A stretch of 64,000 nt of DNA, from IMG/VR virus record IMGVR_UViG_3300021171_000137; one strand, given 5' to 3'. Positions within the stretch are counted from its first letter, which is position 1. The number at the start of each line of letters is the position of its first letter. A program made the translations under genes and the position numbers. The notes below the pieces were generated by a model that worked only from the letters and a program-made list of their open reading frames with translations, was not told where the DNA came from and did no database searches. Origin of the DNA: an uncultured virus (IMG/VR IMGVR_UViG_3300021171_000137) (Duplodnaviria > Heunggongvirae > Uroviricota > Caudoviricetes). Positions 1 to 64,000 of this stretch are shown here, piece after piece.

Positions 1-84
1 TCGTGCCCGGATCCTCATCAACATCGAAGTCATCGCAGTATTTCGCGAACCACGCTTCGAAACTGTACGGTGGCGGCGTTTCCG

Positions 85-771
85 TCACGGCAGTTTTATT
101 CGCCGATTCATCAGCCATTCGCTGCAGCCCCATCGGCGCTTGACCCATCTGGGTAGCTCCCACGCGCCTTGACGGGTGACCTTTGGGGAAAAACGGGTCA
201 TCACGTCGGCATGCAACATGGGCAACGGCCGGTTCTCGTCCCAAAGGTCGTGCCAGGCGAAATCCCAGCGCTGGCCGTTCAGCGGAAACGTGAGCGCGTC
301 CGCGTGGTGAAGAGTCACCCGCTGGTTGCCGTCGAACTCGGCGCCGATCCGGTCCAGGATCATCCGATCCAGTTCGATCACGTCGATGTGGTCGACCTGG
401 TCGCGCGCGAGCAACCCGCGTACGACGCATCCCAGCCCCAGGCCGGTAACCAGCACGCGGCCGGTGCCGTGTATCAGGATCGGCAAATGCTTCATCAGTT
501 CCATCTGATGATCGAGCATCACGATATCGCCGTGCGGCAGGTGCATCTTCGCTTCGGTCCAACGGCCCAGGATCACGTAGGTGTCCCAGCAGCATATAAG
601 CCTAGCGATCGCCTGCTCATTGGTTGGTGGTCCTGTCGATATCAGTTCGGCGGTCTCTCCGTTGAGCTTCACGCGATCTAGCACCCACGGATAAAAATCG
701 CCCATCGGAACAGCTGGCGGGACCCGGCAGGCCTTCAGCAATCGGCTGCGTTCGATGGGCGTCAAGTACAT
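85..771 (-). CDS. SAM-dependent methyltransferase / spermidine-synthase-like protein
   Basis: Class I SAM-binding motifs VLVTGLGLG, VIELD, HHADA, WDFAWHDLW. Start moved to ATG 771 because the upstream extension overlaps a tRNA-like element. Confidence 0.65.
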   Translation of the reverse strand: MYLTPIERSRLLKACRVPPAVPMGDFYPWVLDRVKLNGETAELISTGPPTNEQAIARLICCWDTYVILGRWTEAKMHLPHGDIVMLDHQMELMKHLPILIHGTGRVLVTGLGLGCVVRGLLARDQVDHIDVIELDRMILDRIGAEFDGNQRVTLHHADALTFPLNGQRWDFAWHDLWDENRPLPMLHADVMTRFSPKVTRQGAWELPRWVKRRWGCSEWLMNRRIKLP

Positions 772-806
772 AGGAAAATGGAGGTCGCGCCCGGCGCTAC
801 CCGGGA

Positions 807-882
807 TGCAACGGAACCGGGATTCGAACCCGTACCGGCTATCCAACGGCTTGCAGACCGCGCCGGTTTATACGCGCTCCGC
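807..882 (-). ncRNA. tRNA-like element lacking a D stem (loop CTGCAA, Cys-like)
   Basis: Minus strand: acceptor GCGGAGC/GTTCCGT, T arm CGGG-TTCGAAT-CCCG, stems ACCGGC/GCCGGT and GCGGT/GCCGT, 3' TGCA; intergenic. Confidence 0.5.
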
Positions 883-912
883 GCGCGCTTGCGCTTCGCG
901 ACCATTTTGAAA

Positions 913-1176
913 TCAGTAGTTCAGGCGCTTGGCGATATCGGCCGCGCGCCGCACCCCTTCGCTGATGTTTCCGCCACCGAGCTGGCCCAGGATTTCCCGG
1001 ACGTCATCGTCCAGCTTGATGCTGAAGGGCCTGGCGCCATTGCCGTTTGTGGCGACCTGGAATTCAGTCGCGGTACCATCACCGACGCCAATGGCCTCGC
1101 GCGCCGTGAAGTCCAGTCCCAGCGTTGCAAGTTTCTTCGTCCTTCCGGTCTTCCTCGGTTTACGTTTCACGCTCAT
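913..1176 (-). CDS. Small ribbon-helix-helix-like DNA-binding protein
   Basis: FSIKLDD...LGGGNISEGVRRA pattern; resembles 14744..14923. Confidence 0.5.
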   Translation of the reverse strand: MSVKRKPRKTGRTKKLATLGLDFTAREAIGVGDGTATEFQVATNGNGARPFSIKLDDDVREILGQLGGGNISEGVRRAADIAKRLNY

Positions 1177-1421
1177 GGTTCACTCTCCCCTTGTGCCGGT
1201 CGCCATCCATCCACCAGTGCGCGCAGACGATCTGAACGAATACTGGCGGCCACCTGCTCGATTATTTCGGGCAAGAACGCCATCACTCTCAAGTCACCGG
1301 TCTGCACCGAAAAACCTTCGCCATGCTCTCCGCCGATGACGATCACGATCGCCGCGCGCGCTTTCGTCTTCTCCATGACCAGGGTGCACAGGTCATCGTA
1401 TTTGCCGGGGCCGACTGCCAC
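1173..1421 (-). CDS. Hypothetical phage protein
   Basis: Tightly packed ORF in leftward operon, 4-bp overlap with next gene. Confidence 0.6.
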   Translation of the reverse strand: MAVGPGKYDDLCTLVMEKTKARAAIVIVIGGEHGEGFSVQTGDLRVMAFLPEIIEQVAASIRSDRLRALVDGWRPAQGESEP

Positions 1422-1425
1422 TTTT

Positions 1426-1737
1426 TTAGAGTCCCAGCCCGTGCTTTGCCGAAAAGACCGCGACGAACGCTTTTAACTCGGCGTCGATCTGCGACATGCG
1501 CTCCAGATCCTTCGGCGTGGCGTCTCTGCCACCTTCGCTTACCAGAGCCAAAATCGACCCAAACAGATGTTGGGCGCCCGCGAAGAAAGCCATCCTGCAT
1601 TCGTCGATCTGAATCTGCGGCGCGGCAGCTTGCATGACCAAATATCGATAGGTCATCCAGCCGGCTTCGATCAGTTTTCCCTCGTCAGTTAAGTTACGCG
1701 CCAGCTGATCGGCAAGATTGCGGATCTTCTCATCCAT
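1426..1737 (-). CDS. Hypothetical phage protein
   Basis: ORF in operon; QIDECRMAFFAGA motif seen in small phage proteins. Confidence 0.65.
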   Translation of the reverse strand: MDEKIRNLADQLARNLTDEGKLIEAGWMTYRYLVMQAAAPQIQIDECRMAFFAGAQHLFGSILALVSEGGRDATPKDLERMSQIDAELKAFVAVFSAKHGLGL

Positions 1738-1967
1738 GCGTGGCCTTCAAGGTGATCGGATCGGCATCTGATCCGCTAGGCCGTCGGCCAGGATTCCCAT
1801 GTCGGCGTCCAGCCAGCCGGCGCGCCAGCTTTTCGCGGCGAACTCGCCCACGGTCTTTGCGCTGGGGCAATGCGAGAGGCCGTAACCGTCGCACCGTGAT
1901 TTCGAGCCGTCGCGAAACATGCCTTCATTCCACTTCGGCGGATCTTCCGCGCTACTGAACCGATCGA

Positions 1968-2225
1968 TCACGGCTGCACTTTCGGCGTCAGCACGGACCA
2001 GCCGTGCGACCTCGAATACTGGATCACATGCTTGTGCTGAAGATGCTGCAAGCGCCGGTCGATCACGCGGTACGGATCGCGCATGTCGTTCGGTGTGGCT
2101 TGCCCGGCGATCAGGCGCACTTCCTCGATGTTGATCTGATGAAAGCGTTTGGCGCCGGCCCGGATCCTGGCCACGATCGCCGCGTCCAGGTCGGCGTACT
2201 TGGTACCGGCCGGCGCTTCGCTCAC
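1968..2225 (-). CDS. Hypothetical (winged-helix-like) protein
   Basis: RVIDRRLQHL...IQY...GW pattern; overlaps neighbours by 4 bp. Confidence 0.55.
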   Translation of the reverse strand: MSEAPAGTKYADLDAAIVARIRAGAKRFHQINIEEVRLIAGQATPNDMRDPYRVIDRRLQHLQHKHVIQYSRSHGWSVLTPKVQP

Positions 2226-2521
2226 GCCGATCCCTTCCGCGCCGCGGCCCGTTCCGCCAACGCCTGCGCCACGATCTGGCCGACGCGCTGCTTGGTCAAG
2301 CCGTGCATTTCGCCGATTTCCTCCAGCGTCATCTTGCCCTCTTCCCGCAGCGCAAGAATCCCCTGACGGAACTCGGCTTTTTCCGCGCGCGCCTTCCTCG
2401 ATTCCTCCGACATGGCCCGCGGGAATGGTTCGACCCGTTTCTTCTTAATGATCTTTTTCCTCACCACGTCGCATCCCTTTTCGGCCTCGCCGACGATTTT
2501 ACGCTGAAAGTCAAGTTGCAT
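2222..2521 (-). CDS. Helix-turn-helix protein (sigma-70 region 4-like)
   Basis: MTLEEIGEMHGLTKQRVGQIV. Confidence 0.65.
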   Translation of the reverse strand: MQLDFQRKIVGEAEKGCDVVRKKIIKKKRVEPFPRAMSEESRKARAEKAEFRQGILALREEGKMTLEEIGEMHGLTKQRVGQIVAQALAERAAARKGSA

Positions 2522-2530
2522 GTCTAGGGT

Positions 2531-3322
2531 CTACCTGGGCTCCGGAAGGGCGCCCGGAAAACGCTTGGCGATGATCCGGTTTAGCTGGTCGACCAGTTCG
2601 GGCCGCTTGAACGTCACGTGCCCGTTGCCGTTTTTGAACAGGCGCACCGACAGGTATTCGGTGTCGGCCGTCTTCGGCCACGCGCCGGCTTCGCGGTGTG
2701 CCTTGCTCAGCACGTGGTACATGCCATCGCGGTGGTCTGGCTCCGGCTTGCCGTCCAGCACGTGGAAGACGCGCGCCAGATCGTCCAGCTTGTCGGTGCC
2801 GGCGTGATTCATGCCGTACGTGTAGCACAGGTACGTGAGGATGATGCGCTTGCCGAACTTTTGCGGCAGATTCGTTTTGTAGTGCCACGACAGCTGCTTG
2901 AAACAGCGGATGACGCCTTCCTCGAACATGTCGCCGCGGTTCTCATACATCGTGCGGAATGTCGCCGCGATGGTCGCCGCGGTCAGTTCCGGCACGTCAC
3001 CCTTGTGGCCCTCGTCCCATTTGCTGCGCGTTTCGGCGTCCATGAACGTGCGCAGGCCGGATTCTGACATCAGGTATTGCCAAGCCGGCCAGTCGATCGC
3101 GTGCTGAACCAGCTTTTCGGCGTCGTGACCGTCGGACCGGCGCAGCGAATGGTCCGACCGATAGCCCAGGTGGATGCGCAAATCGGGGAAGCCCAAGTGC
3201 GCGACCTCGGCGATTTTCGAGGCCTCTTCGATTAGCGCAAGCGCCTGAGTCATCCGCTCCATGACCGCGGCGCGCTGGTTGACGAGGTTTTCGATGCTGA
3301 CGCTTTTGACTACATCAAGCAT
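2531..3322 (-). CDS. DUF4942-like protein
   Basis: YKTN..KFGKRIIL, LDDLARVFHVLDGK, RLFKNGNGHVTFKRPELVDQLNRIIA motifs. Confidence 0.7.
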   Translation of the reverse strand: MLDVVKSVSIENLVNQRAAVMERMTQALALIEEASKIAEVAHLGFPDLRIHLGYRSDHSLRRSDGHDAEKLVQHAIDWPAWQYLMSESGLRTFMDAETRSKWDEGHKGDVPELTAATIAATFRTMYENRGDMFEEGVIRCFKQLSWHYKTNLPQKFGKRIILTYLCYTYGMNHAGTDKLDDLARVFHVLDGKPEPDHRDGMYHVLSKAHREAGAWPKTADTEYLSVRLFKNGNGHVTFKRPELVDQLNRIIAKRFPGALPEPR

Positions 3323-3959
3323 GGACGGTTTCCTTCACGGGGATTAGCTTTTCCGGGTGCGGCACCCAGCCCTCGATCCTCTTGCGCTGCCAGTCTGCGT
3401 ATTTGGCCAGCTGTTCGGCCTTGGGGCGGACAGAGCGCTTGGCGTAATCGGCGTTATGGTGGCTCGCGACCATCAGCGGCGTGATTTCGATCGAGCACTT
3501 GTTCACGGCGTCCCACTGGAAACCCGGATCGCCAATGCCGAATTCCAGGCCTTTGAAACGACCGCTGTCGACCTGGACAGCCCACTTCAGGCCGTGCCCC
3601 ATGTCCTTCTTCACGATCGCGCCTTGAACCCATTCGTATTCGCTGCGGCCCCACCTGATCACCTGGGGTGCATCGCGGTGGCTCATGTACACATGGCACA
3701 CGCCGACGGCTTCGGTTGCCGGCTGCTCGAGCTGTTCGGCCCTCGTGACCAGGCTGGCCGATTCCTTCGTTGACCACTTGATCATCCCCTCGATCAGGCT
3801 GATGTCCTGCTCGAAAGGCAGATGGTCGGCGCCGCTGCACACACCGCTGAAGAACCCCCAGCGCTTTGTGTAACCGTGCTTCGAAAGCTTACCGCCCGGA
3901 AGCATCTGCGGACGCCCGCAGACCTGGCAGTGCCCTTGGTGAGTCGATTTACTGGCCAT
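3315..3959 (-). CDS. Hypothetical protein with N-terminal Zn-binding motif
   Basis: GHCQVCGR...HGY...CSG; start at MASKST. Confidence 0.6.
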   Translation of the reverse strand: MASKSTHQGHCQVCGRPQMLPGGKLSKHGYTKRWGFFSGVCSGADHLPFEQDISLIEGMIKWSTKESASLVTRAEQLEQPATEAVGVCHVYMSHRDAPQVIRWGRSEYEWVQGAIVKKDMGHGLKWAVQVDSGRFKGLEFGIGDPGFQWDAVNKCSIEITPLMVASHHNADYAKRSVRPKAEQLAKYADWQRKRIEGWVPHPEKLIPVKETVHA

Positions 3960-4254
3960 GTGGCATTCCACCCATGATGTTCGCGGCAACGGCGGCCGGC
4001 TCGCGGCCTTCAACGAAGCCCTCGTGGATCAGCACGTCGTTCGCAGGAATCATGACGATTCCCTGAGCGTCGGAACGGTCCAAGCCAAAGGCCTCGATCG
4101 CCACGGTGACCGCTTCCCAGTATTCCAGGTCGCTCATGACGCCACCGATTCGGAGGCCGACATTCCGACCATCACGACCACCGCGAAGACCGCCATCACG
4201 ACACCGAAGACCACCATTTCAACCTCCTGAAAGAACCAACCAACCACAGAACGA

Positions 4255-4296
4255 AGCATAGCCCAGGTAAACCAGTAAGTCAAGCGTTATGTCCAG
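4255..4296 (-). promoter_or_regulatory. Leftward sigma70 promoter with 12-bp-spaced repeats
   Basis: TTGACT-17bp-TATGCT on minus strand; CTGGAC/CTTGAC/GTTTAC at 12-bp period. Confidence 0.7.
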
Positions 4297-4326
4297 GGAA
4301 AAGGGCGGCTATTTCCGGCCATTTTC

Positions 4327-4368
4327 CTTTACTGAACACTTGACACGACGCTTTACCTTTGATACGCT
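4327..4368 (+). promoter_or_regulatory. Rightward sigma70 promoter with 12-bp-spaced repeats
   Basis: TTGACA(4340)-17bp-TACGCT; CTTTAC/CTTGAC/CTTTAC at 4327/4339/4351. Confidence 0.7.
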
Positions 4369-4407
4369 GCATCTGTGATTGGGGTTCGATGGAAAAGGAG
4401 GTTCCCC

Positions 4408-4716
4408 ATGCCAGTCAGTGCAGTGCCCGATTTCTCGAAGACGGTTGCGGCCGTCGTCCTGGGCAAGAAAGTCACTCAGGGTCAACTCTCGAAGGCCTTC
4501 GACCTGGTCGCGCCGAAAACCGGCCCCGGGACGGCCTGGAAAAACCCGATCGATACGGAAGTCCTGATCGCCAAGCACTTCAAGATGCTGGTGATCCGGG
4601 AGGCCGTGATCCACATGACCGGGTCCGTGCCGACCTTCACCCCGGTGCGCGTCCTGAAGTCCGGGTGCGTGTACCGCGTCAAAGCGGCCGGCTACTACGC
4701 CACCATCGGAGCCTGA
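4408..4716 (+). CDS. Hypothetical early protein
   Basis: AGGAGG RBS before ATG 4408; first gene after promoter. Confidence 0.7.
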   Translation: MPVSAVPDFSKTVAAVVLGKKVTQGQLSKAFDLVAPKTGPGTAWKNPIDTEVLIAKHFKMLVIREAVIHMTGSVPTFTPVRVLKSGCVYRVKAAGYYATIGA

Positions 4717-6047
4717 CAGATGGCCACTCTGAACGATGCCATCGCGGCCAACCGAGCCCGCGAAGCGGCTAAGCGAGACGTGACGCTGGCCAGCGGAAAG
4801 ACAGTGACCCACACGCGCCACCCGGACGGGGCGTGGCTGGTCGACCAGGACTTGACCGCCGACGAATGGCTTCAGTACGTCGGCCTTGTGAAGGGCAGGA
4901 TTTCCGACTTTGCCAATGATGCAGATCGCGAGGATTTCGATGCACGCCGTTAACGTTCTGGAAGCGATGTGGAACCTGGGAGCCTGGGTCGAAGCCGCGC
5001 GCGTGGCGCGCTGGCTGGCCGCGGGCGTGTCCGTCTTCATGGCGGCGCACTACCTCGCATCGCTGGGCGTGCCGCTGGGCATGGCTCGCGCGATCCTGCT
5101 GGGAGCCTGACCGTGAATGATGCGATAACTGCGGCACTCGCCGCGCTGAAAGAGCTTGACCGTGCGATGTTGCCGATAGATACGTCTGATTTACCGGCCG
5201 AAGTGCCGGAAGCAATCATCGCTACTCGATCCGCAATCGCCGCAATCCACGCGACCATGGCAATTCCAACCCTCGAACAGACCATCGAGCGCATTAAGCG
5301 TGAGATTGTCGCGGATATCCTGAATCCGCCCGACGGCTTCAAGGTGATCCCGCATACCGTCGCCAGCTTCGAGGAACTTCACAACTACCGCGACGCGAAC
5401 TGTTACGGCGGGTTTTGTGATGACGACTTCGCCGATGTCCTGATTGCGCATTTCGGCGGCCGCGACGAACACGAGGGAATGCCGGACGCCATGCTGGACT
5501 ACATGAACGCGGCGCACGCCGCGATCGACGCGTGGATGCGTTCCGGCGAACTTGCCACCCTTCTGAAAGCCTGAACCCATGGCCGATGCCCAACGCTTCG
5601 AATACTGGGACACGCCCACGCTCGCCGAGTGCATACGTCTAATGCGTGCCGAACTGCGCCGCCGCTCGCTGGACTGCTTCATCGAGCGCCGCAGCGGCCC
5701 GCGCCTGGGACCGGAGCACCGCCGCGGCTGGGACCGGCTGCCGGCGCCCACGGATCAATCCGTCATCATGGAAGGGGAAGCATGAAACAACCGACCAAGG
5801 CTGAGGCCCGCGCGATCGCCAAGCAGGGAAAGGCGCTCGAGCGTGAGCTGGCCGCTGAGGCAAAGGACATCGCCGAGGCTGAACAAATGGGTGTGACGGT
5901 GACGGTGTACGACAGTCACACCGAGGCGCGCAAGGGCTGGGTTCGCCACTTGAACAACCAGTTCCGGCCGGGATTGCAATCCGAAACCACCCTGCCCTGC
6001 TGGCTCAAAATCTTCGGCTTGCGCAAACGCAAGAAGGAAGTAGGCAA

Positions 6048-6341
6048 ATGAAAACACAGACGCATACCCACCCCAGGTACCTGGGCCGCACGGTCGAGTG
6101 GGGCCATTGGGGCATCACGTTCATGGACAAGCAGCCCGACCCGATGATGAACTTTGGCGTCATCGTGGCCACGATTCCGTTCGGAGTCGGCGCCCGCGGC
6201 CCCGTCGACGGCACGGCGGGATCGGATCTTCGCAAGGCGTACGAAGCCATGTGCCACAACTGGGTCGACAACGGGATCCTGCCGGCCGGCTGCATGCTGT
6301 CCATGGACCTGGCCGCGCAAGCGGCTCTGGACAACGTGTGA
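6048..6341 (+). CDS. Hypothetical protein
   Basis: Coupled ORF in rightward operon. Confidence 0.55.
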   Translation: MKTQTHTHPRYLGRTVEWGHWGITFMDKQPDPMMNFGVIVATIPFGVGARGPVDGTAGSDLRKAYEAMCHNWVDNGILPAGCMLSMDLAAQAALDNV

Positions 6342-6850
6342 AGCCGCCGACCAAAGTCGAAAGGCGTCTCGACCTGCTGGCCGCCGCGCGCCTGAGCCCG
6401 GACCGGTTCAAGTTCGAGCCGGCCCGGTACCCGCCGGAGAAGATCGATTACCGCGCGTTCATGGCAGCGCCCTGGAACCTGTCCGAGCAGGACGCGCGCG
6501 ACACCGCGGCGCGCATGGCCCGCGAATGGGTCCTTCGCAGCGACACCTACCAGGTCGCGATGATCGATTGGCCCTGCTTGCCGCTGGCCGTCACGCTCAC
6601 GCACCTGTCGATCAAGCGGATCGATCGCGAACCGATTCACGACTGGCGCGAATTCCAGATGATCAAAAACACGCTGTGCGGACCGGAGCGGGAAGCGGTC
6701 GAAATCTACCCGGCCGAGTCGCGCCTGGTCGACACGGCGAACCAGTTTCATCTGTGGGTTCTACCCGAAGGTCGGCAGTGGCCCATGGGCTGGGACACGC
6801 GCCTCGTCACCGAAGACGAACCGGGACAGGTGAAACAGCGGCCTTTTTGA
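6338..6850 (+). CDS. Conserved phage hypothetical protein
   Basis: HLSIKRIDREPIHDWREFQMIKN...EAVEIYPAESRLVDTANQFHLW motif; GTG start overlaps the previous stop. Confidence 0.7.
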   Translation: MKPPTKVERRLDLLAAARLSPDRFKFEPARYPPEKIDYRAFMAAPWNLSEQDARDTAARMAREWVLRSDTYQVAMIDWPCLPLAVTLTHLSIKRIDREPIHDWREFQMIKNTLCGPEREAVEIYPAESRLVDTANQFHLWVLPEGRQWPMGWDTRLVTEDEPGQVKQRPF

Positions 6851-6891
6851 TTGACTGAACGATTGACATCACGCTTTACTTGTGGGATCAT
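6850..6891 (+). promoter_or_regulatory. Sigma70 promoter with 12-bp-spaced repeats
   Basis: TTGACA(6863)-17bp-GATCAT; ATTGAC/ATTGAC/CTTTAC at 6850/6862/6874. Confidence 0.65.
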
Positions 6892-7793
6892 GCGTGTATG
6901 GAAACGAAAGCGATCAAGGCCGAAAAGTTCCTGGGTGAGTTCTACCACCATGGCGCATACGTCGGCAGCCTCTACAAAAGCGAAGGCGGCTACATCGTGC
7001 GCGAGGTCAAGCCCTTCGCCCGCAGAGTCGGACCGGTCCTTTTCGAAGGCAAGACGTTTGCCGCTTCCGAGCTGATGAAGATCGGGCAAACCAACCTGGG
7101 ATACGGCGTGATCCGCCGCTATTCCTTCGCAACCCTGGGGACACAGTGACCATGGAAACCGTGCTTTTCACCCAGACCAACGAAGAAACCGGCGTTCGCG
7201 CCTCGGTCTTCGCGTTCTGCCGCGGCGGATTCGGGGTCGAAATCTTCGACGTCGACGCTGAGCAGGCGCTTCCGTCGTTGCGCGTGTTCCCCAAGCAAGG
7301 CGACGCCGAAACCTTCGCCGCTCTGTGCTGCGCGTAAATGCTGCTCATCATCTTCGCCTTCTGCCTCGCAACCGGCTGGCTGATCAGCCGCCCGATCGTT
7401 CGAATTCTGGGAGTCGCCAGATGAGCGCCGTAAAGAAAGCCCGCCTGAGCCCCGAACAGCGCAAGGCGCTCGAGGCTTACAAGTTCGCGGAGCGCCAGGA
7501 AGATCGATACCTGGGTAGCGTGTTCGCCAACGCCCACGGACAGGCGCAGTACGAAGCCAAGACGCGCGCCGCGTACGAACGCTGCAAGGCCCTCGGCATG
7601 GGCGTGGAACACGGCCTGTGACCGTCGCCGAAGCCAAGGCCTACCTGGGCTGGCACTACGTGCTGCACCCGGAATACGAGCTGGCCCGCAATCCCTGGCA
7701 TTCCATGAAACACGGCGTCAACGTCCGCTACACCTGGGGGCGCGTGATCGCCCGCAACATCCAACAGCGCCGCACGGCGCTTCGAAAGGTGGC

Positions 7794-8102
7794 GTGATGG
7801 GCATGGCCAGAGACCTGATTGACCGGCTTAAGGCGCAGTACCGCACCGACAAGGCGATCGAAAAGGCGCGGGGCGTGCGCACCATCATCATTCCGGCGCG
7901 CGAGCAACACGAGGGCTACTTGCTTCTGCACCTGACTCTCCCGTGGAAGTGCCTGCACTGCGGCGGTCCGCGCGGGGAGCCCTTCGCGGCACTATCCTAC
8001 GACGGCAGCCGGCGCCTGACGGTCGACAGCTGGATCAACCCGTGCGGCCACGTCGAGACGTACAGCGAGATTCGCGCCGCGATCAGGGGCGACAAGCCGT
8101 GA
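7794..8102 (+). CDS. Zn-ribbon hypothetical protein
   Basis: WKCLHCGGPRGEP...WINPCGH. Confidence 0.6.
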   Translation: MMGMARDLIDRLKAQYRTDKAIEKARGVRTIIIPAREQHEGYLLLHLTLPWKCLHCGGPRGEPFAALSYDGSRRLTVDSWINPCGHVETYSEIRAAIRGDKP

Positions 8103-8283
8103 AGGTCTGGCGCCAACCTCCCCTGTCCGACATGGAAATCAAGATGCGCTGTCACCTTTGGTGGTGGGTCAGCGCTGCCGTTTGGCTGGCCAGCGTCATC
8201 GTGCTGGCAGTCGGCTGGTTCATTGCCTTTTAATACTCTTACACCTTAGAATGCACCCGTTTTAACGTCCCTGCGGGTGACAA

Positions 8284-8925
8284 ATGATATTAACGGTTGG
8301 CAATACGAAGGGCGGGGTCGGCAAGACCACGCTGGCGCTGCACATCGCGATCGCGCGGGCGCTGGCGGGCCGGGAAGTCTGGTTGATCGATGGCGATCGC
8401 CAGGGCACAGCGCAGACGGCGATTGGACTGCGGTCCGAAGCGGGCAGGGTGCCTGGCATTGCTTGCGCGTCCTATCCTGACGGCCCAGCGCTGCGCGGCC
8501 AGGTTCAGCAGCAGGCAGCTCGCTTCCAGGATGTGGTCATCGACGCAGGCGGCCGCGATTCGAGCGCTCTGCGGGCCGCCCTGGTGCTTTCCGATGTCAT
8601 TCTGGTGCCGTTCCAACCCCGCTCCTATGATGTCTGGGCTCTGGACGCGATCGAGGCTCTGATCACCGAGGCGCGGTCGGTGCGCGACGGACTGCGCGCG
8701 CTGGGCGTGCTGAGCCTAGCTGACCCGGGCGAGGGCGCCGACAACCGGGAAGCAGCTGCGGCGCTGAACGGTCGCCAGATTGAACTGCTGGACACGCCGA
8801 TCCGCAAGCGCAAGGCCTTTGCCAATGCGGCGGGCGCCGGCATTTCCGTGGTCGAACAAAAGCCCGTCGACGAAAAAGCGATCGCCGAAATGAATGCAAT
8901 GATTTCCGCATTATTTTCCGATTAA
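8284..8925 (+). CDS. parA: ParA/ParF-type plasmid partition ATPase
   Basis: Deviant Walker A KGGVGKTT, IDGDRQG, VVIDAGG; short type Ib length (213 aa). Confidence 0.92.
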   Translation: MILTVGNTKGGVGKTTLALHIAIARALAGREVWLIDGDRQGTAQTAIGLRSEAGRVPGIACASYPDGPALRGQVQQQAARFQDVVIDAGGRDSSALRAALVLSDVILVPFQPRSYDVWALDAIEALITEARSVRDGLRALGVLSLADPGEGADNREAAAALNGRQIELLDTPIRKRKAFANAAGAGISVVEQKPVDEKAIAEMNAMISALFSD

Positions 8926-8960
8926 TGCAACATTACAATGCGGACCTGAAAGGATATTAA

Positions 8961-9212
8961 ATGGCGATTACACGACCGACAGCGAAACCGCGCACCGTGG
9001 ATGACTTCGTCGCCCGCGCGCCGGATGCTGGAGCAGCAACGCAAAAAGGAATTCTGGGCGGCGTTCGCAAGGGTAAGAAGCGCCAGATCAGCCTGACCAT
9101 CACCGACCATCTGCTCGAGCGCGCCGATCGGCTGGCGACACATAAGAGTGTGAGCCGCGCGGGTGCAGTGGCGTGGGCGCTGGACGTAGGCCTCAAAGCG
9201 GAGGGATTCTAA
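8961..9212 (+). CDS. Ribbon-helix-helix partition adaptor (ParG-like)
   Basis: Directly follows parA; QISLTITDHLLERADRLA...SRAG RHH pattern. Confidence 0.7.
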   Translation: MAITRPTAKPRTVDDFVARAPDAGAATQKGILGGVRKGKKRQISLTITDHLLERADRLATHKSVSRAGAVAWALDVGLKAEGF

Positions 9213-9215
9213 AAA

Positions 9216-9605
9216 ATGAGCGTCCTCTGGATCCAGCAAACCTTCCGATACAAATTCCCGACCGGCGAGCCGGATATCGTTTGGGACATCGGCGCGGCGC
9301 GCCAAGCTGTGACCAGAGGCTTAACCGCCCTACCGGAGCCGGTGAGGATCGAGCCGGCGATGATGCGCGACATTTCCGAAAGCAACGAGTGGGACCCGGA
9401 ACACCTGGATGGCGTTGATCCGGATGAACCAGGGATCGCCGCGCCGATCATCGACGAGGGCAGGGTGATCTACATCCTGATTGACGGCCAGCACCGCAAC
9501 GCGCGCGCGCTGCGCGATGGGAAAGCCTTCAGCGCGTACATCCTGACCGACCAGGCGTCCCGGGCGTGCGTGCTCGAGCCGCGCTCGCATCCGAGGCTGC
9601 CATGA
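9216..9605 (+). CDS. ParB/Srx N-terminal-like domain protein
   Basis: PII...ILIDGQHRNARA motif. Confidence 0.55.
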   Translation: MSVLWIQQTFRYKFPTGEPDIVWDIGAARQAVTRGLTALPEPVRIEPAMMRDISESNEWDPEHLDGVDPDEPGIAAPIIDEGRVIYILIDGQHRNARALRDGKAFSAYILTDQASRACVLEPRSHPRLP

Positions 9606-9832
9606 CGACAGAGCGTGATGACGGAGGGCCAGCGTTTCCCAGTCTGGAACGCGTGGGCGAAATCGTGCAAGTGGCGCACGAAGGCATGAGCCTGCGAGCC
9701 TATTACTTGGGCAAGGTTGTTCCGGCGCTTATCGCACACCTCGGTCCGCATCGTGTTGAAAAGGACGTGGAAGAGTTGCCGGACGTGGCCCTCAAGCTGG
9801 CCGATATGATGATCAAGGCGCTCAGGCGATGA
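9602..9832 (+). CDS. Conserved small phage protein
   Basis: DGGPAFP...GMSLRAYY motif. Confidence 0.65.
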   Translation: MTTERDDGGPAFPSLERVGEIVQVAHEGMSLRAYYLGKVVPALIAHLGPHRVEKDVEELPDVALKLADMMIKALRR

Positions 9833-10122
9833 GCTGGGCCCGGTCCTTCCGCATCCTGCGCGCCGCGGCCGGCCTTCAGCAGGCTGAGCTGGCCAAGCGG
9901 CTACTGATCACGCCCAGCCACCTGTCGCTGATCGAGGGCGGCAAACGCATGCCCAGTACGCAGCTAACGCACCGCCTGGCCAAGGCGCTGAAGACGTCCG
10001 ACATTCTGGTCACGGCGATGGCCACCGGCCCGGAGTGGTATGACGATCCCAGGATCAGCGGCCAGGCCTGCGTCGGGTTGCTGCGGATGCTGCTGGCGAT
10101 CGGGGACGGCAGGGAAGGGTGA
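9829..10122 (+). CDS. XRE-family HTH regulator
   Basis: LRAAAGLQQAELAKRLLITPSHLSLIEGGKRMPS. Confidence 0.85.
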   Translation: MSWARSFRILRAAAGLQQAELAKRLLITPSHLSLIEGGKRMPSTQLTHRLAKALKTSDILVTAMATGPEWYDDPRISGQACVGLLRMLLAIGDGREG

Positions 10123-10327
10123 TGATGAACCCTTGGAAAGATTTGGCGCTCGGGAACAGCGCCGCGACGCGCTATGAACTGCCCGTTAACCGAATGATCG
10201 TGTACGTGATGTTCCATGCCGGGTCCGACCAAGCGCGCGCTATTGCCCCCGACTCGAGACTGATCTATCCCTGTGCAGTGGACGGCTTATTCCGCTTGGA
10301 TTGTCTGGACGCGTTGAGCGCGATGCT

Positions 10328-10855
10328 ATGACCCGCCGCACCATGGAGCGTGAGGACTTCGAGATAGTGGCCCAGATGGTCTTCGAGGGCGCCACGGCCA
10401 ACTTTGTCCGGCGGGGCCAAGTCGCCCCGCTCATTTTCGTTCTACGGATGGACGATCAGCATCGGATCGCCAGCGCCAAAATCATCTCGGTGCAAGACTT
10501 GTTCACCGAAGAAGTCGGCACTGGCGGTAAAGATATGGCGGCCCGGATAATGGATCTGGCTCTGGCCAGCGGGGCCGACTTGGTGGCGCTGGTCGTCGAG
10601 GCATGGGTAGCCAGTGCAGAGCAGGGCGTAAGCCTGGAGGGCGAACTGCCGGACGGCGCGGCGTGCGTAGAAGAAGTTCCCGGCCGCACCGAGGCGGTCA
10701 GCGTGTTTTTTCGGTCGGCCGACTTCACGACGCTCGCCCTGTGGCCGATCGACCGGGCCGGCAAACGGCTTGTGCACAAACCGATCGACTGGAATCCTGG
10801 CAATCGCTTTTCGGGTCGGTTCGCCGGTGATCAGCAAGATCATCCCCGTCAGTAA
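10328..10855 (+). CDS. Hypothetical protein
   Basis: Long coupled ORF with genome-typical codon usage. Confidence 0.6.
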   Translation: MTRRTMEREDFEIVAQMVFEGATANFVRRGQVAPLIFVLRMDDQHRIASAKIISVQDLFTEEVGTGGKDMAARIMDLALASGADLVALVVEAWVASAEQGVSLEGELPDGAACVEEVPGRTEAVSVFFRSADFTTLALWPIDRAGKRLVHKPIDWNPGNRFSGRFAGDQQDHPRQ

Positions 10856-10984
10856 CCGGTTCAGGTTAGTGGCCGACCGGCCGTCGCCTGATCCCGTGAC
10901 TTTACTGTTGATTTTTACCTTTACCTTGACTTTCCGGAGTACCGTAATCGAGCCGCACTCGAGCGGCCTTCGAGGGGAAGGACC

Positions 10985-12217
10985 ATGAATGGCAAATATG
11001 CAGCAGTAGTGGGGACAGTCGCCATGGCGCTTGTCGTGCTCGTTTTCATCGCTCAACACGGGGCAGGGGTTCCGATTATGGGCCTAGTGGTTGCTATGAC
11101 GCTCTATAACATCGGTGGTTTGATCGGGGGACGCTATTCGCTCACCAAGTCAATCAGGCAAAACTACGAGACGATCAAGGCGGGGGTGCCGATGCCTCGT
11201 CTGAGCTATCGCCTTCAATCGGCGGCGATGTGGATCGCCATTGGATCTGCTCTGTACTACTTCGTGGGGACGGTGGGGAAACGGCTGCTGATGTTGGTTG
11301 TCGGCATGTCGTTTGCGTCCCTCGCCATCGCCGGCCCTCCGACGCATGCCTACGATGTCATTGGTCGCACTCCGGTAGAAATCGATGCACGGTTTTCGGT
11401 GAATATGGACCAGGCCATGCGTGATAGAGCTAATTTCCACGTTCACAATCTGAACGCCGAAGAGCTGGGCAGCTTGGCGTTGCTTTATCGGCATTCCAGG
11501 GGTAATACAGACGGGATATTGCGAATCATGGCTGCAAGTGTTGATGCCGAAGGACTCACGCGAGTGGCCGCGGCGTTTGGTCAAGAGGCCACGATCGCGG
11601 CAATTAAGAAGTATGCAAAGCCGTCCGTAGCATTGGAGTTTGCATCGCTGCCGATGAAGCCGGTGATAACTCCCTCGATCCTAAAGTCCATGCCCAGTCT
11701 TGGCCAGATATCAATGAGCAAGGGCATGTACGGCGGCCGTATGTTGCTGGTAGTCCCACCGAACACCGGCATGACCATCTACGAAATTTACCTGTCCTAC
11801 CGTAGTGCGCAAATGGGAAGTCTCAGTGTGGGAGCGGCAATAACTGAAGCCGGAATCTTTGCTGCGGGCGACCTTATGCTTGCCAGCGCTGCCGGGGAGA
11901 GTGTTGGATGGTGCTTCAATGCATGGCTGAACAGCACATTCCCTGACGTCACTCCGGCAATCGGTGATGCGATCGGCAATATCGTGGATCACCTTGCCAG
12001 TGCGTATGCGAATGGGATTTTGGCCCCCACGGTGCCTAATATGGGTTCGCTTTCATACGGTTTGAATCGTGAGATTTACCAACTGGCGGACGAGGGCTCT
12101 GGCATGCCTTGGCTCTCCTTGGGGGACTGGTCGACTTATTCCGACGGGGCTTGGTACTACTTCGATATGACCTCTGGCACATGCGAAGGGACCGATTCCT
12201 GCATTCAACCGTACTGA
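10985..12217 (+). CDS. Moron-like membrane/secreted protein
   Basis: Several N-terminal hydrophobic helices, visibly lower GC, own upstream intergenic region and downstream terminator. Confidence 0.65.
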   Translation: MNGKYAAVVGTVAMALVVLVFIAQHGAGVPIMGLVVAMTLYNIGGLIGGRYSLTKSIRQNYETIKAGVPMPRLSYRLQSAAMWIAIGSALYYFVGTVGKRLLMLVVGMSFASLAIAGPPTHAYDVIGRTPVEIDARFSVNMDQAMRDRANFHVHNLNAEELGSLALLYRHSRGNTDGILRIMAASVDAEGLTRVAAAFGQEATIAAIKKYAKPSVALEFASLPMKPVITPSILKSMPSLGQISMSKGMYGGRMLLVVPPNTGMTIYEIYLSYRSAQMGSLSVGAAITEAGIFAAGDLMLASAAGESVGWCFNAWLNSTFPDVTPAIGDAIGNIVDHLASAYANGILAPTVPNMGSLSYGLNREIYQLADEGSGMPWLSLGDWSTYSDGAWYYFDMTSGTCEGTDSCIQPY

Positions 12218-12238
12218 TATTTCGGTGAGCCTCCGTTT

Positions 12239-12266
12239 ACGGCGCTTTCGGGCGCCGTTTTTCTTG
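12239..12266 (+). terminator. Rho-independent terminator
   Basis: ACGGCGC-tttcgg-GCGCCGT followed by a T-run. Confidence 0.75.
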
Positions 12267-12310
12267 CCTATCGACCGTTCGTCGGTCCCTCGAAATAGAT
12301 AGACATTTGC

Positions 12311-12352
12311 CTTTACTTTGCGCTTGACAGGCGGACGCCATGCGCATATATT
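12311..12352 (+). promoter_or_regulatory. Near-consensus sigma70 promoter with 12-bp-spaced repeats
   Basis: TTGACA(12324)-17bp-TATATT; CTTTAC 12311, CTTGAC 12323. Confidence 0.75.
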
Positions 12353-12387
12353 CATATCTGAGCGATAGGGATATGAAAGGAACTGCG

Positions 12388-13071
12388 ATGGGCTTCAAAT
12401 TGGACCGAGCTTTCTTCCGACCCAAGGGCGCCGTTCCGGCGATCGATATGCCTGAACTGGGCGTCGAGGTCTTCTACCTCACCGAAAAGACGGCCGCGGG
12501 AGAGCGCTGCACCGTGAAGGCCTTCGCCGGCAAGCGCTCGAAGCCGGACATTTACTGCCGTTACCGCAGCGCCGAGCGCGCCGAGGCGGCGGTGGCCGAA
12601 TGGATCGCCAGCCTGAAGGGCAGGGTGGCCGAAAAGGTCGCCGCGAAGAAGGTGGCGAAGGCCTGGGAACACGGCCTGAGCGCGGGCGACGTCTTCTACT
12701 GCTCCTGGGGCTACGACCAGACCAACATCAACTACTACGAAATCGTGGCCGTCAAAGGCAAGTCGGTCGAAGTGCTCGAGCTGCAACAGCAGTCGGAAGC
12801 CACGGGCTACATGACCGGTAACTGCGTTCCGATCCCGGGCAAGTACCGCGAGTTCGCCGACTACGAAAGCGAAGCCAGCAAGGCGCACAAAGAGTCCCGC
12901 GGCTACTACCTGTCCAAGGTGCCGGCGCCCCGCAGGATGATCCCGCAGCGCGGCTACAACGGCGAGCCGACCCTTTCGGTCTACTCGTTCGCGAGCGCGC
13001 ATCTGGTCAAGCCGGTGGAAGTCCAAGGCGTGAAGTGCTTCAGCCCGAAGGGCTGGACCGCTTACGCGTGA
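12388..13071 (+). CDS. Conserved early phage/plasmid protein
   Basis: GDVFYCSWGYDQTNINYYEIV motif; GC-rich third codon positions. Confidence 0.7.
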   Translation: MGFKLDRAFFRPKGAVPAIDMPELGVEVFYLTEKTAAGERCTVKAFAGKRSKPDIYCRYRSAERAEAAVAEWIASLKGRVAEKVAAKKVAKAWEHGLSAGDVFYCSWGYDQTNINYYEIVAVKGKSVEVLELQQQSEATGYMTGNCVPIPGKYREFADYESEASKAHKESRGYYLSKVPAPRRMIPQRGYNGEPTLSVYSFASAHLVKPVEVQGVKCFSPKGWTAYA

Positions 13072-14743
13072 CCCGAATCAATTCACAGGAACCGAAAATG
13101 AAGACCTACGCATTTCGTTTTACCGCCCGTAAGGCCGACTTCTACAAGTCAGGCGGGGTCGGCATCGTCTTTGGTGCGGCCAACACGGTGTTCGCGGAGG
13201 AAGTCAAGGAATGCACGCTGGCAGAGGCCGTGGCGTACTTGCCTGTCTTTTCGGCCGCTTCCCCCGCTCCCCACGCGGCGTATTTCGCGATGGCCGACCG
13301 ACATGTTCGCAAGCCGGCCGGGTATGACAAGGCGACCAGCAAGAACGTGTACAAGCCGATGGCGGCAGCATGAGCCAAGCACCCGACACCAAGCCCGGCT
13401 TCTACTACGTGAGCGTGGTCAAGGGCAGCGGCGATTACCGCCTGCTGAAAGGCCCCTTCCAGAACGATCACGCCGGGGCGCTGGCGGCGGTCGACGCGGC
13501 GAAGGGCAGGGCGCTCGAACTGGATCCGCGCGCGAGCTGGTACGCCTACGGAACCTGCCGCACCGAGGAAGACATGGGGCCCGGGATTCTCGACAAGATG
13601 GAGGCAACGCAATGAGCGCGCGCACCGAAAAGCTAGACCGCACCCTCGCCCGATTGTCCGCGCAAAGCGCCATTGGCGGAACAGCATCGCACCCAAACAC
13701 GTGGGCCGTGATCTTCGCCGATGTCTTCGATTCCGACGGCATCAAGATTGGCCATTGCGCGACCAGCGGATACCACGATCATGCGTGGACCTTCTACCCA
13801 CGCGATGAAAGCCGGCGCAAGTCAGACGGTTTCGGCAAAGATCCGGTGTGCTGCCTTCCGGTGTGGGCGAAACGTGCCGGTGCACATTGCGTAATCGACG
13901 GAAGCTACAACTCGTGAGGGTGAAAGCATGAAATCAGCAAATCTTTTCCGGATCAAGCAGCCCGACGGCTCGATCGTCGAACAGGAACCGGTCATCGGCG
14001 GCTGGTACGTCGGGTACGGCTGGACGCCGCCCGTGAGCCTTCAGGACGACGGCACGCTGGGCCCGCTGTCCGCAGTGCTCGCCGAACCGGACTCGACCCA
14101 GGACGGCGCGATCGCCCAGTACGTGGGCGACGGCGAGTTCTACGCAGAAGACTGGGGCGTGTCCCGCGACGAACCGACCCGGATGCAGGACTACGATCAC
14201 ATCGTTTTTTCGCATCAGGGAAGGCTGTGAATCGATGGCGGCCATTTCATTCACTAGGGTGAATTCATGAAAACAGCAATTGCAGGTTTGGGATCCCAGA
14301 TGAAATTCCTGGACGGAAGTCCGGTGCCAGACGATTACTCCAAAGCGGTTGCGAAACTTGTGCGCGAAGCTGCCGATGGCGACCCCGGCGAGGAAAACGA
14401 GCCTGTCCGCGAAGACGAACCGACCGAACAGGATCGCTGCGCGCACCGCTGGGTCTACACCGGCACGCAATACGGTGGTGATGACGAGAGCTATCGCGGC
14501 GAAGGCCGCTGCTACTGCGAACTGTGCGGCGCCGATGGGGACGCATGATCTACTTCATCCGGCGCCACAGCGGCCGCAATCGCGACGTGTGGCGCACGAT
14601 CCTGGTCAGGGGCGACGCGATCGCTGCTTACGGCCGCTATCTGCGCTTGGCGGCCGATTTGCGGGAGGGCAGTGTGCAATGGTGGCTGAACGGCGAGCTG
14701 AATCAGGGTGTGTACTCGGGGCGCAACCGAACAAGGTGGTGAC

Positions 14744-14923
14744 ATGAAAAAACGCAAGAGCAGGGCAGGGCGCCCGACCGATCCGCCGATGGCAAGCCGC
14801 GGCCGCCCGGTGAACGTCTACTTGGACGAGCACTATCGGAACCTGGCGCGGCGCGCCGGCCGGGGAGGCGGCATGTCCGCCGGCATCCGGCTCGCGCTCG
14901 ATCGCCTCGGAAATAACCAGTAG
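14744..14923 (+). CDS. Small RHH-like DNA-binding protein
   Basis: AGRP...VNVYLDE...GGMSAGIRLAL; resembles 913..1176. Confidence 0.55.
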   Translation: MKKRKSRAGRPTDPPMASRGRPVNVYLDEHYRNLARRAGRGGGMSAGIRLALDRLGNNQ

Positions 14924-14957
14924 CTTTAGTAAGGTACCAGGATATTCGGGGACTGAC

Positions 14958-14987
14958 TTGCATTGAGGTCCCGTTTCGGGGCAGAAT
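14958..14987 (+). promoter_or_regulatory. Promoter of replication operon
   Basis: TTGCAT-18bp-CAGAAT. Confidence 0.45.
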
Positions 14988-15456
14988 TACGCATTGAAGT
15001 CCGGGACACCGGCCGTAGGCAGCGGCGCGGATTCCACGTCAAATCAGTACGCTCGAGAGAGGGCGGGTTCCGCGAAAGCGGACCCTGCCACTGATTCAGG
15101 GCTGCCGGCCCGTCCTCCCTCGAGCGGGGAGTTTTTGGAAAGTGAATCCCCGTAAGTGCCATACGCGGCGCCTCAACTACGCCGCTTTCGTTCGCCGGTG
15201 ACGTCATGGACCGGCACACGTTCGAAGCTTCGCTGGCCTACCTGGCAGCGACTTCGAGCCTGCCAGAGGCCCGCAGGATCGCCGTGAAGGCGATCGCGCT
15301 GCGCGACCGCACCGAAGACCCTGACCCGGATGCAAGAGCGCGCCTGAACGCGCTACAGGCGGCCGCACAGCTGCGCATCGCGGCCCTTTGCACCGTCATC
15401 GAATGGGCTGCCGATTACTTGGCGGCCGAAGCCATGCTTTCCGCGGGAGGAAAAAA

Positions 15457-16359
15457 ATGAGCTTTGCGTACATGAAGCTTTACACGGGCGATTACCTACG
15501 CGACACGCGCCACCTCACTCCGCAAAAGCATGGGATCTACCTGCTGCTGCTGATGCACTGCTGGGATCAGAAGGGCCCGGTCCCGCTGGACGAACAGGAA
15601 ATCGCCGGCATCGCGAACTGCCGGTCAGCGGACGAAATTGATGCGCTGCGGTACATCCTGAAGAAGTATTTTTCACGATTGGAAGATGGTTGGTACCAGA
15701 AGCGGATGCAAGAAGAAGTTGCGGCCGCAGAACACTACGCGATGTGCCTGTCAGAAGCAGGAAAACGCAGCGGAAAAGTGCGAAAAGCGCGGTCCGTCGT
15801 TCGTGCCAAATCAAGGACTGGCGCGGCTTTCGAACCAGGGTTGAACCTGGGTTCAACCGAGGTTGAACCTCGGTCGGTAACCCCAACCCCAACCCTATCC
15901 CTAAATCCAAAAGAAAAAGACACTACCTTGTCCGCTGCGCGGACGACTGAGTCCCCCAAACTGACGCTGACAGGGGAACCAGAAACCCGGCGCCAGGCGG
16001 CTAGGGTAGGGCCGTTGCCGGGCTTCGACCGGTTCTGGAAGGCTTACCCCCACTACACCGGCCGATCATCGCGTAAGGACGGCGCCAAGCTCTGGCTGGA
16101 CCTGAAGCTCGAGCCCGTCGCGGACCTGGTGCTGGCGGTGCTCGACGAGGTCAAGCGGGCCGATGATTTCACCCGCGAGGGGGGCCGCTTCGTGCCGGCG
16201 GCCGAACGATGGCTGAAAAAGCAGCTGTGGGCCCAGGACACGCTGGGGACCACGTCGAGCGAGCACCGCGCGGCCGAGCTGGTCGAAATGGGCGAGCGCG
16301 TCCTGGCCGAAGAAAGGGAGAAGGCGGAGGCCAGGCGCAAGGTGAAGGCGGCCGCATGA
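15457..16359 (+). CDS. DUF1376/YdaU-family replication initiator
   Basis: YMKLYTGDYLRDTRHLTPQKHGIYLLLLMHCW N-terminus; FDRFWKAYP and PAAERWL C-terminal motifs; internal iterons. Confidence 0.8.
   Translation: MSFAYMKLYTGDYLRDTRHLTPQKHGIYLLLLMHCWDQKGPVPLDEQEIAGIANCRSADEIDALRYILKKYFSRLEDGWYQKRMQEEVAAAEHYAMCLSEAGKRSGKVRKARSVVRAKSRTGAAFEPGLNLGSTEVEPRSVTPTPTLSLNPKEKDTTLSAARTTESPKLTLTGEPETRRQAARVGPLPGFDRFWKAYPHYTGRSSRKDGAKLWLDLKLEPVADLVLAVLDEVKRADDFTREGGRFVPAAERWLKKQLWAQDTLGTTSSEHRAAELVEMGERVLAEEREKAEARRKVKAAA
15830..15873 (+). repeat. Four tandem 11-bp iterons (putative replication origin)
   Basis: TCGAACCAGGG TTGAACCTGGG TTCAACCGAGG TTGAACCTCGG, then CCCCAA repeats and an A-rich tract. Confidence 0.65.
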
Positions 16360-16796
16360 ACCCGTCCGACGTTTCCACGCTGGCCAAGGCGCTGGAGGAA
16401 ATGGCCGACGCCCTGTGCGTCAAAGCCCCCGGCAAAGCAGGCCTGGGCGTGTGGCTGCGCGTCTTGCAGCACCAGCCGATCGGAAAGGTGATCGATGCGG
16501 TCGACGAGTGGGTCCGCACCAAACCCAAGATGCCGACGCCAGCCGATATCCTGGGCGTCCTGAGCAACCGCGTGTCGAGCAAGATCGAAGCGCATTCGGC
16601 CACTCGGCAGGCGATCGCCCATTTCGAGCGCCCTGCGCCTGGCTCGATCGCGCACGCCACCTACCTCGCCAGTTTTCGTCGCATCAGCGATTGCTTGCCG
16701 GATCTGCGCCGGCCATCCCTTGCGCTGGATTCAGAAGCAGCGCGGGAAGCGCAGGCCGAGCGCGCGGCGATCGCCGCGCAGGACGAGCCGCTGTGA
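16356..16796 (+). CDS. Putative helicase-loader/replication accessory protein
   Basis: Coupled to initiator; W...AVDEW...KMPTPADI pattern. Confidence 0.5.
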   Translation: MNPSDVSTLAKALEEMADALCVKAPGKAGLGVWLRVLQHQPIGKVIDAVDEWVRTKPKMPTPADILGVLSNRVSSKIEAHSATRQAIAHFERPAPGSIAHATYLASFRRISDCLPDLRRPSLALDSEAAREAQAERAAIAAQDEPL

Positions 16797-17473
16797 TTCA
16801 CTACCATGGCACACCGATCACGCCGCGGCACCAGCTGTACCGGATGGCTGGGCGCCACTTCTGCGTTTCCTTCGCGCGTCCGGATGACTTGGAGCCGTGT
16901 CTTTCAATCGGCCAGTCGGTGATGCTCGACAACGGCGCCTTTTCGGCCTTCACGCGGGGCGAGCCGTTCGACCTGGATGCCTACGTGAAATGGGTTGAAC
17001 CGGTTCTGGCGCATCCGCACTGGGCCGTGATCCCGGACGTGATCGACGGCAGCGTGGCCGATCAGGACAGGATGATCGCGCAGTGGCCACGGTCGTACCG
17101 CGACCTGAGCATGCCGGTGTGGCACCTGGGGCTGCCGATTCAATACCTGCTCGAGCTTGCGCAGCGGTTCCCGCGGATCTGTTTCGGCTCGAGCGCCGCT
17201 TATTGGGACGTCGGATCGGACGCCTGGTGCGGTCGCATGGACGAGGCTTTCAACGCGCTCGCGCAGCGCCATCACGGTTTGCCTTGGGTGCACGGCCTGC
17301 GAATGCTGGGGATGGCTGGCTTGCGCTGGCCCCTCGCCTCTGCGGATTCGAGTAACGTCGCGCAAAACCACACCCGGACCGGATGCGCCGAATGCATGGC
17401 CGCGGTGCTGGATAGCACCCAATGCCGGACTGGCTGGAAGCAGATCGAAACGCAGCAAAGGATGTTTGCATGA
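16793..17473 (+). CDS. TGT/DpdA-like TIM-barrel protein (putative base-exchange enzyme)
   Basis: HYHGTP, MLDNGAFS, IPDVI, PVWH, VHGLR, ADSS motifs; GTG start overlaps previous stop. Confidence 0.55.
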   Translation: MIHYHGTPITPRHQLYRMAGRHFCVSFARPDDLEPCLSIGQSVMLDNGAFSAFTRGEPFDLDAYVKWVEPVLAHPHWAVIPDVIDGSVADQDRMIAQWPRSYRDLSMPVWHLGLPIQYLLELAQRFPRICFGSSAAYWDVGSDAWCGRMDEAFNALAQRHHGLPWVHGLRMLGMAGLRWPLASADSSNVAQNHTRTGCAECMAAVLDSTQCRTGWKQIETQQRMFA

Positions 17474-17478
17474 TTACC

Positions 17479-17548
17479 GGTCGCGTCAAGGCGAGGGCAG
17501 GGCTTTCAATCCCGGCGCCCCGCGGGTTCGACTCCCGCCGCGACCTCA
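17479..17548 (+). ncRNA. tRNA-like element lacking a D stem (loop CTTTCAAT, Glu-like)
   Basis: Perfect acceptor GGTCGCG/CGCGACC and perfect T arm GCGGG-TTCGACT-CCCGC. Confidence 0.65.
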
Positions 17549-18017
17549 CCGGCTGAACCACCCGTGCTGATGATGACTCCGTTTCGGTACCACAGTTTCC
17601 CCGCGAGGGTGACTCGGTGTGGCCACGACGGGCGAGTCTGGAAGGTTCTTCGCGCATGAGGCGGGCAAGTGCGCGGCCCCGTCGGGGGATGCTGCCGTGA
17701 AAGCCAACGGCAGGAACAGGCCGACGCCGATCAGGCTTGACACCCGGAGAGACGGGGAAATATCCTGACGCGATGAAGGTCAGACTGCACAGCACCAAGA
17801 TGATGGTCGAGCTGATGGTGAACGGCGTGCCGGTGCCCGCGCGCATCTGGGAAGGCCACACCGAATCGGGCACGCCCGTGCACGCGTTCATCACGCGCAT
17901 CTGCCCCACAATCGAGCAGCCGCTTCCGGCGAGGATCGAAGCGGAGTTCGCGCGCGAGCTGCAAGAGCAGGCGCCGCCCACGCCGATGGTGGCGACGATT
18001 CCGCTGAGGATGATCCT

Positions 18018-18536
18018 GTGAGCGAACTGACCTGGATTGATCCGGACTGCGATCGCAGTGAGTGGCCCGCCGGTCCGTGGGACGGCGAACCCGACAAAGT
18101 GCAATGGGTCGACGATGCCACCGGTCTCGTTTGCCTGGCCAAGCGACAGCCGCTACTGGGCCATTGGTGCGGATACGTCGGCATCGATTCGGGTCATCCT
18201 TGGCACGGCAAGGATTACGAAATCGCCGACGTTTGTGGAGTGCACGGTGGCCTGACCTTCGCCGATGCGTGCCAGGAAGGACCGATTGCGTCGACCGTTT
18301 GCCATCTGCCAGAGCCCGGGCAATCTGACGGCCTGTGGTGGTTCGGCTTTGATTGCTCCCACCACCGTGACTTCAGCCCGAGCACGGCAATGCTTATGAA
18401 GCTCGTGCCATCTGCGGGATCGGCACTCGGAACGATGTACCCAGCAGGCGCAGCGCAGTACCGGGATCTTGCCTACGTGCGCGGGGAGTGCGCCAAGCTG
18501 GCAATGCAGATAAACGCCGTAAAATCAACAAGTTAA
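18018..18536 (+). CDS. Conserved phage hypothetical protein
   Basis: GHWCGYV, VHGGLTF, WWFGFDCSH motifs. Confidence 0.75.
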   Translation: MSELTWIDPDCDRSEWPAGPWDGEPDKVQWVDDATGLVCLAKRQPLLGHWCGYVGIDSGHPWHGKDYEIADVCGVHGGLTFADACQEGPIASTVCHLPEPGQSDGLWWFGFDCSHHRDFSPSTAMLMKLVPSAGSALGTMYPAGAAQYRDLAYVRGECAKLAMQINAVKSTS

Positions 18537-18558
18537 CATAATGTACTTTATGCGAAGT
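18531..18558 (-). other. dif: XerC/XerD dif-like recombination site
   Basis: Minus strand ACTTCGCATAA-AGTACA-TTATGTTAACT; 11-6-11 match to the proteobacterial dif pattern. Confidence 0.85.
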
Positions 18559-18808
18559 GGTTTTTCTGCCAGCAAATGACAGTCTGTCAAGGCTTCGCTT
18601 GGGCGCTGGCGACTGCCACGGTCGCCAACCTGACCATCGATAGCCAGCATCGGCTGGTTTCGCGCGCGCTCACAGGCGCTGTCCTTTTCCTGTCCATAGC
18701 GGTGATAGCGACAATGAACCCGACCTGAATGCTGGCGCTGCCGTGGTCCGCCGGCAGATAGTGCAACGACCGTTTGCCTATCTGACATTTACCGGAAAGG
18801 ACCCGAAA

Positions 18809-19168
18809 ATGTACGCTGCTGACCGCAAAACCATCCACGACCGGCGCGAAATGCTCCGGGTCAAAGTCAAGTCCCTGGCGGCCGAAGCCAGAATCATCCG
18901 GCACGAAGAGGCGCGCACGCGCGGGGCGATTCAGGCTGAGCTGCACCGGCACCGAACGGTCGACGTGCGGCTGGAGGCGCGCCTTTCGGTGCTCGCCTAT
19001 GGCCTGATCCGCGGGCGAGCGCTTGACCGCATGGAACCGAAGACTAGGCCCGAAAACGCCCTCTCAGCGGCCCAATGGGACCGTGTGCGCGCGATGGGAA
19101 AGAAGTTCGGCCCGGTGAGCGGCGTCGAGTTACCAGGCGAAGCCAAGGCGCTTTTGATGGCCGCGTAA
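18809..19168 (+). CDS. Conserved phage hypothetical protein
   Basis: LRVKVKSLAAEARIIRHEE...LAYGLIRGR; AAAGGA RBS. Confidence 0.7.
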   Translation: MYAADRKTIHDRREMLRVKVKSLAAEARIIRHEEARTRGAIQAELHRHRTVDVRLEARLSVLAYGLIRGRALDRMEPKTRPENALSAAQWDRVRAMGKKFGPVSGVELPGEAKALLMAA

Positions 19169-19228
19169 TGCTCTGACCACGGACGGAATCGATCTGAACC
19201 GGATCAAGCACGGAACTATTTCAGCCAT

Positions 19229-19258
19229 TTGACGCCGGTGGCGGTACTGGCGCATGAT
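19229..19258 (+). promoter_or_regulatory. Putative late promoter
   Basis: TTGACG-18bp-CATGAT upstream of the structural operon. Confidence 0.5.
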
Positions 19259-19305
19259 TCCGGCACTTGGGGAACCCGCGCGCCAGCGGCCCCGCCAATC
19301 ACTGT

Positions 19306-19334
19306 AAGCCCGTCCACTTCGGCGGGCTTTTTTT
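19306..19334 (+). terminator. Rho-independent terminator just after the late promoter
   Basis: AAGCCCG...CGGGCTT followed by T-run. Confidence 0.75.
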
Positions 19335-19511
19335 CGCCTGTAGAGAGGGAAACCCAGATGGCCAACGTGCTCACCGGGCTAGGAATGATCGCTCTGGTAG
19401 CTCTCATCTTCTGGGGCGGCATGATGTTTCAGAAGTGGCGCGCCGCGCGCAAGGCGCCGTCAGCACCACCCGCTAAGACCACGCCCTGACCTTCTGGGAG
19501 AACCCATCACC

Positions 19512-20282
19512 ATGAGCCTGAAAGTCGGCGAACAAGCCAATGCCCACGACGGCGCGAGCGCCACCGTGTCCAAACTCACAAGCCTGGCCGAGGCGATGCG
19601 CGCTGCCGGGCACTTCGAATTCAAATGCGTGGGCCCGCGCGAGGAAGATCGCGACCGGTACTGCGTGCTGCGCGACCACATCGCGGCGATCGAGGCGCGG
19701 GACCTCATCGCCCGCACTGCCGCGCGCTGGCTGTGGCTGGGTCGCTTGCGGAGTACGTTCGTCCACTTATTCGGGCTGGACTCGACGCTGGATCGGTTGC
19801 GCGCGGAATTCCTGGCGATCCCGCTCGAAGAAAAGTGGGCCGACGCCGTTGAAAACCTGGTCGTTACGGTCGGAAAGAACCTGGCGCTCGATACCATTCT
19901 GGCCGGCTCTTCCTACACCGTGGTGGGCCCGTACCTGGGCCTCACGGGCGCGACGCCCTCGCCCGCTTCCGGCGACACGATGGTGTCGCATGCGGGGTGG
20001 ACCGAGGTCGGTGGTGGTAACGCCCCGACCTACACGTCGCCGCGAAAGACCATCACGTTTTCATCGGCGGCGTCCGGCTCGAAGGCCTCCACCGGCACTT
20101 ATACCTACGCGATCACCTCGTCCGGCACGGTGGGGGGGGGCTTCCTAGTATTCGGATCGGGCGCGGTGTCCACCATCGATTCGACCGCTGGCACGCTTCT
20201 GTCTTGCGGCGCGTTCACCCAGGGCAACAAGACGGTAGGCAACGGGGACGCAATAACTGCTACCTACACTTTAAGCATGTGA
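19512..20282 (+). CDS. Putative virion structural (fibre/appendage) protein
   Basis: NLVVTVGKN...DTMVSHAGWTE...GDAITATYTLS; Ser/Thr/Gly-rich beta composition. Confidence 0.6.
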   Translation: MSLKVGEQANAHDGASATVSKLTSLAEAMRAAGHFEFKCVGPREEDRDRYCVLRDHIAAIEARDLIARTAARWLWLGRLRSTFVHLFGLDSTLDRLRAEFLAIPLEEKWADAVENLVVTVGKNLALDTILAGSSYTVVGPYLGLTGATPSPASGDTMVSHAGWTEVGGGNAPTYTSPRKTITFSSAASGSKASTGTYTYAITSSGTVGGGFLVFGSGAVSTIDSTAGTLLSCGAFTQGNKTVGNGDAITATYTLSM

Positions 20283-20522
20283 TCGTGGGAGTGTGAACCA
20301 TGGCAACCAAATTCAAAGTGGGCCAGATCGTTCGGCAGATCATGCCGCCGCCGATCCAGGGCACGGTGAGCGCGTTCAAGTTCGACGAGGTCGGCGGCGA
20401 CATTCACGTGCACGTAGCGGTGGCCGCCGAAGACGGCACGCTGCACGATCGCAGCTTTCGCGAAGACCAGCTCGAAATAATCGGCGACCAGGGCGAAGGA
20501 CCGGCCGAGTAAGGGTGAGCAA

Positions 20523-21539
20523 TTGGCCACGTTTTTAGTCGACATAGCCGAGGCCGGGTCGGCTGCGGATTCGGTCAGTGCAACCGTTGCGGATGTGGGG
20601 ACCCTGGCCGAAGCCGGCACCGGTGCCGATGCGCTGGCCGTGACAGCCAGCGTTGTCGCAAACATCGCCGAGGCTGGCGCAAGTAGCGATACGGTGACCG
20701 AAAGTTACGCGGCAACCCTGTCCGAAGCTGGCAGCGGTGCCGATGTCGTAACCGCAAGCGTCGGCGGCAATGTGTCCGAAGCCGCATCGGGTGCGGATGC
20801 GCTGACCGTAACGAGCGTGGTCAACGTCGGCGAGAGCGGCACCCTGGCCGACTTACTTTCTGGCACGGCCCCCTACGCCGCGGATGTGGTCGAAGCGTTC
20901 TCTGGTTCGGACGATTTCGAAGTCGCCATCGGGGCCGATGTGGCCGAAGCCGGGTCGCTGGCTGACGCGGTAACCGGGCTCACGCTCGCGATGCGCACGC
21001 TGACCGAAGCTGGCGCGGCCGCGGATTCGGTGAGCGGCCTGAGCGTCGTGGTCGGCTCAGTGCTCGAGGCCGCGGGCCTAGCCGAAACGGTGAGCGGCAA
21101 CCTTCTGATCGTGCCGGCTATCAGCGAGACATTCGCCGCGCTCGATACCGTCTCGCGCCAAGCCGCCTTTACCGGCTCGCTCGCGGAGGCTGGTTCGGCA
21201 GCCGACACCCTGTCGGCCATCAACCAGGCCGTCGGCACGATCAGCGAGGCTGGTGCGGCGCTCGACACCACCACGGCAACCATCGTGGTCGTAGCGAGCC
21301 TCACCGAGGCGATGAACGCGGTCGCCTCCCTCGGGGGCGGCTATTCGATCAATGTGACGGTTGCCGAGGCCGCGGCGGCGCTCGAGGCCGTCTTCGGCAG
21401 CGCCTTCACCAACCTGACCCTGGCCGAGGCCGGGGCCCTGGCCGACCAGGTCGGCGGGGTTCTGGTGCACTTCGAGTACGGCAACAGTCGCGTCTGGACC
21501 CTGCCGGCACTGCGCCGCTTTTTCCTGGCCAAGCCATGA
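20523..21539 (+). CDS. Acidic repeat fibre-like protein
   Basis: About 16 repeats of (I/L/V)xEAGxxxD at ~16-20 aa spacing. Confidence 0.65.
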   Translation: MATFLVDIAEAGSAADSVSATVADVGTLAEAGTGADALAVTASVVANIAEAGASSDTVTESYAATLSEAGSGADVVTASVGGNVSEAASGADALTVTSVVNVGESGTLADLLSGTAPYAADVVEAFSGSDDFEVAIGADVAEAGSLADAVTGLTLAMRTLTEAGAAADSVSGLSVVVGSVLEAAGLAETVSGNLLIVPAISETFAALDTVSRQAAFTGSLAEAGSAADTLSAINQAVGTISEAGAALDTTTATIVVVASLTEAMNAVASLGGGYSINVTVAEAAAALEAVFGSAFTNLTLAEAGALADQVGGVLVHFEYGNSRVWTLPALRRFFLAKP

Positions 21540-21895
21540 GCCAAATCGTCATCCTGGAAAAACGCACCTACGACGGTTGGCCGTACGACGTCGTCTGCAC
21601 CGAATTGCTGATCCCGTCGACCACGATCGCTCAGGTCAACCAGGTGCTATGCGATCCGGCGTCCGCCGGCCTTGTTTTCGGCTCCCCGGTGGTGAACGTC
21701 GCCACCAACACCTACCCGGATGGCACCGTGGCCCCGCCCGGTACTGCGATTCAGGTCCATATCAGCGGTGGGGTGCTGCCGCCGCTGCTCACGGCGCTGA
21801 TGGTGACCATCCGGGCCCAGTTCACCGACAGCCTGGGCAACCAAGCCGAGGCCACGGCGCTTTTGAATCTCACCAACGACGTACAGGCGGTGTGA
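21536..21895 (+). CDS. Putative fibre adaptor protein
   Basis: Coupled to fibre-like gene; beta-rich, QVHISGG motif. Confidence 0.5.
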   Translation: MSQIVILEKRTYDGWPYDVVCTELLIPSTTIAQVNQVLCDPASAGLVFGSPVVNVATNTYPDGTVAPPGTAIQVHISGGVLPPLLTALMVTIRAQFTDSLGNQAEATALLNLTNDVQAV

Positions 21896-22228
21896 AGATG
21901 TCCAACCTGTCTGAAATTCGCAAATTGCGCCAGGAAATCGCCCAATTGCGCGAAGAAGTGCGCCAGCTCGCCGCCCGTCCGGTCGGTGTTCAGGTGGTGC
22001 CCGTATGGGTGCCTACGTTGCCGCCCGTATGGCCAAGCCCTTACACGCCTTATGACCCGCTGCGCCCGTACTGCGCGCCACCGGCTGTCGCCTCGCCCCA
22101 CATCGGCCCCGATGTGCTCAGTTCAGCTGGACCGCGGGCCCTGTTCTGGGACCGGTCGGCGCTGGCCGGCGGTTGCCAGCCTAGTTGCGGAACGTTCACC
22201 GTCCCTTAAAAACCTCTTCCCCTACCAG

Positions 22229-22447
22229 ATGCCACTGCGCTGCGTTGGCTGTGGCCACTCCTTTGCGTCCGGCGAGGCCTTCGACCTTCACGCTACCGGG
22301 GTTCGGCGCGCTCCGCGCAATGCGCCAAAGCGCTGCCGCAGCACAGAAGAGATGCGCGACCTCGGCATGAACATGAGTTCGCAGCACACGTGGCGCTTGA
22401 AGGTACCGCGCAGCAGTCGCAACGAGCGAAGCATCCAGACGCCATGA
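22229..22447 (+). CDS. Small Zn-binding phage protein (CxxC...FDxH)
   Basis: CVGCGHSF...FDLH...RC. Confidence 0.55.
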   Translation: MPLRCVGCGHSFASGEAFDLHATGVRRAPRNAPKRCRSTEEMRDLGMNMSSQHTWRLKVPRSSRNERSIQTP

Positions 22448-23142
22448 ACATGATGTCCGACCCCACTAACTCGCAGCTTGCCGGCGCTCTCGACGGCAAC
22501 GGCGCTGCCCGTAAATCCATCGACTGGGAGCGCGTCGAAATCGATTTTCGCGCTGGTTTCAAGACCTTACGCGAGATTGCCGGTCAGCACGGCATCACCC
22601 ACGCCGCGATTCAGAAGCGCGCCAAGCGTGACGGCTGGGACCGCGACCTTCAGGGGCGCATCCACGCCAAGGCCGCCGCGCTGGTAGCCAAACAGTCAGT
22701 AGCCAAGCCGGGTAGCCAAGTCAGCAAGGCTACCGAGCGCGAGGTTGTCAGCGCCGAAGCCGCCATCATCGCCCAGGTCCAGACCGGCCGGCGCGCCATG
22801 GTCGAACGCCTGCGCAGCGCCGCGACCAAGCTCGTTGCCGAAATGGAGGGCATGGATGCCAACGCGTCGACCGCCCTGCTGGGCCAGCTGCGCGACCTGG
22901 CCGAAAAGATCGAGGATCCGAACGCCCGCCGCGGTACCTTGAACCAGATTTCCGACGTCGAAAACGCCGTGACGCTCGAGGCGCGAATCACCATGTTCAA
23001 CAAGCTGATGTCCAGTGCCGGGGCCCTGCTACTCGCCGAGGCCGACGTTTACGGGTTGTCGAAGGATGCGCCGGCCGGGTCCGTGCCGGCGGGTCTGTCC
23101 CTCTTCTACCCGGAGCCGGAATCACCCGGCGCGCCATCATGA
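22444..23142 (+). CDS. Terminase small subunit
   Basis: IDWERVEIDFRAG..TLREIA..HGI...AIQKRAKRDGW HTH; lies upstream of TerL. Confidence 0.8.
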   Translation: MNMMSDPTNSQLAGALDGNGAARKSIDWERVEIDFRAGFKTLREIAGQHGITHAAIQKRAKRDGWDRDLQGRIHAKAAALVAKQSVAKPGSQVSKATEREVVSAEAAIIAQVQTGRRAMVERLRSAATKLVAEMEGMDANASTALLGQLRDLAEKIEDPNARRGTLNQISDVENAVTLEARITMFNKLMSSAGALLLAEADVYGLSKDAPAGSVPAGLSLFYPEPESPGAPS

Positions 23143-23406
23143 GAACGCTGAAGATCGTTTTCTGGGTCCAAGACGCCGAAACGGGGGCGCTTCTGCAAGA
23201 CGGGCAGCGCGACGCCTTGTCGCCGCCGCGGCTGTACTTCCCGCTGGAGTTGCCAGATCCGCCGGACCGCCGCGACTTGTGCGATCGAATCGAAGCCGTG
23301 TCCGTCTTGATACGCAAGGCGATCGAAATGAAACTGATCCGGGCACAGGTCATCACGCGCCTGGAGGATCATCTGAAGGCGGAAATTTCCGCCCGGTTCG
23401 GGAAAG

Positions 23407-24849
23407 ATGCCGTTCGATCGGCGCCCGCGGCTCAATCCCGTACTTAAACCGTTCTGGGACCAGAACACCGATCCGGCCACCGGCAAGCAGATTCGGATCC
23501 GGGTCCTGTACGGCGGCCGCGCCTCGAGCAAGACCTGGGACGCGTGCGGGCGCCTGATCTACATGGCCGACAACGCGCGCCTGCGGGTGTGCTGTTGCCG
23601 GCAGTTCCAGAACAAGCTCTCCGAGTCCGTTCAGCCGGTGCTGGTCGACACCATCGACCGGTTCGGCTTGGGGCGCCGGTTCATCGCGCACGAAGCCAAG
23701 ATCGTCAACAAGGCCACCAAGTCGGAATTCCTCTTCTACGGCATCTGGCGCCAGATTCGGGAAATCAAGGGCCTCGAGGGCATTGACGTCTTCCTTATCG
23801 AGGAAGCCGAGGCGCTGACAGAGGAACAGTGGCTCGTGATCGAGGCCACCGCGCGCAAACGCGGCGCCCAGCTCTGGATCATCTTCAATCCGTACCTAGC
23901 GACCGATTTCGTCTACCAGCATTTCGTGCTGAACCCGCCCCCCCGAACGATCGTTCGGCTGATCAATTACGAGGAAAACCCGTTCCTGGCGCCGGACTTC
24001 CTCGAAACGATCATCGAACTGAAGGCGCGCGATTTCGAGGAATACCAGCACATTTACCTTGGCGTGCCGAAGACGGACGAAGAATCGTCCGTGATCAAGC
24101 GGTCCTGGCTGATGGCCGCGGTCGATGCGCACTTGGCGCTGAACGTAGAGCCGAAGGGAGCGCGCCGGATCGGGTTCGACGTAGCCGACGAAGGCAAGGA
24201 TCTGAACGCCCAAGTCTTCGGGCATGGGCCGCTCGTTTCGTGGTCCGAGCAGTGGAAAGGCGGCGAAGACGAACTGCTGAAGTCCTGCACGCGCGTGTAC
24301 CGCGAGGCTACGAACCGCGGTGCCCATATCGTGTACGACTCGATCGGCGTGGGCGCCATGGCGGGCGCGAAATTCGGCGAGTTGAACTTGGCAAATCATT
24401 TGCACCCGCCAGCGCTCGAGCCGGACTATGCGAAATTCATCACGTACTCGAAGTTCAACGCGGGTGCCGGGGTCTGGCGCCCGGATGCGAAATACGCCAG
24501 AACGACCACGCAGAACAAAGACCAGTTCGCGAATCTGAAGGCTCAGACCTGGTGGCTGGTCGCTGATCGCTGCCGCAACACGTACAACGCGGTGCGCAAG
24601 GCCGAAAAATTCAAGGAAGACGAAATCATTTCGTTCGCTTCCGATACTCCGAACCTGCAAAAACTGATCGCCGAACTATCTACGCCGAAGCGAGACTTCG
24701 ATCAAAACGGACGAGTCAAGGTGGAATCAAAGAAGGATCTGCTGAAGCGCGAAGTGCCATCGCCGAATCTGGCGGACGCGTGCGTCAGCATCTTCGCCCC
24801 TGGCCTGGATCCGATGCGCATTTCCGCCGCGGCGATCGCAGGCGCGTAA
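23407..24849 (+). CDS. terL: Terminase large subunit (PBSX-like)
   Basis: YGGRASSKT, CRQFQN, IEEAE, IFNP, GFDVAD, SPNLADA motifs. Confidence 0.93.
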   Translation: MPFDRRPRLNPVLKPFWDQNTDPATGKQIRIRVLYGGRASSKTWDACGRLIYMADNARLRVCCCRQFQNKLSESVQPVLVDTIDRFGLGRRFIAHEAKIVNKATKSEFLFYGIWRQIREIKGLEGIDVFLIEEAEALTEEQWLVIEATARKRGAQLWIIFNPYLATDFVYQHFVLNPPPRTIVRLINYEENPFLAPDFLETIIELKARDFEEYQHIYLGVPKTDEESSVIKRSWLMAAVDAHLALNVEPKGARRIGFDVADEGKDLNAQVFGHGPLVSWSEQWKGGEDELLKSCTRVYREATNRGAHIVYDSIGVGAMAGAKFGELNLANHLHPPALEPDYAKFITYSKFNAGAGVWRPDAKYARTTTQNKDQFANLKAQTWWLVADRCRNTYNAVRKAEKFKEDEIISFASDTPNLQKLIAELSTPKRDFDQNGRVKVESKKDLLKREVPSPNLADACVSIFAPGLDPMRISAAAIAGA

Positions 24850-27843
24850 ATGAACTGGCTCGCGAAGGTTGCCGCGCTGGCGCGTGGCTGGCACCTCTCT
24901 CCCCCCTCGAAAGGCCCTGCGCCAGCCTCGTCCGCACTGGAAACGGTCGCCAGCGCGGCACCCCTCGGCACGCCGAACCGGCGTGCCCCGATGAGGATCA
25001 GCGACGAGGCCTTGGCCGCGGCTGGGCCGACTTCCGCCGGCACGAAATGGGAAACGGCTGACCCTCACCCGGGTGTGATTCCGAGCAAGCTAAAGCTCGC
25101 GATGGACTCGGACATGTCATCCACGTTCGACTGGATGACGAACAGCCGCTTTAGCGAGGGGATGACCTTCTTCGGTTACCCGTACTTGGCCGAACTGACC
25201 CAGCGGGCCGAATACCGCCGTCCGTCGGAAATCATCGCCAAGGCGATGACGATGAAATGGATCAAGTTCACCGCCACGGGAGAACAAAACAAAGACGACA
25301 AGATCGACGTGATCGAGGCCGAATTCAAGCGGCTCAAGGTGCAGGACCGGCTTTGCACGATGTCCGAGCATGACGGGTTTTTCGGCCGTGGGCAGCTGTT
25401 CCTAGACATGTTCGGGGTCGACGTGGAGGTCGACCGCACTGAACTGGCGATGCCGTTGCTCGATGTGAGGTCCAAGATCGGCAGAGGTATTCAGCAACTC
25501 GTTCCGGTCGAAGCGATGTGGACGTATCCGAATCGCTACAACAGCCAAAATCCGCTCAAACCGGACTTCTTCAAGGCGACCAGCTGGTATGTGATGGGCA
25601 CGGAAGTGCACGCCAGCCGAATGCTGACGTTGGTAAGCCGGCCGGTGCCGGACATGCTCAAACCGGTGTACGGGTTCGGGGGCCTGTCGCTCACGCAGAT
25701 CATGAAGCCGTACGTGGACAACTGGCTGCGCACGCGGCAGTCGGTGTCGGACCTGATCCACAATTTTTCCGTGATGGCGCTCAAGACGGACCTGACCGAC
25801 ATCATGAATGCGGGCGCCGGCACGCAGATGTTCAATCGAGCAGACCTTTTCAATCGGGCGCGCGATAACCGCAGCTTGTTCATGCTCAATAAGGACACTG
25901 AAGAACTCGACAACATCAGTGTTCCGCTGGGTACTCTGGATGCATTGCAGGCGCAGTCACAGGAACACCAGGCTGCGGTGACCGGCATCCCGCTCATCAT
26001 CATGTTCGGCATCACGCCCAAGGGCCTGAATGCGACGGCTGAGCCGGAACTGAAGACGTTCGGGCGCAATGTCCTGAGCTGGCAGCAATCGCTGTATACG
26101 CCGCCGATCACGCGAATTCTGAACATCGTTCAGCTTGCGAAGTTCGGTGAAATCGATCCTGAAATCGGTTTCAAGTACGAACCGTTGACGGACGACGATA
26201 TGAAGATCCTGGCCGAAACCCGCAAGGTGGAGGCCGACACCGACGAAGTGATGATCAATTCCGGCGTCATTTCGCCGGCTGAGGCGCGCAACCGGGTGGC
26301 CCAGCAGGAAGACTCGCCCTATTCCGGGCTGGACGTGAGCATGGTGCCCGAACCGCCTGGCGAGGAAGGGATGGGCCTGCCTGGCCTGGGTCCGGAGGGC
26401 GAGCCTGGACCCGAACAGCCGCCGAATCCGAACGCGGGCGCGGTGCCGCCCCCCAATGGAGCACGGCCGCCGGGCGCGCGCCCTAATGGCGCCGTGCCGG
26501 CCCACGATGAAAAGTGGATCACCGTACACGGCGGCAAAGAAGGCGGTGGCCAGCCGGTGCTGATCACCGAAGGCGGGGTGGTCAAGGGTGGCGCGGGCGG
26601 CAGCATGAACGGGATGGTGCTGCGCAAAGCCGGCAAGGAAGGCGCGGGCGAGGCGCCCAAGCCTGAGCATTCGGCCAAGCTCGAGGGGTTGCTGAAGTCT
26701 TTGCAGAACCGCAACCGCTCGAGCGCGGCGAGCATCAACCAGATGTCCAAGATCGCGGCCAACCCGAACCCGCGCCTACTGATGGCAGCGCCCACGATGG
26801 CCGACGGCGCGCCCGTGGTGGCCGATCTTCACGGTCGCGGGATTGCCGTGGCCACCGGCCACCGGGACATCATCGTGACGCCAAAGCGCGAACTGGGCGT
26901 TCGTTACGCGGTGGTCGAAGCCGATCAGATATCCACGTCCAACAGCGCTGACGGCGTGAAGAACGCCGACTACGCCAAAGACCCTGACAAGATGGTCGCG
27001 ATCAATAACGGCCGCACGGCCGGCGTCATCGAGGCCTACAAGAAAGGCACCGCGGATGCCTACAAGGCGGCGATCGCCGCGGGCGCCAAGGTGCACGGGA
27101 TCCCGGGCAAGACGATCCGCGCGATGAAATCGCCGGTACTGGTCCGGGTCATGGATGCAGACGACGTGTCCGAGGGCATAGCAGACGAGTCGAACACGAC
27201 GCAGACCTTGACGCTGTCGGCGGTGGAGCAGGCCCGAAACGACGCGGATCGGTTCGATGCGTCCCAGATCGATTACGACGATGATGGGCAGCCGTCCGAG
27301 GCCTCAGTGCGCGGTTTCATACAGACGATGCCGGCCTCGGAACAGCAGTCGCTTGCGCCGAACGGGCGCCCTACCCGCCAGGCGATAGACCGGATGCACG
27401 CGGCGACCTTCCACGCTGCTTACGGCGATTCGGAACTGGTCGGGCTGATGGCTCAGGCGACCGACCCGGAATCCAGAACCCTGATCGCCGGCATGAGCCG
27501 CGCGGCCGGCTCGATGGCCAAGCTGAAAGACGCGGGCGAACTGGACATCCGCGAACTGGTCACCGGTGCTGCCAAGCAAATCATCAACGCGGTGCGCTCC
27601 GGCGTGTCAGTGAAGAAGTTCCTGAAACAGGGCGATCTACTCACGAACAGCGCCGAAGGCGCCATCGCCAGCATGATGGCGGAGAACATTCGCAGCGGTA
27701 AGGCGATCGGCGAACGCTTGGGATCGGCGGCCGATTTCGCTTTCCAGGAATCTCAACGAGGCGGCATCGACATTTTCGGGGAGCAGATCCCGACCGCGAG
27801 CCGCGAAGACGTACTGAAGGGGATTGGTCATGCTGAGCCCTGA
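24850..27843 (+). CDS. DUF1073-type portal protein fused to a C-terminal DdrB/ParB-like payload
   Basis: Portal motifs FFGYPYLAELTQRAEYR and FGITPKGLNAT; Pro/Gly linker; then LQNRNR...GAPVV...YAVVEAD...NGRT...MKSPVLVRV. Confidence 0.85.
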   Translation: MNWLAKVAALARGWHLSPPSKGPAPASSALETVASAAPLGTPNRRAPMRISDEALAAAGPTSAGTKWETADPHPGVIPSKLKLAMDSDMSSTFDWMTNSRFSEGMTFFGYPYLAELTQRAEYRRPSEIIAKAMTMKWIKFTATGEQNKDDKIDVIEAEFKRLKVQDRLCTMSEHDGFFGRGQLFLDMFGVDVEVDRTELAMPLLDVRSKIGRGIQQLVPVEAMWTYPNRYNSQNPLKPDFFKATSWYVMGTEVHASRMLTLVSRPVPDMLKPVYGFGGLSLTQIMKPYVDNWLRTRQSVSDLIHNFSVMALKTDLTDIMNAGAGTQMFNRADLFNRARDNRSLFMLNKDTEELDNISVPLGTLDALQAQSQEHQAAVTGIPLIIMFGITPKGLNATAEPELKTFGRNVLSWQQSLYTPPITRILNIVQLAKFGEIDPEIGFKYEPLTDDDMKILAETRKVEADTDEVMINSGVISPAEARNRVAQQEDSPYSGLDVSMVPEPPGEEGMGLPGLGPEGEPGPEQPPNPNAGAVPPPNGARPPGARPNGAVPAHDEKWITVHGGKEGGGQPVLITEGGVVKGGAGGSMNGMVLRKAGKEGAGEAPKPEHSAKLEGLLKSLQNRNRSSAASINQMSKIAANPNPRLLMAAPTMADGAPVVADLHGRGIAVATGHRDIIVTPKRELGVRYAVVEADQISTSNSADGVKNADYAKDPDKMVAINNGRTAGVIEAYKKGTADAYKAAIAAGAKVHGIPGKTIRAMKSPVLVRVMDADDVSEGIADESNTTQTLTLSAVEQARNDADRFDASQIDYDDDGQPSEASVRGFIQTMPASEQQSLAPNGRPTRQAIDRMHAATFHAAYGDSELVGLMAQATDPESRTLIAGMSRAAGSMAKLKDAGELDIRELVTGAAKQIINAVRSGVSVKKFLKQGDLLTNSAEGAIASMMAENIRSGKAIGERLGSAADFAFQESQRGGIDIFGEQIPTASREDVLKGIGHAEP

Positions 27844-28003
27844 TGCGAAAGCGATCTGGAAATCCCCGGCTGGCGGGAACTTGGTGCGCGCGATGCTGGG
27901 ATTGAAACCGTGGGAGGAAGAGGATCGGCAGACGGCGCGCGAACTGGCCAAGCTAAGCATTCCGGAAGATGACGATGGCGAAGGCGGCGAAGACGACGAT
28001 TAA
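27830..28003 (+). CDS. 57-aa protein with acidic tail (not in the ORF track)
   Basis: ATG 27830 overlaps portal end; MLSPDAKAIWKSPAGG...EDDDGEGGEDDD, stop TAA 28001-28003. Confidence 0.5.
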   Translation: MLSPDAKAIWKSPAGGNLVRAMLGLKPWEEEDRQTARELAKLSIPEDDDGEGGEDDD

Positions 28004-28850
28004 AGTCGCCGCGCCTATCCACCCCAACGTTGGCCTCGAGGTCGAATACCGGCGCCGGCTGCTATTGCTGATTGCCCAGATGCACAACAGCGTCGTGCAC
28101 TGGCTCACCGCCGCGTATCGGGCGCACACGCCGCGCATGGCGCAGGACGACGCCCCATCGGTCATCCTGCGCCGGATCATCCGGGCTCTGGCCAAGCGCT
28201 GGCAGCAACGGTTCGATGAACTGGCCCCGGACCTAGCCGAGTATTTCGCGACCAAGGTTAGCGAGCGCACCGACGCGGCGCTGAAGGCGATTCTGGCAAA
28301 GCACGCTTTTTCTGTGCGGTTGCGCACAACGCCGCTCACCCGCGACGTCTGGCAAGCGACCACGGGCGAGAACGTGTCCCTGATCAAATCGATCCCGCAG
28401 CGCTACTTCACAGACATCGAAACCGAGGTCATGCGATCGGCCGCGGTAGGGCGCGACCTTGCGGCGCTGACCGACTACCTGGGGCCGAAGGTGAACCTGG
28501 CGCGTATCGGCCTGGGTCGCAAGCCCGGCGAGTCTAACAAGTCACTCTCGGCACGCACCGAACGCCGGGCCGCTCTGATCGCACGGGACCAGAACAACAA
28601 GGCGACCGCGACGCGTATCCGCGTGCGGCAGCATGAACTGGGGATCACCGAAGCGATCTGGGTGCACAGCGGCGGCGGACGCGAGCCGCGCCCGGATCAT
28701 GTCGCGTGGGGCGCAGCGCGAAAACGCTACAAGATCAGTGAAGGCATGTGGTCCGAGAAGGAACAGCAGTACATCTTTCCGGGCGAGTTGATCAATTGCC
28801 GGTGTGTCAGCCGGTCCGTGATTCCGGGACTCGGTCGAATGGAGTCGTAA
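27969..28850 (+). CDS. Phage head morphogenesis protein (MuF/SPP1 gp7-like)
   Basis: RAALIARDQNNK, WVHS...PRPDH, PGELINCRC. Confidence 0.88.
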   Translation: MTMAKAAKTTIKVAAPIHPNVGLEVEYRRRLLLLIAQMHNSVVHWLTAAYRAHTPRMAQDDAPSVILRRIIRALAKRWQQRFDELAPDLAEYFATKVSERTDAALKAILAKHAFSVRLRTTPLTRDVWQATTGENVSLIKSIPQRYFTDIETEVMRSAAVGRDLAALTDYLGPKVNLARIGLGRKPGESNKSLSARTERRAALIARDQNNKATATRIRVRQHELGITEAIWVHSGGGREPRPDHVAWGAARKRYKISEGMWSEKEQQYIFPGELINCRCVSRSVIPGLGRMES

Positions 28851-29513
28851 ATTGGGAAAGCGCGAAATTAGTCCAGCTTTGATGATGATGTCCGCAATGG
28901 GAGCATTCGCGAATCTCGGTCAGCGCTCCATTCCAGCGCGCTCAGTGGCGCTTGATGACAAGCGCGGCCGATCCTATCCGCACCATGGCGAGCGTGAACG
29001 CGCCCGCCACCTTCGCCACATTGCTGCCGGTCGGACTCAGCCTAGCCAAATTAGGGCTGCGGGCGATGGCTGAGCGCGTTCGCCACTGGGGCCCGGATGA
29101 TAATGGTGAGCAGGCGTGCACCCGCTGCCGCCAGCCGGTCCAGATAGTGGCTTTGCCGGGGCACGTGAACAGCTGGTGTGCCTGCACGCTGCGCACGTTC
29201 GTGCAACCGAAGGCGCCCCCGATCCTGATCCAGCTGCGCACCGTCCCGATCGCCAAGCTGATTGCAGCCGTGGCCATAAGACGTACCGTGCGGGATCCGC
29301 GCCAGTCGCCAGCCGACGCTCTGGATGCGCTCTGGAGGTGAGCGGGGCATACTTACCGCCGGTGAACCTTTTCTTGCGACTGCTGGGGTTCAGGAAGTGC
29401 CACGGATGCTCGAGGACCATCTGGTATGAGCGTTTGTGCCCGGAGTGCGATGCCGCGCTCATGAAGCGGGTGCGCAAACTCATCGAGGGTCAGCGATCAA
29501 TGGAGCGGCAAAA

Positions 29514-29795
29514 ATGATCAAGCCCACAGTCGGCCGACAAGTCTGGTTTTGGCCAGACGAAATGTTTCCGGGGTCCAGGCCCATTCCGGATCCAGGCGAG
29601 GGTCCGGTACCGCTGGCGGCCACGGTCGTGTTCGTGCATAGCCCGAACTTGGTGAACCTAGCCGTGTTCGACTGTTACGGGAACCTGTTCTCACAGGAGA
29701 AGGTTTACCTAGCGCAGGACGGGGCTGTGGCTCCGGTACCGTTTTGTACGTGGCCCGTGCGCGAAAGCGATCGCGACAGCGAGCGCACAGGCTGA
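29514..29795 (+). CDS. Conserved phage hypothetical protein
   Basis: KPTVGRQVWF...AATV..V...LVNLAVFD. Confidence 0.65.
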   Translation: MIKPTVGRQVWFWPDEMFPGSRPIPDPGEGPVPLAATVVFVHSPNLVNLAVFDCYGNLFSQEKVYLAQDGAVAPVPFCTWPVRESDRDSERTG

Positions 29796-29833
29796 CACAG
29801 CACACCGACGCGTAGGCCGCGATCGAGGCCAGG

Positions 29834-29864
29834 GGCGCCCTCTTCCAGAGGGCGTTTCTTTTTT
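29834..29864 (+). terminator. Rho-independent terminator
   Basis: GCGCCCTCT-tcc-AGAGGGCGT followed by T-rich tract. Confidence 0.65.
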
Positions 29865-29897
29865 CCCGATACGTTCACTCACGGAGAGCTATCCAAA

Positions 29898-30236
29898 ATG
29901 GGAGCCCTGACCTCTGCCCTGTCCGCCCAGATGATCCAGGCCATCGCGGCGGGCGACACGCAAACGCTTGCGCAAGTGCTGAACCAGCTGATGCGAGCGC
30001 CGCAGACCGGCCCGACCGTCGCCACGACCTATCCAGGCAACGGCATCCCCTACACGAATCCGGGCCCTTATCTGCAAACGGTCACCATCGACGGTGGCAC
30101 CATCACCGTGATCACACTATCGCAGGGCGGCATCACGGGCCTTACCTCGGGCCAGTTTTTGCTGCGGCCAGGCGACGCTGTGACATGCACGTCCAGCGTC
30201 AATCCGACCGTGTTCAACGTCACCAATATCCTCTGA
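29898..30236 (+). CDS. Putative virion accessory protein
   Basis: GGAG RBS; Thr/Gly-rich beta composition. Confidence 0.6.
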   Translation: MGALTSALSAQMIQAIAAGDTQTLAQVLNQLMRAPQTGPTVATTYPGNGIPYTNPGPYLQTVTIDGGTITVITLSQGGITGLTSGQFLLRPGDAVTCTSSVNPTVFNVTNIL

Positions 30237-30245
30237 GGTTATCCG

Positions 30246-30959
30246 ATGACATCCCTGACTCCAGCGCAAGCGCGCGCCATTGCCAGCGGGGATGCGCCCA
30301 GCACGGCCGCGGCCGTAGCGCAGGCAATCAGCGGCGGGGGCGGCGGCGGTATGACGAATCCGATGACCGCTTCCGGCGATCTGATCGACGGCGGCACAAG
30401 CGGCACGCCGGAGCGGATACCGATCGGATCTACTGGCCAAGTCCTGACGGTCGTTGCGGGCGAACCAGCGTGGGCAGCGGCCACCGGTCTTGCCAATCCG
30501 ATGACCACGGCTGGCGACATCATCATCGGCGGGGTTTCCGGAGCAGCGGCAAGGCTTGGCATCGGCACCGCCAACTACGTTCTGACTTCGGTGGCGGGCG
30601 CTCCAGCATGGACTGCGCTTCCGGCCACTGGGAGTGCCCCACCGATTAACCCGCAAACCGGGACGAGTTATCACCCGGTTCTCGCCGATGCGCCACAGTC
30701 TTCGAATTACGAGGGCTGGGTCACCATGAACAACGCCTCGGCCAACAACGTGACGCTCGACCCGCACAGCACGACGGCCTGGGTCACGGGTACGCTCATT
30801 GTCGTGCCACAACTTGGCGCCGGACAGACGGCGTTCGTGGCAGGTGCCGGCGTGACCTTTGCGAACCCCAGTTCGCTCACGGCGCGCGCCCAAAACTCCA
30901 CCATATGGGCCAAATATTTGGGCAGCGATACCTGGCTGATCGGTGGGGACCTGACGTGA
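30246..30959 (+). CDS. Head/tail fibre-like protein
   Basis: Two NPMTxxGDxIxGG...RxxIG repeats; C-terminal QLGAGQ...WLIGGDL domain. Confidence 0.65.
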   Translation: MTSLTPAQARAIASGDAPSTAAAVAQAISGGGGGGMTNPMTASGDLIDGGTSGTPERIPIGSTGQVLTVVAGEPAWAAATGLANPMTTAGDIIIGGVSGAAARLGIGTANYVLTSVAGAPAWTALPATGSAPPINPQTGTSYHPVLADAPQSSNYEGWVTMNNASANNVTLDPHSTTAWVTGTLIVVPQLGAGQTAFVAGAGVTFANPSSLTARAQNSTIWAKYLGSDTWLIGGDLT

Positions 30960-31630
30960 CTGGCGCTTTAGCGACGCGCTATCGCAGCAGCATCATCGTC
31001 AGCACTGCGCTGCTGCACTTCGATGGCACGAATGGTTCGACCACCTTTACCGACGTTTACTCAAGTACGTGGTCGGGTAGTAGTGCGACGCTATCGACGG
31101 CACAGCAGAAGTTCGGCCCCAGTTCGCTGTTGCTTCCTGGCGGTGCTTTTATAAGCACGAGCAACGATATCTTCGCTGCGCTCCTTCAGGATTGGACCTA
31201 TGAGGCTTTTGTCTACGCCATCAGCATTGGGGGATCACAGGTTATCTTCGGTTCACAAGGTGCCGGATTTTCGGGAGTGCTTTTATTTCTAAACGGCGGC
31301 GTGATCACTTTGCTATGCGGCAGTGCTGACGGCGGTACCAATTGGAGTGTCGCGTTTACCTCGGGTGCAACTCTGTCAACGGGCACCTGGTATCACGTGG
31401 CAGGTGTCAGGCACGGAAATAATTTCAACACCTACTTGAACGGTGTTTCACAAGGATCCGCTACGTATAGCGGTTCAATTATCAAAGGCATGACGGGCCA
31501 GGCGATCGGAGCGGCTAATGCTGGCGGCACTAGCAGCTGGAACGGATACGTTGACGAAGCACGCATTTCCATGGGAGTCGCGCGCTACACAGCGAATTTC
31601 ACCCCGCCTGCGGCGCCCTTCACCTATTAA
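30956..31630 (+). CDS. LamG/concanavalin-like domain protein
   Basis: ALLHFDGTNGSTTFTD...WYHVAGVR...GYVDEARISMGVARYTANFTPP. Confidence 0.8.
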   Translation: MTGALATRYRSSIIVSTALLHFDGTNGSTTFTDVYSSTWSGSSATLSTAQQKFGPSSLLLPGGAFISTSNDIFAALLQDWTYEAFVYAISIGGSQVIFGSQGAGFSGVLLFLNGGVITLLCGSADGGTNWSVAFTSGATLSTGTWYHVAGVRHGNNFNTYLNGVSQGSATYSGSIIKGMTGQAIGAANAGGTSSWNGYVDEARISMGVARYTANFTPPAAPFTY

Positions 31631-31639
31631 AACGATGCC

Positions 31640-34600
31640 ATGCCATTCGATCCGGGCTACGCCGGCACTGCCGTTACCGAAGGCGCCGGCATTGCGTTCA
31701 TCACCCCGGACGGCCTGTGCCTGTTCCTGAAGCGCTCGAGCCGCGGCGATCACGCGGGCGAATGGTGCCTGCCAGGTGGCACCGCGAAGGATGATGAAAC
31801 ACCGCTCGAGACGGCTCGGCGCGAGGCGATCGAGGAAATTGGTGACATCCCGGAAGGAAAGCTGCGCGAGCTGGCGCATCTGACACTGGATGGCGTCGAA
31901 TTCGTCACCTTCGTGCAGCGCGTCAAAGATGACCTCTTCGCTCCGGAATTGAACTACGAACACACGGATCACATTTGGGCGCAGATCGACGATCCGCCCG
32001 AACCGCTGCACCCTGGCGTAGAACGCATCCTGCCGATGCTTGCCGCGGCGCGCATGGGAATGGACGCTGAGTGGGACGAGTCCAAGCACCCGCGCGACGA
32101 GGGTGGACGGTTCGGTGAGGGCGGTGGCGCTGCGCCATTCAACCGGGAAGCCAATCGGGCTAAACAAAAGGATCTACTGCGGCAATCCAATGCGCTGCGG
32201 GCGAGCAACCCACAGGAAAGTCGCCGTCTGTATGAACAGGCCAACGCGCTCCAGGAAGAAGACCTAGCCAACGAAAAGAAGGAAAAAACGGCCGCGAAAC
32301 GTGCCGCAACCGTGCAGGCGAAAAAGAGCGCTGCACAAGCTGAGCACATCGACGAGCACGGCTTCACGCGCGCCGCGGGCCTGAGCCCTGAGCACCGCGC
32401 GATCGAGCAGGGCTTCTACGACGCGATCCGCCACAACCCGAAGGCGCTGATCGGTACCTATCGCAAGCGCTTCGGCAACGTGATCGATCCGGACAAGGTG
32501 AAACTCCTGTCCCGATCGTTCGTCGGCGATCGCAAGCTCGCGCCGGTGGTTCATGAGCCCTCTTCGCTGCTGTCGAAGATGATCTTCACGGCGGCACTGA
32601 AGGACAAGGCCGCGCGCGGCGATAAGAGCCCGACCTTGTTCACGGCCGGCGGCAGCGGGTCGGGCAAGTCCGAAGCGATGGACGTCGCGATCCAGGCGCT
32701 AGGGCTGCCTGACGATGGCTTGACCTTCGATTCGACGCTGTCGAACACGAAGTCCGCGATCAAGAAAATCGACGAGGCGCTGAACACGGCCCCGGGCCCG
32801 GTCAGCATCGTTTACACGAACTCGCCCATCGAGAAGGCTTTCGCGTTCAACGCGATCCGCAAGCGGGCCGTACAAGGCGCAACGCTCGAGCACGCGCATC
32901 TGGGCGCCTCGAAAACGGTGCGCGAACTGGCGCAGCACTATGCGGGCAATCCCAGAGTCAAGATCAATATCCTGAACAATCAGGGCCACCTGGGCGATAT
33001 CCACGTCGGATCGATCGATGATGTTCCGAGGTATGATCCAGAGGTCATCAAGTCGTCTCTGAAACTCGTTGCCAAAAAGCTGCTCGACGATGGCCGAATC
33101 AAGCAAGACCGATACGAATATCTCACTGGATCCGGCCAAGGTGGCGGAAGCCGTGAAGAAGTTCGCGGCCAAACATCAGGGCAAGACCTTGGTGGATCTG
33201 GCGAACGAAGCGGACGACCAGGCGGACCAGGAAGCGCAAGCCTTCCTGAAGGATCATCCGGACGAGACAGTTCCGTAGACGATAGCGGGCGCCCTGCCCG
33301 CTTGGCTGGCGATGAGCTGGCCGAAGATCCCGAACTGGCATTCGATCGCGCCACCGGCGAACGGCTGGCGTTCGATCGCGCGAGCGTGCGCAGCTACGAC
33401 CAGGACGGCCGGCTGCACATCGAGGTCGCCAACATCAGCAAGGCGACCGTCAACCCGTACTACGGTTTCGAGATTCCGGACGCCGAAGAACTCGGGCTCG
33501 AACCACGCAAGGTCTATTACCTGCTGCGCGATCCGCAGGAATTGGCCAAGGCGGTTCCGACCTTCAACAACATTCCGCTCCTGTCCGATCACCGGCCCAC
33601 CACCGCTGATGACCTGGACAAGGAACTGGTGATCGGGTCGACCGGAACGGATGCAGCCTTCAATGCGCCGTACCTCACCAATTCGCTCGTGTTCTGGGAC
33701 GGGGACGCGTGCGACCAGATCGAAACGAATCAGACGCGTGAACTGTCGGCTTCGTACCGGTACGTGGCCGATATGACGCCGGGCGTATTCGAGGGGCGCC
33801 GTTACGACGGCGTGATGCGTGAAATCCGAGGCAACCATGTCGCACTGGTGCGGGACGGTCGCGCGGGATCCGACGTAATCGTGGGAGATAGCCAACCAAA
33901 GGAGTCAGGTCAGATGGGAACCACCCAGCAAGTGCTGTCACGGAAGGCCATGCTGGCGAAGGGAGCCTTGCTCGCGGTCCTTCCGCCACTGCTGGCAAAA
34001 GACGCGCGCCCCGCGTTCGCAAAGGATCTGAACAAGATCCTGATCGGGTGCGCCTCGGATAACTGGAAGACGAAAAAGCCCGAAATCATCGCCGCCGTTC
34101 GCAAGCTGAAACTGCCGGCGACTGTCCTGGCCAAGGATGCGAGCGTTGCATCCCTGACGCAATTGCTTGACGGGCTCGAGGGCGAAGCCGGGGGCGAGCC
34201 GCCAGCTGGCGAGCCGGCGCCCGGCGGCGCCGAACCGCTGGATTCCGATTATGGTGCAGCCGGTGATGCCCCGCCGGCCGAAGGCGAACCGCCAGCCGCG
34301 CCGGCCGCCGCAGCACCGGCGGCACCGGGCGCCAAGCCGGGGGAAGCCGATCCGGTGAACGAAATCCTGGAGGCTTTAAAGCCCCACCTGAAGCCTGAGC
34401 ATCACGCTTGGCTGGGCGAAAAGCTCAAGGCGCTGCGCCCCGCCGGCCCGCATGCCGAAATTGCGCCAGCGGGCTCGCCCACTCCGGCAGAAACGAAGCC
34501 GGCCCAGGATGAACCGCCTGGCGGCGAAGGTCAGCCCAAACCCCCAGCAACCTCACCCGGCAAGGACCCCCTCAAGGACAAGGACGCAGCCATGACCCAA

Positions 34601-34957
34601 GCAGTCAGCAAGGCCGCCATGGACGCGGCGATCGCCGAGGCGACCAAGAACACGCGCAAGGAAACCATGGCGCAGATGCGCGCCCTGGCCGACGCCGAGG
34701 CCTTCGTGCAGCCGTGGGTCGGCAAGCTCACCCTCGCCTGCGATACGGCTGAGGGCGTCTTCAAGGCGGCGCTCGAAGCCTTGGAAATCGACTTAACCGA
34801 CGTGCACCCGACCGCCTACAAGCACATTCTGGCCGCGCAGCCCAAGCGCCGGCCCGACGGTGAGCCGCCCCCGCGCATGGCGGCGGACTCCGCGGCGACG
34901 GTCGACAGCGTGATTGCCAGTCTGTCGCCAGCCGCGGCAGGCCTGCGCGTCGTGTAA
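31640..34957 (+). CDS. Polyprotein: NUDIX hydrolase + zeta-toxin-like P-loop kinase + DUF2213 prohead protease/scaffold
   Basis: Complete Nudix box [22 protein letters not shown]; Walker [19 protein letters not shown]...[11 protein letters not shown]...ELSASY...[13 protein letters not shown]. Confidence 0.88.
33090..33278 (+). CDS. Overprinted small acidic protein (candidate antitoxin)
   Basis: +1 frame inside the polyprotein linker; this frame has GC-rich third positions while the host frame is G/S/R low-complexity with many A/T-ending codons. Confidence 0.6.
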
Positions 34958-34993
34958 GCGCCGGTTCCCTCTTACCCATTTCGGAGCCATCAC

Positions 34994-36169
34994 ATGTTCC
35001 CTGGACAAGTAAACACCGTACCCGGCGTAGGCGTGGCCGGCGACTTCGCAAGCACGAATATCCGCGCATCGGTGATCAACGGGCCGGGCGCGTTCGTGGC
35101 GGCCGCGGCCGGCATTGTCATCGGTGCCTTTGGCTGGGCCGATGCGAGCAACAGGTTCGTGAGCAACGCCGGGATCGGCGCGCCCACCGGCTTTGCCGGT
35201 CGGCACCCGGGCGCGGCCCTTATCACGCAATTCCTGGCCGACAACACCCAGATCATCCCGCAAGGCCTGGGCGTGACCCTGTACAGCGAGGGCGAATTCT
35301 GGGTACTGAACAGCGGCTCGAGCGCGTCGGCCATCAACAACAAGGCCTACGCGAATAACAGCACGGGCTTGGTGACGTTCGCCGCCACCGGCACCCCGCC
35401 GGCTGGCGCAACCAGCACGGCCTCGTCGATCGCGCTGAACAACACGACCGCTGGCCACCTGGACTTGCTGGCCGCCACCGGCTACGTCGTGCCGTACACC
35501 GGCGCGGGCGGCGGGGGCTTGCTGAATGTCACTGTCACGGGCGGTTCGATCGGGCCGGGAATGGTGCTGTCTGGCACCAACCTGGATCCGGCCACGACCG
35601 TCGTGAAACAGCTCACCGGCTCCACGGGATCGACCGGAACCTACCAGGTCAACATTTCGCAGACCGTGGGTTCGTCCGGCACGCCGATCACGCTTACGGC
35701 GCCGAACTGGTCGACCCTGACCATCGCGACCACTATCACGGGCGCCTTCCTTCCGGGGCAAACCCTGACCGGTACCGGCGTTGCCGCGGGCTCCACGATC
35801 TACCAACAGCTCACGGGAGCCACGCCCTCGACCAACGGGGCGACCTTCTCGGTCTTTTCTGCGATTGCCCAGACGGCGGCCACGTCGACCTCGATCACGG
35901 CTTCCGGCGGAACACTGACGGTCGGGGGCACGCTTACCGGCACCTTCGCGGTCGGGGATCTGCTGACCGGCTCGGGCGTGAACGCGGGCACGTCCATCAT
36001 CGCGCTGGGCACGGGCACGGGCGGGGCGGGCACGTATTACCTGAACCAGGGCCAAACCCTGTCCTCGCAGGCGATCAACGCCAACTCCGGCACCGAAACC
36101 AAGTGGTACGCGCTGTCGGTCGGTCAACCCGGCGAACTCGTCAAGATGAGCAGCTGGCCGCTCGGCTGA
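34994..36169 (+). CDS. Capsid decoration/cement protein with repeated beta-module insertion
   Basis: GVAGDFASTN N-terminus, GELVKMS C-terminus; lies between scaffold and capsid genes. Confidence 0.75.
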   Translation: MFPGQVNTVPGVGVAGDFASTNIRASVINGPGAFVAAAAGIVIGAFGWADASNRFVSNAGIGAPTGFAGRHPGAALITQFLADNTQIIPQGLGVTLYSEGEFWVLNSGSSASAINNKAYANNSTGLVTFAATGTPPAGATSTASSIALNNTTAGHLDLLAATGYVVPYTGAGGGGLLNVTVTGGSIGPGMVLSGTNLDPATTVVKQLTGSTGSTGTYQVNISQTVGSSGTPITLTAPNWSTLTIATTITGAFLPGQTLTGTGVAAGSTIYQQLTGATPSTNGATFSVFSAIAQTAATSTSITASGGTLTVGGTLTGTFAVGDLLTGSGVNAGTSIIALGTGTGGAGTYYLNQGQTLSSQAINANSGTETKWYALSVGQPGELVKMSSWPLG

Positions 36170-36206
36170 TCGCCAAACCCTACCCCACCGAGAAGGATCA
36201 CTGAAA

Positions 36207-37319
36207 ATGGACAGAATGCCCGACAGACTCGCATACGACCTGTCGTTGCGCGAGCAGCGCGCGGTGCTCGATTTTTACCGCGAAACCTATGGCATCGCTT
36301 TTGACGGCGCTCAGGTGTTCGTCAAGCCTTCCTGGAAGCGCGACTTCAAGGGAGCCTACGACGCGCAGCCGCAGCTTGTTACCACCCCGCAGTCCGGCAT
36401 TCCGGCCTTCCTGGTCACGTTCCTGGATCCGGAAGTGCTGCGGATCCTGACCGCGAAGAACGCCGCGGCTGAAATCTTCGGCGAAGTCCGCAAGGGCTCA
36501 TTCGTCGACGTGACGGCCGTCTTCTCGGTCGTTGAACACACGGGCGAGGTCTCGACCTACGGGGACTTTTCGCAGGCGGGCAAGTCCGGCGCCAACACGA
36601 ACTTCCCACAGCGCGAAAACTACCTATACCAGACCATCGCCGAGTACGGCGAACTGGAAATGGAGCGCATGGGCGCGGCCAAGATCGGCTGGGCCTCGGA
36701 ACTGAAGCAGGCTTCGATCGTGAACCTGAACAAGTTCCAAAACCTGTCCTACTTCTTCGGCATCGCCGGCCTTCAGAACTACGGGTTGCTGAACGATCCG
36801 TCTCTTCCTGCGGCGATCGCGCCGGGACCAAAGGCGGCCGGGGGCCTGACCTGGTTCATCGGCAACAGCCCCAACGCGACGGGCCTGGAGGTCTACAACG
36901 ACATCGTCGCCCTGGTCGTGCAGCTCATTGCGCAATCGGGCGGCAACATCAACGCCGAATCCGACATGGTGCTGGGCATGTCGCCGCACTCGGCGGGCGC
37001 GCTCAATTTCACGAACACGTACAACGTGAACGTGAAAACGCTGCTTGGCACCAACTACCCGAACCTGAAGGTGGTTCCGGCCATCCAGTACGGGGCCCTG
37101 ACCACTCAGAACGCGCAAGGGTCGGCGGCGGGCGAAATCGTGCAGCTGATCGCTACCAAGGTCGAAGGCCAGGAAACGGGCTACTGCGCGTTCAGCGAAA
37201 AACTGCGCGCCGGCCCGATCATCCGCGACCTTTCGAGCTACAAGCAAAAGATGACGCAAGGAACGTGGGGCGCAGTCATCCGCCAGCCATTCGCCATCGC
37301 GCAGATGATTGGGGTCTGA
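36207..37319 (+). CDS. Major capsid protein (DUF2184-like)
   Basis: SGIPAFL, GEVSTYGD, YFFGIAGLQNYGLLNDP, TWGAVIRQPFAIAQMIGV. Confidence 0.9.
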   Translation: MDRMPDRLAYDLSLREQRAVLDFYRETYGIAFDGAQVFVKPSWKRDFKGAYDAQPQLVTTPQSGIPAFLVTFLDPEVLRILTAKNAAAEIFGEVRKGSFVDVTAVFSVVEHTGEVSTYGDFSQAGKSGANTNFPQRENYLYQTIAEYGELEMERMGAAKIGWASELKQASIVNLNKFQNLSYFFGIAGLQNYGLLNDPSLPAAIAPGPKAAGGLTWFIGNSPNATGLEVYNDIVALVVQLIAQSGGNINAESDMVLGMSPHSAGALNFTNTYNVNVKTLLGTNYPNLKVVPAIQYGALTTQNAQGSAAGEIVQLIATKVEGQETGYCAFSEKLRAGPIIRDLSSYKQKMTQGTWGAVIRQPFAIAQMIGV

Positions 37320-37340
37320 TCGCGGTTCGAAGCTGAATGC

Positions 37341-37362
37341 GCCGCCTACGGGCGGTTTTTTA
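37341..37362 (+). terminator. Terminator after the capsid gene
   Basis: GCCGCC-tacg-GGCGGT followed by T-run. Confidence 0.75.
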
Positions 37363-37523
37363 TTGACGGCGCCGAAAGCCTAGGACAGTACCGGGCAGCC
37401 CACTGGTCCAGGTGAACCGCGCCGAAGTCCCGCGCTGCCGCGGGAGAAGCCCGCGCGGGGCATGCAATGTGTCCCGCGCGGGTTGCAGTTCGAAATTTTC
37501 CCTCATTTTGAAGGAATGCACAC

Positions 37524-37985
37524 ATGGCACCCACAGCACCGGCGACCAACTCGACGGAAACCGTGACGATCGCTTGCAAACTGCCGCACGGCCTGGTTCT
37601 TCGTGTCTTCGACATGGTCGAATTCGACGAACCGGTGCTGGGGGGCGGGTTTCGCAAGAGCAAGATTTCGCAGGAACGGCCGGAACGGTTCGTGATTAAC
37701 GGCTTTTCCCATCCGCAGAACCGCGCGGCCGCTCACCCGATCATCGAGGGGTTCGCGCTCACGCCAGGCGTGCCGAAGGAACTGTGGGAGAAGTGGCTGG
37801 ACCAGAACCGCCGTTCCGACATGGTCAAAAACGGCCTCATCTTCGCGCAGCCAAGATCGGAAAGCGCAGAGGCCATGGCCAAGGAACGCAAAGCGACGAG
37901 GTCGGGCCTGGAGCGTTTGGACCCGAATGCGCTGCCCGGCGTGAGAATCGACGCCGAAGCCATGGCCGCGCGCCGGCCGGCTTGA
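37524..37985 (+). CDS. Conserved post-capsid phage protein
   Basis: IACKLPHGL...GFALTPGVPKELWEKW...VKNGLIFA. Confidence 0.7.
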   Translation: MAPTAPATNSTETVTIACKLPHGLVLRVFDMVEFDEPVLGGGFRKSKISQERPERFVINGFSHPQNRAAAHPIIEGFALTPGVPKELWEKWLDQNRRSDMVKNGLIFAQPRSESAEAMAKERKATRSGLERLDPNALPGVRIDAEAMAARRPA

Positions 37986-37986
37986 A

Positions 37987-38487
37987 ATGACCACCCCGGC
38001 CGGATCGGTCGCGTTCGACTGGTCGTTTTTCTCGACCCGTTACGCGGAACTGGCCTCGGCCGGCATAGCACTCGCGCAGCTCTACTTCAACGAAGCTTGC
38101 CTCTATTGCGATAACACGGCCGCGAGCCCGGTGAAAGATTCCAGCGTCGGCGGCCAGCGCTACCTATTCCTGCACATGATCACGGCGCACGTCGCGGCCC
38201 TGAACATGCCGGTGGCGACCGCTTCCGGCACCACTCCTTCTTCCCCGTTGGTTGGCCGGATCAGCAGCGCCACCGAGGGCAGCGTCACCGTGCAGGCTGA
38301 ATTCAAGGTCCCGGAAGGCACTCCGCAGTTCTGGGCCCAGACCAAGTACGGCGTCGCGTTCTGGGTGGCCGCGCTCCCGTACCGGCAGTTCTTCTACATC
38401 GTCGGCCCGAAACGGCAGTTTGATCCGTATCCGTACAGTCGGCCCGACTACTGGCAGGGCGATCCGGTCAACCCACAGGTGCGCTGA
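37987..38487 (+). CDS. Head-tail adaptor (DUF4054-like)
   Basis: LVGRISSATEGSV...FWAQTKYGVAFW. Confidence 0.8.
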   Translation: MTTPAGSVAFDWSFFSTRYAELASAGIALAQLYFNEACLYCDNTAASPVKDSSVGGQRYLFLHMITAHVAALNMPVATASGTTPSSPLVGRISSATEGSVTVQAEFKVPEGTPQFWAQTKYGVAFWVAALPYRQFFYIVGPKRQFDPYPYSRPDYWQGDPVNPQVR

Positions 38488-38718
38488 TGGGACGAGAAGT
38501 GATCAAAGTCACCGTGGATGATGAATCGAGCTTGGTCCTGGTCCAGACGGACAGCCTGTGCTGCGTTAAGCACACCGGTGGCCTGATAGCTAGCGTGATC
38601 GATCAGTCCTGCCGGCAGCTGCATTGCACCCACGGCGATCTGATCGAGGCGGTTGCAACGTCTCTCGCGGAGAACTTCCGGGTTTTCCGCGAACGCGTTG
38701 CCCGGGACCACTGACGCC

Positions 38719-39261
38719 ATGGCGGGACAGGCGCTCGAGGGCGGGGAAAAGCTCAAGGCCTATCTGGAAAAGCTGGGTCAGCAGATCACGAAGAAGGCGA
38801 CGCTTAACGTCGGATTTCTGGCCGGGGCGACGTATCCGACTGGCATGCCGGTGGCTGCGGTTGCGGCGATTCAAGAATTCGGGGCGCCTCGAGCCAGCAT
38901 TCCGCCGCGCCCCTACTTCCGTACGATGGTGAAGGCCGAGAGCCCGCACTGGGGCCCGGACCTGGGGAAACTTCTGAAGGCGAACAAGTTCGATGCGTCG
39001 CGCGCGCTGGCCCTACTAGGCGAGCAGATCCGCGACGAATTGCAGCAATCGATCGTCGACACCAACACACCGAGCCTGTCGCCGGTGACGCTGATGCTGC
39101 GCAAGATGAAATCCGACAACCAGGCCCTTGTCGTTACAGGCCGCGTGGTGGGCGAGGCGGCCGCGCGCGTAGCGGCTGGCGAGAGTGCCGGGGGCGTGTC
39201 GACGAAACCGCTGGTCGATTCCGGCCATCTGCTCGATTCGGTCGACTTCGAGGTCATTTGA
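38719..39261 (+). CDS. Neck/tail completion protein
   Basis: VGFLAGATYP, IQEFG, IPPRPYFR, KPLVDSGHL. Confidence 0.8.
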   Translation: MAGQALEGGEKLKAYLEKLGQQITKKATLNVGFLAGATYPTGMPVAAVAAIQEFGAPRASIPPRPYFRTMVKAESPHWGPDLGKLLKANKFDASRALALLGEQIRDELQQSIVDTNTPSLSPVTLMLRKMKSDNQALVVTGRVVGEAAARVAAGESAGGVSTKPLVDSGHLLDSVDFEVI

Positions 39262-39444
39262 AATGGCAATGCCTTGCGGGTGCATGTTCTCTGACGCTTG
39301 GCGCTGCGCCGTGCAGCGCAGTTTGTCGACCGTGGCTTGCCATTGCCGTTGTCATCGCCGCGATAGCGAGCCAGCTAGCTTTTTCGAGCGCTTCGACGCT
39401 TGGCAGCGCGGTGAGGTTCGCGGCGATCAGCTCAAGCTATTCAC

Positions 39445-39762
39445 ATGATCATCACTCCCGTAATCGGTCGTCGCGTCTACCCGAAGGAAGACGGCTGGCT
39501 GCCAAACCTCGAGCCAGGCGATTACGGGCACATTGGCGAAGGGGTGGCCAAGACTCACCCGGGAGCGGCCGGCTGGATGGGCGTGACGCCCGATGGGCAC
39601 CATTGCAACCTGCGCGGGCACAAGGTCGTTGAACACGAAGACGGCACGATCACGGTGTCGCCCTCGATCCTGATCAGCATTCCGGCGCGGGCCGATCTTG
39701 GCCGGCCGAAACAGGAACTCTGGCACGGGTTTCTTGAGCGCGGCGTCTGGCGGGCCGTGTGA
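39445..39762 (+). CDS. DUF6527-like protein
   Basis: HEDGTITVSPSI...WHGFLERGVW. Confidence 0.55.
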   Translation: MIITPVIGRRVYPKEDGWLPNLEPGDYGHIGEGVAKTHPGAAGWMGVTPDGHHCNLRGHKVVEHEDGTITVSPSILISIPARADLGRPKQELWHGFLERGVWRAV

Positions 39763-40133
39763 GGCTCGTTCCCGATCTGGAAGCGCACTTCCTGCGGTAT
39801 TTGCCTCCCGGCTGGGTTGCTGAAAACGGCGAGGTCTACCAGAACGGCGGCCAGAAATGGGTCGATACGCTGGCCGAAGCGGACGGGGTCTGGTTCCTGT
39901 GCCCGAAGTGCTTTGCGTCCAATGGCGGACGTCCTGGCACGCATGCCGTGGTCTGTTGGTTCGTCGGCAAAGTACCGGATGACGCGCGGCCTGGTCCAGG
40001 CCGCTGGGTGACGCAAGGGACTGGATTAGCGGATCTGACCTTCGTGCCGTCAGAGACTCGCAGCCGTAGCGTCGCCTTGACAGGCGGCGGTTGCGGATGG
40101 CACGGTTTCGTAACGAATGGGGACGCCGCTTGA
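39759..40133 (+). CDS. DUF6527-like Zn-binding protein
   Basis: FLCPKC...LTFVPS...GCGWHGFVTNG. Confidence 0.55.
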   Translation: MRLVPDLEAHFLRYLPPGWVAENGEVYQNGGQKWVDTLAEADGVWFLCPKCFASNGGRPGTHAVVCWFVGKVPDDARPGPGRWVTQGTGLADLTFVPSETRSRSVALTGGGCGWHGFVTNGDAA

Positions 40134-40510
40134 ACCTGCATCAGATCGCCGCGCCCTACGTATCCAAGGTAAATCCGTGGGTGATCGGCCAGTGGCAGCA
40201 ATCGACCGGGTCCCAGCAGAACGCATCGGGTAAGCGTGCTCCGAATTACGCGGCGCCGGTGTCCGTTCAGATTCAGGCGCAAGCACTGTCCTGGAAAGAC
40301 CTAGCCCAGATCCAAGGCCTGAACCTGCAAGGTGTGCGCCTAGCGATGTACATCAGCGGGAACATTCAGGGCGTCAGTCGCCCGGACGTAAAGGGCGGCG
40401 ACCTCATCACTCTCCCGGACGGTACGGGGTGGCTTGTGGCGATCGTGCTCGAGAACTGGTCCGAAACCGCTGGCTGGACCAAGGTCGGAGTTACCCAGCA
40501 GAACGACTAG
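40130..40510 (+). CDS. Head closure/head-tail joining protein
   Basis: LHQIA...QIQAQAL...GVSRPDVKGGDL...WLV..VLENW. Confidence 0.75.
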   Translation: MNLHQIAAPYVSKVNPWVIGQWQQSTGSQQNASGKRAPNYAAPVSVQIQAQALSWKDLAQIQGLNLQGVRLAMYISGNIQGVSRPDVKGGDLITLPDGTGWLVAIVLENWSETAGWTKVGVTQQND

Positions 40511-40688
40511 ATATGGAGAAAGGAAAATCTCCCATGATCACCGCAACCCTGATCCTGCAAGTGGCCGCGCTCGTTTTGCTGATCCTGGCTGCCGTGAACG
40601 TGGCGTCGGCGCGTGTGTCGCTGGGCTGGGCGGGCCTCGCCTGCTGGCTTCTAAGTGAGTTGGTCGGCCGTATTCATTGGAGCTAAAA

Positions 40689-41180
40689 ATGCCACTGACC
40701 TCGAAGGGCGAGGAAATCAAGAGCGCGATGCAGGACCAGTACGGCAAGGAAAAAGGCGAACAGGTGCTCTACGCGAGCGCGAACAAAGGCACGATCAGCG
40801 GCATCGATGCCATGGACGCGGAGCAACAGCGTGATGAGAGTGGCCGGTTTGGCTCTGGCGGTGGCAGTGCGTCGCCGCCTGCGGGTAAGGGACCGGAAGG
40901 CGGCGGCGGAAGCACAACCTCTAAATCATTAAAGTCGGTCTTGCAGATGGGAGAAGAAAGGTATCAGGCATCGTCACAACGCGCCACGCAAGAAGGATAT
41001 CCGCGACCGTGGGCAAAGCGGGCTACAGAATCCAAAAGTCCTGACGGCGCGCAGGACGAACCGCCGCCGCAAAAGATGCTGCCAGATCAGCAGCAGCCGA
41101 ACACGGTCCCCGGCAATGAGTCGCCGCAGGCGGCCACCGCAATCAGCCCGAACATGATCTGGCCTGGCCGGCACGTCTAG
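40689..41180 (+). CDS. Small head-associated protein with RDxxGRF motif
   Basis: MPLTSKGEEIKSAM..QYG..KG..V.YAS.NKG N-terminus; AMD-AEQQRDESGRF; AQD-EPP. Confidence 0.6.
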   Translation: MPLTSKGEEIKSAMQDQYGKEKGEQVLYASANKGTISGIDAMDAEQQRDESGRFGSGGGSASPPAGKGPEGGGGSTTSKSLKSVLQMGEERYQASSQRATQEGYPRPWAKRATESKSPDGAQDEPPPQKMLPDQQQPNTVPGNESPQAATAISPNMIWPGRHV

Positions 41181-41206
41181 ATTTAAATACGAATTAAATC
41201 TAGTAG

Positions 41207-41752
41207 ATGGGCGCCCCGACCGTCAGCCTGACCGAGGAACAGACACTCGCGGCGCTACGCAGCTTCCTGCTGGCCGTTCTACCCCCGGGCACACCGGTGG
41301 TCGCCGGCCAGGACAACCGCGTTCCCGAACCGGAAGCGGTCAATTTCGTCGAGATGACGTTCATGTTCGCCGAACGCATCGAGACGAACACCGACACGTA
41401 CACCGACGGGTATCCGAGCGCGCCCAGCACGCTGTCGATCCGCGATCCGGCCATCGTGACGGTCCAGCTCGACGTGCACGGGCCCGCCAGCGGCGATAAC
41501 ACTCAGGCGATCGTGACGCTCTTTCGCAGCGATTGGGGCTGCCAGCAGTTCGCGACCAGCGGCTTTGACGTCACGCCGTTGCACACCGGCGAGCCGCCGC
41601 ATCAGATTCCGTACACGAATGCGGAGCAACAGGTGGAAGAGCGCTGGGTGATCGCCTGCATCCTTCAGTGCAATCCGATCGTGACGGTCCCGCAGGACTT
41701 CACGACCGGCGTGAAGATCAACGTGGTTTCAGTCGAAGCAACGTACCACTAA
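41207..41752 (+). CDS. Tail terminator protein
   Basis: GQDNRVPEP, QLDVHG, LFRS, EQQVEERW, LQCNP; precedes sheath. Confidence 0.75.
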   Translation: MGAPTVSLTEEQTLAALRSFLLAVLPPGTPVVAGQDNRVPEPEAVNFVEMTFMFAERIETNTDTYTDGYPSAPSTLSIRDPAIVTVQLDVHGPASGDNTQAIVTLFRSDWGCQQFATSGFDVTPLHTGEPPHQIPYTNAEQQVEERWVIACILQCNPIVTVPQDFTTGVKINVVSVEATYH

Positions 41753-41765
41753 ACGGAGTTACCTC

Positions 41766-43730
41766 ATGGGATCTTCCATCCCGGCATCGGCACTCGTTAA
41801 CATCGTTCCGGGTGTGATCGGGGCGGGCGGCAATGCTTTGCAGCTCACCGGCCTTTGCCTGACCCAGAATTCCCGCGTGCCGATCGGCACGGTAGCCTCA
41901 TATCCGTCGGCCCTGGCAGTCAGCGCGGCATTCGGCGGCAGCTCGAGCGAGGCGGCCGCGGCCGCGATCTACTTCGGCGGGTTCACCAATTCGACTGCCA
42001 AGCCGGGCGCGATGCTGTTTGTGCAGTATCCGTCCGTCGCGGTGCCAGCGTACTTGCGAGGGGCATCGGTCGCATCGATGACGCTCGCGCAGCTGCAAGC
42101 CCTGAGCGGATCGCTCACGGTCACGGTCGACGGCGAAGTGCAGACGGCTTCCTCGATCAGCCTGGCCGCGGCGACCAGTTTTTCGAACGCTGCGGCGCTC
42201 ATCGCCACCGCGTTTGCGGCCTATGACGGCGTCACGGCCAACACGACCACGATCGCCGTGGCCAGTTCCACGACCGGCACCGCTTCGATTACCGGCAACG
42301 TGATGAACGCCACCGCGGTCACGGGAACCTTGGTGGTCGGTGGCGTGATTTCCGGGACGGGCATCACTGCCGGCACCACCATCGTGTCCCAGCTCACCGG
42401 CATTGCGGGCGGCGTTGGCACTTACCAGGTATCGGTGATTCAGAACGTGGCTTCCACCGCGATCACGCAATCGGCTGGCCTGATGACCGTTTCCGGCAGC
42501 ATGGCGAGCGGCTTCCTCGCGGTGGGGCAGACCATCGTGGGCTCTGGTGTCGCGGTCGGGACCACGATCACGGCGCTGGGTAGCGGAACTGGCGCCGCGG
42601 GGACCTATTACACGTCCGGGGGTGCGCAGAGCGTATCGGCAACCACCATCAGCGCCGGCCCCCTGCTGTGCACCTACGACAGCGTATCCGGCGCCTTTAC
42701 GCTCACGGGCGGCACGCCAGGCGCGCCCGGCACGATCGGCTTTGCCACTGGCTCGCTTTCGGCCTCGTTACTGCTGACAGCGGCCACCGGCGCCGTGACC
42801 TCGCAGGGCGCGGCCGCGGCTACGCCAGCGGCATTCATGAACGCGGCGGTGAACATCACCACCAATTGGGCGAGTTTTTTCACACTGTTCGATCCGGACG
42901 GCGGTTACGGCAACACGCAAAAGGTGGCCTTTGCCAAATGGGCGGGCGGGGCGGTCGCGGTCAATAACTTCGCTTACATCTGCTGGGACACGGACGTCTC
43001 GCCCACGCTGTCCAGCAGCGCTACCAGCAGCTTGGGCTATATCCTCGAATCTACCGAAGTCTCTGGCACCTGCCCGATTTACTCGGTCGACTACACGATC
43101 GCCGCATTCGTGTGCGGCGCGATCGCATCGATCGATACGGCTCGCACCAACGGTCGCATCGCCTTCGCAAACAAGTCAAGTCCCAGCGGACTGACACCGA
43201 CGGTCACCAACCTGACCGCGTCCGTCAACCTCGCGGCCAACGGCTACAACTATTACGGCGCATGGGCCACGGCCAACCAGCAATTCATCGGGCTCGCGCC
43301 GGGAACCGTGACGGGTCCTTTCGAATGGCTCGATTCGTTTGTCGACCAGATTTGGCTGAACAATTCGTTCCAGGCCGCGCTCGTGAATCTGCTCTTCAAC
43401 GTGAACAGCATCCCGTACAACACGACCGGCTATGCACTGATCCGCAACACGTGCCTTGGCACTCCGGATGCGCCCGGGCCGATTCTGGCGGGTCTTAACT
43501 TCGGCGCCTTCGCCGGGGGCGTGCCGCTGTCGTCAACCCAGGTCGCGCAAGTGAACGCGGCCGCGGGAACGCGCATCGATGACGTGCTGTCGGCCAACGG
43601 CTGGTACTTGCAGATTCTTCCAGCGACGCCCACGGCGCGCGCGAATCGAACTACTCCCCCCTGTACGTTTTGGTATAACGACGCGGGATCGATTCAGCAG
43701 ATCACGCTTGCTTCGATCGAGGTGGAATAA
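41766..43730 (+). CDS. Tail sheath protein (DUF3383-like) with inserted beta modules
   Basis: IPASALVNIVPGV, NGYNYYG, WLDSFVDQIWLN, SIPYN, GWYLQI, FWYNDAGSIQQI. Confidence 0.88.
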   Translation: MGSSIPASALVNIVPGVIGAGGNALQLTGLCLTQNSRVPIGTVASYPSALAVSAAFGGSSSEAAAAAIYFGGFTNSTAKPGAMLFVQYPSVAVPAYLRGASVASMTLAQLQALSGSLTVTVDGEVQTASSISLAAATSFSNAAALIATAFAAYDGVTANTTTIAVASSTTGTASITGNVMNATAVTGTLVVGGVISGTGITAGTTIVSQLTGIAGGVGTYQVSVIQNVASTAITQSAGLMTVSGSMASGFLAVGQTIVGSGVAVGTTITALGSGTGAAGTYYTSGGAQSVSATTISAGPLLCTYDSVSGAFTLTGGTPGAPGTIGFATGSLSASLLLTAATGAVTSQGAAAATPAAFMNAAVNITTNWASFFTLFDPDGGYGNTQKVAFAKWAGGAVAVNNFAYICWDTDVSPTLSSSATSSLGYILESTEVSGTCPIYSVDYTIAAFVCGAIASIDTARTNGRIAFANKSSPSGLTPTVTNLTASVNLAANGYNYYGAWATANQQFIGLAPGTVTGPFEWLDSFVDQIWLNNSFQAALVNLLFNVNSIPYNTTGYALIRNTCLGTPDAPGPILAGLNFGAFAGGVPLSSTQVAQVNAAAGTRIDDVLSANGWYLQILPATPTARANRTTPPCTFWYNDAGSIQQITLASIEVE

Positions 43731-44162
43731 ATGGCATCCATCACTGGCGCGAATTCGGTCGTCATGCTGGCGATCGCGGCCCTTTACCCGGTGGCGCAAC
43801 AGCTACAAGGTTTCGCCGCCGATGACGTCTTCGATTCCGAAGGGATCGCGTCGGCAGAAATCCTCACGGGGGTCGACGGCAACATGTCGGCCGGCTGGGT
43901 TTACGTGCCGATCAAACAGGGCTACACGCTTCAGGCCGATAGCGCCAGCAACGCGCTCTTCGAAGCGTGGTACCAGGCGCAGCAGGCCATCCAGGAGCTT
44001 TACTTCGCGAGCGCGACCATTCATTTACCGGCCACGTCGCGCTCCTATGTGATGACCAAGGGCGTTCTGACCTTGCACAAGCCGACTCCGGACGTGAAAA
44101 AGGTCCTTCAGCCTCGCAAGTACGAAATCACGTGGTCGAAGATTTTCGCCGGCCCGCTCTGA
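43731..44162 (+). CDS. Tail tube protein
   Basis: SITGAN...LQGFAAD...GVDG.MSAG...LQADS; follows sheath. Confidence 0.8.
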   Translation: MASITGANSVVMLAIAALYPVAQQLQGFAADDVFDSEGIASAEILTGVDGNMSAGWVYVPIKQGYTLQADSASNALFEAWYQAQQAIQELYFASATIHLPATSRSYVMTKGVLTLHKPTPDVKKVLQPRKYEITWSKIFAGPL

Positions 44163-44173
44163 TAGGTGACCCA

Positions 44174-44695
44174 ATGGCTCGAAGGGAAGCAGACGTTCTG
44201 ATCGAAGAGGAAGGGCGCGACAAGGGCAAGCTCTTCCACCTGGTCGAATTGCCCGCCTCGCAGGCCGAGGACGTCGCGCTGCGCATCTTCCTGGCCCTGG
44301 CCAAGGGCGGTGTCGACATTCCGCAGGAAGTGCAGGACGCCGGTTTTGCGGGTTTAGTGGAATGGTTCTTTTCCGGGGTGGGCGTGTTTATGTCGCTGGG
44401 TCACGTTCCGTTTGCCGACGCGAAGGCGATCAAGGATGAAGTGTTCACCTGTTGCGTCTCATACGTGCCGGACCGGGCCCAGCCCGCCGTCCGGCGCGGC
44501 GCGGGCGGCATTGCGCCGTTGGTGGAAAGCGACATCGAGGAAGTGATGACGCGCGCGCAGCTCTACAAGAAAATCATCTGGCTGGAAACCGGTTTTTTTT
44601 CGGACGCCGTCCCCTCGAACTCGGCCACGGCCCCAGGTCCGACGGCAAATCGTACGCTTCGTACCAGAACGTCCCCCGGGCCATTGGCACAGTAA
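44174..44695 (+). CDS. Tail assembly chaperone
   Basis: GRDKGKLFHLVELPASQAE, DIEEV; between tube and tape measure. Confidence 0.75.
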   Translation: MARREADVLIEEEGRDKGKLFHLVELPASQAEDVALRIFLALAKGGVDIPQEVQDAGFAGLVEWFFSGVGVFMSLGHVPFADAKAIKDEVFTCCVSYVPDRAQPAVRRGAGGIAPLVESDIEEVMTRAQLYKKIIWLETGFFSDAVPSNSATAPGPTANRTLRTRTSPGPLAQ

Positions 44696-44823
44696 TTTCG
44701 GCGCGTCTGGCCACCAAGCACGAACTGGACACCGTCCTGGGCGTGAAAGACCTGTACGACCTGGTCGAAATCATCGTGGTCGACCGGCATAACGAACAGG
44801 TCGCGTATGAACGCAAGGATTAA
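44591..44823 (+). CDS. -1 frameshift extension of the tail chaperone (G-T type)
   Basis: GGTTTTTTTT slippery run at 44591-44600; -1 frame open to 44823 (ATKHELDTVLGVKDLYDLVEI). Confidence 0.65.
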
Positions 44824-44826
44824 ACC

Positions 44827-46215
44827 GTGCCGACTGTCATCGATTCGCTCATCGTAAAACTGGGCCTGGATCCTTCGAACTACAAAAAAGGCCAGAAGGA
44901 CACCGATGAGTCCCTGAAACGCGCGCGCGAGTCGTCAGAGAAGACTCGCAAGGCGTGGGAGGGCGACGCCAAGCGGGCCGCAGCCGCGTTTCGATCCTTT
45001 CGCAACGAAATCATCGCCATCGGTACGGCCTACCTGGGCCTTTCGGCGATCAAGTCGTTCACATCGAATCTGCTCCACGCTGGCGCCGCGGTCGGATATC
45101 TGGCGAGAAACGTCGGCGTGTCTACTGAAACGCTGTCGGCCTGGGAAGGCGCGGCGAACAAGATGGGCGCGACGGCTGGCGACGTCGACCAGGCGTTTCG
45201 AACCATGGCGCAGCAGATCGCCGATATTACGGTCGGCAAGGTGCCGGCCGACATGGAAAACTTGTCGAAGGCGTTCGCGCTGGCCGGCGAAGACCTCGGC
45301 AAGTTTCTCGTGGAAAAGAACCCGACTGAACGACTGCTGAAGTTAGCCGACGTGGTCAAGAAAATCGGCCCGGTTATGGCTCAGGGCCTTCTAGGCGGAA
45401 TGGTGGGACCTGGCTTCATCACGATGGCTGAACAGGGCCGGGCGGCCCTCGAAGCGCGCGTGGCAGAGCAAAGGAAGCTTTTCGTCTTCAGCGACGCCGA
45501 AGCCAAGCATCAGCAGGAAATGCTGATCCTGTGGAACAAGTTCATCGACCGGATCCGGACGGCTGGCGCCTCGATCGTCACGCAGCTGGAGGGCCCGATC
45601 CTGCGCGTGATGACGGAATTGGAAACCTGGCTGATCGCGGGCGGAGGCTTTAACAAGCTGGTCGATGGCGCCAAGCGCTTCGCGGCATGGATCGATGGCA
45701 TCGACTGGGCCAAAGTCGAAAACACGCTAGAAGGTATCGGTCAGATCGTCGAGCGCATTGTCGGCCTGCTAGGCAATGTAAAAGAAGTCGGCGGCGAGCT
45801 GGCTGGAGCTTCCATCGGCGCGCGCGTCGGAACTCCATTCGGCATCCCGGGCCGAATCGGCGGCGCTTTGCTCGGTGGACTACTGGGGCGCGAAGTAGTC
45901 GACTTCAAGAAACAAGTGCTCGAAAGCGACTGGTACAAGGATTTCGCGAAACGCCATAAAAACTTCGCCGGCAGTCCGTTTCAGCAGTTCATCGAGGGCG
46001 CGCCAGCTGCCGCCAGTGCAAATCCGGCCGTGCAGCCCTCTGCTGCGGCTGCGAGCGCGCAGCCGGCCGCGGCAGCGGGCGGGACCGTGAACTTCAACGC
46101 TCCCATCATCGTGAACACACAGGCGACCGACGCGCCTGGCGTTGCTCGAGGCCTGAAGACCGAGGTCACCAAGCAGTTCAGCACCACGACGCAGGCGAAC
46201 GGGGGCGCCCGATGA
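44827..46215 (+). CDS. Tape measure protein
   Basis: MPTVIDSLIVKLGLD start; helical composition; position. Confidence 0.8.
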   Translation: MPTVIDSLIVKLGLDPSNYKKGQKDTDESLKRARESSEKTRKAWEGDAKRAAAAFRSFRNEIIAIGTAYLGLSAIKSFTSNLLHAGAAVGYLARNVGVSTETLSAWEGAANKMGATAGDVDQAFRTMAQQIADITVGKVPADMENLSKAFALAGEDLGKFLVEKNPTERLLKLADVVKKIGPVMAQGLLGGMVGPGFITMAEQGRAALEARVAEQRKLFVFSDAEAKHQQEMLILWNKFIDRIRTAGASIVTQLEGPILRVMTELETWLIAGGGFNKLVDGAKRFAAWIDGIDWAKVENTLEGIGQIVERIVGLLGNVKEVGGELAGASIGARVGTPFGIPGRIGGALLGGLLGREVVDFKKQVLESDWYKDFAKRHKNFAGSPFQQFIEGAPAAASANPAVQPSAAAASAQPAAAAGGTVNFNAPIIVNTQATDAPGVARGLKTEVTKQFSTTTQANGGAR

Positions 46216-46802
46216 GCATCGCCGGCCTTCCCCCGCTGGTCGCGGCACCCGCCGGGCTGAGCAATCTTCTGAATACCACTGTCCTGCTTCAGGCCGACGC
46301 GGTGAGCCTGTTCGGTGCCTTGCAGGCGCCGTGGGGAATCTACCTAAACAACGAGCCGATCGCCCTGGCCGACTCGGTGGTGAGCCTGCGCTACCGGCAG
46401 GACTGGCGCATTGCCGACTACCCGCTCGAGCAGGGGGCGTTCGAATCCTACAACAAGGTCGAAATGCCCTTCGACGTCATGGTGAAGCTATCGAAGGGCG
46501 GTTCCCAGGCGGACCGGTACGCCTTCCTGGCAGCCATCGACGCGGCCGCGCAGTCATTGGCGCTGTACGACGTACTCACGCCAGAACGGATCTTTTCGAG
46601 CGTGAACATCGCCCACGTCGAGTACGAACGCACCGCCGATCATGGCAAGACGCTCATCACCGTGGAAATCGGCCTCATCGAAATCCGGTCGACCGCAACG
46701 CAGGCCTTCGCGGACACCAAAGCACCCAGCGGCGCGGACCCACAGACCGTAGGACTGGTCCAGCCTGGTGCCAGCGTGCCAGTGCCAGCCGGGATCCAGT
46801 AA
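46212..46802 (+). CDS. Baseplate/tube initiator (Dit-like) protein
   Basis: WGIY...IADYPLEQGAFESYNKV...YDVLTPE. Confidence 0.75.
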   Translation: MSIAGLPPLVAAPAGLSNLLNTTVLLQADAVSLFGALQAPWGIYLNNEPIALADSVVSLRYRQDWRIADYPLEQGAFESYNKVEMPFDVMVKLSKGGSQADRYAFLAAIDAAAQSLALYDVLTPERIFSSVNIAHVEYERTADHGKTLITVEIGLIEIRSTATQAFADTKAPSGADPQTVGLVQPGASVPVPAGIQ

Positions 46803-46806
46803 GCCG

Positions 46807-49800
46807 ATGCAGATCGTTCCCGTGGTCGATGCGTTCTCGCAAAGCCTGGACGTCATTCTGGGTGGCCAGTCGTGCACGCTGAACATCTATCAGAAGTCCA
46901 CCCGCAATCCGGCCATCGGCGCGCAGCAAAGTCCTTCCGCCAGCGGCGTCGCCTTGGGGCCCGCCGGCTCCGGCATATCTATCCAAGGCAACCTCGCCAT
47001 CATGACGTCGGCTCCGACGACGTCCGGCCTTCCTCCCGGCAGCGGCTTGCGCGACGTGTTCGAGGTCGCCGTGTCGACCCCGACCTTTGCGACTTCCGGC
47101 ACGCAAACCAACGCGGGCGCGCTCTGGCCCATCGTGACCGGTATCGATCCGACCGGGATACACATCACCGACGGGTGTAACTACGGGACCACATTCCCGC
47201 AGCTCAGAGGTGACGGCAACTCATACACCTACGACATCGCGACCGGTTCATATCACGGATCCGTGGCCGACTCTACCGTTCAGGCTGCGTGGGGATCGCG
47301 CAGTCAAAGCAGCGTCGGCCCCGTCGGTTCCGGCTTCGGGATCAGTAGAGCCGGCTACGGGGCGTTCGGGACTAGAGAGGGCAATAGCGTCTGTTTTGCG
47401 CCCGGCGTGTCCGCTGCTGCTTCCGTGGGTGGAGGAACACTCGCACTGTTGCATCTGGACGGCCCAAATGGATCCAGCACATTCACGGACGCGGCCGGCA
47501 ATTCATGGTCGGCCGTAAATGGCGCGACGTTAACGACGTCGCACTTCAAATTTGGAACGGCTTCGCTTGCGAGCACCACCAACCAACACATTACGACTCC
47601 GGATAATCCGACCTGGGAATTTACCGGCGATTTCACGCTTGAGTGCTTTGTCTACTTCAATGCGCTCTCTTCGGGCGGCATCAACACTTCGTTTTTAGGC
47701 CAGACCGGAACGGTAGGCGGCTCTTCCTGGTTGCTATTCCAAGATGATCTAAATGATCACATTCATTTCTACGCCAGCAACAGCCACGGCTCGTACGGAT
47801 TCAACGTAACTGGCCCGCTTTTGTCCACCGGACAGTGGTATCACTGTGCGCTCGTTCGCAGCTCCGGGACTGTTACCGCATATTTGAACGGGACGTCCTT
47901 TGGCAGCGCGACGCTCACCGGCACCATTTCTACGAACGGTCAGCCTATTGGGATAGGCGGGGATATCGCTAACATCGGCGAAATCTTCAACGGCTATATC
48001 GACGAGGTGCGGATCAGCAATATCGCCCTCTACACGGCCAATTTCACGCCCCCAACAGCGCCCTTCCCATTCTCGAATGTGACCGCGCTATTGCACTTCG
48101 ACGGGGCTAATGGTTCAACCACAATGGTTGATGAATATCCCGGCACTTGGGTGCGTGACAACACGGCTCATCTGTCGACCGCGTGGGCCCAGTTCGGGCC
48201 ATCGTCGTTACTTTTAAACGGCACCACCGATTGCATCACGACAACGGACGATCTTTACAAGCCTGGCTCCGCAGATTTCACCTTCGAATGCTGGGGTAAC
48301 GCGACGGACGTGACCGGATCGCGTGTTTTATTCGGGAGTCAAATCTTCGGCAGCCCGAACAACGGTATCGCGTTTTTCCTGAACATGGGTCAGCTCACGA
48401 TGACGTGCGCAAACTCAACGTTCACCGGATTTATGGTAGCGATGACCGCTGGCGCGTTTGTCACTGCCAATGTTCCGCATCATTACGCCTTCGTCCGCCA
48501 CGGCAACCAGTTCGATGCATATTTGGACGGCGTCAGCCAATGGACGGTGACTGCGAGCGGTTCGATCGGATCCACGCAATCAGGACTAGCGATAGGCGCG
48601 GCATTCCCAGCGCTAGGCGGCGGCAGTGTGTGGGCCGGCTATATCGACGAAGTGCGAATCTCGATGGGCGTGGCGCAGTACACGGGCAACTTCACGCCGC
48701 CAACCTCACCGTTTACGACACCGGCAGCGGCCTACTCGAGCGATCCAGGCGGCGGCTACGTGGTCGTGACGTCAGGATACGCGACAGGAACGGCGGCCTA
48801 CCAGTTCGATTGCTTACCCTGTCTGGCCGGCAACGCGAACGTTCCCTCTCAGATGTATGTGCAGGGAATTTATCCATGCGCAGACGGTGCGCATATCGTG
48901 ATTCTGACGGCCAACGCGAGCGACGCGTCACCGCTGGAGTGGAACGTCGTCAATGTGACGGGAGGTTCGGCCTCTCTGGTAGCGTACGGCAGCATTTCCG
49001 GCACGTATTTCCCTTCTATTGCCGCACTGAGCGGCGACTTCAGCGATTCGTCGCCGAATAACACAACGCAGTTCAAAGGCTGCCTGGACGGCGATCTTCA
49101 AACGCTCTGGTTGTGGGAAGGTGGAAGTTCGGCCAACGGCCTATCGATATTGCAGTTAAGCGGCGGCACCACGGCGTTGCTGTACTCGACCGCGAGCGTG
49201 TTTTCCAATTCCGCGCTCGCTGGTCCTGGCGCGATGCTGGCGGCCAATGGATATGGTGCGTTCATTCGTTCGAACACACTGGCTTTGTGGACCATTCTGC
49301 CAGCGACCTCCGCGATGGTCATCGTGCAGACCGCCAGGACGTATGTCGGCGTCGCAACCGGCAGCTATTACTGGGAAGTGATCCCGACCTTCATCAATCC
49401 GACGGGCATTTACCGGATCGGGATCGCCACGGCCACGTTCCCGCTCTCCGGCCCGGTGGGAATCGGCAGCGACACATCGGCTTCCTCGGTCGGATGGTCG
49501 TATTTGGGCGGGATCTTCTACAACGGTACGCAGATCGTGGCCGACGGCACGTACCCATTCAACATGGGCGACGTGCTCGGGTTCGCCTTCAATGCTTCGA
49601 CCGGCACGCTGTCGATGTACCGCAACGGCGTGTTCGTTTTCACGCTGAGCGGCATCGCATCGAACACGTGGTTTCCGGCCATGAGCGTGAGCGCGATCGG
49701 CAGCGCCACGGTCTTCAACCTGGGAGCCAACACCTTCACGTATTCCCCGCCGGCTGCTTACGCTTCATTGTTTGTCGACACGATCAGCAGCACCGACGGA

Positions 49801-50025
49801 CCTGATGCGCTCTATCTGGACCTTTTCGTGAACGACGTGCCCTTGGCGACCGGCGTCGCGTGCCAGAACTTGAACCGCTTGGTGCGGCTGGACTACCTGG
49901 GATTCATCGGCGATCTGATCTGGCAGGACACGCACGGCACCAACGACCCGACCAGCCCCGGGCTCGGTACGCGATACCAGCTCTGCTACATCGAAAGTAC
50001 CGATCCTGTGCCGGCGTTGCCCTGA
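46807..50025 (+). CDS. Small baseplate protein with large 2xLamG + SPRY-like insertion
   Basis: Ends MQIVPV...LGGQSCTLNIYQKST and LYLDLFVND...YLGFIGDL...DP..PGLGTRYQL flank the LamG repeats and YYWEV...GDVLGFAF...WFPA. Confidence 0.75.
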   Translation: MQIVPVVDAFSQSLDVILGGQSCTLNIYQKSTRNPAIGAQQSPSASGVALGPAGSGISIQGNLAIMTSAPTTSGLPPGSGLRDVFEVAVSTPTFATSGTQTNAGALWPIVTGIDPTGIHITDGCNYGTTFPQLRGDGNSYTYDIATGSYHGSVADSTVQAAWGSRSQSSVGPVGSGFGISRAGYGAFGTREGNSVCFAPGVSAAASVGGGTLALLHLDGPNGSSTFTDAAGNSWSAVNGATLTTSHFKFGTASLASTTNQHITTPDNPTWEFTGDFTLECFVYFNALSSGGINTSFLGQTGTVGGSSWLLFQDDLNDHIHFYASNSHGSYGFNVTGPLLSTGQWYHCALVRSSGTVTAYLNGTSFGSATLTGTISTNGQPIGIGGDIANIGEIFNGYIDEVRISNIALYTANFTPPTAPFPFSNVTALLHFDGANGSTTMVDEYPGTWVRDNTAHLSTAWAQFGPSSLLLNGTTDCITTTDDLYKPGSADFTFECWGNATDVTGSRVLFGSQIFGSPNNGIAFFLNMGQLTMTCANSTFTGFMVAMTAGAFVTANVPHHYAFVRHGNQFDAYLDGVSQWTVTASGSIGSTQSGLAIGAAFPALGGGSVWAGYIDEVRISMGVAQYTGNFTPPTSPFTTPAAAYSSDPGGGYVVVTSGYATGTAAYQFDCLPCLAGNANVPSQMYVQGIYPCADGAHIVILTANASDASPLEWNVVNVTGGSASLVAYGSISGTYFPSIAALSGDFSDSSPNNTTQFKGCLDGDLQTLWLWEGGSSANGLSILQLSGGTTALLYSTASVFSNSALAGPGAMLAANGYGAFIRSNTLALWTILPATSAMVIVQTARTYVGVATGSYYWEVIPTFINPTGIYRIGIATATFPLSGPVGIGSDTSASSVGWSYLGGIFYNGTQIVADGTYPFNMGDVLGFAFNASTGTLSMYRNGVFVFTLSGIASNTWFPAMSVSAIGSATVFNLGANTFTYSPPAAYASLFVDTISSTDGPDALYLDLFVNDVPLATGVACQNLNRLVRLDYLGFIGDLIWQDTHGTNDPTSPGLGTRYQLCYIESTDPVPALP

Positions 50026-50957
50026 TGACCTACGTTCGCCGCGCGATCGATCTGACCTTCAGGCTGGGCAAAGGCACCTTCGGCCAGAGTAGCTTCGACC
50101 AGGTGACCGTCTCAGGCCTGCGCGTTCAGGTCAGCATCCAGAATGCGGGCGGCCCTTCCATGGGCCAGGCCACGGTGAGGGTGCATGGCCTGACGCGCTC
50201 GATGATGAACGAACTGGCCCAAGTCATCCGGCTGGCCAACGGGTCCGTGACGATGCGCTTTAACCAGATCATCATCGCAGCGGGTGATTACGGCACCAAC
50301 CTCACAAAAATCTTCCAAGGGCAGATCACCCTCGCCCCGATCCAGATGGCCGGCGCCCCGGACGCCGTTCTGGAACTGGCCGCGTATGCCGGCGCCTTCG
50401 AGCAAGTGCAGATGATCCCGCCTAGCAGTTATTCGGTGCCGGTCGACGCGGCGCAGGTGTTGGCGAACCTCGCCGCTCAGGCGAGCCCGCCCTATGCCTT
50501 CGAAAACAATGGCGCCTCGGCCATTCTGGACGCACCGTATTTCAGCGGCTCATTGCGCGAACAGATGTACGCGTGCGTCCAGCAGGCGCACTTCGAGTGG
50601 AACAGCCTGGATGATGGGGTGCTGGCGATATGGCCGAAGGGCGGTTTTCGTTCTGGCAGCGCCGATATTCCGCAGATCGTTGTCACGGCTCCTGCCTTGG
50701 CCCCGCTCATTTCCCCGGCGACCGGCATGCGCGGCTATCCGACTAACTGGAATCTGGGCGTGGCGATCACGACGCTCTTCAATCCCAAGCTGCGCATCGG
50801 CAAGCTCTGCCAGGTGCAAAGCAGTCTGCCGTTTGCGAACGGGACCTTCGTGATGTTCGATATCTCGCACGAAATCGAAAGCGAAATGCCCGAAGGCCAG
50901 TGGTCGACCTCGTTTCACGGCGTTCCCACGTCCAGTGACCTGTATCCGGCGCCATGA
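50025..50957 (+). CDS. Baseplate hub protein
   Basis: VSGLRV, IFQGQI, ISPATGMRGYP, LFNPKLRIG, VQSSL. Confidence 0.78.
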   Translation: MTYVRRAIDLTFRLGKGTFGQSSFDQVTVSGLRVQVSIQNAGGPSMGQATVRVHGLTRSMMNELAQVIRLANGSVTMRFNQIIIAAGDYGTNLTKIFQGQITLAPIQMAGAPDAVLELAAYAGAFEQVQMIPPSSYSVPVDAAQVLANLAAQASPPYAFENNGASAILDAPYFSGSLREQMYACVQQAHFEWNSLDDGVLAIWPKGGFRSGSADIPQIVVTAPALAPLISPATGMRGYPTNWNLGVAITTLFNPKLRIGKLCQVQSSLPFANGTFVMFDISHEIESEMPEGQWSTSFHGVPTSSDLYPAP

Positions 50958-51703
50958 TCAACGCAGGCGAAGGCTATTCGGGCCTTCAGAGCCCGACTGA
51001 TTTCTTAAATGAATTCAACGCCCAGAATTTCCTGATCTGGTCGATCCTGTCGCGCATCGCCACCGCGACGCTGGTCCAGGTGCAAGAGGTCACGACCACC
51101 GGGGGAGTGGCGCCGGTCGGTTTCGTCAACATCCTGCCTCTGGTCAACCAGATGGACGGCTCAGGTAACACGACGCCGCACGGGATCATTTTCAATTGCC
51201 CGTACCTGCGGATGCAGGGGGGCGCGAACGCGATCATCCTGGATCCGCAGGTGGGCGACATCGGGATCGCAGTCTTCGCCAGCCGTGACCTGTCCAGCGT
51301 GATCGCGAGCAAGGCCCAGGCCCCACCGGGCAGCCGGCGCCGGTATGACATGGCCGATGGCCTATACCTTGGCGGAGTGCTCAATGGCGTGCCGACGCAG
51401 TTCGTAGAATTTTCCGCGACCGGCATCCGGATCAGTTCGCCGCAGCAAGTAAAACTTGACGCGCCGGACGTGTTGCTTCAATCGGGCAGCACGCTGGAAA
51501 TTGATGCCGCGACGCTCTCGTTTACGGCGCCCACGGTGAACCTTACCGCCTCGAGCGGACTCACCCTCACGACGCCCTTGCTCACGATCAACGGCAACAT
51601 CGCGAGCACCGGCACGATCACCAACAACGGGCTCCCTGTCGATAGCACGCACGTGCACACGGGGGTCACCACCGGCAGTGGCAACACAGGGACACCGCTC
51701 TGA
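50954..51703 (+). CDS. Baseplate central spike (gpV/Gp138-like)
   Basis: PYLRMQGGANAIILDPQVGDIG..FASRD; C-terminal HVH metal tip. Confidence 0.85.
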   Translation: MINAGEGYSGLQSPTDFLNEFNAQNFLIWSILSRIATATLVQVQEVTTTGGVAPVGFVNILPLVNQMDGSGNTTPHGIIFNCPYLRMQGGANAIILDPQVGDIGIAVFASRDLSSVIASKAQAPPGSRRRYDMADGLYLGGVLNGVPTQFVEFSATGIRISSPQQVKLDAPDVLLQSGSTLEIDAATLSFTAPTVNLTASSGLTLTTPLLTINGNIASTGTITNNGLPVDSTHVHTGVTTGSGNTGTPL

Positions 51704-52062
51704 TGAGTACGACGCTTTACCTGGATCCGTCCGCGTGGGACCTGGTCGTGGACGTGAACGGAAATCTCGCCGTCGCGACCGATCCCTATGGCTTGGCGCA
51801 GGATGCGGCGAGCGCGCTGCGCACCTTCCTGGGCGACATCTACTACAACCAGGCGCAGGGCATCGACTACTTCGGCCTGTTGCTGGGAACGCCGGTGTCG
51901 CTCACGCTTTTGAAGTCGACGCTGGCAAGCGAGGCGCTGAAAGTTCCGGGAGTGGTGTCGGCACGGGTTTTCATCTCCGCCTTCGATCCTATCGTTCGAC
52001 AGGTGAACGGCCAGGTCCAGATTACAGACGCAACCGGCACGATCGCCGCGGCGAGCTTCTAA
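51703..52062 (+). CDS. Baseplate wedge/sheath initiator
   Basis: WDLVVD..GNLA...AQD...FLGD.YY...GIDY. Confidence 0.75.
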   Translation: MSTTLYLDPSAWDLVVDVNGNLAVATDPYGLAQDAASALRTFLGDIYYNQAQGIDYFGLLLGTPVSLTLLKSTLASEALKVPGVVSARVFISAFDPIVRQVNGQVQITDATGTIAAASF

Positions 52063-53271
52063 ATGCCCACCAACGTCCCAGCGCTCGCCTTCACGTCGAC
52101 CGGATTCGTAGCACCGGCCGAATCGGCCATTTTGGCGGGCGTACAGCAGGATCAGATGGCCGCCTTGGGCGCCGGCCTCACCACGGGTCTTTCCACGCCG
52201 CAGGGACAACTGGCGCAGAGCCAGACGGCGATTATCGGCAACTCTAACAACCAGCAGATCGCCCTTTTCAACGGCGTCGACCCCGCTTTTGCCAGCGGGC
52301 GGATGCAGGATGCGATCGGACGCATCTGGTACCTGAAGCGCCGGCCGGCGCAACCGACGGTCGTCAGTGCCACGTGCTACGGCCGTACGAATGCCATCAT
52401 TCCGGTGAACGCCCAGGCGGTCGACCAGGCCGGCAACATCTACTACTGCGCAACCAGCGGCACGATCCCGGTGGGCGGCTCGATCGTGCTGCCGTTCGCG
52501 TGCGCCATCGTAGGACCGACGGCCTGCCCGATCGGGTTCCTGAATCGCATCTACAAGGCGATCCCGGGCTGGGATTCGATCAACAACCTGGTGGCCGGCG
52601 TCGCCGGGACCCTCGTCGAATCCCGCTACGCCTTCGAAGAGCGCCGGCAGCAGTCGGTGGCCAACAATGCCCAAGGATCCACCCAGGCGATACAGGCCGC
52701 CGTCCTGGGGCTGCCGGGCGTGCTGGATGCCTACACCATCGACAATCCGACCAGTTCGCCTGCATCCATCGGCGGGGTGACGATCGGGGCCAATGCGGTT
52801 TATTGCGCGGCCTACGGGGGCTCGAGCGCGGCGATCGCCAAGGCGATATGGACCAAGAAAAGCCCGGGCGCTCCGACCACCGGCAACACGGCCGTTATCG
52901 TCTATGACGACGGTTCCGGCTACCAGGCGCCCCTTCCCTCCTACACGATCAATTTCCAGATCCCGACGCCCACGCCGGTCCTGTTCGCTGTGTCGATGCA
53001 GAACAACACCGGCGTTCCGCCCAACGCGACGGTGCTGATCCAGAGTGCCGTGATGTCCTCGTTTGCGGGAGCCGACGGCGGCCCGCGCGCGCGCATCGGG
53101 GCCTGGATACTGGCCAGCCGCTTCTACCAGAACATCGCGGCGCTCGGACCTTGGGCCGTCGTGTATTCGGTGCAGATCGGCACGTCGGTGGCCAATCAGA
53201 CCGCGATCCTGATGCAGATCAACCAGGTCCCGACCATCACGGCCACCAACATCGCCGTGACCTACACATGA
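52063..53271 (+). CDS. Baseplate J-like protein
   Basis: TPQGQLA, DPAFASGRMQDAIGRI, ESRYAFEERR. Confidence 0.85.
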   Translation: MPTNVPALAFTSTGFVAPAESAILAGVQQDQMAALGAGLTTGLSTPQGQLAQSQTAIIGNSNNQQIALFNGVDPAFASGRMQDAIGRIWYLKRRPAQPTVVSATCYGRTNAIIPVNAQAVDQAGNIYYCATSGTIPVGGSIVLPFACAIVGPTACPIGFLNRIYKAIPGWDSINNLVAGVAGTLVESRYAFEERRQQSVANNAQGSTQAIQAAVLGLPGVLDAYTIDNPTSSPASIGGVTIGANAVYCAAYGGSSAAIAKAIWTKKSPGAPTTGNTAVIVYDDGSGYQAPLPSYTINFQIPTPTPVLFAVSMQNNTGVPPNATVLIQSAVMSSFAGADGGPRARIGAWILASRFYQNIAALGPWAVVYSVQIGTSVANQTAILMQINQVPTITATNIAVTYT

Positions 53272-54680
53272 TCATTCCGGACGAGGACACCGGGGGCCAG
53301 TTTCAGTTCTACGTGACCCCTGGCCCGACGCTGCTGGGGGTGGGCGACGGGGGCACCAATCAGTTTTTAATCGGCGCGGTGGGCCAGGAAATGGTATCGG
53401 CCAACCTCTTTGGCCTGTGGCGCAACGACTGGCAGGGCAACCAGGCGCTTTACGCCACGCCGCGCACGAACAACTTGCTGCAATCGCAGGCCTTCGGCCA
53501 AACGCCGTGGGCCACTCTCGGAAGCGTCACGCTTGGCGCGACCGCCGGCACGGCGCCGGACGGTTCGAACACGGCCACGCTTGTCACCCAAACGGCCAAC
53601 GCCAGTTCGGTCTACCAGGATGTGGCCTCGATCGGCACCCAGGCCTGGACAGCGTCCGCGTACGTGAAGGGTGCAACCAGCACCGACATATCGCTCACGA
53701 TCTTCTGGTTCACGGGCGGAACTACGCAGTCAGTGAACGTGGCGATGAACCCTGCAACGGGGGGCCTGGTTGCCACCGGTTCGAACATCGCGACGCTCAC
53801 CAACTATTCGATCACGGCACTTCCGAACGGCTGGTATCGCATCTCGATTTCAGGTGTGGGCACCGATCCGAATAACACCAAGGTGCGCTTCCAAATCTAC
53901 GACTTCACCGGCGCGAACGGCAGTTACTACCTGTGGGGCGCCCAACTCGAGGTTGGCAATAGGGCCACTTCCTACCTCGTCACGATCCTCACCACGATCA
54001 CGCTGACTGACTACGTGTTCGATGCCCTTACGGGCCTCATCAAGTTCACTGTCACGCCGCTGCCCAATTCGCAGCTCACCTGGGTTGGCAATTTCATCTT
54101 TGAACTCGGCGAGCTACCGGCCTGGAAAGCCAGCATCGCAAGCCAGTACGCCAACAGCCCTGCATTGCTGGCTCTGATCCAGTCGTTCGAAGAATGCGTT
54201 GACCCGGCGGCCAACATCGAGGCCTTTTTCAACCTGATCTGGAATATCGACACGGCGCAGGGCTACGGGCTGGACGTGTGGGGCCGCATCGTCGGGGTGA
54301 CTCGCATCCTGAACATTCCGACCACGACCGCGAAGTATTTCGGATTCCAGGAAGCCAGCGGCGCGCATATCGAGGGCTTCAACAATGCGGTGTTCTTCAA
54401 TGTGAACGTCGCCTCGAACTTCGCCATTTCCGATGCGATCTTCCGCACGCTGATTCTGGTCAAGGCCCTGATGAACATTTCGCGCACGGCGACGCCGACG
54501 TACAACAAGGCGCTGATGACGCTTTTTCCTGGGATCGGCAACTGCTACGTGATCGAAACAGGCCCAATGACGGCCCAGCTCACCTTTCCGGCGCCGCTCT
54601 CCGTTGTGCAGAAGGCGATCCTGCAACAAACGGGCGTGTTCTCGCCGCCCACCGGCGTGACATTCACGATTGCCCCATAG
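53268..54680 (+). CDS. DUF2612-like baseplate protein with N-terminal carbohydrate-binding-like extension
   Basis: C-half SQYANSP...WNIDTAQGYGLDVWGRIVG; N-half RTNNLLQS...APDG...NGWYRI...WGAQLEVG. Confidence 0.75.
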   Translation: MIIPDEDTGGQFQFYVTPGPTLLGVGDGGTNQFLIGAVGQEMVSANLFGLWRNDWQGNQALYATPRTNNLLQSQAFGQTPWATLGSVTLGATAGTAPDGSNTATLVTQTANASSVYQDVASIGTQAWTASAYVKGATSTDISLTIFWFTGGTTQSVNVAMNPATGGLVATGSNIATLTNYSITALPNGWYRISISGVGTDPNNTKVRFQIYDFTGANGSYYLWGAQLEVGNRATSYLVTILTTITLTDYVFDALTGLIKFTVTPLPNSQLTWVGNFIFELGELPAWKASIASQYANSPALLALIQSFEECVDPAANIEAFFNLIWNIDTAQGYGLDVWGRIVGVTRILNIPTTTAKYFGFQEASGAHIEGFNNAVFFNVNVASNFAISDAIFRTLILVKALMNISRTATPTYNKALMTLFPGIGNCYVIETGPMTAQLTFPAPLSVVQKAILQQTGVFSPPTGVTFTIAP

Positions 54681-54692
54681 GGACGCCAACCG

Positions 54693-55634
54693 ATGCTTGC
54701 CAGTCAGATTCCGACCTATTTTCCAGAGCCATTCGCGATCAACGCCGGAGCCGGGTACACGCGCCCGATCCCGAAGAATTCGCAAATCGGCCTCATCAAC
54801 GGGGCCGCGAGCCTGAACGATGGTTTCCCGCCGTTGTGCTTTCAGCCGATCGAGAGCGGCGGCTTTGCACCGTTCGGTCAGGATTTCAACGGGTTGCTCG
54901 AGCAGATCACGGCCGGCTTGCAGTGGCTTCAGGCCGGGGGCCTCGCGCAGTACAACTCGACGCTTCAGACCGCGATCGGCGGCTACCCGAACGGCGCCGT
55001 GCTGATCAAGGCTTCCGGCAACGGGTTTTGGATTTCGACGGCCGACAACAACGTAACCGATCCGGACACGGGGGGCGCCGGCTGGAACGACCTACTGGCC
55101 ATTTACGTAAAGAACGACGGCCACACCTACGGCATCAGCATCACCGGCAATGCAGCCACGGCCACCACGGCTAACACGGCGACCTCGGCGCTGACCGCGG
55201 GCTCAGCAACCACGGCCACCACGGCCACGACGGCCGCCAGCGCGACGGTTGCCGGCAGCGCAAGCAACTCGTCGACCCAGGCGGTTGGCACCAACAACAC
55301 CACGATTGCCACGACGGCCTTCGTCAATCAGAACGCGTTCGGTACAGGCGGCCAGACCTGGGGGGACCAGACCGGCGCGCGCTCGGTGGGAGTGGCATAC
55401 ACGAATTCGACGGGACGGCCGATCTACGTATCGGTGACCACGCGGAATACGGGTCCAGGTAACGGCGGCTCGATTTCTGCTCTGGTAAATGGCGTCACCA
55501 TTTCGCAGGCCAGCAATTTCAACTTGAACTACCAGAACCACGTTTCTTTCATCGTGCCCCCTGGCGGCGTCTACCAGGTGAACAACATAGGAACCACAGC
55601 GCAAGCGTTGAATCTGTGGGCCGAATGCAGGTAA
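54693..55634 (+). CDS. Tail fibre protein
   Basis: ASLNDGFPP...PFGQDFNG...AIGGYPNGA; Ala/Thr stalk; YTNSTGRPIYV tip. Confidence 0.8.
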   Translation: MLASQIPTYFPEPFAINAGAGYTRPIPKNSQIGLINGAASLNDGFPPLCFQPIESGGFAPFGQDFNGLLEQITAGLQWLQAGGLAQYNSTLQTAIGGYPNGAVLIKASGNGFWISTADNNVTDPDTGGAGWNDLLAIYVKNDGHTYGISITGNAATATTANTATSALTAGSATTATTATTAASATVAGSASNSSTQAVGTNNTTIATTAFVNQNAFGTGGQTWGDQTGARSVGVAYTNSTGRPIYVSVTTRNTGPGNGGSISALVNGVTISQASNFNLNYQNHVSFIVPPGGVYQVNNIGTTAQALNLWAECR

Positions 55635-55644
55635 AAAGGACACC

Positions 55645-55944
55645 GTGATGCGCCACTTCCAAAATCCTGCCAATGGTCAGATTCACGGCTACGACGTCGA
55701 CGGATCGCAGGACGATCTGATCGGCAAAGCCATCGATGCGCATTGGGAAGAAGTCCATGACGTTACCCAAGCGGCTGCGCCCGCGGGTGCGCCGCAGCTT
55801 CCCGGCGCCCACGACAGGATTCTCGAACTGGAAGCGAGCGTGACGCCGCGCCGGCTGCGCGAAGCGATCCTGACGGAACGAGGCCGCGACTGGCTGGTCA
55901 ATATCTACGATCAGATCGAGGCTCTGAGAAAGCAGCTGTCATAA
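55645..55944 (+). CDS. Tail fibre assembly-like protein
   Basis: Follows fibre; LEASVTPRRLREA motif. Confidence 0.55.
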   Translation: MMRHFQNPANGQIHGYDVDGSQDDLIGKAIDAHWEEVHDVTQAAAPAGAPQLPGAHDRILELEASVTPRRLREAILTERGRDWLVNIYDQIEALRKQLS

Positions 55945-56795
55945 GTGAAGAAACGGAACAAAAACGCGCCTGTCTTCCGAATCGGCAACGCCCTGGTCGC
56001 TGTCGATCACTACACGTCGACTGAAACGCCAGGGCCTTTTTACATCTTCACCGTCACTAGGGATGAGGACGGCATCACATTCCAGTACCGCTTCAATCCG
56101 AAGGCCGTACCAACTGGTTTAGACGGAGAAGTGCTGGCCCGTTACCTGCTCGAGCATGCCGCGGATGCCAAATTCATGCGTTACTGGAAAGAAGAATAGC
56201 TGACCTCGGCAACAGCACCACGGATACGGGATTAAGGATTCGAATCCAGTATCCGCAGGGTTGAAAGTGCTCTAAACGAGTCCACCCGCGTATCAAACGC
56301 GGTTCGCTCTGGATCATCGGTGCGCGCAGTGGGCCGTTTTTCGAGCGATTAAGGCCATCGGGCATAGCCAGAATGCGCCCCATGCCTGCAAACGATCCAA
56401 TCTGGACCGCAAAGGTTCCGGCGGCGCCGCTTGATCCGGCCCCGCTTAAGCCGCTCGAGGCCGCAACGGCGTCGCGTGGCATCGGCGTGGTTCCGGTGCA
56501 GCCGACAATGCCGTACGCCACGCTACTCACCTTTGCCGCGGTGGTTTGCCTGCTCGGCGCCCTGGCCTGGTACATCCTTTATGTTCACGTGGCAGTCACC
56601 TAATGTTAGGCCCGCGCGCCCGGGAGTCTTTCCGGTGACGGTGCCGGTAGGCCCTTCGAACGTCCAATTGCGGCCCACGGAAGTGCGCTGGGCGCGCTGG
56701 ACGGGCGAATACTGGTGCTGCTGGGGGACGACGCCAGAGCGGGCCGCTAGGGCCTCGTTTCCCGGACCGTCGGCTGGATACAGGTGGGCCAACCA

Positions 56796-57257
56796 ATGAC
56801 ACCGCAGGATTTCATCAGTCAGCTAACGCCGGCCGCGCAGTCATCGGCCGCTATCACCAAGATCCCGGCCTCGTTCACGATCGCCGAAGCGGCGCTCGAA
56901 TCGGGCTGGGGTGCCTCGCAGCTGGCGCGCGATGGCTTCAACCTGTTCGGTGTGAAGGCCGATCCCTCCTGGACCGGCGACGTGCTTCAGATGAACACCC
57001 GCGAATTCCTGAACGGCCAGTGGGTGATGCAGCTTGCGAACTGGCGCAAGTATGGCGACTGGCTCGGAGCTATCCAGGATCACGCAGCCTTTCTGCTCGG
57101 TAACCCGCGCTACCAGGCGGCGTTCGAAACCACGAACGGCATCGACTTTGCCAGTGCCGTTGCGGCGGCCGGCTACGCCACCGATCCTCAGTACGCCAGC
57201 AAGATCGCCTCGATCATTCGTGCGCACGGCCTGCTCGGCCTGGACAGCGTCGCGTGA
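56796..57257 (+). CDS. Endolysin, GH73/FlgJ-like glucosaminidase
   Basis: AALESGWG, NLFGVKA, TREF, GYATDPQYASK. Confidence 0.9.
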   Translation: MTPQDFISQLTPAAQSSAAITKIPASFTIAEAALESGWGASQLARDGFNLFGVKADPSWTGDVLQMNTREFLNGQWVMQLANWRKYGDWLGAIQDHAAFLLGNPRYQAAFETTNGIDFASAVAAAGYATDPQYASKIASIIRAHGLLGLDSVA

Positions 57258-57559
57258 ACCCCGAAAGCGCCTGGTCGAAGTTCTGGCGCCACATCAGCAC
57301 CGGCCCGGACAATCAGACCATCGAGCCGGCCAACGTGATGGCGATCGTGCACTGCCTTTTCACGATGATGGTGGCCAGCACTGGCACGCTGATCTGGCTG
57401 TGGAAGGCCTGCAAGGCCTCTGGCGTGCCCGATCTACAGTCCTTTGGCATCGGCCTTAGCGCGGTGGGTGCGTCGGTCGCCGCGGCGATCTGGGCCCTCG
57501 GCAAGGCGCAGGGCGCGCGCGGCGACGCGGTTTACGCGGGCCGGGGGGACGGCAAATGA
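57254..57559 (+). CDS. Putative holin
   Basis: Two hydrophobic segments; coupled to endolysin. Confidence 0.55.
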   Translation: MNPESAWSKFWRHISTGPDNQTIEPANVMAIVHCLFTMMVASTGTLIWLWKACKASGVPDLQSFGIGLSAVGASVAAAIWALGKAQGARGDAVYAGRGDGK

Positions 57560-57981
57560 ACTTGCTCGACTACATCAAGATCGGCGTGCCCGCCGCGGTC
57601 GCGGTCATGCTGGGCGTGTGGCTGCTGGTTGCCAAGGGTGAGCTGGCAACGACGCAGGCGGCCCTCACAACGACGCAAGGCAAGCTCTCGACCAGCGAAG
57701 CCGATCTGGCGATCGCCAATGCGAACCTGACAACCGTTCGTGGGGCCCTCGTCGACGCCAATCAGCGCACGCTGGATGCAGCGGCCGATGGCAAGAAAGC
57801 CGACGCCGCGGCCCAGCAAGAGGTTTCGGCCGCACGGGTCGCCAATCAAACGCTCGCGGTTCGCGTGGCCGCGCTCGAGGGGCAGGCCAGGGCGAGCGCG
57901 CCGCGCCCCGCTGGGCTGGACGCATGCCAGAACGCAGACAGAATCTTGACTGAGCAGATCGATGCTGGCCCGGTTAAGTAA
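57556..57981 (+). CDS. i-spanin (Rz-like)
   Basis: N-terminal TM, coiled coil, C-terminal Cys. Confidence 0.65.
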   Translation: MNLLDYIKIGVPAAVAVMLGVWLLVAKGELATTQAALTTTQGKLSTSEADLAIANANLTTVRGALVDANQRTLDAAADGKKADAAAQQEVSAARVANQTLAVRVAALEGQARASAPRPAGLDACQNADRILTEQIDAGPVK

Positions 57982-58255
57982 ACTCACGGCGGGTATGTTT
58001 GCAGCCACCTTGGTGCAGGCTTGCAGCACTGCTGCCTCGCCACCACTTGCGCCCGTGATCGAGATTCAGAAGGAAGAAGTCCAGGTGCGCGTGCCGTGCC
58101 AGGTCGCTGACGTGCCGGCGGTGAAGTATCCGTTCGACGAAGCCACCAAAGACTCTCCAATCGACACGAAAGTGGAATTGCTCACTGCGGATCGGCTGGC
58201 GCGCGCCGAAACAGAGCGCGTGCTTCGCGCGGCGTTGGACGGTTGCAGGAAGTAA
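57962..58255 (+). CDS. o-spanin (Rz1-like lipoprotein)
   Basis: Signal peptide ending LVQA-C, EVQVRVPC; overlaps i-spanin end. Confidence 0.65.
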   Translation: MLARLSKLTAGMFAATLVQACSTAASPPLAPVIEIQKEEVQVRVPCQVADVPAVKYPFDEATKDSPIDTKVELLTADRLARAETERVLRAALDGCRK

Positions 58256-58421
58256 TTCGATGCCTCCAGAAGCCGGAGAAGTCATTGCGCTGATCCTTCT
58301 CGCAGCGCTGTTGTGGACCGTGTTCACGACCAAGTCGCGCAACGGCAAGTGACCCGTCGGCACGTGCTGAATCATTGAGTTATTAGCGCGATCGCGGTAT
58401 TGCAGGCTGAGCCATCATTGA

Positions 58422-58769
58422 ATGATGGGAGCCATGCGACATTTGCGCGAGGTCGACGTCGGCGAGAGCGAACGGCCGCCTCCGCCGCCGCGCGCGCCGT
58501 GGTCAATCATGAGTCTGAGCGTGCCGCTACAGACAGCGGTCGGCGTTCTGCTATGGACGGGCGCTGCGGTTGCATATATCGATCACAGATTCGGCAAGGT
58601 CGACGTGGTCGCTGCGCAGCAGGAAAAAGATCGCGAAAAGGCCGTAAGCGACAAGGAACTGATCGCTAAGGATTTTCAATTGCGCGACCAGCGGATCGAC
58701 GAGCTTAAGGGGCAAATGCAGTTAATGGAATGCAAGGTTGACGGCGGCAAGGCCTGCGGGGGCAGATGA
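58422..58769 (+). CDS. Membrane protein (single TM + coiled coil)
   Basis: One hydrophobic segment; in lysis region. Confidence 0.5.
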   Translation: MMGAMRHLREVDVGESERPPPPPRAPWSIMSLSVPLQTAVGVLLWTGAAVAYIDHRFGKVDVVAAQQEKDREKAVSDKELIAKDFQLRDQRIDELKGQMQLMECKVDGGKACGGR

Positions 58770-59350
58770 TGAATGAGCAGATGGTGGACGATGAAGCCGC
58801 GCCGAAGCGCAAGCGCATTCACCCGCTTGCGTGGGTGACGCCCTGTCTTCTCGCGGCCGCGGTGTGCGTCAGCACGGGCTCGGTGATCACTTCGCGCTAC
58901 GACAAAGCGGCCGCAATCAAGCTGGCAGAACAGGTCGCAAAAGACCGGAAACAGGATCGCGAAGACGCGGGCGCGCGCGAGGCGCACTTGAATGAATTAC
59001 TCCAAACCGAGAGAAAAGAAAATGAGAAAGAGGCCCAGCTTCGCCAGCGCAACCACATGGCTTTTGCTCAGCACGCTGGCCGGGTGCGCAGCGCTCTCGA
59101 AGCCGACCTGTCCCGTAGTCGAACCGACAGCGACGCCTGTACCGTCCGAATTGCTCGAATCTCCGAGGACTACGGAGACGTCGACGACCTACTCCGAGAA
59201 AGTGTCCAACTTCTCGAAGAAGGTAAAGCAGAGGGCGCTCGCCTCGAAGCAGAAAACAAGCGCCTCGCCCGCATCGCCGCCGGCTGGCAGCAGCGCTACG
59301 CCCTCGAGCACGCCGAACGCATCACGGTGACCGCGAAGAAAGGCGGCTAG
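58766..59350 (+). CDS. Second i-spanin-like protein
   Basis: TM followed by long charged coiled coil; contains an embedded lipoprotein ORF. Confidence 0.55.
   Translation: MMNEQMVDDEAAPKRKRIHPLAWVTPCLLAAAVCVSTGSVITSRYDKAAAIKLAEQVAKDRKQDREDAGAREAHLNELLQTERKENEKEAQLRQRNHMAFAQHAGRVRSALEADLSRSRTDSDACTVRIARISEDYGDVDDLLRESVQLLEEGKAEGARLEAENKRLARIAAGWQQRYALEHAERITVTAKKGG
59022..59330 (+). CDS. Embedded o-spanin-like lipoprotein
   Basis: MRKR...WLLLSTLAG-C lipobox, Pro-rich, +1 frame within 58766..59350. Confidence 0.6.
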   Translation: MRKRPSFASATTWLLLSTLAGCAALSKPTCPVVEPTATPVPSELLESPRTTETSTTYSEKVSNFSKKVKQRALASKQKTSASPASPPAGSSATPSSTPNASR

Positions 59351-59533
59351 GACGCGGTCGTTTCAGGCCCAGAAACCAATCCATTAGCCGCTCGAGCAGA
59401 TAACGGCTGCCGTGATATGGCGCCGCTGATGCCAGCGCCACAATGCCCAGAGCCAGCAGGAAAAGCAGCGCGAACGGAAGGCATACCCACCAGTACCACG
59501 GCCGCGCGGGCAAGCTCGCCGGGTAAGCCATCG

Positions 59534-59995
59534 CTATGACGGATTCTGCATAACGTTGATCACCATGAGCGGCTGCACCACGTTGACCGCGATCGCGCGT
59601 TCGGCTCCGCGCTGTAGATTCTCCGTCCATACGGTGCACGTTTCCAAGCCGACCACGAATCCCAATTCTTCGGCCACCATCCAGACGGCGTATTGGTTCG
59701 GCGCCCTGCCCTTGCGGGTGGATGACATCGACATGTGACGGCAGGCGCCGATCGGGTGGCCGTGCTCGATCGAAAAGGTCACAAGGTACGTCATCGGCAG
59801 ATCGATCGTCTGGGCGTCCATCTGAGCCATGTGCGCGCGCTTCCCGTCGGGTGTCTGAATGCGCTCGAACAGGCCCACCACATTGACCGGGTTTTCGGCT
59901 GCTAGGCGTCGCAGCTCGGCTAGGGCCGCCTTCTCGTGCTCGCCGATGATCAGCGCCGATCCGAAGCTCACGGCATCTTCTCCGGGAATGGCCAC
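59534..59995 (-). CDS. Conserved hypothetical protein
   Basis: VTFSIEHGHP...RHMSMS; end of the convergent arm. Confidence 0.6.
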   Translation of the reverse strand: MAIPGEDAVSFGSALIIGEHEKAALAELRRLAAENPVNVVGLFERIQTPDGKRAHMAQMDAQTIDLPMTYLVTFSIEHGHPIGACRHMSMSSTRKGRAPNQYAVWMVAEELGFVVGLETCTVWTENLQRGAERAIAVNVVQPLMVINVMQNPS

Positions 59996-60732
59996 TTGCC
60001 CGCGGCGCGAAGCTCTTCGACGGTCGGATCACCGGGCCGAACAATCCCATCGCGGATCATCTTGTCGCGGACCTCCCGGACCAGTTCGGCGCCGGCTGGC
60101 GTTTCAAGCATCGCTCGATCTTCCTCACGACAGGCCTGTACCCGGATCAGCGGCCGGCTGTCGCCCTGGCATCTATTCCGCGGCAGACGGCGCGCTTCGT
60201 CTACTGCTTCGAGGAATTCCTGAAACAGCGCTTCGCTGTGCTGTTCGTAGCGTTCCGTGATCGCGCGGATCGCCGACTCGAACAGGGCCACCGACTCGGC
60301 GTCTTCGATCAGCTTGGCTTCTTCGGTGGGGGGCTTTCTTCGGCGCATGCGTTTCGCTCCTGAGCGGCCTTCCTGATACGCGCCTGGCCGTGCCGGGCGC
60401 AGTAATTGCCCAATGGCTGATTCTGTAGGCCCATCACGGTGCCAGTCGCGGGAATTGTGCACGCGGGATGACTGCAATTTCCCAGCTGCTTGAACCAGCG
60501 GGCTTCGTCAGGCTCTTTCAAATGATCTGCCCGAACCGCATCGGCGGTGGCCAGCCGTAAGTTTCCGGATCGATGATGTTGATTTTCGCTCCGCAAGGCA
60601 TTTTCACGTTTCGCGACTCACCGCCGCTAGGACCCAGCAACAGCTCGTCAGGCGCCGCCTTTTCGCCGCATATCGGACATTCTCCCCGCTCGAGCCGATC
60701 AAGCTCGGCTTCCGTCATGTCGCGAATCTGTC

Positions 60733-61143
60733 TCATGTCTCGACCTCGCCAGCTCGAGCCCGACGCCGCGGGGGCGGTGTCTTGTCGGGTCCTTCGACCT
60801 CGACGATCACGCGCCAGCGGTCGTTGCGTTCCTGGTCGTAGCTGAACACCAGGCGCGGATCGCCGTCATCGATTTTGAGCCAGTCGGCGATCCCGTCGAC
60901 TACGTTTTTGCAGGCGGCGGGCAGATTGTCGTGACCGTCGAGTCGTGACGGCCCGGTGCGCGTCAGCCGAATCTGAATCGGACCCATCAAGTCCACCGCC
61001 GATAATGGGAAAGGATGCGCTTCGCGCATCCGCAAATACGTTTCGCGACGTTCACGCTTGGCAATCTTTCCTGCGGCTGCCCAATGCACGCGTTCGTTCA
61101 GTTTCGAATGCGTGCGCATTGGGATTACGACTCGGACTTGCAT
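60733..61143 (-). CDS. RusA-like Holliday junction resolvase
   Basis: LDGHDNL..ACKNVVDGIA....IDDG motif. Confidence 0.65.
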   Translation of the reverse strand: MQVRVVIPMRTHSKLNERVHWAAAGKIAKRERRETYLRMREAHPFPLSAVDLMGPIQIRLTRTGPSRLDGHDNLPAACKNVVDGIADWLKIDDGDPRLVFSYDQERNDRWRVIVEVEGPDKTPPPRRRARAGEVET

Positions 61144-62101
61144 GATCCGTCTGCCAACATTCGTAGCATTATTTCTGCCGCGTTTTCGTTAACCAGCTTG
61201 ATGGCGGACTGCATCGATTCGCCGGTCATGAACATACAGCGTAGAACCTCCTGACGAAACAGGATCGGCATCTTTCGGTACTCGGCAAGCGCCTCGTCAG
61301 CGATATCAAGCGCATCGGCTGGAATGTTCATCGTTGCTTCAACTCTAGGATCGAAACCGGGATCAGCCGTCGCACGGCATCGATATGCGAAGTGAGAACG
61401 CTTTCAATCGCGGCGTTGCCCATCAGGAAGTGACCGGCCAGCCATATTGAGAGCAAGTCTGCCAGCACTGCGCCCTGGACTAGGGTCGGCTGACCCGCCA
61501 GCAGCGGCTTGATCCGTTCGACGATTTGCAGCGCCAACGTCGCGTCGGCGCTGGCATCACGGATGGTCCAGTCATCCGGTCCGGAATTCGGATCGATGCT
61601 GATCGGGATCATTTTTCGCCGCCTGCCTTTCAGCCCATTCCCGGGCGTGCTTCGGACACAGATCCTTTTCGGGCGCTGGTATCGATGTGCAACTACCGCA
61701 CAAATGTGCATCGCACGTCCCGCTGCGCCGCGCCGGTACTTTCCAATCGCAGGCGCGCGTGGCGATGTTGCCGCACTCGCAGCGCTGACGGCGCTCGCGA
61801 GTACAGAAGATCCCGCCGAGGGTGCCGGTCCTGAATGGATGGCAAGTCACGCGCGCTCACCCTGACGGGCCCTGAAATGTCGGCTCAACGGCGATGGCTT
61901 TTCGTCCCGGAACGCCCCGAAATGTTCGGCGAGGAATTCCGGCTCGAGCGGGATCCAGTAGAAACTGAGCAGGGTGCGGTAGCCATTGCCATGCTTGTCG
62001 GACAGCGTATATCGGCGCCCGCGCGCGATACTAAACTCGGTTCCTGCCTGATCGCGGAAGGTGTGAGCCTTGATGCATATGGCGGTGCAGATCATCATCT
62101 G

Positions 62102-62656
62102 TCACGCCGTGGCCTCGATAGGCTCACCGATTTCGACCTGTCGGTTGTCATCGGGCGGTTGCAGCGAAATCTCGATATCTTCCTGTACCAGATAACACAA
62201 CTTGCCGCATTGCTGCTCATCGGGCCTGCACTGCACCCGGAACTGCACGTTCACGCTGCCACCGTTCATCAATTCGAAGTGGAATCTATCGGCAGATCGA
62301 ACATCCAGATGCATCGCCGATCGCTCGCTCACGCCGTGATGAACGTAGAGCATGCCGCCGACTATCTCCAGTTCCCAGTCGATCGGGGCCATATTCGGAA
62401 AGCGCAGTTCAGGCAGCCATCCGGGCTCCAGCTCCAACTGGTCGCGACGATCTGGTTTGCGGTACAGGCTCGATTTAAGCGCCGGGTCGAACTCGCTCAG
62501 AAGATCGTTGGCTGTCAGGAACGAGAACTTCAGATCGGCCACGAGCACCTTTTCGTCGCCATGCACTTCTTTGCGTACATTGAAGTGGACTAGCTTCGCC
62601 TTTTGATGAACAAGAGTCAGCATGACGGTTCCCCTTTCACCAACTGGATAGTGCAT
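62102..62656 (-). CDS. Conserved phage hypothetical protein
   Basis: NVRKEVHGDE...DLK...LSEFDPALKSSLY; true start probably ~62623. Confidence 0.6.
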   Translation of the reverse strand: MHYPVGERGTVMLTLVHQKAKLVHFNVRKEVHGDEKVLVADLKFSFLTANDLLSEFDPALKSSLYRKPDRRDQLELEPGWLPELRFPNMAPIDWELEIVGGMLYVHHGVSERSAMHLDVRSADRFHFELMNGGSVNVQFRVQCRPDEQQCGKLCYLVQEDIEISLQPPDDNRQVEIGEPIEATA

Positions 62657-62936
62657 CCATGCGCTCGAACACGTGGCCTATCGCGTCACCATTTTCGAGC
62701 TGGTACGTGCCCACGTAGCGAATGTGCCCGACGTCCTCTGCTAGCACACGCGCGCCGGTGTGCAAAGTGACCAGGACACGCCTTTCCACTTCGATGTAGG
62801 GCGGTTCCTCACCGATCACCCAGATGCAAGGCCGGTCGCGGTGCACCTGTATGCACAGGATTTTCGCGCCCACCGGCAACATCAAGACTTGACGCGGGTC
62901 CCGCTCGATCGGCCATTTGATGATGATCGTGGCCAC
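62637..62936 (-). CDS. Conserved phage hypothetical protein
   Basis: LPVGAKIL..Q.....IW...TG...YVGT...HVFE. Confidence 0.65.
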   Translation of the reverse strand: MATIIIKWPIERDPRQVLMLPVGAKILCIQVHRDRPCIWVIGEEPPYIEVERRVLVTLHTGARVLAEDVGHIRYVGTYQLENGDAIGHVFERMDALSSW

Positions 62937-64000
62937 GGGTCAGTCCAGATTCGGCACTGTGGCCGCTGCGGAGCCGGCCACCTGGCTTGCTGATGCGTCG
63001 CCAACGGGCGCCGCCTTCGCAGTCTCGCGTGCTTTAGCCTCGTCCCTAGCAGCGCAGAGAATGCGGATTACCAGTTTTGCAATCTCGCGCATTTCCAGGT
63101 CGTACTGCTCGCGCCGCTCGGCGTCGAATAGTTGCTGGATGAAAGAGCGATCGCCCATGTTGAACAGCGTCACCATATCCGCCAGCAACGCGAACGGGAT
63201 AGCCGCGATGCGCCGCAGTCTCATGCGCGGCCTTCCATCGCAGCATCGATCGCCTTGTCCATTTCCGAATCTGGGGCCATCACGTCGTCGTTCCACTCTG
63301 CGAACAGATCGACTTTTCTCCCAAAGCGGGTCGTGTACTTACCACCGGTTCTGCGCAGCCAGCGGTACCGCATGGCGTCCTGCTCTACCGCCTCTGGTTT
63401 TTGCAATGTCAAGACATCGTAGCCGTCCAGATACACACTGAGCCGACGATTTTTAACGACCGCTGCCAAATGCCGGCGCACTTCGCCCTCACTCCAATCC
63501 TCCAGCGTGTAATTCGCGACCCGCGCCGCGGCAAAAGCGAGGGTGATGAGCTTGATGAATGCCGATAGCCCGACTCGCGTTTCACTGTTCGCTATACCGT
63601 CAGAATGCCCAATCATCTGAATGTCGGCCTGCGCCAGCATCAGCAGAGCTTCTTCTCGCGTTACTTCCGGGATCAGAGGGGTGATTGTCATTTGGCAAAG
63701 TCCCGCACGAGCACGGCCGCGGAAGGCTGCCCGTTCGCATCCAGCCACGCTGCAACTTGCTCGAGCGTGTCGGTATGGACCTTGTGCGCGTGCCCGTAGG
63801 TGAACGTGATTTGGGTCAGAGCTTCGCAGTTCGGGCAGTGCATCGTCGCGCCGGCGGGCTTGCCGCGACGCTCTTCGATCATTTGCTTGATCGTTCTTGC
63901 AGAATTCAGAGCGCCAACGTCGTAGGCCATCTGCATAACGTTTTCGAACCATTCGAAAATCGTCACGATGCCGGCCGGCATCGCGTGCGTCTGGCGGAAA

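What the first reader, a model, noticed from the sequence alone, without database searches (positions are those of the whole stretch)
17479..17548. D-arm-less tRNA-like RNA right behind a TGT-like gene
Seen: GGTCGCG-TCAAGGCGA-GGGC-A-GGG-CTTTCAAT-CCC-GGC-GCCC-C-GCGGG-TTCGACT-CCCGC-CGCGACC-TCA. The acceptor and T stems are perfect, but a 9-nt unpaired loop replaces the D arm. The anticodon arm is extended and bulged with an 8-nt loop (or a 7-nt Glu TTC loop in a weaker pairing). It begins 5 nt after the stop of the TGT-like gene. Perfect outer stems argue against simple decay. Inference: a tRNA mimic, such as a decoy for anticodon nucleases, an RNase P processing signal, or a substrate of the adjacent enzyme.
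Basis: partly seen in the sequence, partly recalled or inferred. Interest (0 to 1): 0.7.

Follow-up and report, generated by a model that had tools for sequence, protein, structure and literature searches.

The report
Armless stop-codon tRNA in phages
The odd tRNA-like sequence is real: it belongs to a conserved group of phage tRNA genes that lack the D arm, carry an anticodon matching a stop codon, and nearly always travel with one small uncharacterised protein, while the neighbouring TGT-like gene is unrelated.

Summary
Window 17479-17546 folds as a 7-bp acceptor stem, a canonical T arm, a 9-nt connector in place of the D arm, and a two-part anticodon arm with an 8-nt loop.

ARAGORN and Rfam at its gathering score miss it (RF00005 24.1 bits, cut-off 29). 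It is still neither chance nor decay. At least 17 other phage contigs carry the same armless design, with compensatory changes in every helix.

The reading changes in two ways:
- **TGT/DpdA-like gene:** its adjacency is incidental. It appears in none of 80 relatives' loci except near-identical copies of this phage.
- **Anticodon:** it is best read as UCA (opal, UGA), not Glu UUC.

Loci chosen only because they encode a small helical protein ("X", window 18809-19168) carry a same-strand tRNA or tRNA-like gene with a stop anticodon (UCA, CUA or UUA) in 40 of 45 cases. About half of these genes are armless. The reverse test gave X in 12 of 15 records against 3 of 30 controls.

X has no Pfam, PHROG, PDB or fold match, yet has 3443 cluster representatives. 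Cultured carriers include Stenotrophomonas phage DLP5, where the partner is annotated tRNA-Sup-CTA.

The function is inferred, not shown: a tRNA-like adaptor acting at stop codons together with X.

The parts
17479..17546 (+). D-arm-less tRNA-like gene: acceptor stem through discriminator U. CCA is not encoded; the next bases are C-A-C.
   Evidence: Sequence. RF00005 24.1 bits over the full model. Highest score to the family model R1, 92 bits, although it is one of the four training sequences. Gap-free alignment with three other phages and covariation.
17479..17485 (+). Acceptor stem, 5' strand; pairs with 17539-17545.
   Evidence: 7 of 7 Watson-Crick pairs here. 124 of 126 cells paired in 18 armless members, and every pair has several pair types.
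17486..17494 (+). 9-nt connector replacing the D arm; contains a GG doublet.
   Evidence: A connector of 5-14 nt is present in all 18 armless members, and 17 of 18 contain GG. That the GG acts as a G18-G19 equivalent touching the T loop is inference.
17495..17520 (+). Two-part anticodon arm. Outer helix 17495-17498 with 17517-17520. Bulge 17499. Inner helix 17500-17502 with 17511-17513. 8-nt loop 17503-17510. 3-nt bulge 17514-17516.
   Evidence: All 4 outer pairs covary in alignment A1. In 18 members the mean outer helix is 3.44 bp against 2.38 +/- 0.34 in shuffles, with 1 of 1000 shuffles as high. The inner helix is paired in 52 of 54 cells.
17506..17508 (+). Proposed anticodon UCA, complementary to UGA.
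   Evidence: It lies 13 nt before the T stem. This matches full-size relatives, where the stop anticodon sits 25-27 nt after the acceptor strand and 11-13 nt before the T stem.
17522..17538 (+). T arm: 5-bp stem and a 7-nt T loop of canonical sequence.
   Evidence: 88 of 90 cells paired in 18 members.
17549..18808 (+). DNA lying between the RNA gene and gene X in this phage only: a non-coding stretch, a promoter-like site at 17737-17766, and ORFs 17737-18021 and 18018-18536 (phrog_2164, function unknown).
   Evidence: In most relatives the RNA ends 40-130 nt before X, or begins 7-9 nt after it. Promoter-like site. ORFs.
18809..19168 (+). Gene X: a 119-aa helical protein of unknown function (the ORF could start at GTG 18743). 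It is the conserved genetic partner of the RNA.
   Evidence: Homologues lie next to the RNA in L218, L223, L225 and L220. 45 X-anchored loci were examined. The AF2 model has pLDDT 88.7. No Pfam or PHROG hit.
16415..17473 (+). DpdA/TGT-like gene. Context only; not part of the module.
   Evidence: phrog_887, E 3.8e-49. The RNA is absent beside its relatives.

Best explanation
Window 17479-17546 is an intact gene for a D-arm-less tRNA with a stop-codon anticodon (UCA, opal). It belongs to a mobile two-gene phage module whose other part is the small helical protein X (18809-19168).

**Shown**
- The armless architecture is conserved with covariation.
- The module's RNAs carry UCA, CUA or UUA at the canonical anticodon position.
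- RNA and X are linked in both search directions, on one strand, and usually within about 130 nt.

**Inferred**
- The RNA is cut out of the transcript like a tRNA by RNase P and a 3' nuclease, and receives CCA.
- It keeps an L-shape through the GG of the connector and the canonical T loop.
- It enters the ribosomal A site at UGA, competing with release factor 2. The result is either read-through or blocked termination.
- X acts as its specific protein partner, for example in binding, delivery or protection.

The TGT-like neighbour plays no part.
For: **1. Family and covariation.**
- Four gap-free 71-nt homologues give 98.7% paired cells. 11 of 19 pairs show changes on both sides, and 0 of 500 shuffles reach this.
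- Eighteen armless members give acceptor 124/126, T stem 88/90 and inner stem 52/54 paired cells.

**2. A distinct class.** Among 108 unique phage tRNA-like sequences with this loop motif, the distance from acceptor to loop is bimodal: 15-20 nt in 11 and 22-32 nt in 97.

**3. Protein-anchored test.**
- Of 45 viral loci chosen only for encoding X, 40 have a same-strand tRNA or tRNA-like gene with UCA, CUA or UUA.
- Over 41 distinct sequences plus the window, the types are 25 UCA, 12 CUA and 1 UUA. Seventeen are armless.

**4. Reverse test.** X is present in 12 of 15 records holding odd (8-nt-loop or uncalled) tRNA-like genes. It is present in 3 of 30 records holding an ARAGORN-called tRNA-Glu with the same loop motif. 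In 2 of those 3, X sits next to the tRNA.

**5. Anticodon position.** In full-size members the stop anticodon lies 25-27 nt after the acceptor strand and 11-13 nt before the T stem, which are the canonical distances. In armless members only the 5' distance shrinks, to 18-22 nt.

**6. Encoded CCA.** It is present in 27 of 36 parsed members, 14 of 17 among the armless ones. This fits a molecule that uses its 3' end.

**7. Cultured carriers.**
- In Stenotrophomonas phage DLP5, the X homologue gp070 is followed 7 nt later by an annotated tRNA-Sup-CTA.
- In Agrobacterium phage OLIVR1, the X-like gp025 lies 103 nt after a tRNA whose 8-nt loop contains CUA.

**8. No third gene.** Only X is shared among the flanks of 42 loci.
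Against: - No expression, processing, charging or read-through data exist for any armless member. RNA-library contigs laid on the window did not cover the element; that is no evidence either way.
- The window's phage ends 46 of 69 predicted genes with TGA, the share expected from base composition (65%). It shows no excess of coding-looking in-frame TGA junctions. An efficient opal suppressor would therefore extend most of its proteins. Any decoding must be weak, timed or of another kind.
- Here the RNA and X are 1.2 kb apart, and CCA is not encoded.
- Anticodon type and armless state are scattered over the X tree (8 changes; shuffles average about 10.4). X is therefore not tuned to one anticodon, and a physical RNA-X contact is not shown.
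- Bacterial translation with an armless tRNA has no precedent that I know of (recalled, not tested).
Confidence: 0.55

Rival explanations
1. The RNA works off the ribosome as the ligand of X. The two would form an RNA-protein pair, such as an anti-defence or antidote complex, and the tRNA shape and stop-type loop would serve recognition by X or by a host factor rather than decoding.
For: - RNA and X are tightly linked on one strand in 40 of 45 loci.
- X is a basic helical hairpin with invariant Lys, Arg and His residues.
- The module moves among unrelated phages with no other shared gene.
- The window's phage does not avoid TGA stops.
- Loss of the D arm is tolerated in many lineages.
Against: - The one feature common to all the RNAs is an anticodon complementary to a stop codon, placed at the canonical distance. 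That points to codon reading.
- CCA is encoded in 27 of 36 members.
- The full-size members look like ordinary tRNAs and are annotated as tRNA-Sup.
Confidence: 0.22
2. In this particular phage the element is a stranded, non-functional remnant of the module.
For: - It lies 1.2 kb from X, with two ORFs and a promoter-like site in between.
- CCA is not encoded.
- TGA stops are not avoided.
- The three records that hold it are 100% identical here, so they give no test of selection within this lineage.
Against: - All 19 pairs of the family structure are intact.
- The loop and T loop match the family consensus.
- X is intact and 97% identical to a database protein seen on 12 contigs.
- Other members also lie 300-900 nt from X.
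Confidence: 0.08
3. Decoy or replacement for host tRNA-Glu(UUC) against an anticodon nuclease. This was one of the first reader's ideas.
For: - The loop contains the tRNA-Glu loop sequence plus one extra base.
- Rfam and ARAGORN in its mitochondrial mode read several members as Glu(ttc).
- Phage tRNAs with altered loops that escape anticodon nucleases are in print (PMC10264068; search listing and abstract only).
Against: - Relatives joined to the same protein carry CUA or UUA (12 and 1 of 38). These mimic no Glu tRNA.
- Covariation favours the 8-nt register.
- The canonical position falls on UCA.
Confidence: 0.05
4. Substrate or processing signal tied to the adjacent TGT/DpdA-like gene, or a phage attachment site derived from a host tRNA.
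For: The element begins 5 nt after the DpdA-like stop codon. Many phages integrate into tRNA genes (textbook knowledge).
Against: - The element is absent next to DpdA relatives. By ARAGORN, 0 of 28 viral loci have a tRNA. The closest non-identical relatives (71-73% identity) have another ORF directly after the stop.
- The loop has no G34.
- Both acceptor strands covary, which a DNA crossover site would not need.
- No integrase lies beside it. This phage has a ParA-like gene, and DLP5 is reported to persist as a phagemid (PMC5834331, abstract in the search listing).
Confidence: 0.03

Closest known systems
Phage-encoded suppressor tRNAs (tRNA-Sup), e.g. tRNA-Sup-CTA of Stenotrophomonas phages DLP5 and DLP3, and the suppressors of stop-codon-recoded phages
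   Same: The anticodon is complementary to a stop codon at the canonical position. The gene is phage-borne. DLP5's Sup-CTA sits 7 nt after a homologue of protein X, so it belongs to the same module. PMC7326821 lists Sup-CTA among the DLP3 and DLP5 tRNAs (passages read).
   Different: The window's RNA has no D arm, a 3-bp inner anticodon stem and an 8-nt loop. Its phage shows no sign of recoding. The papers I read do not mention protein X or any link to it.
D-arm-lacking mitochondrial tRNAs (e.g. animal mt-tRNA-Ser(AGY)); recalled from textbook knowledge
   Same: The D arm is replaced by a short connector. The anticodon helix is lengthened by pairing of what would be the 3' D-stem strand with the variable region. 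Total length is about 65-70 nt.
   Different: The setting is a phage, not an organelle. The canonical T loop and a GG in the connector are kept. There is an 8-nt loop with a stop anticodon and a dedicated protein neighbour. No common descent is implied.
tRNAs with 8-nt anticodon loops (frameshift suppressors such as SufB2 and SufJ; yeast mitochondrial tRNA-Thr)
   Same: One extra loop nucleotide. ARAGORN labels several members with four-letter anticodons, '(ttca)' or '(tcta)'.
   Different: The extra base here lies 5' of a canonically placed triplet, because the stem pair next to the loop is lost. Members with 7-nt loops occur in the same module. Four-base decoding is not shown. Papers seen only as search listings.
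tRNA-like domain of tmRNA with SmpB
   Same: A tRNA-shaped RNA with a reduced D region that works with a dedicated small protein at the ribosomal A site. This is an analogy only.
   Different: There is no Rfam tmRNA match beyond a 17-nt T-arm fragment at 10.5 bits. An anticodon arm is present, there is no mRNA-like part, and X is all-helical with no match to any solved structure.

Membership tests
tRNA (Rfam RF00005; ARAGORN bacterial model) | Score at or above the curated threshold, or a call by a standard detector | tested here: not met
   24.1 bits against a gathering score of 29. 0 hits at the gathering score. ARAGORN finds 0 genes in the window. ARAGORN in mitochondrial mode also finds nothing for the window copy.
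tRNA (Rfam RF00005; ARAGORN bacterial model) | 7-bp acceptor stem and a 5-bp T stem with a canonical T loop | tested here: met
tRNA (Rfam RF00005; ARAGORN bacterial model) | D arm (3-4 bp stem plus loop) | tested here: not met
   Only 9 unpaired nt lie between the acceptor and the anticodon arm.
tRNA (Rfam RF00005; ARAGORN bacterial model) | 5-bp anticodon stem with a 7-nt loop | tested here: not met
   Covariation favours 3 bp plus an 8-nt loop: 52/54 against 47/54 paired cells.
Phage suppressor tRNA (tRNA-Sup) | Anticodon complementary to a stop codon at the canonical position | tested here: met
   UCA lies 13 nt before the T stem. Full-size relatives have 25-27 nt before the anticodon and 11-13 nt after it.
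Phage suppressor tRNA (tRNA-Sup) | Homology or shared context with annotated suppressor tRNAs | tested here: met
   It shares the X neighbour with DLP5's tRNA-Sup-CTA and with ARAGORN-called tRNA(cta), tRNA(tca) and tRNA(tta) genes.
Phage suppressor tRNA (tRNA-Sup) | Aminoacylation and read-through of the stop codon | not testable with these tools
   Needs charging and reporter assays.
Phage suppressor tRNA (tRNA-Sup) | Genome with in-frame stop codons that need suppression (recoded phages) | tested here: not met
   Large genes are intact under table 11. TGA ends 46 of 69 genes, as base composition predicts. Only 2 coding-looking in-frame TGA junctions were found.
D-arm-lacking mitochondrial-type tRNA | D arm replaced by a connector loop and an extended anticodon helix | tested here: met
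   ARAGORN in mitochondrial mode calls relatives L220, L198 and L199 'D-loop mtRNA'.
D-arm-lacking mitochondrial-type tRNA | Organelle origin and descent | tested here: not met
   The window is a tailed-phage genome: terminase, portal, major capsid protein, sheath, baseplate and endolysin.
Substrate of TGT/DpdA-type transglycosylase | Guanine at the wobble position in a U-G-U context (recalled textbook rule) and conserved linkage to the enzyme gene | tested here: not met
   The loop has no G. Linkage is absent in the relatives.
tmRNA tRNA-like domain | Match to tmRNA models; no anticodon arm | tested here: not met
   Only a 17-nt fragment at 10.5 bits against a gathering score of 47. ARAGORN finds no tmRNA.

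The most novel reading that the evidence does not exclude
The armless stop-anticodon RNA and protein X form a phage-borne ribonucleoprotein that takes over stop-codon recognition on host ribosomes. It would be an RNA-guided competitor of, or substitute for, the release factors. It would work at whichever stop codon its anticodon names and would not need the tRNA body required for normal elongation. Phages would use it to reprogramme or block termination during takeover or in conflicts with host defences.
Probability: 0.15. Interest if true: 0.92.

Novelty: new variant of a known kind. Interest (0 to 1): 0.8.

Why it matters
D-arm-less tRNAs are known from mitochondria. My full-text searches (one search was badly framed and uninformative) found no report of them in phages or bacteria. 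They also found no report of a protein tied to phage suppressor tRNAs.

Standard tRNA finders miss these genes, so they are absent from phage annotations.

The partner protein family is large: 3443 representatives of 50%-identity clusters. It has no Pfam or PHROG model; 36 of 36 sampled members had no family above threshold.

Suppressor tRNAs in phages that are not recoded have lacked an explanation. A conserved two-gene module gives a concrete, testable handle on what they do.

An armless tRNA that works on bacterial ribosomes would also interest people working on genetic-code expansion.

Tried and rejected
**Searches for copies of the element**
- An exact 24-nt 3' half searched in viral contigs gave 0 hits.
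- BLASTN of 16400-18600 against cultured phages matched only a short stretch inside the DpdA gene. BLASTN against plasmids gave nothing.
- The DpdA protein searched in genome contigs gave only 2 distant loci and no host clue.
- The downstream gene 18018-18536 searched in viral contigs gave only 31-36% relatives.
- A pattern that left the anticodon arm free (connector motif plus T loop) gave 52 stretches. All were ordinary tRNAs except the L223 sequence, found twice, and one unclear 3-kb contig, L263.

**Protein X**
- PDB sequence profile: 0 hits.
- Foldseek against PDB: best E 2.9.
- BFVD: only uncharacterised phage proteins.
- ESM Atlas: no usable hit.
- Longer fused forms: none found, which is weak evidence.

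**Stop-codon and genome tests**
- X's own stop codon does not match the neighbouring anticodon. A lower share of TGA stops in X genes beside UCA-type RNAs is confounded by G+C content, so I do not use it.

**Expression**
- Runs X12, X14 and X17 (RNA libraries, kept as contigs) and X4 were laid on 17300-19300. RNA-library contigs cover 17300-17434, 17564-17851 and parts of 18336-18996. None covers 17479-17548. Contigs cannot show absence, and short structured RNAs are usually lost, so this says nothing.

**Loci without the RNA**
- L314, L315 and L316 have no tRNA-like hit, even with filters off.
- L318 is unclear.
- L286 ends 62 nt after X.

**Other**
- Earlier findings of this scan held nothing for this genome or for X.
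- Complex prediction was not used, because no specific protein-protein contact is claimed.

Full report
**1. The observation**

It has these parts:
- a perfect 7-bp acceptor stem;
- a perfect 5-bp T stem with a canonical 7-nt T loop;
- nine unpaired bases where a D arm should be;
- an anticodon arm made of a 4-bp outer helix, a 1-nt and a 3-nt bulge, a 3-bp inner helix and an 8-nt loop.

The element starts 5 nt after the stop of ORF 16415-17473. That ORF matches phrog_887 'queuine tRNA-ribosyltransferase' (E 3.8e-49) and no Pfam family.

Standard tools do not call the element:
- ARAGORN finds no tRNA in the 64 kb.
- Rfam at gathering scores finds nothing.
- With relaxed thresholds the Rfam tRNA model matches end to end at 24.1 bits against a cut-off of 29. 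It places 9 nt where 15 are expected in the D region. E is 2.5e-4 per virus record.
- The folding energy is ordinary (z -0.9).

On its own this could be a rare chance match or a decayed tRNA. Conservation had to decide.

**2. Context**

The window is a tailed-phage genome. It encodes terminase subunits, portal, head protease, major capsid protein, tail sheath, baseplate and endolysin, plus a ParA-like gene and DNA methyltransferases. Its own assembly is not held. A virus record (G001) and a metagenome contig (L046) are 100% identical across the element, so they carry no information on selection.

**3. The TGT-like neighbour is incidental**

- I fetched 28 viral and 52 metagenome loci that encode relatives of the DpdA-like protein.
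- ARAGORN finds no tRNA in the 28 viral loci.
- Rfam at E <= 1 finds no tRNA in the 18 of them that I submitted.
- In the 13 loci that I read, the stop codon is followed directly by another ORF.
- A BLASTN of 17400-17800 against all loci then held matched only the identical copies. The 73%-identical relative L047 has other DNA after its stop.
- The loop has no guanine. From textbook knowledge, TGT-type enzymes exchange a wobble G.

**4. A family of armless tRNA-like genes**

Most are ordinary tRNA-Glu genes. ARAGORN Glu, 7 with a four-letter anticodon, 1 'SeC' and 10 nothing among the 120.
- In 108 unique sequences with an acceptor stem of 6 or more pairs, the distance from the acceptor strand to the loop is bimodal: 15-20 nt in 11 (the window included) and 22-32 nt in 97.
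- A tighter pattern returned 8 loci. Three distinct sequences (L218, L223 with its copy L224, and L225) align to the window without a gap over 71 nt.
- On that alignment 98.7% of cells pair, and 11 of 19 pairs change on both sides. All four pairs of the unusual outer helix are among them. No shuffle of 500 and no slid register comes near.
- Caveat: these four were found with a pattern that fixed the loop, two flanking pairs and the T loop. Invariance there is by construction. The covariation elsewhere is not.

**5. The real partner**

An all-against-all comparison of ORFs around these loci showed one shared protein, here called X: window 18743/18809-19168, L218, L223, L225 and L220, at 33-56% identity.

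I then turned the search round and fetched 45 viral loci chosen only because they encode X. A covariance model built from the four RNAs, ARAGORN and inspection gave this tally:

| Loci (of 45) | Result |
|---|---|
| 40 | A tRNA or tRNA-like gene on the same strand as X |
| 1 (L286) | The contig ends 62 nt after X |
| 1 (L318) | Unclear |
| 3 (L314-L316) | None found, even with filters off |

- The RNA usually ends 40-130 nt before X or starts 7-9 nt after it.
- The flanks share no other gene.

The reverse test agrees:
- X is present in 12 of 15 records that hold 8-nt-loop or uncalled tRNA-like genes.
- X is present in 3 of 30 records that hold an ARAGORN-called tRNA-Glu with the same loop motif. 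In 2 of those 3 it lies next to the tRNA.

**6. What the RNAs have in common**

In the X-anchored set, which is not biased by any RNA pattern, the anticodon loops hold UCA, CUA or UUA. Over the 41 distinct X-anchored sequences plus the window, the types are 25 UCA, 12 CUA and 1 UUA.

| Members | Acceptor strand to triplet | Triplet to T stem |
|---|---|---|
| 19 full-size | 25-27 nt (canonical) | 11-13 nt (canonical) |
| 17 armless | 18-22 nt | 11-14 nt |

- Only the D region is missing in the armless members.
- The 8-nt loops arise because the stem pair next to the loop is lost, not because the anticodon is displaced.
- The window's anticodon is therefore best read as UCA (17506-17508), complementary to UGA, and not as Glu UUC.

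Counts in 18 armless members:
- acceptor stem, 124 of 126 cells paired;
- T stem, 88 of 90;
- inner stem, 52 of 54 in the 8-nt register against 47 of 54 in the 7-nt register;
- outer helix, mean 3.44 bp against 2.38 +/- 0.34 after shuffling (1 of 1000 as high);
- 17 of 18 connectors hold a GG.

CCA is encoded in 27 of 36 parsed members, but not in the window copy.

**7. Protein X**

- X is about 105-180 aa. The AF2 model (pLDDT 88.7) is a long helical hairpin followed by short helices.
- It has invariant Lys, Arg, His and Tyr positions.
- Nothing informative came from Pfam, PHROGs, PDB sequences, Foldseek against PDB, BFVD, the ESM Atlas or a search for longer fused forms.
- The family is large: 67 close homologues and 3443 representatives of 50%-identity clusters at E <= 0.001.
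- Cultured carriers are Stenotrophomonas phages DLP5, DLP3 and Summit, and Agrobacterium phages OLIVR1-3.
- In DLP5 the X homologue gp070 is followed 7 nt later by an annotated tRNA-Sup-CTA.
- In OLIVR1 a gene annotated 'tRNA-Val' with an 8-nt loop that contains CUA lies 103 nt before the X-like gp025.
- The DLP3 paper lists Sup-CTA but says nothing on its role or on X (PMC7326821, passages read). The OLIVR paper gave no information on gp025 in the passages I searched (PMC10132094).
- On a tree of 42 X proteins, anticodon type needs 8 changes, against about 10.4 in shuffles. Armless and full-size partners are interspersed. For example, the window and L278 (armless, UCA) group with L287 (full-size, CUA) at 96/84 support. 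X is therefore not tied to one stop codon. Either the D arm was lost several times or the RNA genes were swapped.

**8. How it may work**

The structure, the family and the linkage are shown. The mechanism is inferred.

The only property shared by all the partner RNAs is an anticodon for a stop codon at the canonical place, together with an intact acceptor/T half and usually an encoded CCA. The simplest reading has three steps:
- The RNA is matured like a tRNA.
- It reaches the ribosomal A site at UGA.
- There it competes with release factor 2, giving read-through or interfering with termination, with X as its dedicated partner.

Against an efficient suppressor: this phage ends 46 of 69 predicted genes in TGA, as base composition predicts. 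It has no excess of coding-looking in-frame TGA junctions. It is not recoded, and it would suffer from strong read-through.

This keeps open an off-ribosome role as the ligand of X, and the bolder idea that the pair is an RNA-guided termination factor or anti-factor.

A decoy for a tRNA-Glu nuclease is unlikely, because CUA and UUA members share the module. An attachment-site origin does not explain covariation of both acceptor strands. Decay is contradicted by the conserved architecture.

**9. In this window**

The module is split. About 1.26 kb lies between the RNA and X. It holds a non-coding stretch, a promoter-like site at 17737-17766, and two ORFs. The RNA thus sits at the end of the DpdA transcription unit.

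RNA-library contigs from soil metatranscriptomes cover neighbouring stretches and part of X, but not the element. That is uninformative.

**10. Known or new**

Phage suppressor tRNAs are known, and so are mitochondrial armless tRNAs. I found no paper on armless tRNAs in phages or bacteria, or on a protein coupled to phage suppressor tRNAs (searches; one search was poorly framed). The library lacks many subscription papers, so this is not proof of absence.

Earlier findings of this scan concern suppressor tRNAs of recoded phages that carry an extra anticodon-like arm. They are a different solution in a different setting.

**Verdict.** It is a real armless tRNA-like gene, but its anticodon matches a stop codon and its partner is protein X, not the TGT-like gene.

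Noticed in passing
window 17564-17767: The non-coding stretch just after the element is covered by contigs from two soil RNA libraries at the highest depths on the laid region (15.6 and 52.7). In run X14, an identical 137-nt piece (17631-17767) continues into unrelated sequence on both sides. It may be a small transcribed or mobile element. Rfam gives only a chance-level hit (IMPDH RNA, 13.6 bits).
   Followed up: partly
window 8284-8925: A ParA-like partition gene (phrog_164, E 1e-40), and no integrase among the 47 window ORFs that I scanned against PHROGs. The phage may persist as a plasmid prophage, as is reported for DLP5, another carrier of the module (PMC5834331, abstract in the search listing).
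   Followed up: no
window 16415-17473: The DpdA/TGT-like ORF matches phrog_887 only over residues 125-318, and Pfam gives no hit. The first ~125 residues are unexplained, or the true start lies further downstream. I saw no 7-deazaguanine synthesis genes among the ORFs that I scanned.
   Followed up: no
window 24850-27843 and 31640-34957: Two very long head-module ORFs. One is a 997-aa portal protein with a large C-terminal extension. The other is a 1105-aa protein that joins a NUDIX-like or portal-like N-terminus to a head maturation protease.
   Followed up: no
L297 1826-1903: A 78-nt sequence near gene X has an acceptor-like stem that encloses two T-arm-like hairpins in tandem. A separate UCA-type tRNA lies at 1956-2028.
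   Followed up: partly
L324 2069-2142 (Agrobacterium phage OLIVR1, NC_055840): The gene annotated 'tRNA-Val' has an 8-nt anticodon loop that contains CUA and sits beside an X-like gene. The amino-acid label in the record is probably wrong.
   Followed up: partly
L263 860-909: A 3-kb viral contig carries another candidate armless tRNA-like sequence with the same connector motif but a different, non-standard anticodon-arm region. I could not classify it.
   Followed up: no

Follow-up and report, generated by a model that had tools for sequence, protein, structure and literature searches.

A phage portal protein with a C-terminal DdrB-type ParB/Srx module in a rearranged element order

The 64,000-nucleotide stretch of DNA from an uncultured virus analysed here (the window) encodes a portal protein that is fused, within one ORF, to a Pro/Gly linker and a DdrB/ParB-like extension of about 440 residues. 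This architecture had been put forward by a sequence-only reading of the same DNA and is borne out by profile searches, which placed PF06381 and PF18763 in the product of a single gene. We consider that the fusion is probably a portal-anchored packaged effector of a contractile-tailed soil phage, present in 12 copies per head and acting early in infection. The gene and its parts are the following.

24850..27843, + strand: portal-DdrB fusion gene, 997 aa, a single uninterrupted ORF
25087..26370, + strand: portal domain, aa 80-507 by PHROG 146; PF06381 at aa 112-466
26338..26505, + strand: Pro/Gly-rich C-terminal tail of the portal, probably disordered, aa 497-552
26515..26601, + strand: junction motif WITVHGG...VVKGGAGG, aa 556-584
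26701..26820, + strand: ParB/Srx segment B, with the QNRNR motif, a helix and the GAPVV strand, aa 618-657
26821..26994, + strand: ParB/Srx segment A, a relocated beta-hairpin with YAVVEAD, aa 658-715
26995..27153, + strand: ParB/Srx segment C, with a strand, the NNGRT helix, Tyr-bearing helices and the PVLVRV strand, aa 716-768
27154..27840, + strand: helical domain, constant companion of the DdrB-type ParB domain, aa 769-997 (phrog_5143)

The start codon of the fusion gene directly adjoins the stop codon of TerL (TAA-ATG), and the span 26494-27843 originally singled out corresponds to aa 549-997 and the stop codon of this ORF. In agreement with the earlier estimate that the portal proper ends near aa 500, PF06381 extends to aa 466, PHROG 146 to aa 507 and the alignment with the E217 portal to about aa 503. 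The residues that follow (aa 508-589) are Gly/Pro-rich (25% G, 18% P). The cargo of about 440 aa is made of the junction motif, the DdrB-type ParB/Srx domain and the helical domain, the last two forming a conserved module of 375 aa; in close relatives, the junction motif is found upstream of the cargo irrespective of the cargo type. Since a Pro/Gly tail of the same kind is also present on relatives' portals that stand alone, the join lies in the linker. An internal start yielding free cargo, at an in-frame ATG at 26371 (aa 508) behind GAGGAAGGG, is not proposed because the same Met is present in the tails of standalone portals.

The fusion gene sits where portals do, in the order TerL, portal, MuF and head genes, and, like the genes of polyvalent proteins, it is surrounded by virion and late genes in a terminase-portal phage. 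A cement protein of the E217/Pam3 type is also encoded in the window, together with the following neighbours.

22390..23142, + strand: small terminase subunit (phrog_1206, E = 2e-40)
23407..24849, + strand: large terminase subunit (TerL), by profile matches
27969..28850, + strand: MuF-like head morphogenesis protein, by profile matches
31640..34957, + strand: second cargo fusion, 1105 aa, with NUDIX, a P-loop kinase region and a DUF2213 head-maturation protease
36207..37319, + strand: major head protein

The portal part matched PF06381 Phage_portal_3 (formerly DUF1073) over profile positions 3-356 of 357 (E = 1.7e-66; 224.8 bits vs a cut-off of 33.8) and phrog_146 'portal protein' over aa 80-507 (E = 1.9e-89). 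It is homologous to the solved E217 gp19 portal (8fvh and 9b41; E = 1.6e-30 and 5.1e-30) and also matched the Pam3 portal (E = 1.3e-7). The C-terminal barrel of E217 gp19 'projects into the head', and homology to solved portals such as that of E217 shows the C-terminus of the fusion protein to face the head interior; by analogy with E217 and Pa193, the protein would form a dodecameric ring at one capsid vertex. The Pbunavirus portal gp19 (765 aa in E217 and Pa193; ORF17 of KPP12) belongs to the same family and likewise has a long C-terminal addition, its residues 529-765 being unmodelled in E217 and without density in Pa193; E217 and Pa193 further resemble the present phage as myoviruses with an E217/Pam3-type cement protein. 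By contrast, the 765-aa portal of KPP12 carries as its cargo an InPase domain (inorganic pyrophosphatase-like, aa 635-753) and not DdrB, and the core of the E217 portal is followed by a helical barrel whereas a Pro/Gly tail is found here.

As the window is metagenomic-type sequence and none of the 786 deposited phage records matching the portal covers at least 80% of the protein, one might suppose that a mis-assembly, a lost stop codon or a frameshift in one metagenomic contig had joined two genes. This explanation deserves next to no credence. The fusion recurs in three further viral contigs (IMG/VR loci L008/L013, L009 and L010) and in nine other proteins, namely P0003, whose cargo is 94-95% identical to that of 24850..27843, and eight more diverged ones with the parts in the same order. 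In addition, the junction was compared over window positions 25900-27100 with an 11,286-nt contig from an independent soil metagenome (run X5), which covers 25900-27098 with 0 gaps and 14 substitutions, all 14 of them synonymous. No stop codon separates the portal from the extension, one circumstance on which the sequence-only reading had let its claim depend, and the independent contig crosses this region without indels. Because the fusion recurs in other contigs and proteins and an independent contig crosses its junction, we conclude that it is real and no assembly accident, and that the artefact explanation is effectively refuted. A scan of genome contigs found only six portals, all without the cargo. 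Contigs from a metatranscriptome (run X9) also lie over parts of the junction region; contigs cannot show transcription.

The claim that the extension is a ddrB-like ParB domain came with the proposal of a Pfam search, and this search returned a ParB-superfamily match, PF18763 (ddrB-ParB), at aa 616-768 (E = 7e-23; 81.5 bits vs a cut-off of 27.6), covering only positions 24-120 of the 121 in the profile and interrupted by about 56 inserted aa; ParB Pfam families other than PF18763 were not matched. The extension is, moreover, homologous to DdrB of phage P1 itself (P1_gp022, 995 aa), and the homology takes in the ParB/Srx domain as well as the adjoining helical domain: BLASTP aligned cargo aa 670-977 with DdrB aa 27-410 (E = 2e-28, 27% identity). 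On the DdrB side the alignment stops at aa 410 (of 995); the fusion protein has 20 more aa beyond that point. The motifs quoted in support of the claim were all found, at aa 618-624 (LQNRNRS), 631-636 (QMSKIA), 653-657 (GAPVV), 686-692 (YAVVEAD), 719-723 (NNGRT), 728-730 (EAY), 736-738 (DAY) and 759-767 (MKSPVLVRV).

Within the family, R623, I635, A636, G653, A654 and P655 of segment B are invariant, and R722 of NNGRT, the conserved pocket arginine, is invariant in both 38 and 39 aligned sequences. Two tyrosines sit on helices that come after the GR helix and before the PVLVRV strand, the invariant Y738 and Y730, which is at least 90% conserved. When scored over 38 sequences with identity down to 31%, the pocket residues Q619, R621, R623, N720, G721, R722, Y730, Y738, R766 and N782 are invariant or nearly so, and the fusion protein retains all family-invariant residues. 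Aspartates occur after GAPVV (D659) and at the end of YAVVEAD (D692); either may be a candidate for the Asp/Asn that Iyer 2017 places at the end of 'strand 2'.

AF2 models were obtained with a pLDDT of 86.9 for aa 600-997 and of 88.7 (pTM 0.84) for aa 612-795. Comparison of the domain model with 48,161 PDB representatives gave 8 matches with Z >= 2, 7 of which are ParB/Srx members: KorB-CTP (8qa8_A), the best match although weak in absolute terms (Z 4.7, rmsd 3.0, 85 residues aligned), PadC, two sulfiredoxins, Spo0J, pNOB8 ParB-N and SerK. The cargo domain is thus predicted to have the ParB/Srx fold. In BFVD, 10 of the 12 matches at E <= 1e-3 are named DdrB-like or multidomain, polyvalent-type phage proteins, one of the other two being unnamed and one 'uncharacterized'. 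Foldseek found no match in the PDB at E <= 1e-3 with either model, a PDB sequence search with the cargo alone gave 0 matches at E <= 1, and a PDB search with a sequence profile returned only low-complexity noise. The helical domain (aa 769-997) matched no Pfam family, and it has no fold assignment because a structure search using the model of the entire cargo mostly returned unspecific helical matches (Z <= 5.6) for the C-terminal half; in the protein atlas, aa 790-997 met only ddrB-ParB clusters, with scores of 0.77-0.85 that are below the meaningful level.

The likeness to ParB/KorB CTPase clamps and sulfiredoxin lies at the level of the fold and in Arg-containing motifs at equivalent elements. 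Unlike in canonical ParB, the first strand is relocated, the GERRxRA box is absent (the motif being NNGRTAG), no HTH is recognised and no ParA is adjacent, the ParA-like gene of the window lying at 8284-8925, 16 kb upstream of the fusion gene. The QxRxR, GxR and ExN motifs presumably resemble those of the CTP pocket of ParB.

The prototype order of the domain (strand 1, QPR motif, helix, strand 2, strand 3 with GxR) is not found here. Instead, QxRxR, the helix and strand 2 (GAPVV) come first, followed by the strand-1 hairpin (YAVVEAD) and by strand 3 with GxR, an order B-A-C that contrasts with A-B-C in P1 DdrB. The permuted order suspected from the sequence is real: YAVVEAD lies between GAPVV and NNGRT in the fusion protein, and the segment matching it lies directly upstream of QPRDR in P1 DdrB and in two further proteins (P0050 and P0051). 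A profile of the relocated segment matched P1 DdrB aa 26-71, P0050 and P0051 and missed P0052, while 0 of 2000 shuffled decoys scored. Element order was looked at in 150 of the 2519 family representatives, 36 of the 150 being left unclassified by regular expressions. The relocation is a trait of a whole subfamily and not of this gene alone, and is no reason to exclude homology. We found no published description of a permuted ddrB-ParB; for annotation, it matters that the PF18763 model describes only one of the two domain arrangements.

At E <= 1e-3, the DdrB module family comprises 2519 representative clusters, and the module is found beside enzymes in hundreds of different multidomain proteins of 1000-4700 aa. 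With 72-76% identity, the same module occurs in portal-less NUDIX(-Zeta)-DdrB proteins (13 of 51 matches), the gene for which lies between MuF and the protease in two relatives (L011 and L012). The architectures of relatives are portal-Zeta-DdrB, portal-RelA/SpoT (weak)-DdrB and NUDIX-Zeta-DdrB. The survey of C-terminal extensions on DUF1073 portals that had been recommended identified extra Pfam domains in 56 of the best 120 long portals of this family, with ART in 15, DdrB in 10, NUDIX and Top1B in 9 each, Zeta and PF18798 in 4 each and others in 5. In a FastTree phylogeny of the portal domains, the DdrB label requires at least 7 changes among the 10 carriers, the labels being taken from precomputed Pfam lists and many proteins, from short contigs, being possibly truncated; the tree is not a count of events. 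Cargos at the C-terminus of this portal are thus exchanged often.

Fusions of this kind have precedents. The articles of Iyer 2017 (PMC5512222) and 2022 (PMC9503650) define the DdrB-like ParB domain, describe effectors fused to portal and MuF proteins, name portal fusions with PBECR, 2H, InPase, NUDIX and ART, and argue that portal and MuF fusions are injected cargo; in their passages on these fusions, the pairing of a portal with DdrB-ParB is not named. The present protein follows the same logic as these portal- or MuF-anchored effectors and polyvalent proteins, for which packaging and injection are presumed because an effector is joined to a head protein of a terminase-portal phage; unlike the polyvalent proteins, which hold 2-15 effector domains in one polypeptide, it has a single effector module and therefore the simplest architecture. 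It adds one more example of a published way of loading enzymes into phage heads, filling in a known theme and leaving the current picture of phage biology unchanged.

As the sequence-only reading had it, P1 DdrB is described as part of the Dar antirestriction system and as located in the virion head (PMC9024508, PMC12810830, PMC12707154). A table in PMC9024508 lists it as detected in the P1 head by mass spectrometry, and the Dar proteins reportedly leave the head together with the DNA (PMC12810830). Both DdrB and the fusion are head-associated late proteins. P1 DdrB is, however, a free protein, whereas the module is here welded to the portal, and it has about 585 more C-terminal residues, absent here, in which Iyer 2017 predicts a metallopeptidase proposed to process DdrB. 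Also unlike the P1 Dar system, the window contains no homologues of Hdf, DarA and DdrA (tblastn of these three P1 proteins, E <= 1).

We propose that the flexible C-terminal tail of the portal, pointing into the capsid, was lengthened by gene fusion with the cargo, and that the product is a 'polyvalent' internal head protein reduced to its smallest form and anchored at the portal. With the portal as a presumed dodecamer, each head would receive 12 cargo copies at the DNA exit channel with no separate capsid-targeting signal; the earlier suggestion of a fixed number of loaded copies, of an enzyme that acts on DNA or against defences, is reasonable in the light of the published fusion reasoning. 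As infection begins, the ParB/Srx pocket would allow the module to bind or hydrolyse NTPs or to nick DNA, and thereby to act on nucleotides or DNA. It would do so either after the prohead protease encoded 3.8 kb downstream has cut the Pro/Gly linker or while still tethered, and the incoming genome may thus be protected or established in the manner of the P1 Dar proteins. We infer copy number, cleavage, ejection, enzymatic activity and anti-defence role alike. Against the effector reading, it should be noted that only cleavage would let a tethered cargo reach the host, that no cleavage site is known, that the metallopeptidase region of P1 DdrB is missing here and that the extra C-terminal region of the E217 and Pa193 portals is simply not seen. 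Our literature search found no experimental work on this protein or any other fusion of a portal with DdrB, and P1 DdrB is not known to have enzymatic activity.

The P1 data also lend themselves to a structural role. The only role given to DdrB in the P1 proteome table is 'aids DarB addition to capsid' (PMC9024508), and the Dar proteins are said to enter the head in a fixed order (PMC12810830). The module, more than half of which is the helical domain without a specific fold match, could accordingly dock or organise internal proteins or packaged DNA and be non-catalytic in the host. We regard this as unlikely, since the window encodes no DarB-sized protein (its largest ORFs being of 1105 and 1085 aa), the module is found next to enzymes in so many multidomain proteins, and the invariance or near-invariance of the ParB/Srx pocket residues over the 38 sequences suggests selection on a ligand-binding site.

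It is also conceivable, if improbable, that 12 ParB-like modules remain on the portal and act on phage DNA in the head or channel, like an NTP-gated ParB clamp that would keep or mark the end of the genome, or engage the exiting DNA for protection in cis. Homology to E217 would place the cargo where the DNA channel opens into the head, KorB-CTP and PadC as the top structural matches are CTP-binding ParB-family proteins, and P1 Dar protection reportedly covers packaged DNA in cis only (PMC12707154). On the other hand, no HTH or dimerisation domain was recognised in the cargo, and the module works in relatives without portal attachment, from which it follows that tethering is not essential to its function.

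Of all phage factors, the proteins that enter the cell along with the phage DNA are the first that host defences encounter, and an activity is known for very few of them. The fusion gene is a compact, well-delimited case, with one portal, one linker and one 375-aa module, and a simple test construct for a very large family without biochemistry.

A broader, doubtful reading would join these elements: most DdrB-type modules, the present one included, would be natural non-cyclic rearrangements of ParB/Srx, in which the first-strand hairpin may have moved behind strand 2 with the nucleotide pocket kept, and would serve as NTP-gated DNA clamps or nickases that could be loaded on the phage DNA during its exit from the head, which would explain why Dar-type protection works only in cis. 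The C-terminus of the portal would, in this lineage, be a recombination socket, marked by the WIT...GG cassette, for DdrB, ART, NUDIX, Top1B and Zeta-like kinase cargos, and would lend itself to studies of protein loading into capsids and release from them, as a natural system ready for use. In the second cargo fusion of the window (31640..34957), the P-loop kinase region is similar to the Zeta-toxin-like parts of the relatives.

The portal and the DdrB/ParB-like domain are encoded in the window by a single reading frame, located among the following virion genes:

22390-23142, small terminase, in the head module
23407-24849, large terminase, directly before the fusion ORF
24850-27843 (+), portal-DdrB fusion ORF, 997 aa, uninterrupted
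27969-28850, MuF-like protein, after the fusion ORF
34994-36169, cement protein of the E217/Pam3 type
36207-37319, major head protein
41766-43730, tail sheath

Baseplate proteins are also encoded, and the window is the whole or most of a contractile-tailed phage genome. Within the fusion protein, aa 112-466 match Pfam Phage_portal_3 (E 1.7e-66) and aa 616-768 match ddrB-ParB (E 7.2e-23, 81.5 bits versus a cut-off of 27.6), and PHROGs assign aa 80-507 to a portal family and aa 712-990 to the unnamed family phrog_5143. The two parts are separated by a tail rich in Gly and Pro and by the short motif WITVHGG...VVKGGAGG. The motifs from which the sequence-only reading had recognised a ddrB-like ParB extension were all found where it had placed them, and the Pfam match, within the portal's own ORF, agrees with that assignment.

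The portal-cargo fusion is genuine. No stop codon separates the portal from its extension, and an 11,286-nt contig of the soil-metagenome run X5, spanning 25900-27098, differs from the window (25900-27100) by 14 substitutions, all synonymous, and 0 indels. All 14 lie before position 26191, and the next 900 bases carry none. The junction stretch is present in many soil-metagenome runs, and the portal-to-cargo ORF is repeated in the IMG/VR loci L008/L013, L009 (98% identical) and L010. The same fusion occurs in a relative, P0003, with a cargo 94-95% identical and a portal only 79% identical, and the same order of parts is found in eight more diverged proteins (P0021-P0024 and P0026-P0029; cargo identity 69-73%). 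The fusion first noticed by eye is thus borne out by the uninterrupted ORF, its relatives and the X5 contig. From the mosaic divergence of P0003 and of the X5 contig, recombination seems to have had a boundary close to where the portal core ends. Since the standalone portals of the nearest relatives (loci L011 and L012) end in a Pro/Gly tail of the same kind, the join appears to lie where a disordered tail ends. An in-frame ATG at 26371 (+; aa 508), behind GAGGAAGGG, is a conceivable start of a free cargo protein, a weak candidate because the same Met is also present in the standalone portal tails. The motif WITVHGG...PVLITEGGVVKGGAGG (26515-26601, +; aa 556-584) is located at the cargo start and matched no family. 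It was found 57-68 aa upstream of QxRxR in 17 of 187 DdrB-module proteins, and 4 of 110 other portals have it where portal and cargo meet. Three of these four belong to the nearest portals, P0188-P0191 (68-70% identity; no DdrB, one with an ART domain): one with the ART cargo, the other two with long tails that have no assignment. The motif could act as a junction cassette or be a site of processing.

As judged by alignment, the cargo is homologous to P1 DdrB. BLASTP aligned aa 670-977 of the fusion to DdrB aa 27-410 (E 2e-28); as the ParB domain of P1 DdrB covers aa 36-167 (Pfam), the homology comprises this domain and about 240 further helical residues, whereas the remaining 585 residues of DdrB have no counterpart in the window protein. 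A tblastn search of deposited phages with the cargo matched 33 records. Among them are P1, P7 and further P1-like phages, matched in their ddrB gene (26% identity, E about 1e-18), and Bacillus phage Dartukuta, matched in a 4,203-aa protein annotated as a "putative methyltransferase" (36%, E 8e-55). When 1.84 billion representative proteins were scanned in full, 2519 relatives reached E<=1e-3, 435 of them E<=1e-30. In nearly all of the 150 best of the 2519, query residues about 18-393 are matched in one piece, so that the ParB and helical domains together make up a single conserved module, about 375 aa long, which by these matches is mostly embedded in giant multidomain proteins (1000-4700 aa among the best 150).

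AlphaFold2 gave confident models (pLDDT 86.9 for aa 600-997; pLDDT 88.7, pTM 0.84 for aa 612-795), which show a predicted ParB/Srx fold. Eight of 48,161 PDB representatives matched the domain-only model at Z>=2, with Z scores low in absolute terms, and seven of them are ParB/Srx proteins: KorB with CTP (the best match; Z 4.7, rmsd 3.0, 85 residues), PadC (3.2), two sulfiredoxins (2.8 and 2.1), Spo0J (2.6), pNOB8 ParB-N (2.4) and SerK (2.0), a serine kinase of this superfamily. The eighth is a retroviral protease. Foldseek with both cargo models found no PDB match at E<=1e-3, and the helical half had no specific fold match in the structure search of the cargo model. BFVD gave 12 matches at E<=1e-3, ten named as DdrB-like or multidomain polyvalent-type phage proteins, one unnamed and one only "uncharacterized". 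In the aligned relatives the pocket residues R623, G653-A654-P655, Y686, N720, R722 and Y738 are invariant, and Q619, R621, Y730 and N782 are at least 90% conserved.

Canonical ParB sequences have their elements in the order A-B-C, as in P1 DdrB, where segment A (...VVTAKGDEVKTAFDIVDAS..SN..DG..NPDYPQE) is followed by segment B (LQPRDR, helix, GAPII) and then by segment C (SGNGRT, Tyr-bearing helices, PVLVR). In the window protein the order is B (aa 618-657), A (aa 658-715, modelled by AlphaFold2 as a beta-hairpin) and C (aa 716-768), which explains why the Pfam match takes in no more than profile positions 24-120 and contains an insertion of some 56 aa. A segment-A profile built from 132 proteins of B-A-C order matched P1 DdrB at aa 26-71 (E 2.5e-10) and the relatives P0050 at 1144-1188 (E 1.9e-8) and P0051 at 997-1039 (E 3.3e-6), all three matches ending at the QPRDR motif; it missed P0052 and gave no match at E<=10 to 2000 shuffled decoys. 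The permutation suspected from the position of YAVVEAD after GAPVV is therefore upheld by matches upstream of QPRDR. A motif test on the best 150 representatives assigned the B-A-C order to 114 and the A-B-C order to none, with 36 left unclassified, and canonical order was seen in four cases (P1 DdrB, P0050, P0051 and P0052). Taken together, the profile and motif tests indicate that the rearrangement is a trait of a large subfamily. We could not find a published description of this rearranged subfamily, and the permutation is not mentioned in the main text of Iyer 2017 (PMC5512222).

The module is found with and without a portal. In a search whose scoring was confined to the 7995 candidates with most words in common, 10 of 51 matches carry a portal, the window's own protein included, and 13 are NUDIX(-Zeta_toxin)-DdrB proteins without one, at 72-76% identity. 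Pfam confirmed portal-DdrB, portal-Zeta-DdrB, portal-RelA/SpoT(weak)-DdrB and portal-850 aa-DdrB architectures and, without portal, NUDIX-Zeta-DdrB and Zeta-NUDIX-DdrB among others. Among 80 IMG/VR contigs bearing the module, it lies in the portal ORF in three, only those near-identical to the window; the next relatives have a separate portal gene. Loci L011/L014 have the order portal, MuF, NUDIX-Zeta-like-DdrB protein, DUF2213 protease, and L012/L015 the same order, except that there the DdrB protein shows no NUDIX/Zeta-like match in its N-terminal part. In L011/L014 the DdrB module is linked to the NUDIX-Zeta part, whereas in the window the module is on the portal and the NUDIX and P-loop kinase regions are on the protease N-terminus; the same cargo domains are thus spread differently over head proteins. 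This second cargo fusion of the head module (31640-34957, +; 1105 aa) consists of:

aa 15-132, NUDIX
after NUDIX, P-loop region, with 31% identity to the part of the relatives' polyvalent proteins that bears Zeta_toxin
aa 584-751, DUF2213 head-maturation protease, followed by a long Ala/Pro/Glu-rich tail

A survey of portal C-terminal extensions, proposed by the sequence-only reading, was limited to proteins of 548-1745 aa and gave 1851 portal relatives at E<=1e-10. Extra Pfam domains were present in 56 of the best 120, a share inflated because the length filter leaves out short portals:

ADP-ribosyltransferase, 15 portals
ddrB-ParB, 10 portals
NUDIX, 9 portals
type IB topoisomerase, 9 portals
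Zeta_toxin, 4 portals
PF18798, 4 portals
other, 5 portals

Ten more of these 120 have long unassigned tails. In a portal-domain tree built with FastTree, cargo labels change often; the labels come from precomputed Pfam lists, and many of the proteins come from short contigs and are perhaps truncated.

The fusion belongs to a published class of phage effectors anchored to head proteins. In the text of Iyer et al. 2017 (PMC5512222) the DdrB-like type of ParB domain is defined and placed among late and virion genes, nuclease or NTPase roles are discussed by analogy with other ParB/Srx proteins, and PBECR, 2H and InPase domains on portal or MuF are regarded as cargo for injection. The text of Iyer 2022 (PMC9503650) adds ARTs joined to head proteins, and NUDIX fused to MuF, to the portal and to the peptidase that processes the capsid, the last as in the window's 1105-aa NUDIX-DUF2213 protein. 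The window portal is homologous to E217 gp19, whose C-terminal barrel points into the head according to the text of the E217 paper (model of residues 97-528 of 765); by this homology, the fusion C-terminus is shown to face the head interior. In the related Pseudomonas phage KPP12, a Pbunavirus, the 765-aa portal includes an InPase domain (aa 635-753, E 3e-43) in the region unmodelled in E217 and, in the text of the Pa193 paper, without cryo-EM density (residues 529-765). This KPP12 protein (L092, 2180-4474), Phage_portal_3 plus InPase, is annotated merely as "putative minor head protein".

The best-supported reading is that the fusion is a portal-anchored packaged effector. Twelve cargo copies would be present per head, the Pro/Gly linker could be cut by the DUF2213 protease, and the cargo would leave the head with the DNA, might act on NTP or DNA and may serve in anti-defence. 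Mass spectrometry places P1 DdrB in the head, and its listed role is to aid the incorporation of DarB (PMC9024508); Dar proteins are reported to be co-ejected (PMC12810830) and to act in cis (PMC12707154). A simple transfer of the P1 model is opposed by the window, where tblastn found no homologue of Hdf, DarA or DdrA, and by the fact that no activity is known for any DdrB. Most of the initial interpretation, permutation included, was confirmed.

Several other genes of the window should be noted. An ORF at 16415-17473 (+) matches phrog_887, "queuine tRNA-ribosyltransferase" (E 3.8e-49), and had no Pfam match at E<=1e-3. DpdA-like phage homologues of this enzyme put 7-deazaguanines into DNA; if its product had such a role, it would be a second anti-restriction device in the window. 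A ParA/MipZ-type P-loop ATPase gene at 8284-8925 (+; PF13614 E 2e-14; CbiA, MipZ) hints at a plasmid-like prophage state and, 16 kb from the DdrB-ParB domain, is not the evident partner of that domain. Within the head module, extra genes lie between those of MuF and the protease (29898-31630, +): the product of 30246-30959 has a tail-fibre- or virion-structural-like C-terminus, and that of 30905-31630 a Laminin_G_3/concanavalin-like domain (E 1e-21), with similar LamG repeats in a 1085-aa protein (46768-50025). A DUF4942 protein (E 2e-53) is encoded at 2531-3322 (-).

Follow-up and report, generated by a model that had tools for sequence, protein, structure and literature searches.

A conserved small gene apparently overlapping the linker of a phage kinase-protease polyprotein, and its candidate role as a kinase inhibitor

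An uncultured soil phage carries a 1105-amino-acid open reading frame (31640-34957, + strand) in which, according to the ORF list, a toxin-like kinase is fused to a head-maturation protease, and the DNA that joins the two domains is also open in the +1 frame. The locus raises the question of whether this inner frame is a gene and, if it is, how it came to lie across the seam of a polyprotein and what its product might do to the kinase. The window is the whole 64,000-nucleotide stretch of viral DNA that was analysed. An initial annotation, made from the sequence alone, had proposed that a toxin-antitoxin pair was inserted in frame into an essential head gene, with the antitoxin DNA doubling as the polyprotein linker.

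Two readings of the linker DNA

The features of the locus, all on one strand, are as follows.

31640..34957, + strand: polyprotein ORF, with NUDIX domain, KHPR/GGG junction, zeta-type kinase, linker, DUF2213 protease and scaffold-like tail (ORF list, Pfam, PHROG)
31682..32035, + strand: NUDIX hydrolase domain (aa 15-132; Pfam PF00293, E 2.1e-13)
31820-31843, + strand: REAIEEIG part of the Nudix box (motif position)
32363..33130, + strand: zeta-toxin-type P-loop kinase domain by predicted fold, ng_zeta1-like (aa 242-497; profile, AF2, Foldseek)
32648-32671, + strand: Walker A GGSGSGKS (aa 337-344; motif position)
33090..33278, + strand: probable small gene nested in the polyprotein ORF in its +1 frame (62 aa); candidate kinase inhibitor or immunity protein
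33131..33301, + strand: polyprotein linker of 57 main-frame codons, comprising small-gene DNA and a short spacer 3' of the small gene, read out of frame
33302..33304, + strand: TTG (codon 555), candidate separate start for the protease-scaffold (start-codon scan)
33389..33892, + strand: DUF2213 domain (aa 584-751), annotated in PHROGs as head maturation protease (Pfam PF09979, E 4.6e-46)
33893..34957, + strand: scaffold-like, A/P/E/K-rich C-terminal region of the protease protein (phrog_2229 coverage to aa 1090)

The protease part is well anchored: the DUF2213 match covers positions 1-167 of the 167 in the PF09979 profile, phrog_2229 (head maturation protease) matches aa 574-1090 of the polyprotein (E 5.5e-122), and 642 phage records match this part by tblastn. 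The Pfam search returned no family for the scaffold-like C-terminal region. Since TTG 33302 is the sole main-frame ATG, GTG or TTG between the stop of the small gene and the conserved N terminus of the protease, it is a candidate for a separate start of the protease-scaffold; free-standing protease relatives begin near aa 553-576 of the window protein. In BcepNY3, the gene homologous to the protease-scaffold has a nested second product annotated.

The inner ORF runs from ATG 33090 (alternatively TTG 33069) to TAG 33276-33278. Its start lies within main-frame codons 484-485, 13 codons before the last conserved residues of the kinase, YEYLTG (aa 492-497), giving an overlap of 41 nt with the kinase end (33090-33130), and its stop lies 24 nt 5' of TTG 33302 and about 60 nt 5' of the first LAFDRA motif (33335). 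The encoded 62-aa peptide is acidic (pI 4.6) and has two helices in its model, and neither its ATG nor most genes of this phage are preceded by a clear Shine-Dalgarno motif. The initial annotation had described just such a complete +1 ORF, beginning in the last kinase codons and ending before the protease motifs, with an acidic, helical product, a weak ribosome binding site and a zeta-like kinase upstream, and all of these points were borne out. It had also contrasted A/T-ending linker codons with GC-ending codons in the +1 frame, and the counts agree: main-frame GC3 drops to 0.30 at 33140-33259, compared with 0.65-0.93 in the rest of the ORF, whereas GC at positions 1/2/3 of the small ORF is 0.75/0.33/0.77, the usual coding pattern of this phage. 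The 57 linker residues include 16 G, 12 S and 7 R, with a main-frame GC3 of 0.30-0.45.

In a codon-likelihood test with 13 other window genes as the training set, the +1 frame exceeded the main frame by 56.8 bits at 33131-33271, whereas the main frame came out ahead in 184 of 185 control windows, each of 47 codons, taken from the polyprotein ORF. This test replaced a codon log-odds score against nucleotide background, which left the frames unseparated in controls. Over 33046-33420 the sequence recurs unchanged in an independent 2,070-bp metagenome contig (L005), and a second fused protein of the same architecture (P0007; 1112 aa, 95% identical to the window in the kinase region) is known, which together argue against an assembly slip. 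Of 19 read runs with matches, six DNA runs contain all of the sampled words, each run being flagged as a possible source of this DNA, and the single RNA run contains 0.91 of them; in four DNA runs (X10, X12, X13, X14; 80% likeness) no variant letters were found, the matches being identical short contigs or unrelated stretches of 35-45 bases. The 62-aa ORF is not a chance ORF. The expectation that standard annotation would miss it held for the full contig, whose only product here is the 1105-aa protein, found identically in public data as a single called protein (P0006); it failed for the 2,070-bp fragment, on which the 62-aa ORF is called (P0001).

Relatives, constraint and the origin of the fusion

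A phmmer search against 1.84 billion representatives found a 67-aa relative of the small protein (P0002, E 7.7e-5), and a profile search added P0004 (E 3.8e-17) and P0005 (E 5.4e-11), both of 63 aa. P0005 is the small-gene product of contig L013, and a small ORF of contig L023 matched the family HMM in a local search (E 6.9e-9). Members span 62-80 aa, the four with known full sequence being acidic (pI 4.05-4.80), and the window ORF retains its start, its stop and every family-invariant residue. P0002 lies between opposite-strand genes on a 10.3-kb contig without a kinase (L006), next to a PLD-like protein with weak matches to defence-system models (ZacB, E 1.8e-10). Searches of the region and peptide by blastn and tblastn against 50,697 phage records gave no match; among the same records, only MW202577 carries the kinase, at 27.6% identity. 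Scans of genome contigs with the small-protein alignment and P0008 returned nothing relevant, a P-loop match in an archaeal MAG being set aside, and further viral-contig scans with the family alignments returned only the window's own contig and L013. Two other matches to the small protein were rejected: one in L004, an AT-rich phage, was confined to low-complexity sequence resembling ANEADAMA and was taken as chance, and P0003, an 836-aa repeat protein (E 1.2e-4 over 4 stretches), was taken as repeat-driven.

The relatives place the small gene in several settings. In L013, the kinase (59-60% identical to that of the window) is fused to a portal protein, and the small gene begins 47 nt before the kinase stop and precedes MuF. 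In L023, NUDIX-kinase, small gene and protease are three adjacent separate genes in the order seen in the window, with the small gene starting 59 nt before the kinase stop. The small gene is in +1 phase relative to the kinase in the window and at both of these loci, where the kinase itself stops and the small gene starts at an ordinary ATG. Over the homologous stretch, the kinase frame contains no stop in the window, 2 in L023 and 7 in L013. The corresponding stretch of L016 reads as the linker of a polyvalent protein, and the +1 ORF there is degenerate, truncated and basic, with several family-invariant residues replaced. A small ORF lacking a known domain stands directly 3' of the toxin-type domain in the window, L013 and L023, and in L016 it has degenerated. 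The homologue is absent at 4 of the 8 kinase loci with readable downstream DNA (L002, L019, L020 and L003), the first three having opposite-strand genes where it would be. The initial annotation had proposed a search for relatives of the peptide downstream of zeta-like kinases, and such relatives were found in L013 and L023, where the gene accompanies the kinase in differing fusion contexts; the pattern does not extend to P0002 or to the four kinase loci just named.

Because L023 has the same gene order in separate genes, and the window has no stop in the kinase frame and an in-frame junction, the proposed insertion of a toxin-antitoxin pair into a head gene is replaced by another origin: the sequences indicate that the window arose by read-through fusion of neighbours across the small gene. 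By the same comparison the small gene appears to be the older reading and the linker the overprint. The window and P0007 trace back to a single shared fusion event, and the fusion therefore counts as one evolutionary observation.

Comparisons between homologues are consistent with constraint on the inner frame. Between the window and L013, differences at codon positions 1/2/3 of the small ORF number 17/11/28 over 45 codons and 2/0/7 in a 12-codon core. Between the window and P0007, the linker differs at 10 of 49 residues (20%) and the kinase at 13 of 242 (5%), the linker amino-acid sequence changing four times faster, and a single nucleotide substitution, silent in the small ORF, suffices to account for each of the 10 linker differences, a comparison of protein differences to which main-frame third positions (second positions of the small ORF) are invisible. 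For the rest of the P0007 protein, the +1 frame would keep its amino acid in 56 of 132 such changes (Fisher p 3.2e-4), and under a uniform model 82 of 295 changes are synonymous in the small ORF, so that the expected share is 28-42%. A fast-changing linker together with a spared small protein fits constraint on the +1 frame, and from these protein-level differences we infer that the small ORF has probably been under selection since the fusion. The P0007 main frame is open despite the 10 linker changes and a 3-nt indel downstream; as 14 of 96 small-ORF-synonymous changes create a main-frame stop, the probability of none in 10 is 0.21, and the open frame is weak evidence for selection on the fusion. 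Synonymous re-coding of the small ORF left the main frame open in 3.7% of 20,000 trials, a post hoc figure for a case picked for its openness.

The per-frame GC3 and frame-specific conservation that had been put forward as checks came out in favour of a gene. A complete ORF inside another, with signs of selection on the inner frame, the codon likelihood, the family homologues and the codon-position differences together support the reading of the +1 ORF as a genuine, conserved small gene, the same DNA doubling as the polyprotein linker in the main frame, as the initial annotation had held.

The kinase and the predicted binding of the small protein

Zeta toxin kinases carry out ATP-dependent phosphorylation of UDP-sugars or, for AvrRxo1, of NAD, and are toxic when expressed. 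A profile of 9 kinase homologues matches the Zeta_1 toxin of PDB 6EPH/6EPG over 218 positions (E 4e-12); the alignment has 52 invariant columns, the window sequence being included by construction. The AF2 model of the window kinase (pLDDT 87.7) shows a phosphotransferase fold with a central P-loop (Walker A GxxGxGK[ST]), and its top six Foldseek matches are ng_zeta1 chains (TMq 0.76-0.78; 6eph_B 0.78), followed by zeta 3Q8X/1GVN, AvrRxo1 4Z8T and PezT 2P5T. Against Pfam Zeta_toxin (PF06414), the window kinase alone scores 19.5 bits over its P-loop part only, under the cut-off of 22.3; two relatives exceed it (L016, 46.3 bits; L003, 31.5 bits), and several database relatives carry a precomputed PF06414 assignment. 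Profile and predicted fold thus support the identification of the domain upstream of the linker as a ng_zeta1-like kinase of the zeta-toxin type. Neither the kinase nor the small protein was assigned to a family by PADLOC.

Co-folding of the kinase with the small protein, another of the checks proposed, scored 0.80, and the best of 3 controls scored 0.00; 0.80 is reached by 116 of 157 solved complexes and by 2 of 215 mismatched pairs. At least 92% of contacts are common to the runs, the partner pLDDT is at least 79, and the predicted interface includes kinase residues 101, 103-104 (P-loop), 107-113, 165-168 and 200-215. Since a solved homologue of the kinase is bound to a helical antitoxin, the score may be partly memory of that complex. 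The model suggests that the small protein binds the kinase over the P-loop. The predicted interface residues of the kinase are less conserved than the remainder in every comparison, both with the relatives in which the small gene is intact (L013, 0.48 vs 0.62; L023, 0.42 vs 0.60) and with L016 and others in which it is not (0.35-0.46 vs 0.50-0.54), and kinase interface conservation gives no co-evolution signal.

Alone, the small protein is predicted to be poorly ordered (Atlas pLDDT 0.53). No match in the protein Atlas exceeded the Atlas noise level, Foldseek with the small-protein model returned no PDB match at E up to 10, and the family profile run against all PDB sequences gave only repeat-driven or sub-threshold rows and no antitoxin. 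The small proteins form a new family, and are the best candidate yet for an inhibitor of the phage ng_zeta1-type zeta kinases.

Comparison with known systems and competing explanations

The ng_epsilon1/ng_zeta1 pair belongs to conjugative plasmids of Neisseria gonorrhoeae, and in classical epsilon/zeta pairs the antitoxin gene comes first. The premise of the initial annotation, that small antitoxin or immunity genes follow such toxins, therefore fails for the classical pairs; it holds for the MuF toxins discussed below. In the window, L013 and L023, the small gene is instead 3' of the kinase, overlapping its 3' end. The pair has been solved (PDB 6EPG/6EPH/6EPI), and ng_zeta1 is the closest solved relative of the window kinase; unlike ng_zeta1, which is a free plasmid toxin, kinases of the window type are modules of virion proteins (portal, polyvalent protein, protease). 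The small protein has neither the sequence nor the fold of ng_epsilon1, and its two-helix model differs from the three-helix bundle of epsilon and PezA, to which it shows no homology. ng_epsilon1 covers the ATP site of ng_zeta1 in the account given in passages of PMC5923241; the likeness is that of a short helical peptide with little order of its own, which for the small protein is predicted at the kinase nucleotide site.

In the MuF polymorphic toxins of temperate phages, a toxin-type domain is likewise carried on a packaged head protein and followed by a domainless small ORF, the passages of PMC5576092 on gene order giving such an ORF after 89.4% of 191 MuF toxin genes. The portal-kinase fusion of L013 with its small ORF fits this layout. 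The window also joins a toxin-type domain to a head-protein carrier, with these differences: the carriers here are the portal or the DUF2213 head protease rather than MuF, the toxin-type domain of the window is N-terminal to its carrier, and the small ORF, rather than lying downstream, is contained entirely within the fused ORF in a different frame. Parts of PMC5512222 describe zeta-toxin-like kinases both as polyvalent-protein domains and as MuF fusions, along with NUDIX, GNAT and DdrB-ParB domains in that context; a term search of its main text found no protease-fused kinase and no 'immunity protein', and the 'antitoxin' passages shown do not concern this kinase. The polyvalent proteins of phages and conjugative elements are multi-enzyme virion proteins, as here. 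Phage_portal_3 is joined to the kinase in L013, L019 and L020, and Pfam LPD22 accompanies the kinase in L016. The portal of the window phage carries ddrB-ParB, and P0007 adds GNAT.

Lambda Rz1 is a complete small +1-frame gene within Rz, both being expressed. The window small gene is likewise complete, in the +1 frame and inside a larger gene; the lambda products, however, are partners of one lysis machine, whereas the outer frame over the window overlap would be a fusion-made linker and the inner gene the older. EzeT is reportedly a zeta toxin with a cis-acting antitoxin domain and resembles the window in having a candidate inhibitor and a zeta-type kinase within the span of one ORF, but as one polypeptide in one frame, whereas the window candidate would be a separate product of another frame. 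Literature searches on overlapping or embedded genes, antitoxins and phage showed no natural embedded antitoxin of this kind among the matches listed; those on DUF2213 gave none on fusions, those on zeta toxin with portal protein in phage gave unrelated matches only, and those on zeta toxin with polyvalent proteins in bacteriophages gave none.

The explanation that we favour, and consider probable although far from secure as a whole, is that of a functional small gene within a read-through fusion, whose product likely silences the kinase, with the NUDIX-kinase as possible packaged cargo. Ancestrally, the small gene would have stood between the NUDIX-kinase and head-protease genes, overlapping the last kinase codons; in this phage lineage the kinase frame would have lost its stops and come into phase with the protease. 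Ribosomes from the NUDIX-kinase would then cross the small gene out of frame, producing the G/S/R-rich linker, and continue into the DUF2213 protease-scaffold, which may bring the N-terminal NUDIX and zeta-type kinase domains into the procapsid. Maturation cleavage could release them in the capsid as cargo ejected into the next host. Translation of the small gene would begin at its own start codon within the polyprotein ORF, and its product would most likely cover the nucleotide-binding P-loop and silence the kinase, presumed toxic, in the producing cell, akin to an immunity protein or type II antitoxin.

Several alternatives compete with this explanation. The small gene may be real and embedded and yet encode no kinase inhibitor, being a packaging or assembly helper (chaperone, adaptor) or an unrelated early or anti-defence protein; we regard this as unlikely. 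The P0002 contig with its PLD-like neighbour and no kinase would suit such a role, as would the four of eight kinase loci without the small gene and the fact that the small protein resembles neither epsilon, PezA nor ng_epsilon1, nor any further solved chain. Against it, in L013, L023 and the window the gene tracks the kinase and not the neighbouring head gene, and co-folding places the product over the P-loop (0.80 vs 0.00); a binding helper would pass that test too, which leaves interface position as the sole argument for inhibition. If the small ORF were instead a decaying relic, its frame open merely because the fusion is recent, only the polyprotein would matter. L016, with its linker and its truncated, basic +1 ORF lacking invariant residues, illustrates this end state, and the window ATG has no evident ribosome binding site, but all 10 linker replacements between the window and P0007 spare the small protein where 28-42% would be expected, its start, stop and family-invariant residues are intact, and the linker changes four times faster than the kinase, which makes decay distinctly improbable.

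The 1105-aa ORF might also not be one protein, owing either to an assembly or frame error or to a +1 shift in the 41-nt overlap, the latter appending the small protein to the C terminus of NUDIX-kinase as a cis-inhibitor that ends at 33278, with the protease begun at TTG 33302. The cis-acting antitoxin domain of EzeT, the possible separate start and the many rare main-frame codons of the linker are compatible with this. We judge it highly improbable, given the identical sequence of the independent contig L005, the six DNA runs that hold all sampled words, and the P0007 frame, open through 10 linker changes and an indel; moreover, no slippery motif was seen on reading 33090-33130, and the ordinary ATG starts in L013 and L023 mean that no ribosomal shift is needed.

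Within the favoured explanation, the arrangement might further be an adaptive, entangled toxin-inhibitor pair, with a deletion-proof inhibitor, a set ratio of inhibitor to kinase and an uninhibited capsid kinase delivered to the next host, an idea that we hold to be possible but doubtful. With the inhibitor gene inside the linker, its deletion would also break an essential head gene, and each ribosome that crosses the linker would compete with inhibitor initiation. The two effects would jointly fix how much free inhibitor there is relative to capsid-bound kinase, the cytoplasmic kinase being silenced and the prohead copies delivered uninhibited. If true, the pair would represent a novel design for making and stabilising a virion-delivered effector together with its immunity, in which ng_zeta1-type kinases are countered by a new antitoxin family.

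To conclude, this locus is represented unfused (L023), fused to the portal (L013), fused as in the window and P0007, and decayed (L016), a set of states that appears to document how reading across a third gene merged two genes into one polyprotein, while the third survives in another frame. As gene callers give only the long ORF on full contigs, embedded genes of such kind are probably under-counted. The fusion would extend the carriers of virion-delivered effectors from MuF and portal proteins to the head-maturation protease, and may offer a natural counterpart to the synthetic gene entanglement that has reportedly been used to stabilise toxin genes.

Layout of the head module and the polyprotein

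The window, a phage sequence of 62% GC from soil metagenomes, has an identical counterpart in IMG/VR (contig L001). Its head module includes a 1105-aa polyprotein ORF, and a 62-aa ORF lies in the +1 frame of this ORF:

23407-24849: terminase
24850-27843: portal with a C-terminal ddrB-ParB domain
27969-28850: MuF
up to 31630: several small genes, one with a LamG domain
31640-34957 (+): 1105-aa ORF (polyprotein, main frame)
aa 15-132 of the polyprotein: NUDIX domain
from aa 149: KHPR...GxF...GGG junction motif
about aa 242-497: P-loop kinase (zeta-toxin type)
between kinase and DUF2213: G/S/R-rich linker, 57 codons
33090 (ATG) to 33278 (TAG), +1 frame: small ORF, 62 aa
aa 584-751: DUF2213 domain (PHROGs: head maturation protease)
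after DUF2213, to the end of the ORF: scaffold-like tail
34994-36169: cement or minor capsid protein
36207-37319: probable major capsid protein (by size and position; no Pfam family)

Several features of this module are recorded here in their own right. The 997-aa portal ends in a ddrB-like ParB domain (Pfam PF18763, E 7e-23), whose place is taken by a zeta-type kinase in related phages (L013, L019 and L020); in some database proteins, the two domains occur together. Cargo domains appear to be exchanged at the portal C-terminus. Directly 5' of the polyprotein, two genes overlapping by 55 nt (30246-31630) encode a 237-aa protein without a family and a 241-aa LamG/concanavalin-like protein, the head module being an unusual site for lectin-like proteins. 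The junction motif, (K/D)-H-P-R-x3-G-x-F followed by a glycine run (32084-32140, aa 149-167), lies 5' of the kinase module in all carriers observed, whether behind NUDIX, behind the portal or in fragments, is also present in L013, L002, L019, L020 and the database proteins P0008 and P0009, and may be a junction or processing signal; no description of it was found. At the protease N-terminus, a tandem LAFDRA...LAFDRA repeat with a spacing of ten residues (33335-33382; MALDRA...LAFDRA in the relative P0007) may represent the duplication of an N-terminal or cleavage motif.

A small gene within the linker

The initial annotation had proposed an antitoxin gene embedded in the linker, and its observations on the reading frames were reproduced: the +1 ORF encodes the 62-aa peptide that it gave, the codon ends of the main frame are unusual over the linker (per-frame GC3 down to 0.30), and the +1 ORF follows the GC pattern usual for the phage (0.75/0.33/0.77 at codon positions 1/2/3). 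Under a codon model built from 13 other window genes, the main frame scored best in 184 of the 185 control windows taken from the polyprotein ORF, and across 33131-33271 the +1 frame was ahead of it by 56.8 bits.

When 1.84 billion representatives were scanned in full with phmmer, the peptide itself was recovered, called by a gene caller on a 2,070-bp fragment, together with a 67-aa protein, P0002 (E 7.7e-5); a profile search added two 63-aa homologues, and a fourth homologue is carried by L023 (local HMM, E 6.9e-9). Members of the family are 62-80 aa long, are acidic in all four cases with the full sequence known, and share the core G-x-T-L-L-D-L-A-N-E-A-D ... E-x-K-A-F-F-E-A-H-P-E-x-T. Differences between the window and L013 fall 17/11/28 at small-ORF codon positions 1/2/3 (45 codons) and 2/0/7 in the conserved core.

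The strongest test of the small gene is provided by P0007, a 1112-aa protein from another metagenome contig with a 95% identical kinase, the same domain order and a linker that runs uninterrupted into the protease. In this comparison, which is of protein only and hides main-frame third-position changes, 10 of the 49 main-frame residues over the small ORF differ, each explained by one nucleotide change (nine at main-frame position 1, corresponding to small-ORF position 3, plus one TTG -> CTG), and all 10 changes are silent in the small protein, against 56 of 132 single-step differences silent in the +1 frame in the rest of the protein (Fisher p 3.2e-4 vs the linker) and 82 of 295 under a uniform mutation model. 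Amino acid divergence of the linker is four times that of the kinase (10/49 vs 13/242). The fusion is also supported by an independent contig identical to the window across the junction and by six DNA runs that contain all sampled words, although each of these runs is flagged as a potential origin of the sequence.

The small ORF thus exceeds chance on four independent grounds, namely, composition, homologues, position and substitution pattern, and is very probably a genuine gene lying out of frame within the polyprotein linker. No ribosome-binding motif was found upstream of ATG 33090, an absence common in this phage's genes.

Two further observations concern this region. P0007 has a GNAT acetyltransferase (PF00583, precomputed) in place of the charged, coiled middle segment of the window protein (aa about 165-240), one module having been exchanged within a polyprotein that is otherwise nearly identical. 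A soil metatranscriptome run (X7) contains 0.91 of the sampled words of 32300-34000.

Origin of the overlap

The initial annotation explained the arrangement as a toxin-antitoxin pair inserted in frame into a head gene, and related loci lead us to replace this with a fusion of neighbors. L023 has the gene order of the window as three separate, unfused genes: the NUDIX-kinase protein P0008 (642 aa), the small gene, which starts 59 nt before the P0008 stop in +1 phase, and the DUF2213 protease gene, followed by the cement gene. In L013, the portal protein carries the KHPR junction and a kinase 59-60% identical to that of the window; this ORF ends in GSGSGS, and the small gene, again in +1 phase, begins 47 nt upstream of the kinase stop, with MuF next. 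Since the kinase frame contains two stops across the small gene in L023 and seven in L013 but none in the window, and the L023 protease differs in phase from the kinase, the window state required both stop loss and an in-phase junction. The arrangement is a read-through fusion of neighbors across an intervening gene rather than insertion of a cassette; of the two readings of this DNA, the small gene came first and the polyprotein linker is new. T-initial stop codons are rare in the kinase frame because of the high GC at small-gene third positions; even so, the kinase frame stays open in only 3.7% of synonymous re-codings of the small gene (a post hoc figure).

L016 (1662-6977) encodes a polyvalent protein that is 1772 aa or longer (Pfam LPD22; Zeta_toxin at 46 bits), in which the frame continues from the kinase (aa 614-860) through a homologous G/S-rich stretch into a HExxH-motif region; all that is left of the small gene in the +1 frame (4174-4350) is a remnant that is truncated and basic (HMM E 2.4e-4). 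Therefore, this DNA has come to serve as a linker in at least one further architecture, where the inner gene has decayed.

Other phages offer related observations. In the Burkholderia phage BCSR129 (L010 3983-6491), an unfused NUDIX gene lies between MuF and the DUF2213 protease, after which come a 58-aa gene and a 550-nt unannotated stretch, and a nested second product is annotated within the protease gene of BcepNY3 (L011 4692-6083). The 1119-position profile phrog_30637 matches the window protease at profile positions 731-939; therefore, long N-terminal extensions on this protease occur in other phages as well.

The kinase and its candidate inhibitor

Alone, the window kinase scores just below the Pfam Zeta_toxin cut-off (19.5 vs 22.3 bits). 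A nine-homologue profile matches the Neisseria gonorrhoeae Zeta_1 toxin (6EPH/6EPG; E 4e-12 over 218 positions), and the AlphaFold model (pLDDT 87.7) is closest to ng_zeta1 chains (TMq 0.76-0.78), followed by streptococcal zeta, AvrRxo1 and PezT. Results reported in PMC5923241 describe ng_zeta1 as phosphorylating UDP-activated sugars, with lysis as the outcome, and its antitoxin ng_epsilon1 as an extended helical peptide over the potential ATP site. Most relatives of the phage kinase in databases are fused to portals, some also with ddrB-ParB; Iyer and colleagues had earlier described zeta-like kinases both within polyvalent proteins and as MuF fusions (PMC5512222).

The small protein, modeled alone as two helices (pLDDT 77), has neither a sequence nor a fold match in the PDB. 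When it was co-folded with the kinase (five- and nine-row alignments, respectively), the predicted complex scored 0.80, against 0.00 for the best of three controls, a mark attained by 116 of 157 solved complexes and 2 of 215 mismatched pairs; contact agreement between runs was at least 92% and partner pLDDT at least 79. The predicted interface involves kinase residues 101, 103-104 (P-loop), 107-113, 165-168 (including two invariant arginines) and 200-215 and most of both helices of the small protein. Part of this score may be memory, because a homologous kinase-antitoxin complex has already been solved; the partner is new. In the MuF survey of PMC5576092, a small ORF follows 89.4% of 191 toxin genes.

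Several observations count against the inhibitor reading. Among eight kinase loci with readable downstream DNA (L018 and L021, which end at the contig edge, being left out), the small gene is intact in three (window, L013 and L023), a remnant in L016 and absent from four (L002, L019, L020 and MW202577/L003), with opposite-strand genes occupying the site in L002, L019 and L020. Homologues downstream of zeta-like kinases, as the antitoxin proposal would have them, were found in L013 and L023, overlapping the kinase 3' end, but the P0002 gene (L006 6123-6326, +) stands alone between large opposite-strand genes on a 10.3-kb contig without a kinase; one of these genes encodes a PLD-like protein of 938 aa that weakly matches defense-system models (ZacB, E 1.8e-10). 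The missing ribosome-binding motif points the same way. Given kinase linkage in three different carrier contexts, the co-fold and the MuF small-ORF rule, the small protein is best read as an immunity or antitoxin-like inhibitor, and inhibition of the kinase itself is more likely than not. From the incorporation of prohead proteases and scaffolds, we infer that the protease-scaffold part would package the NUDIX-kinase and that maturation cleavage would release it.

To conclude, each of the ingredients has precedents: zeta kinases paired with proteic inhibitors, virion-borne toxins accompanied by immunity genes, and phage genes that are embedded. Their combination is not known. The arrangement of kinase and small gene is worth an experiment; what it adds is a head-protease carrier, a putative inhibitor family and the manner in which the overlap arose and would be kept under selection.
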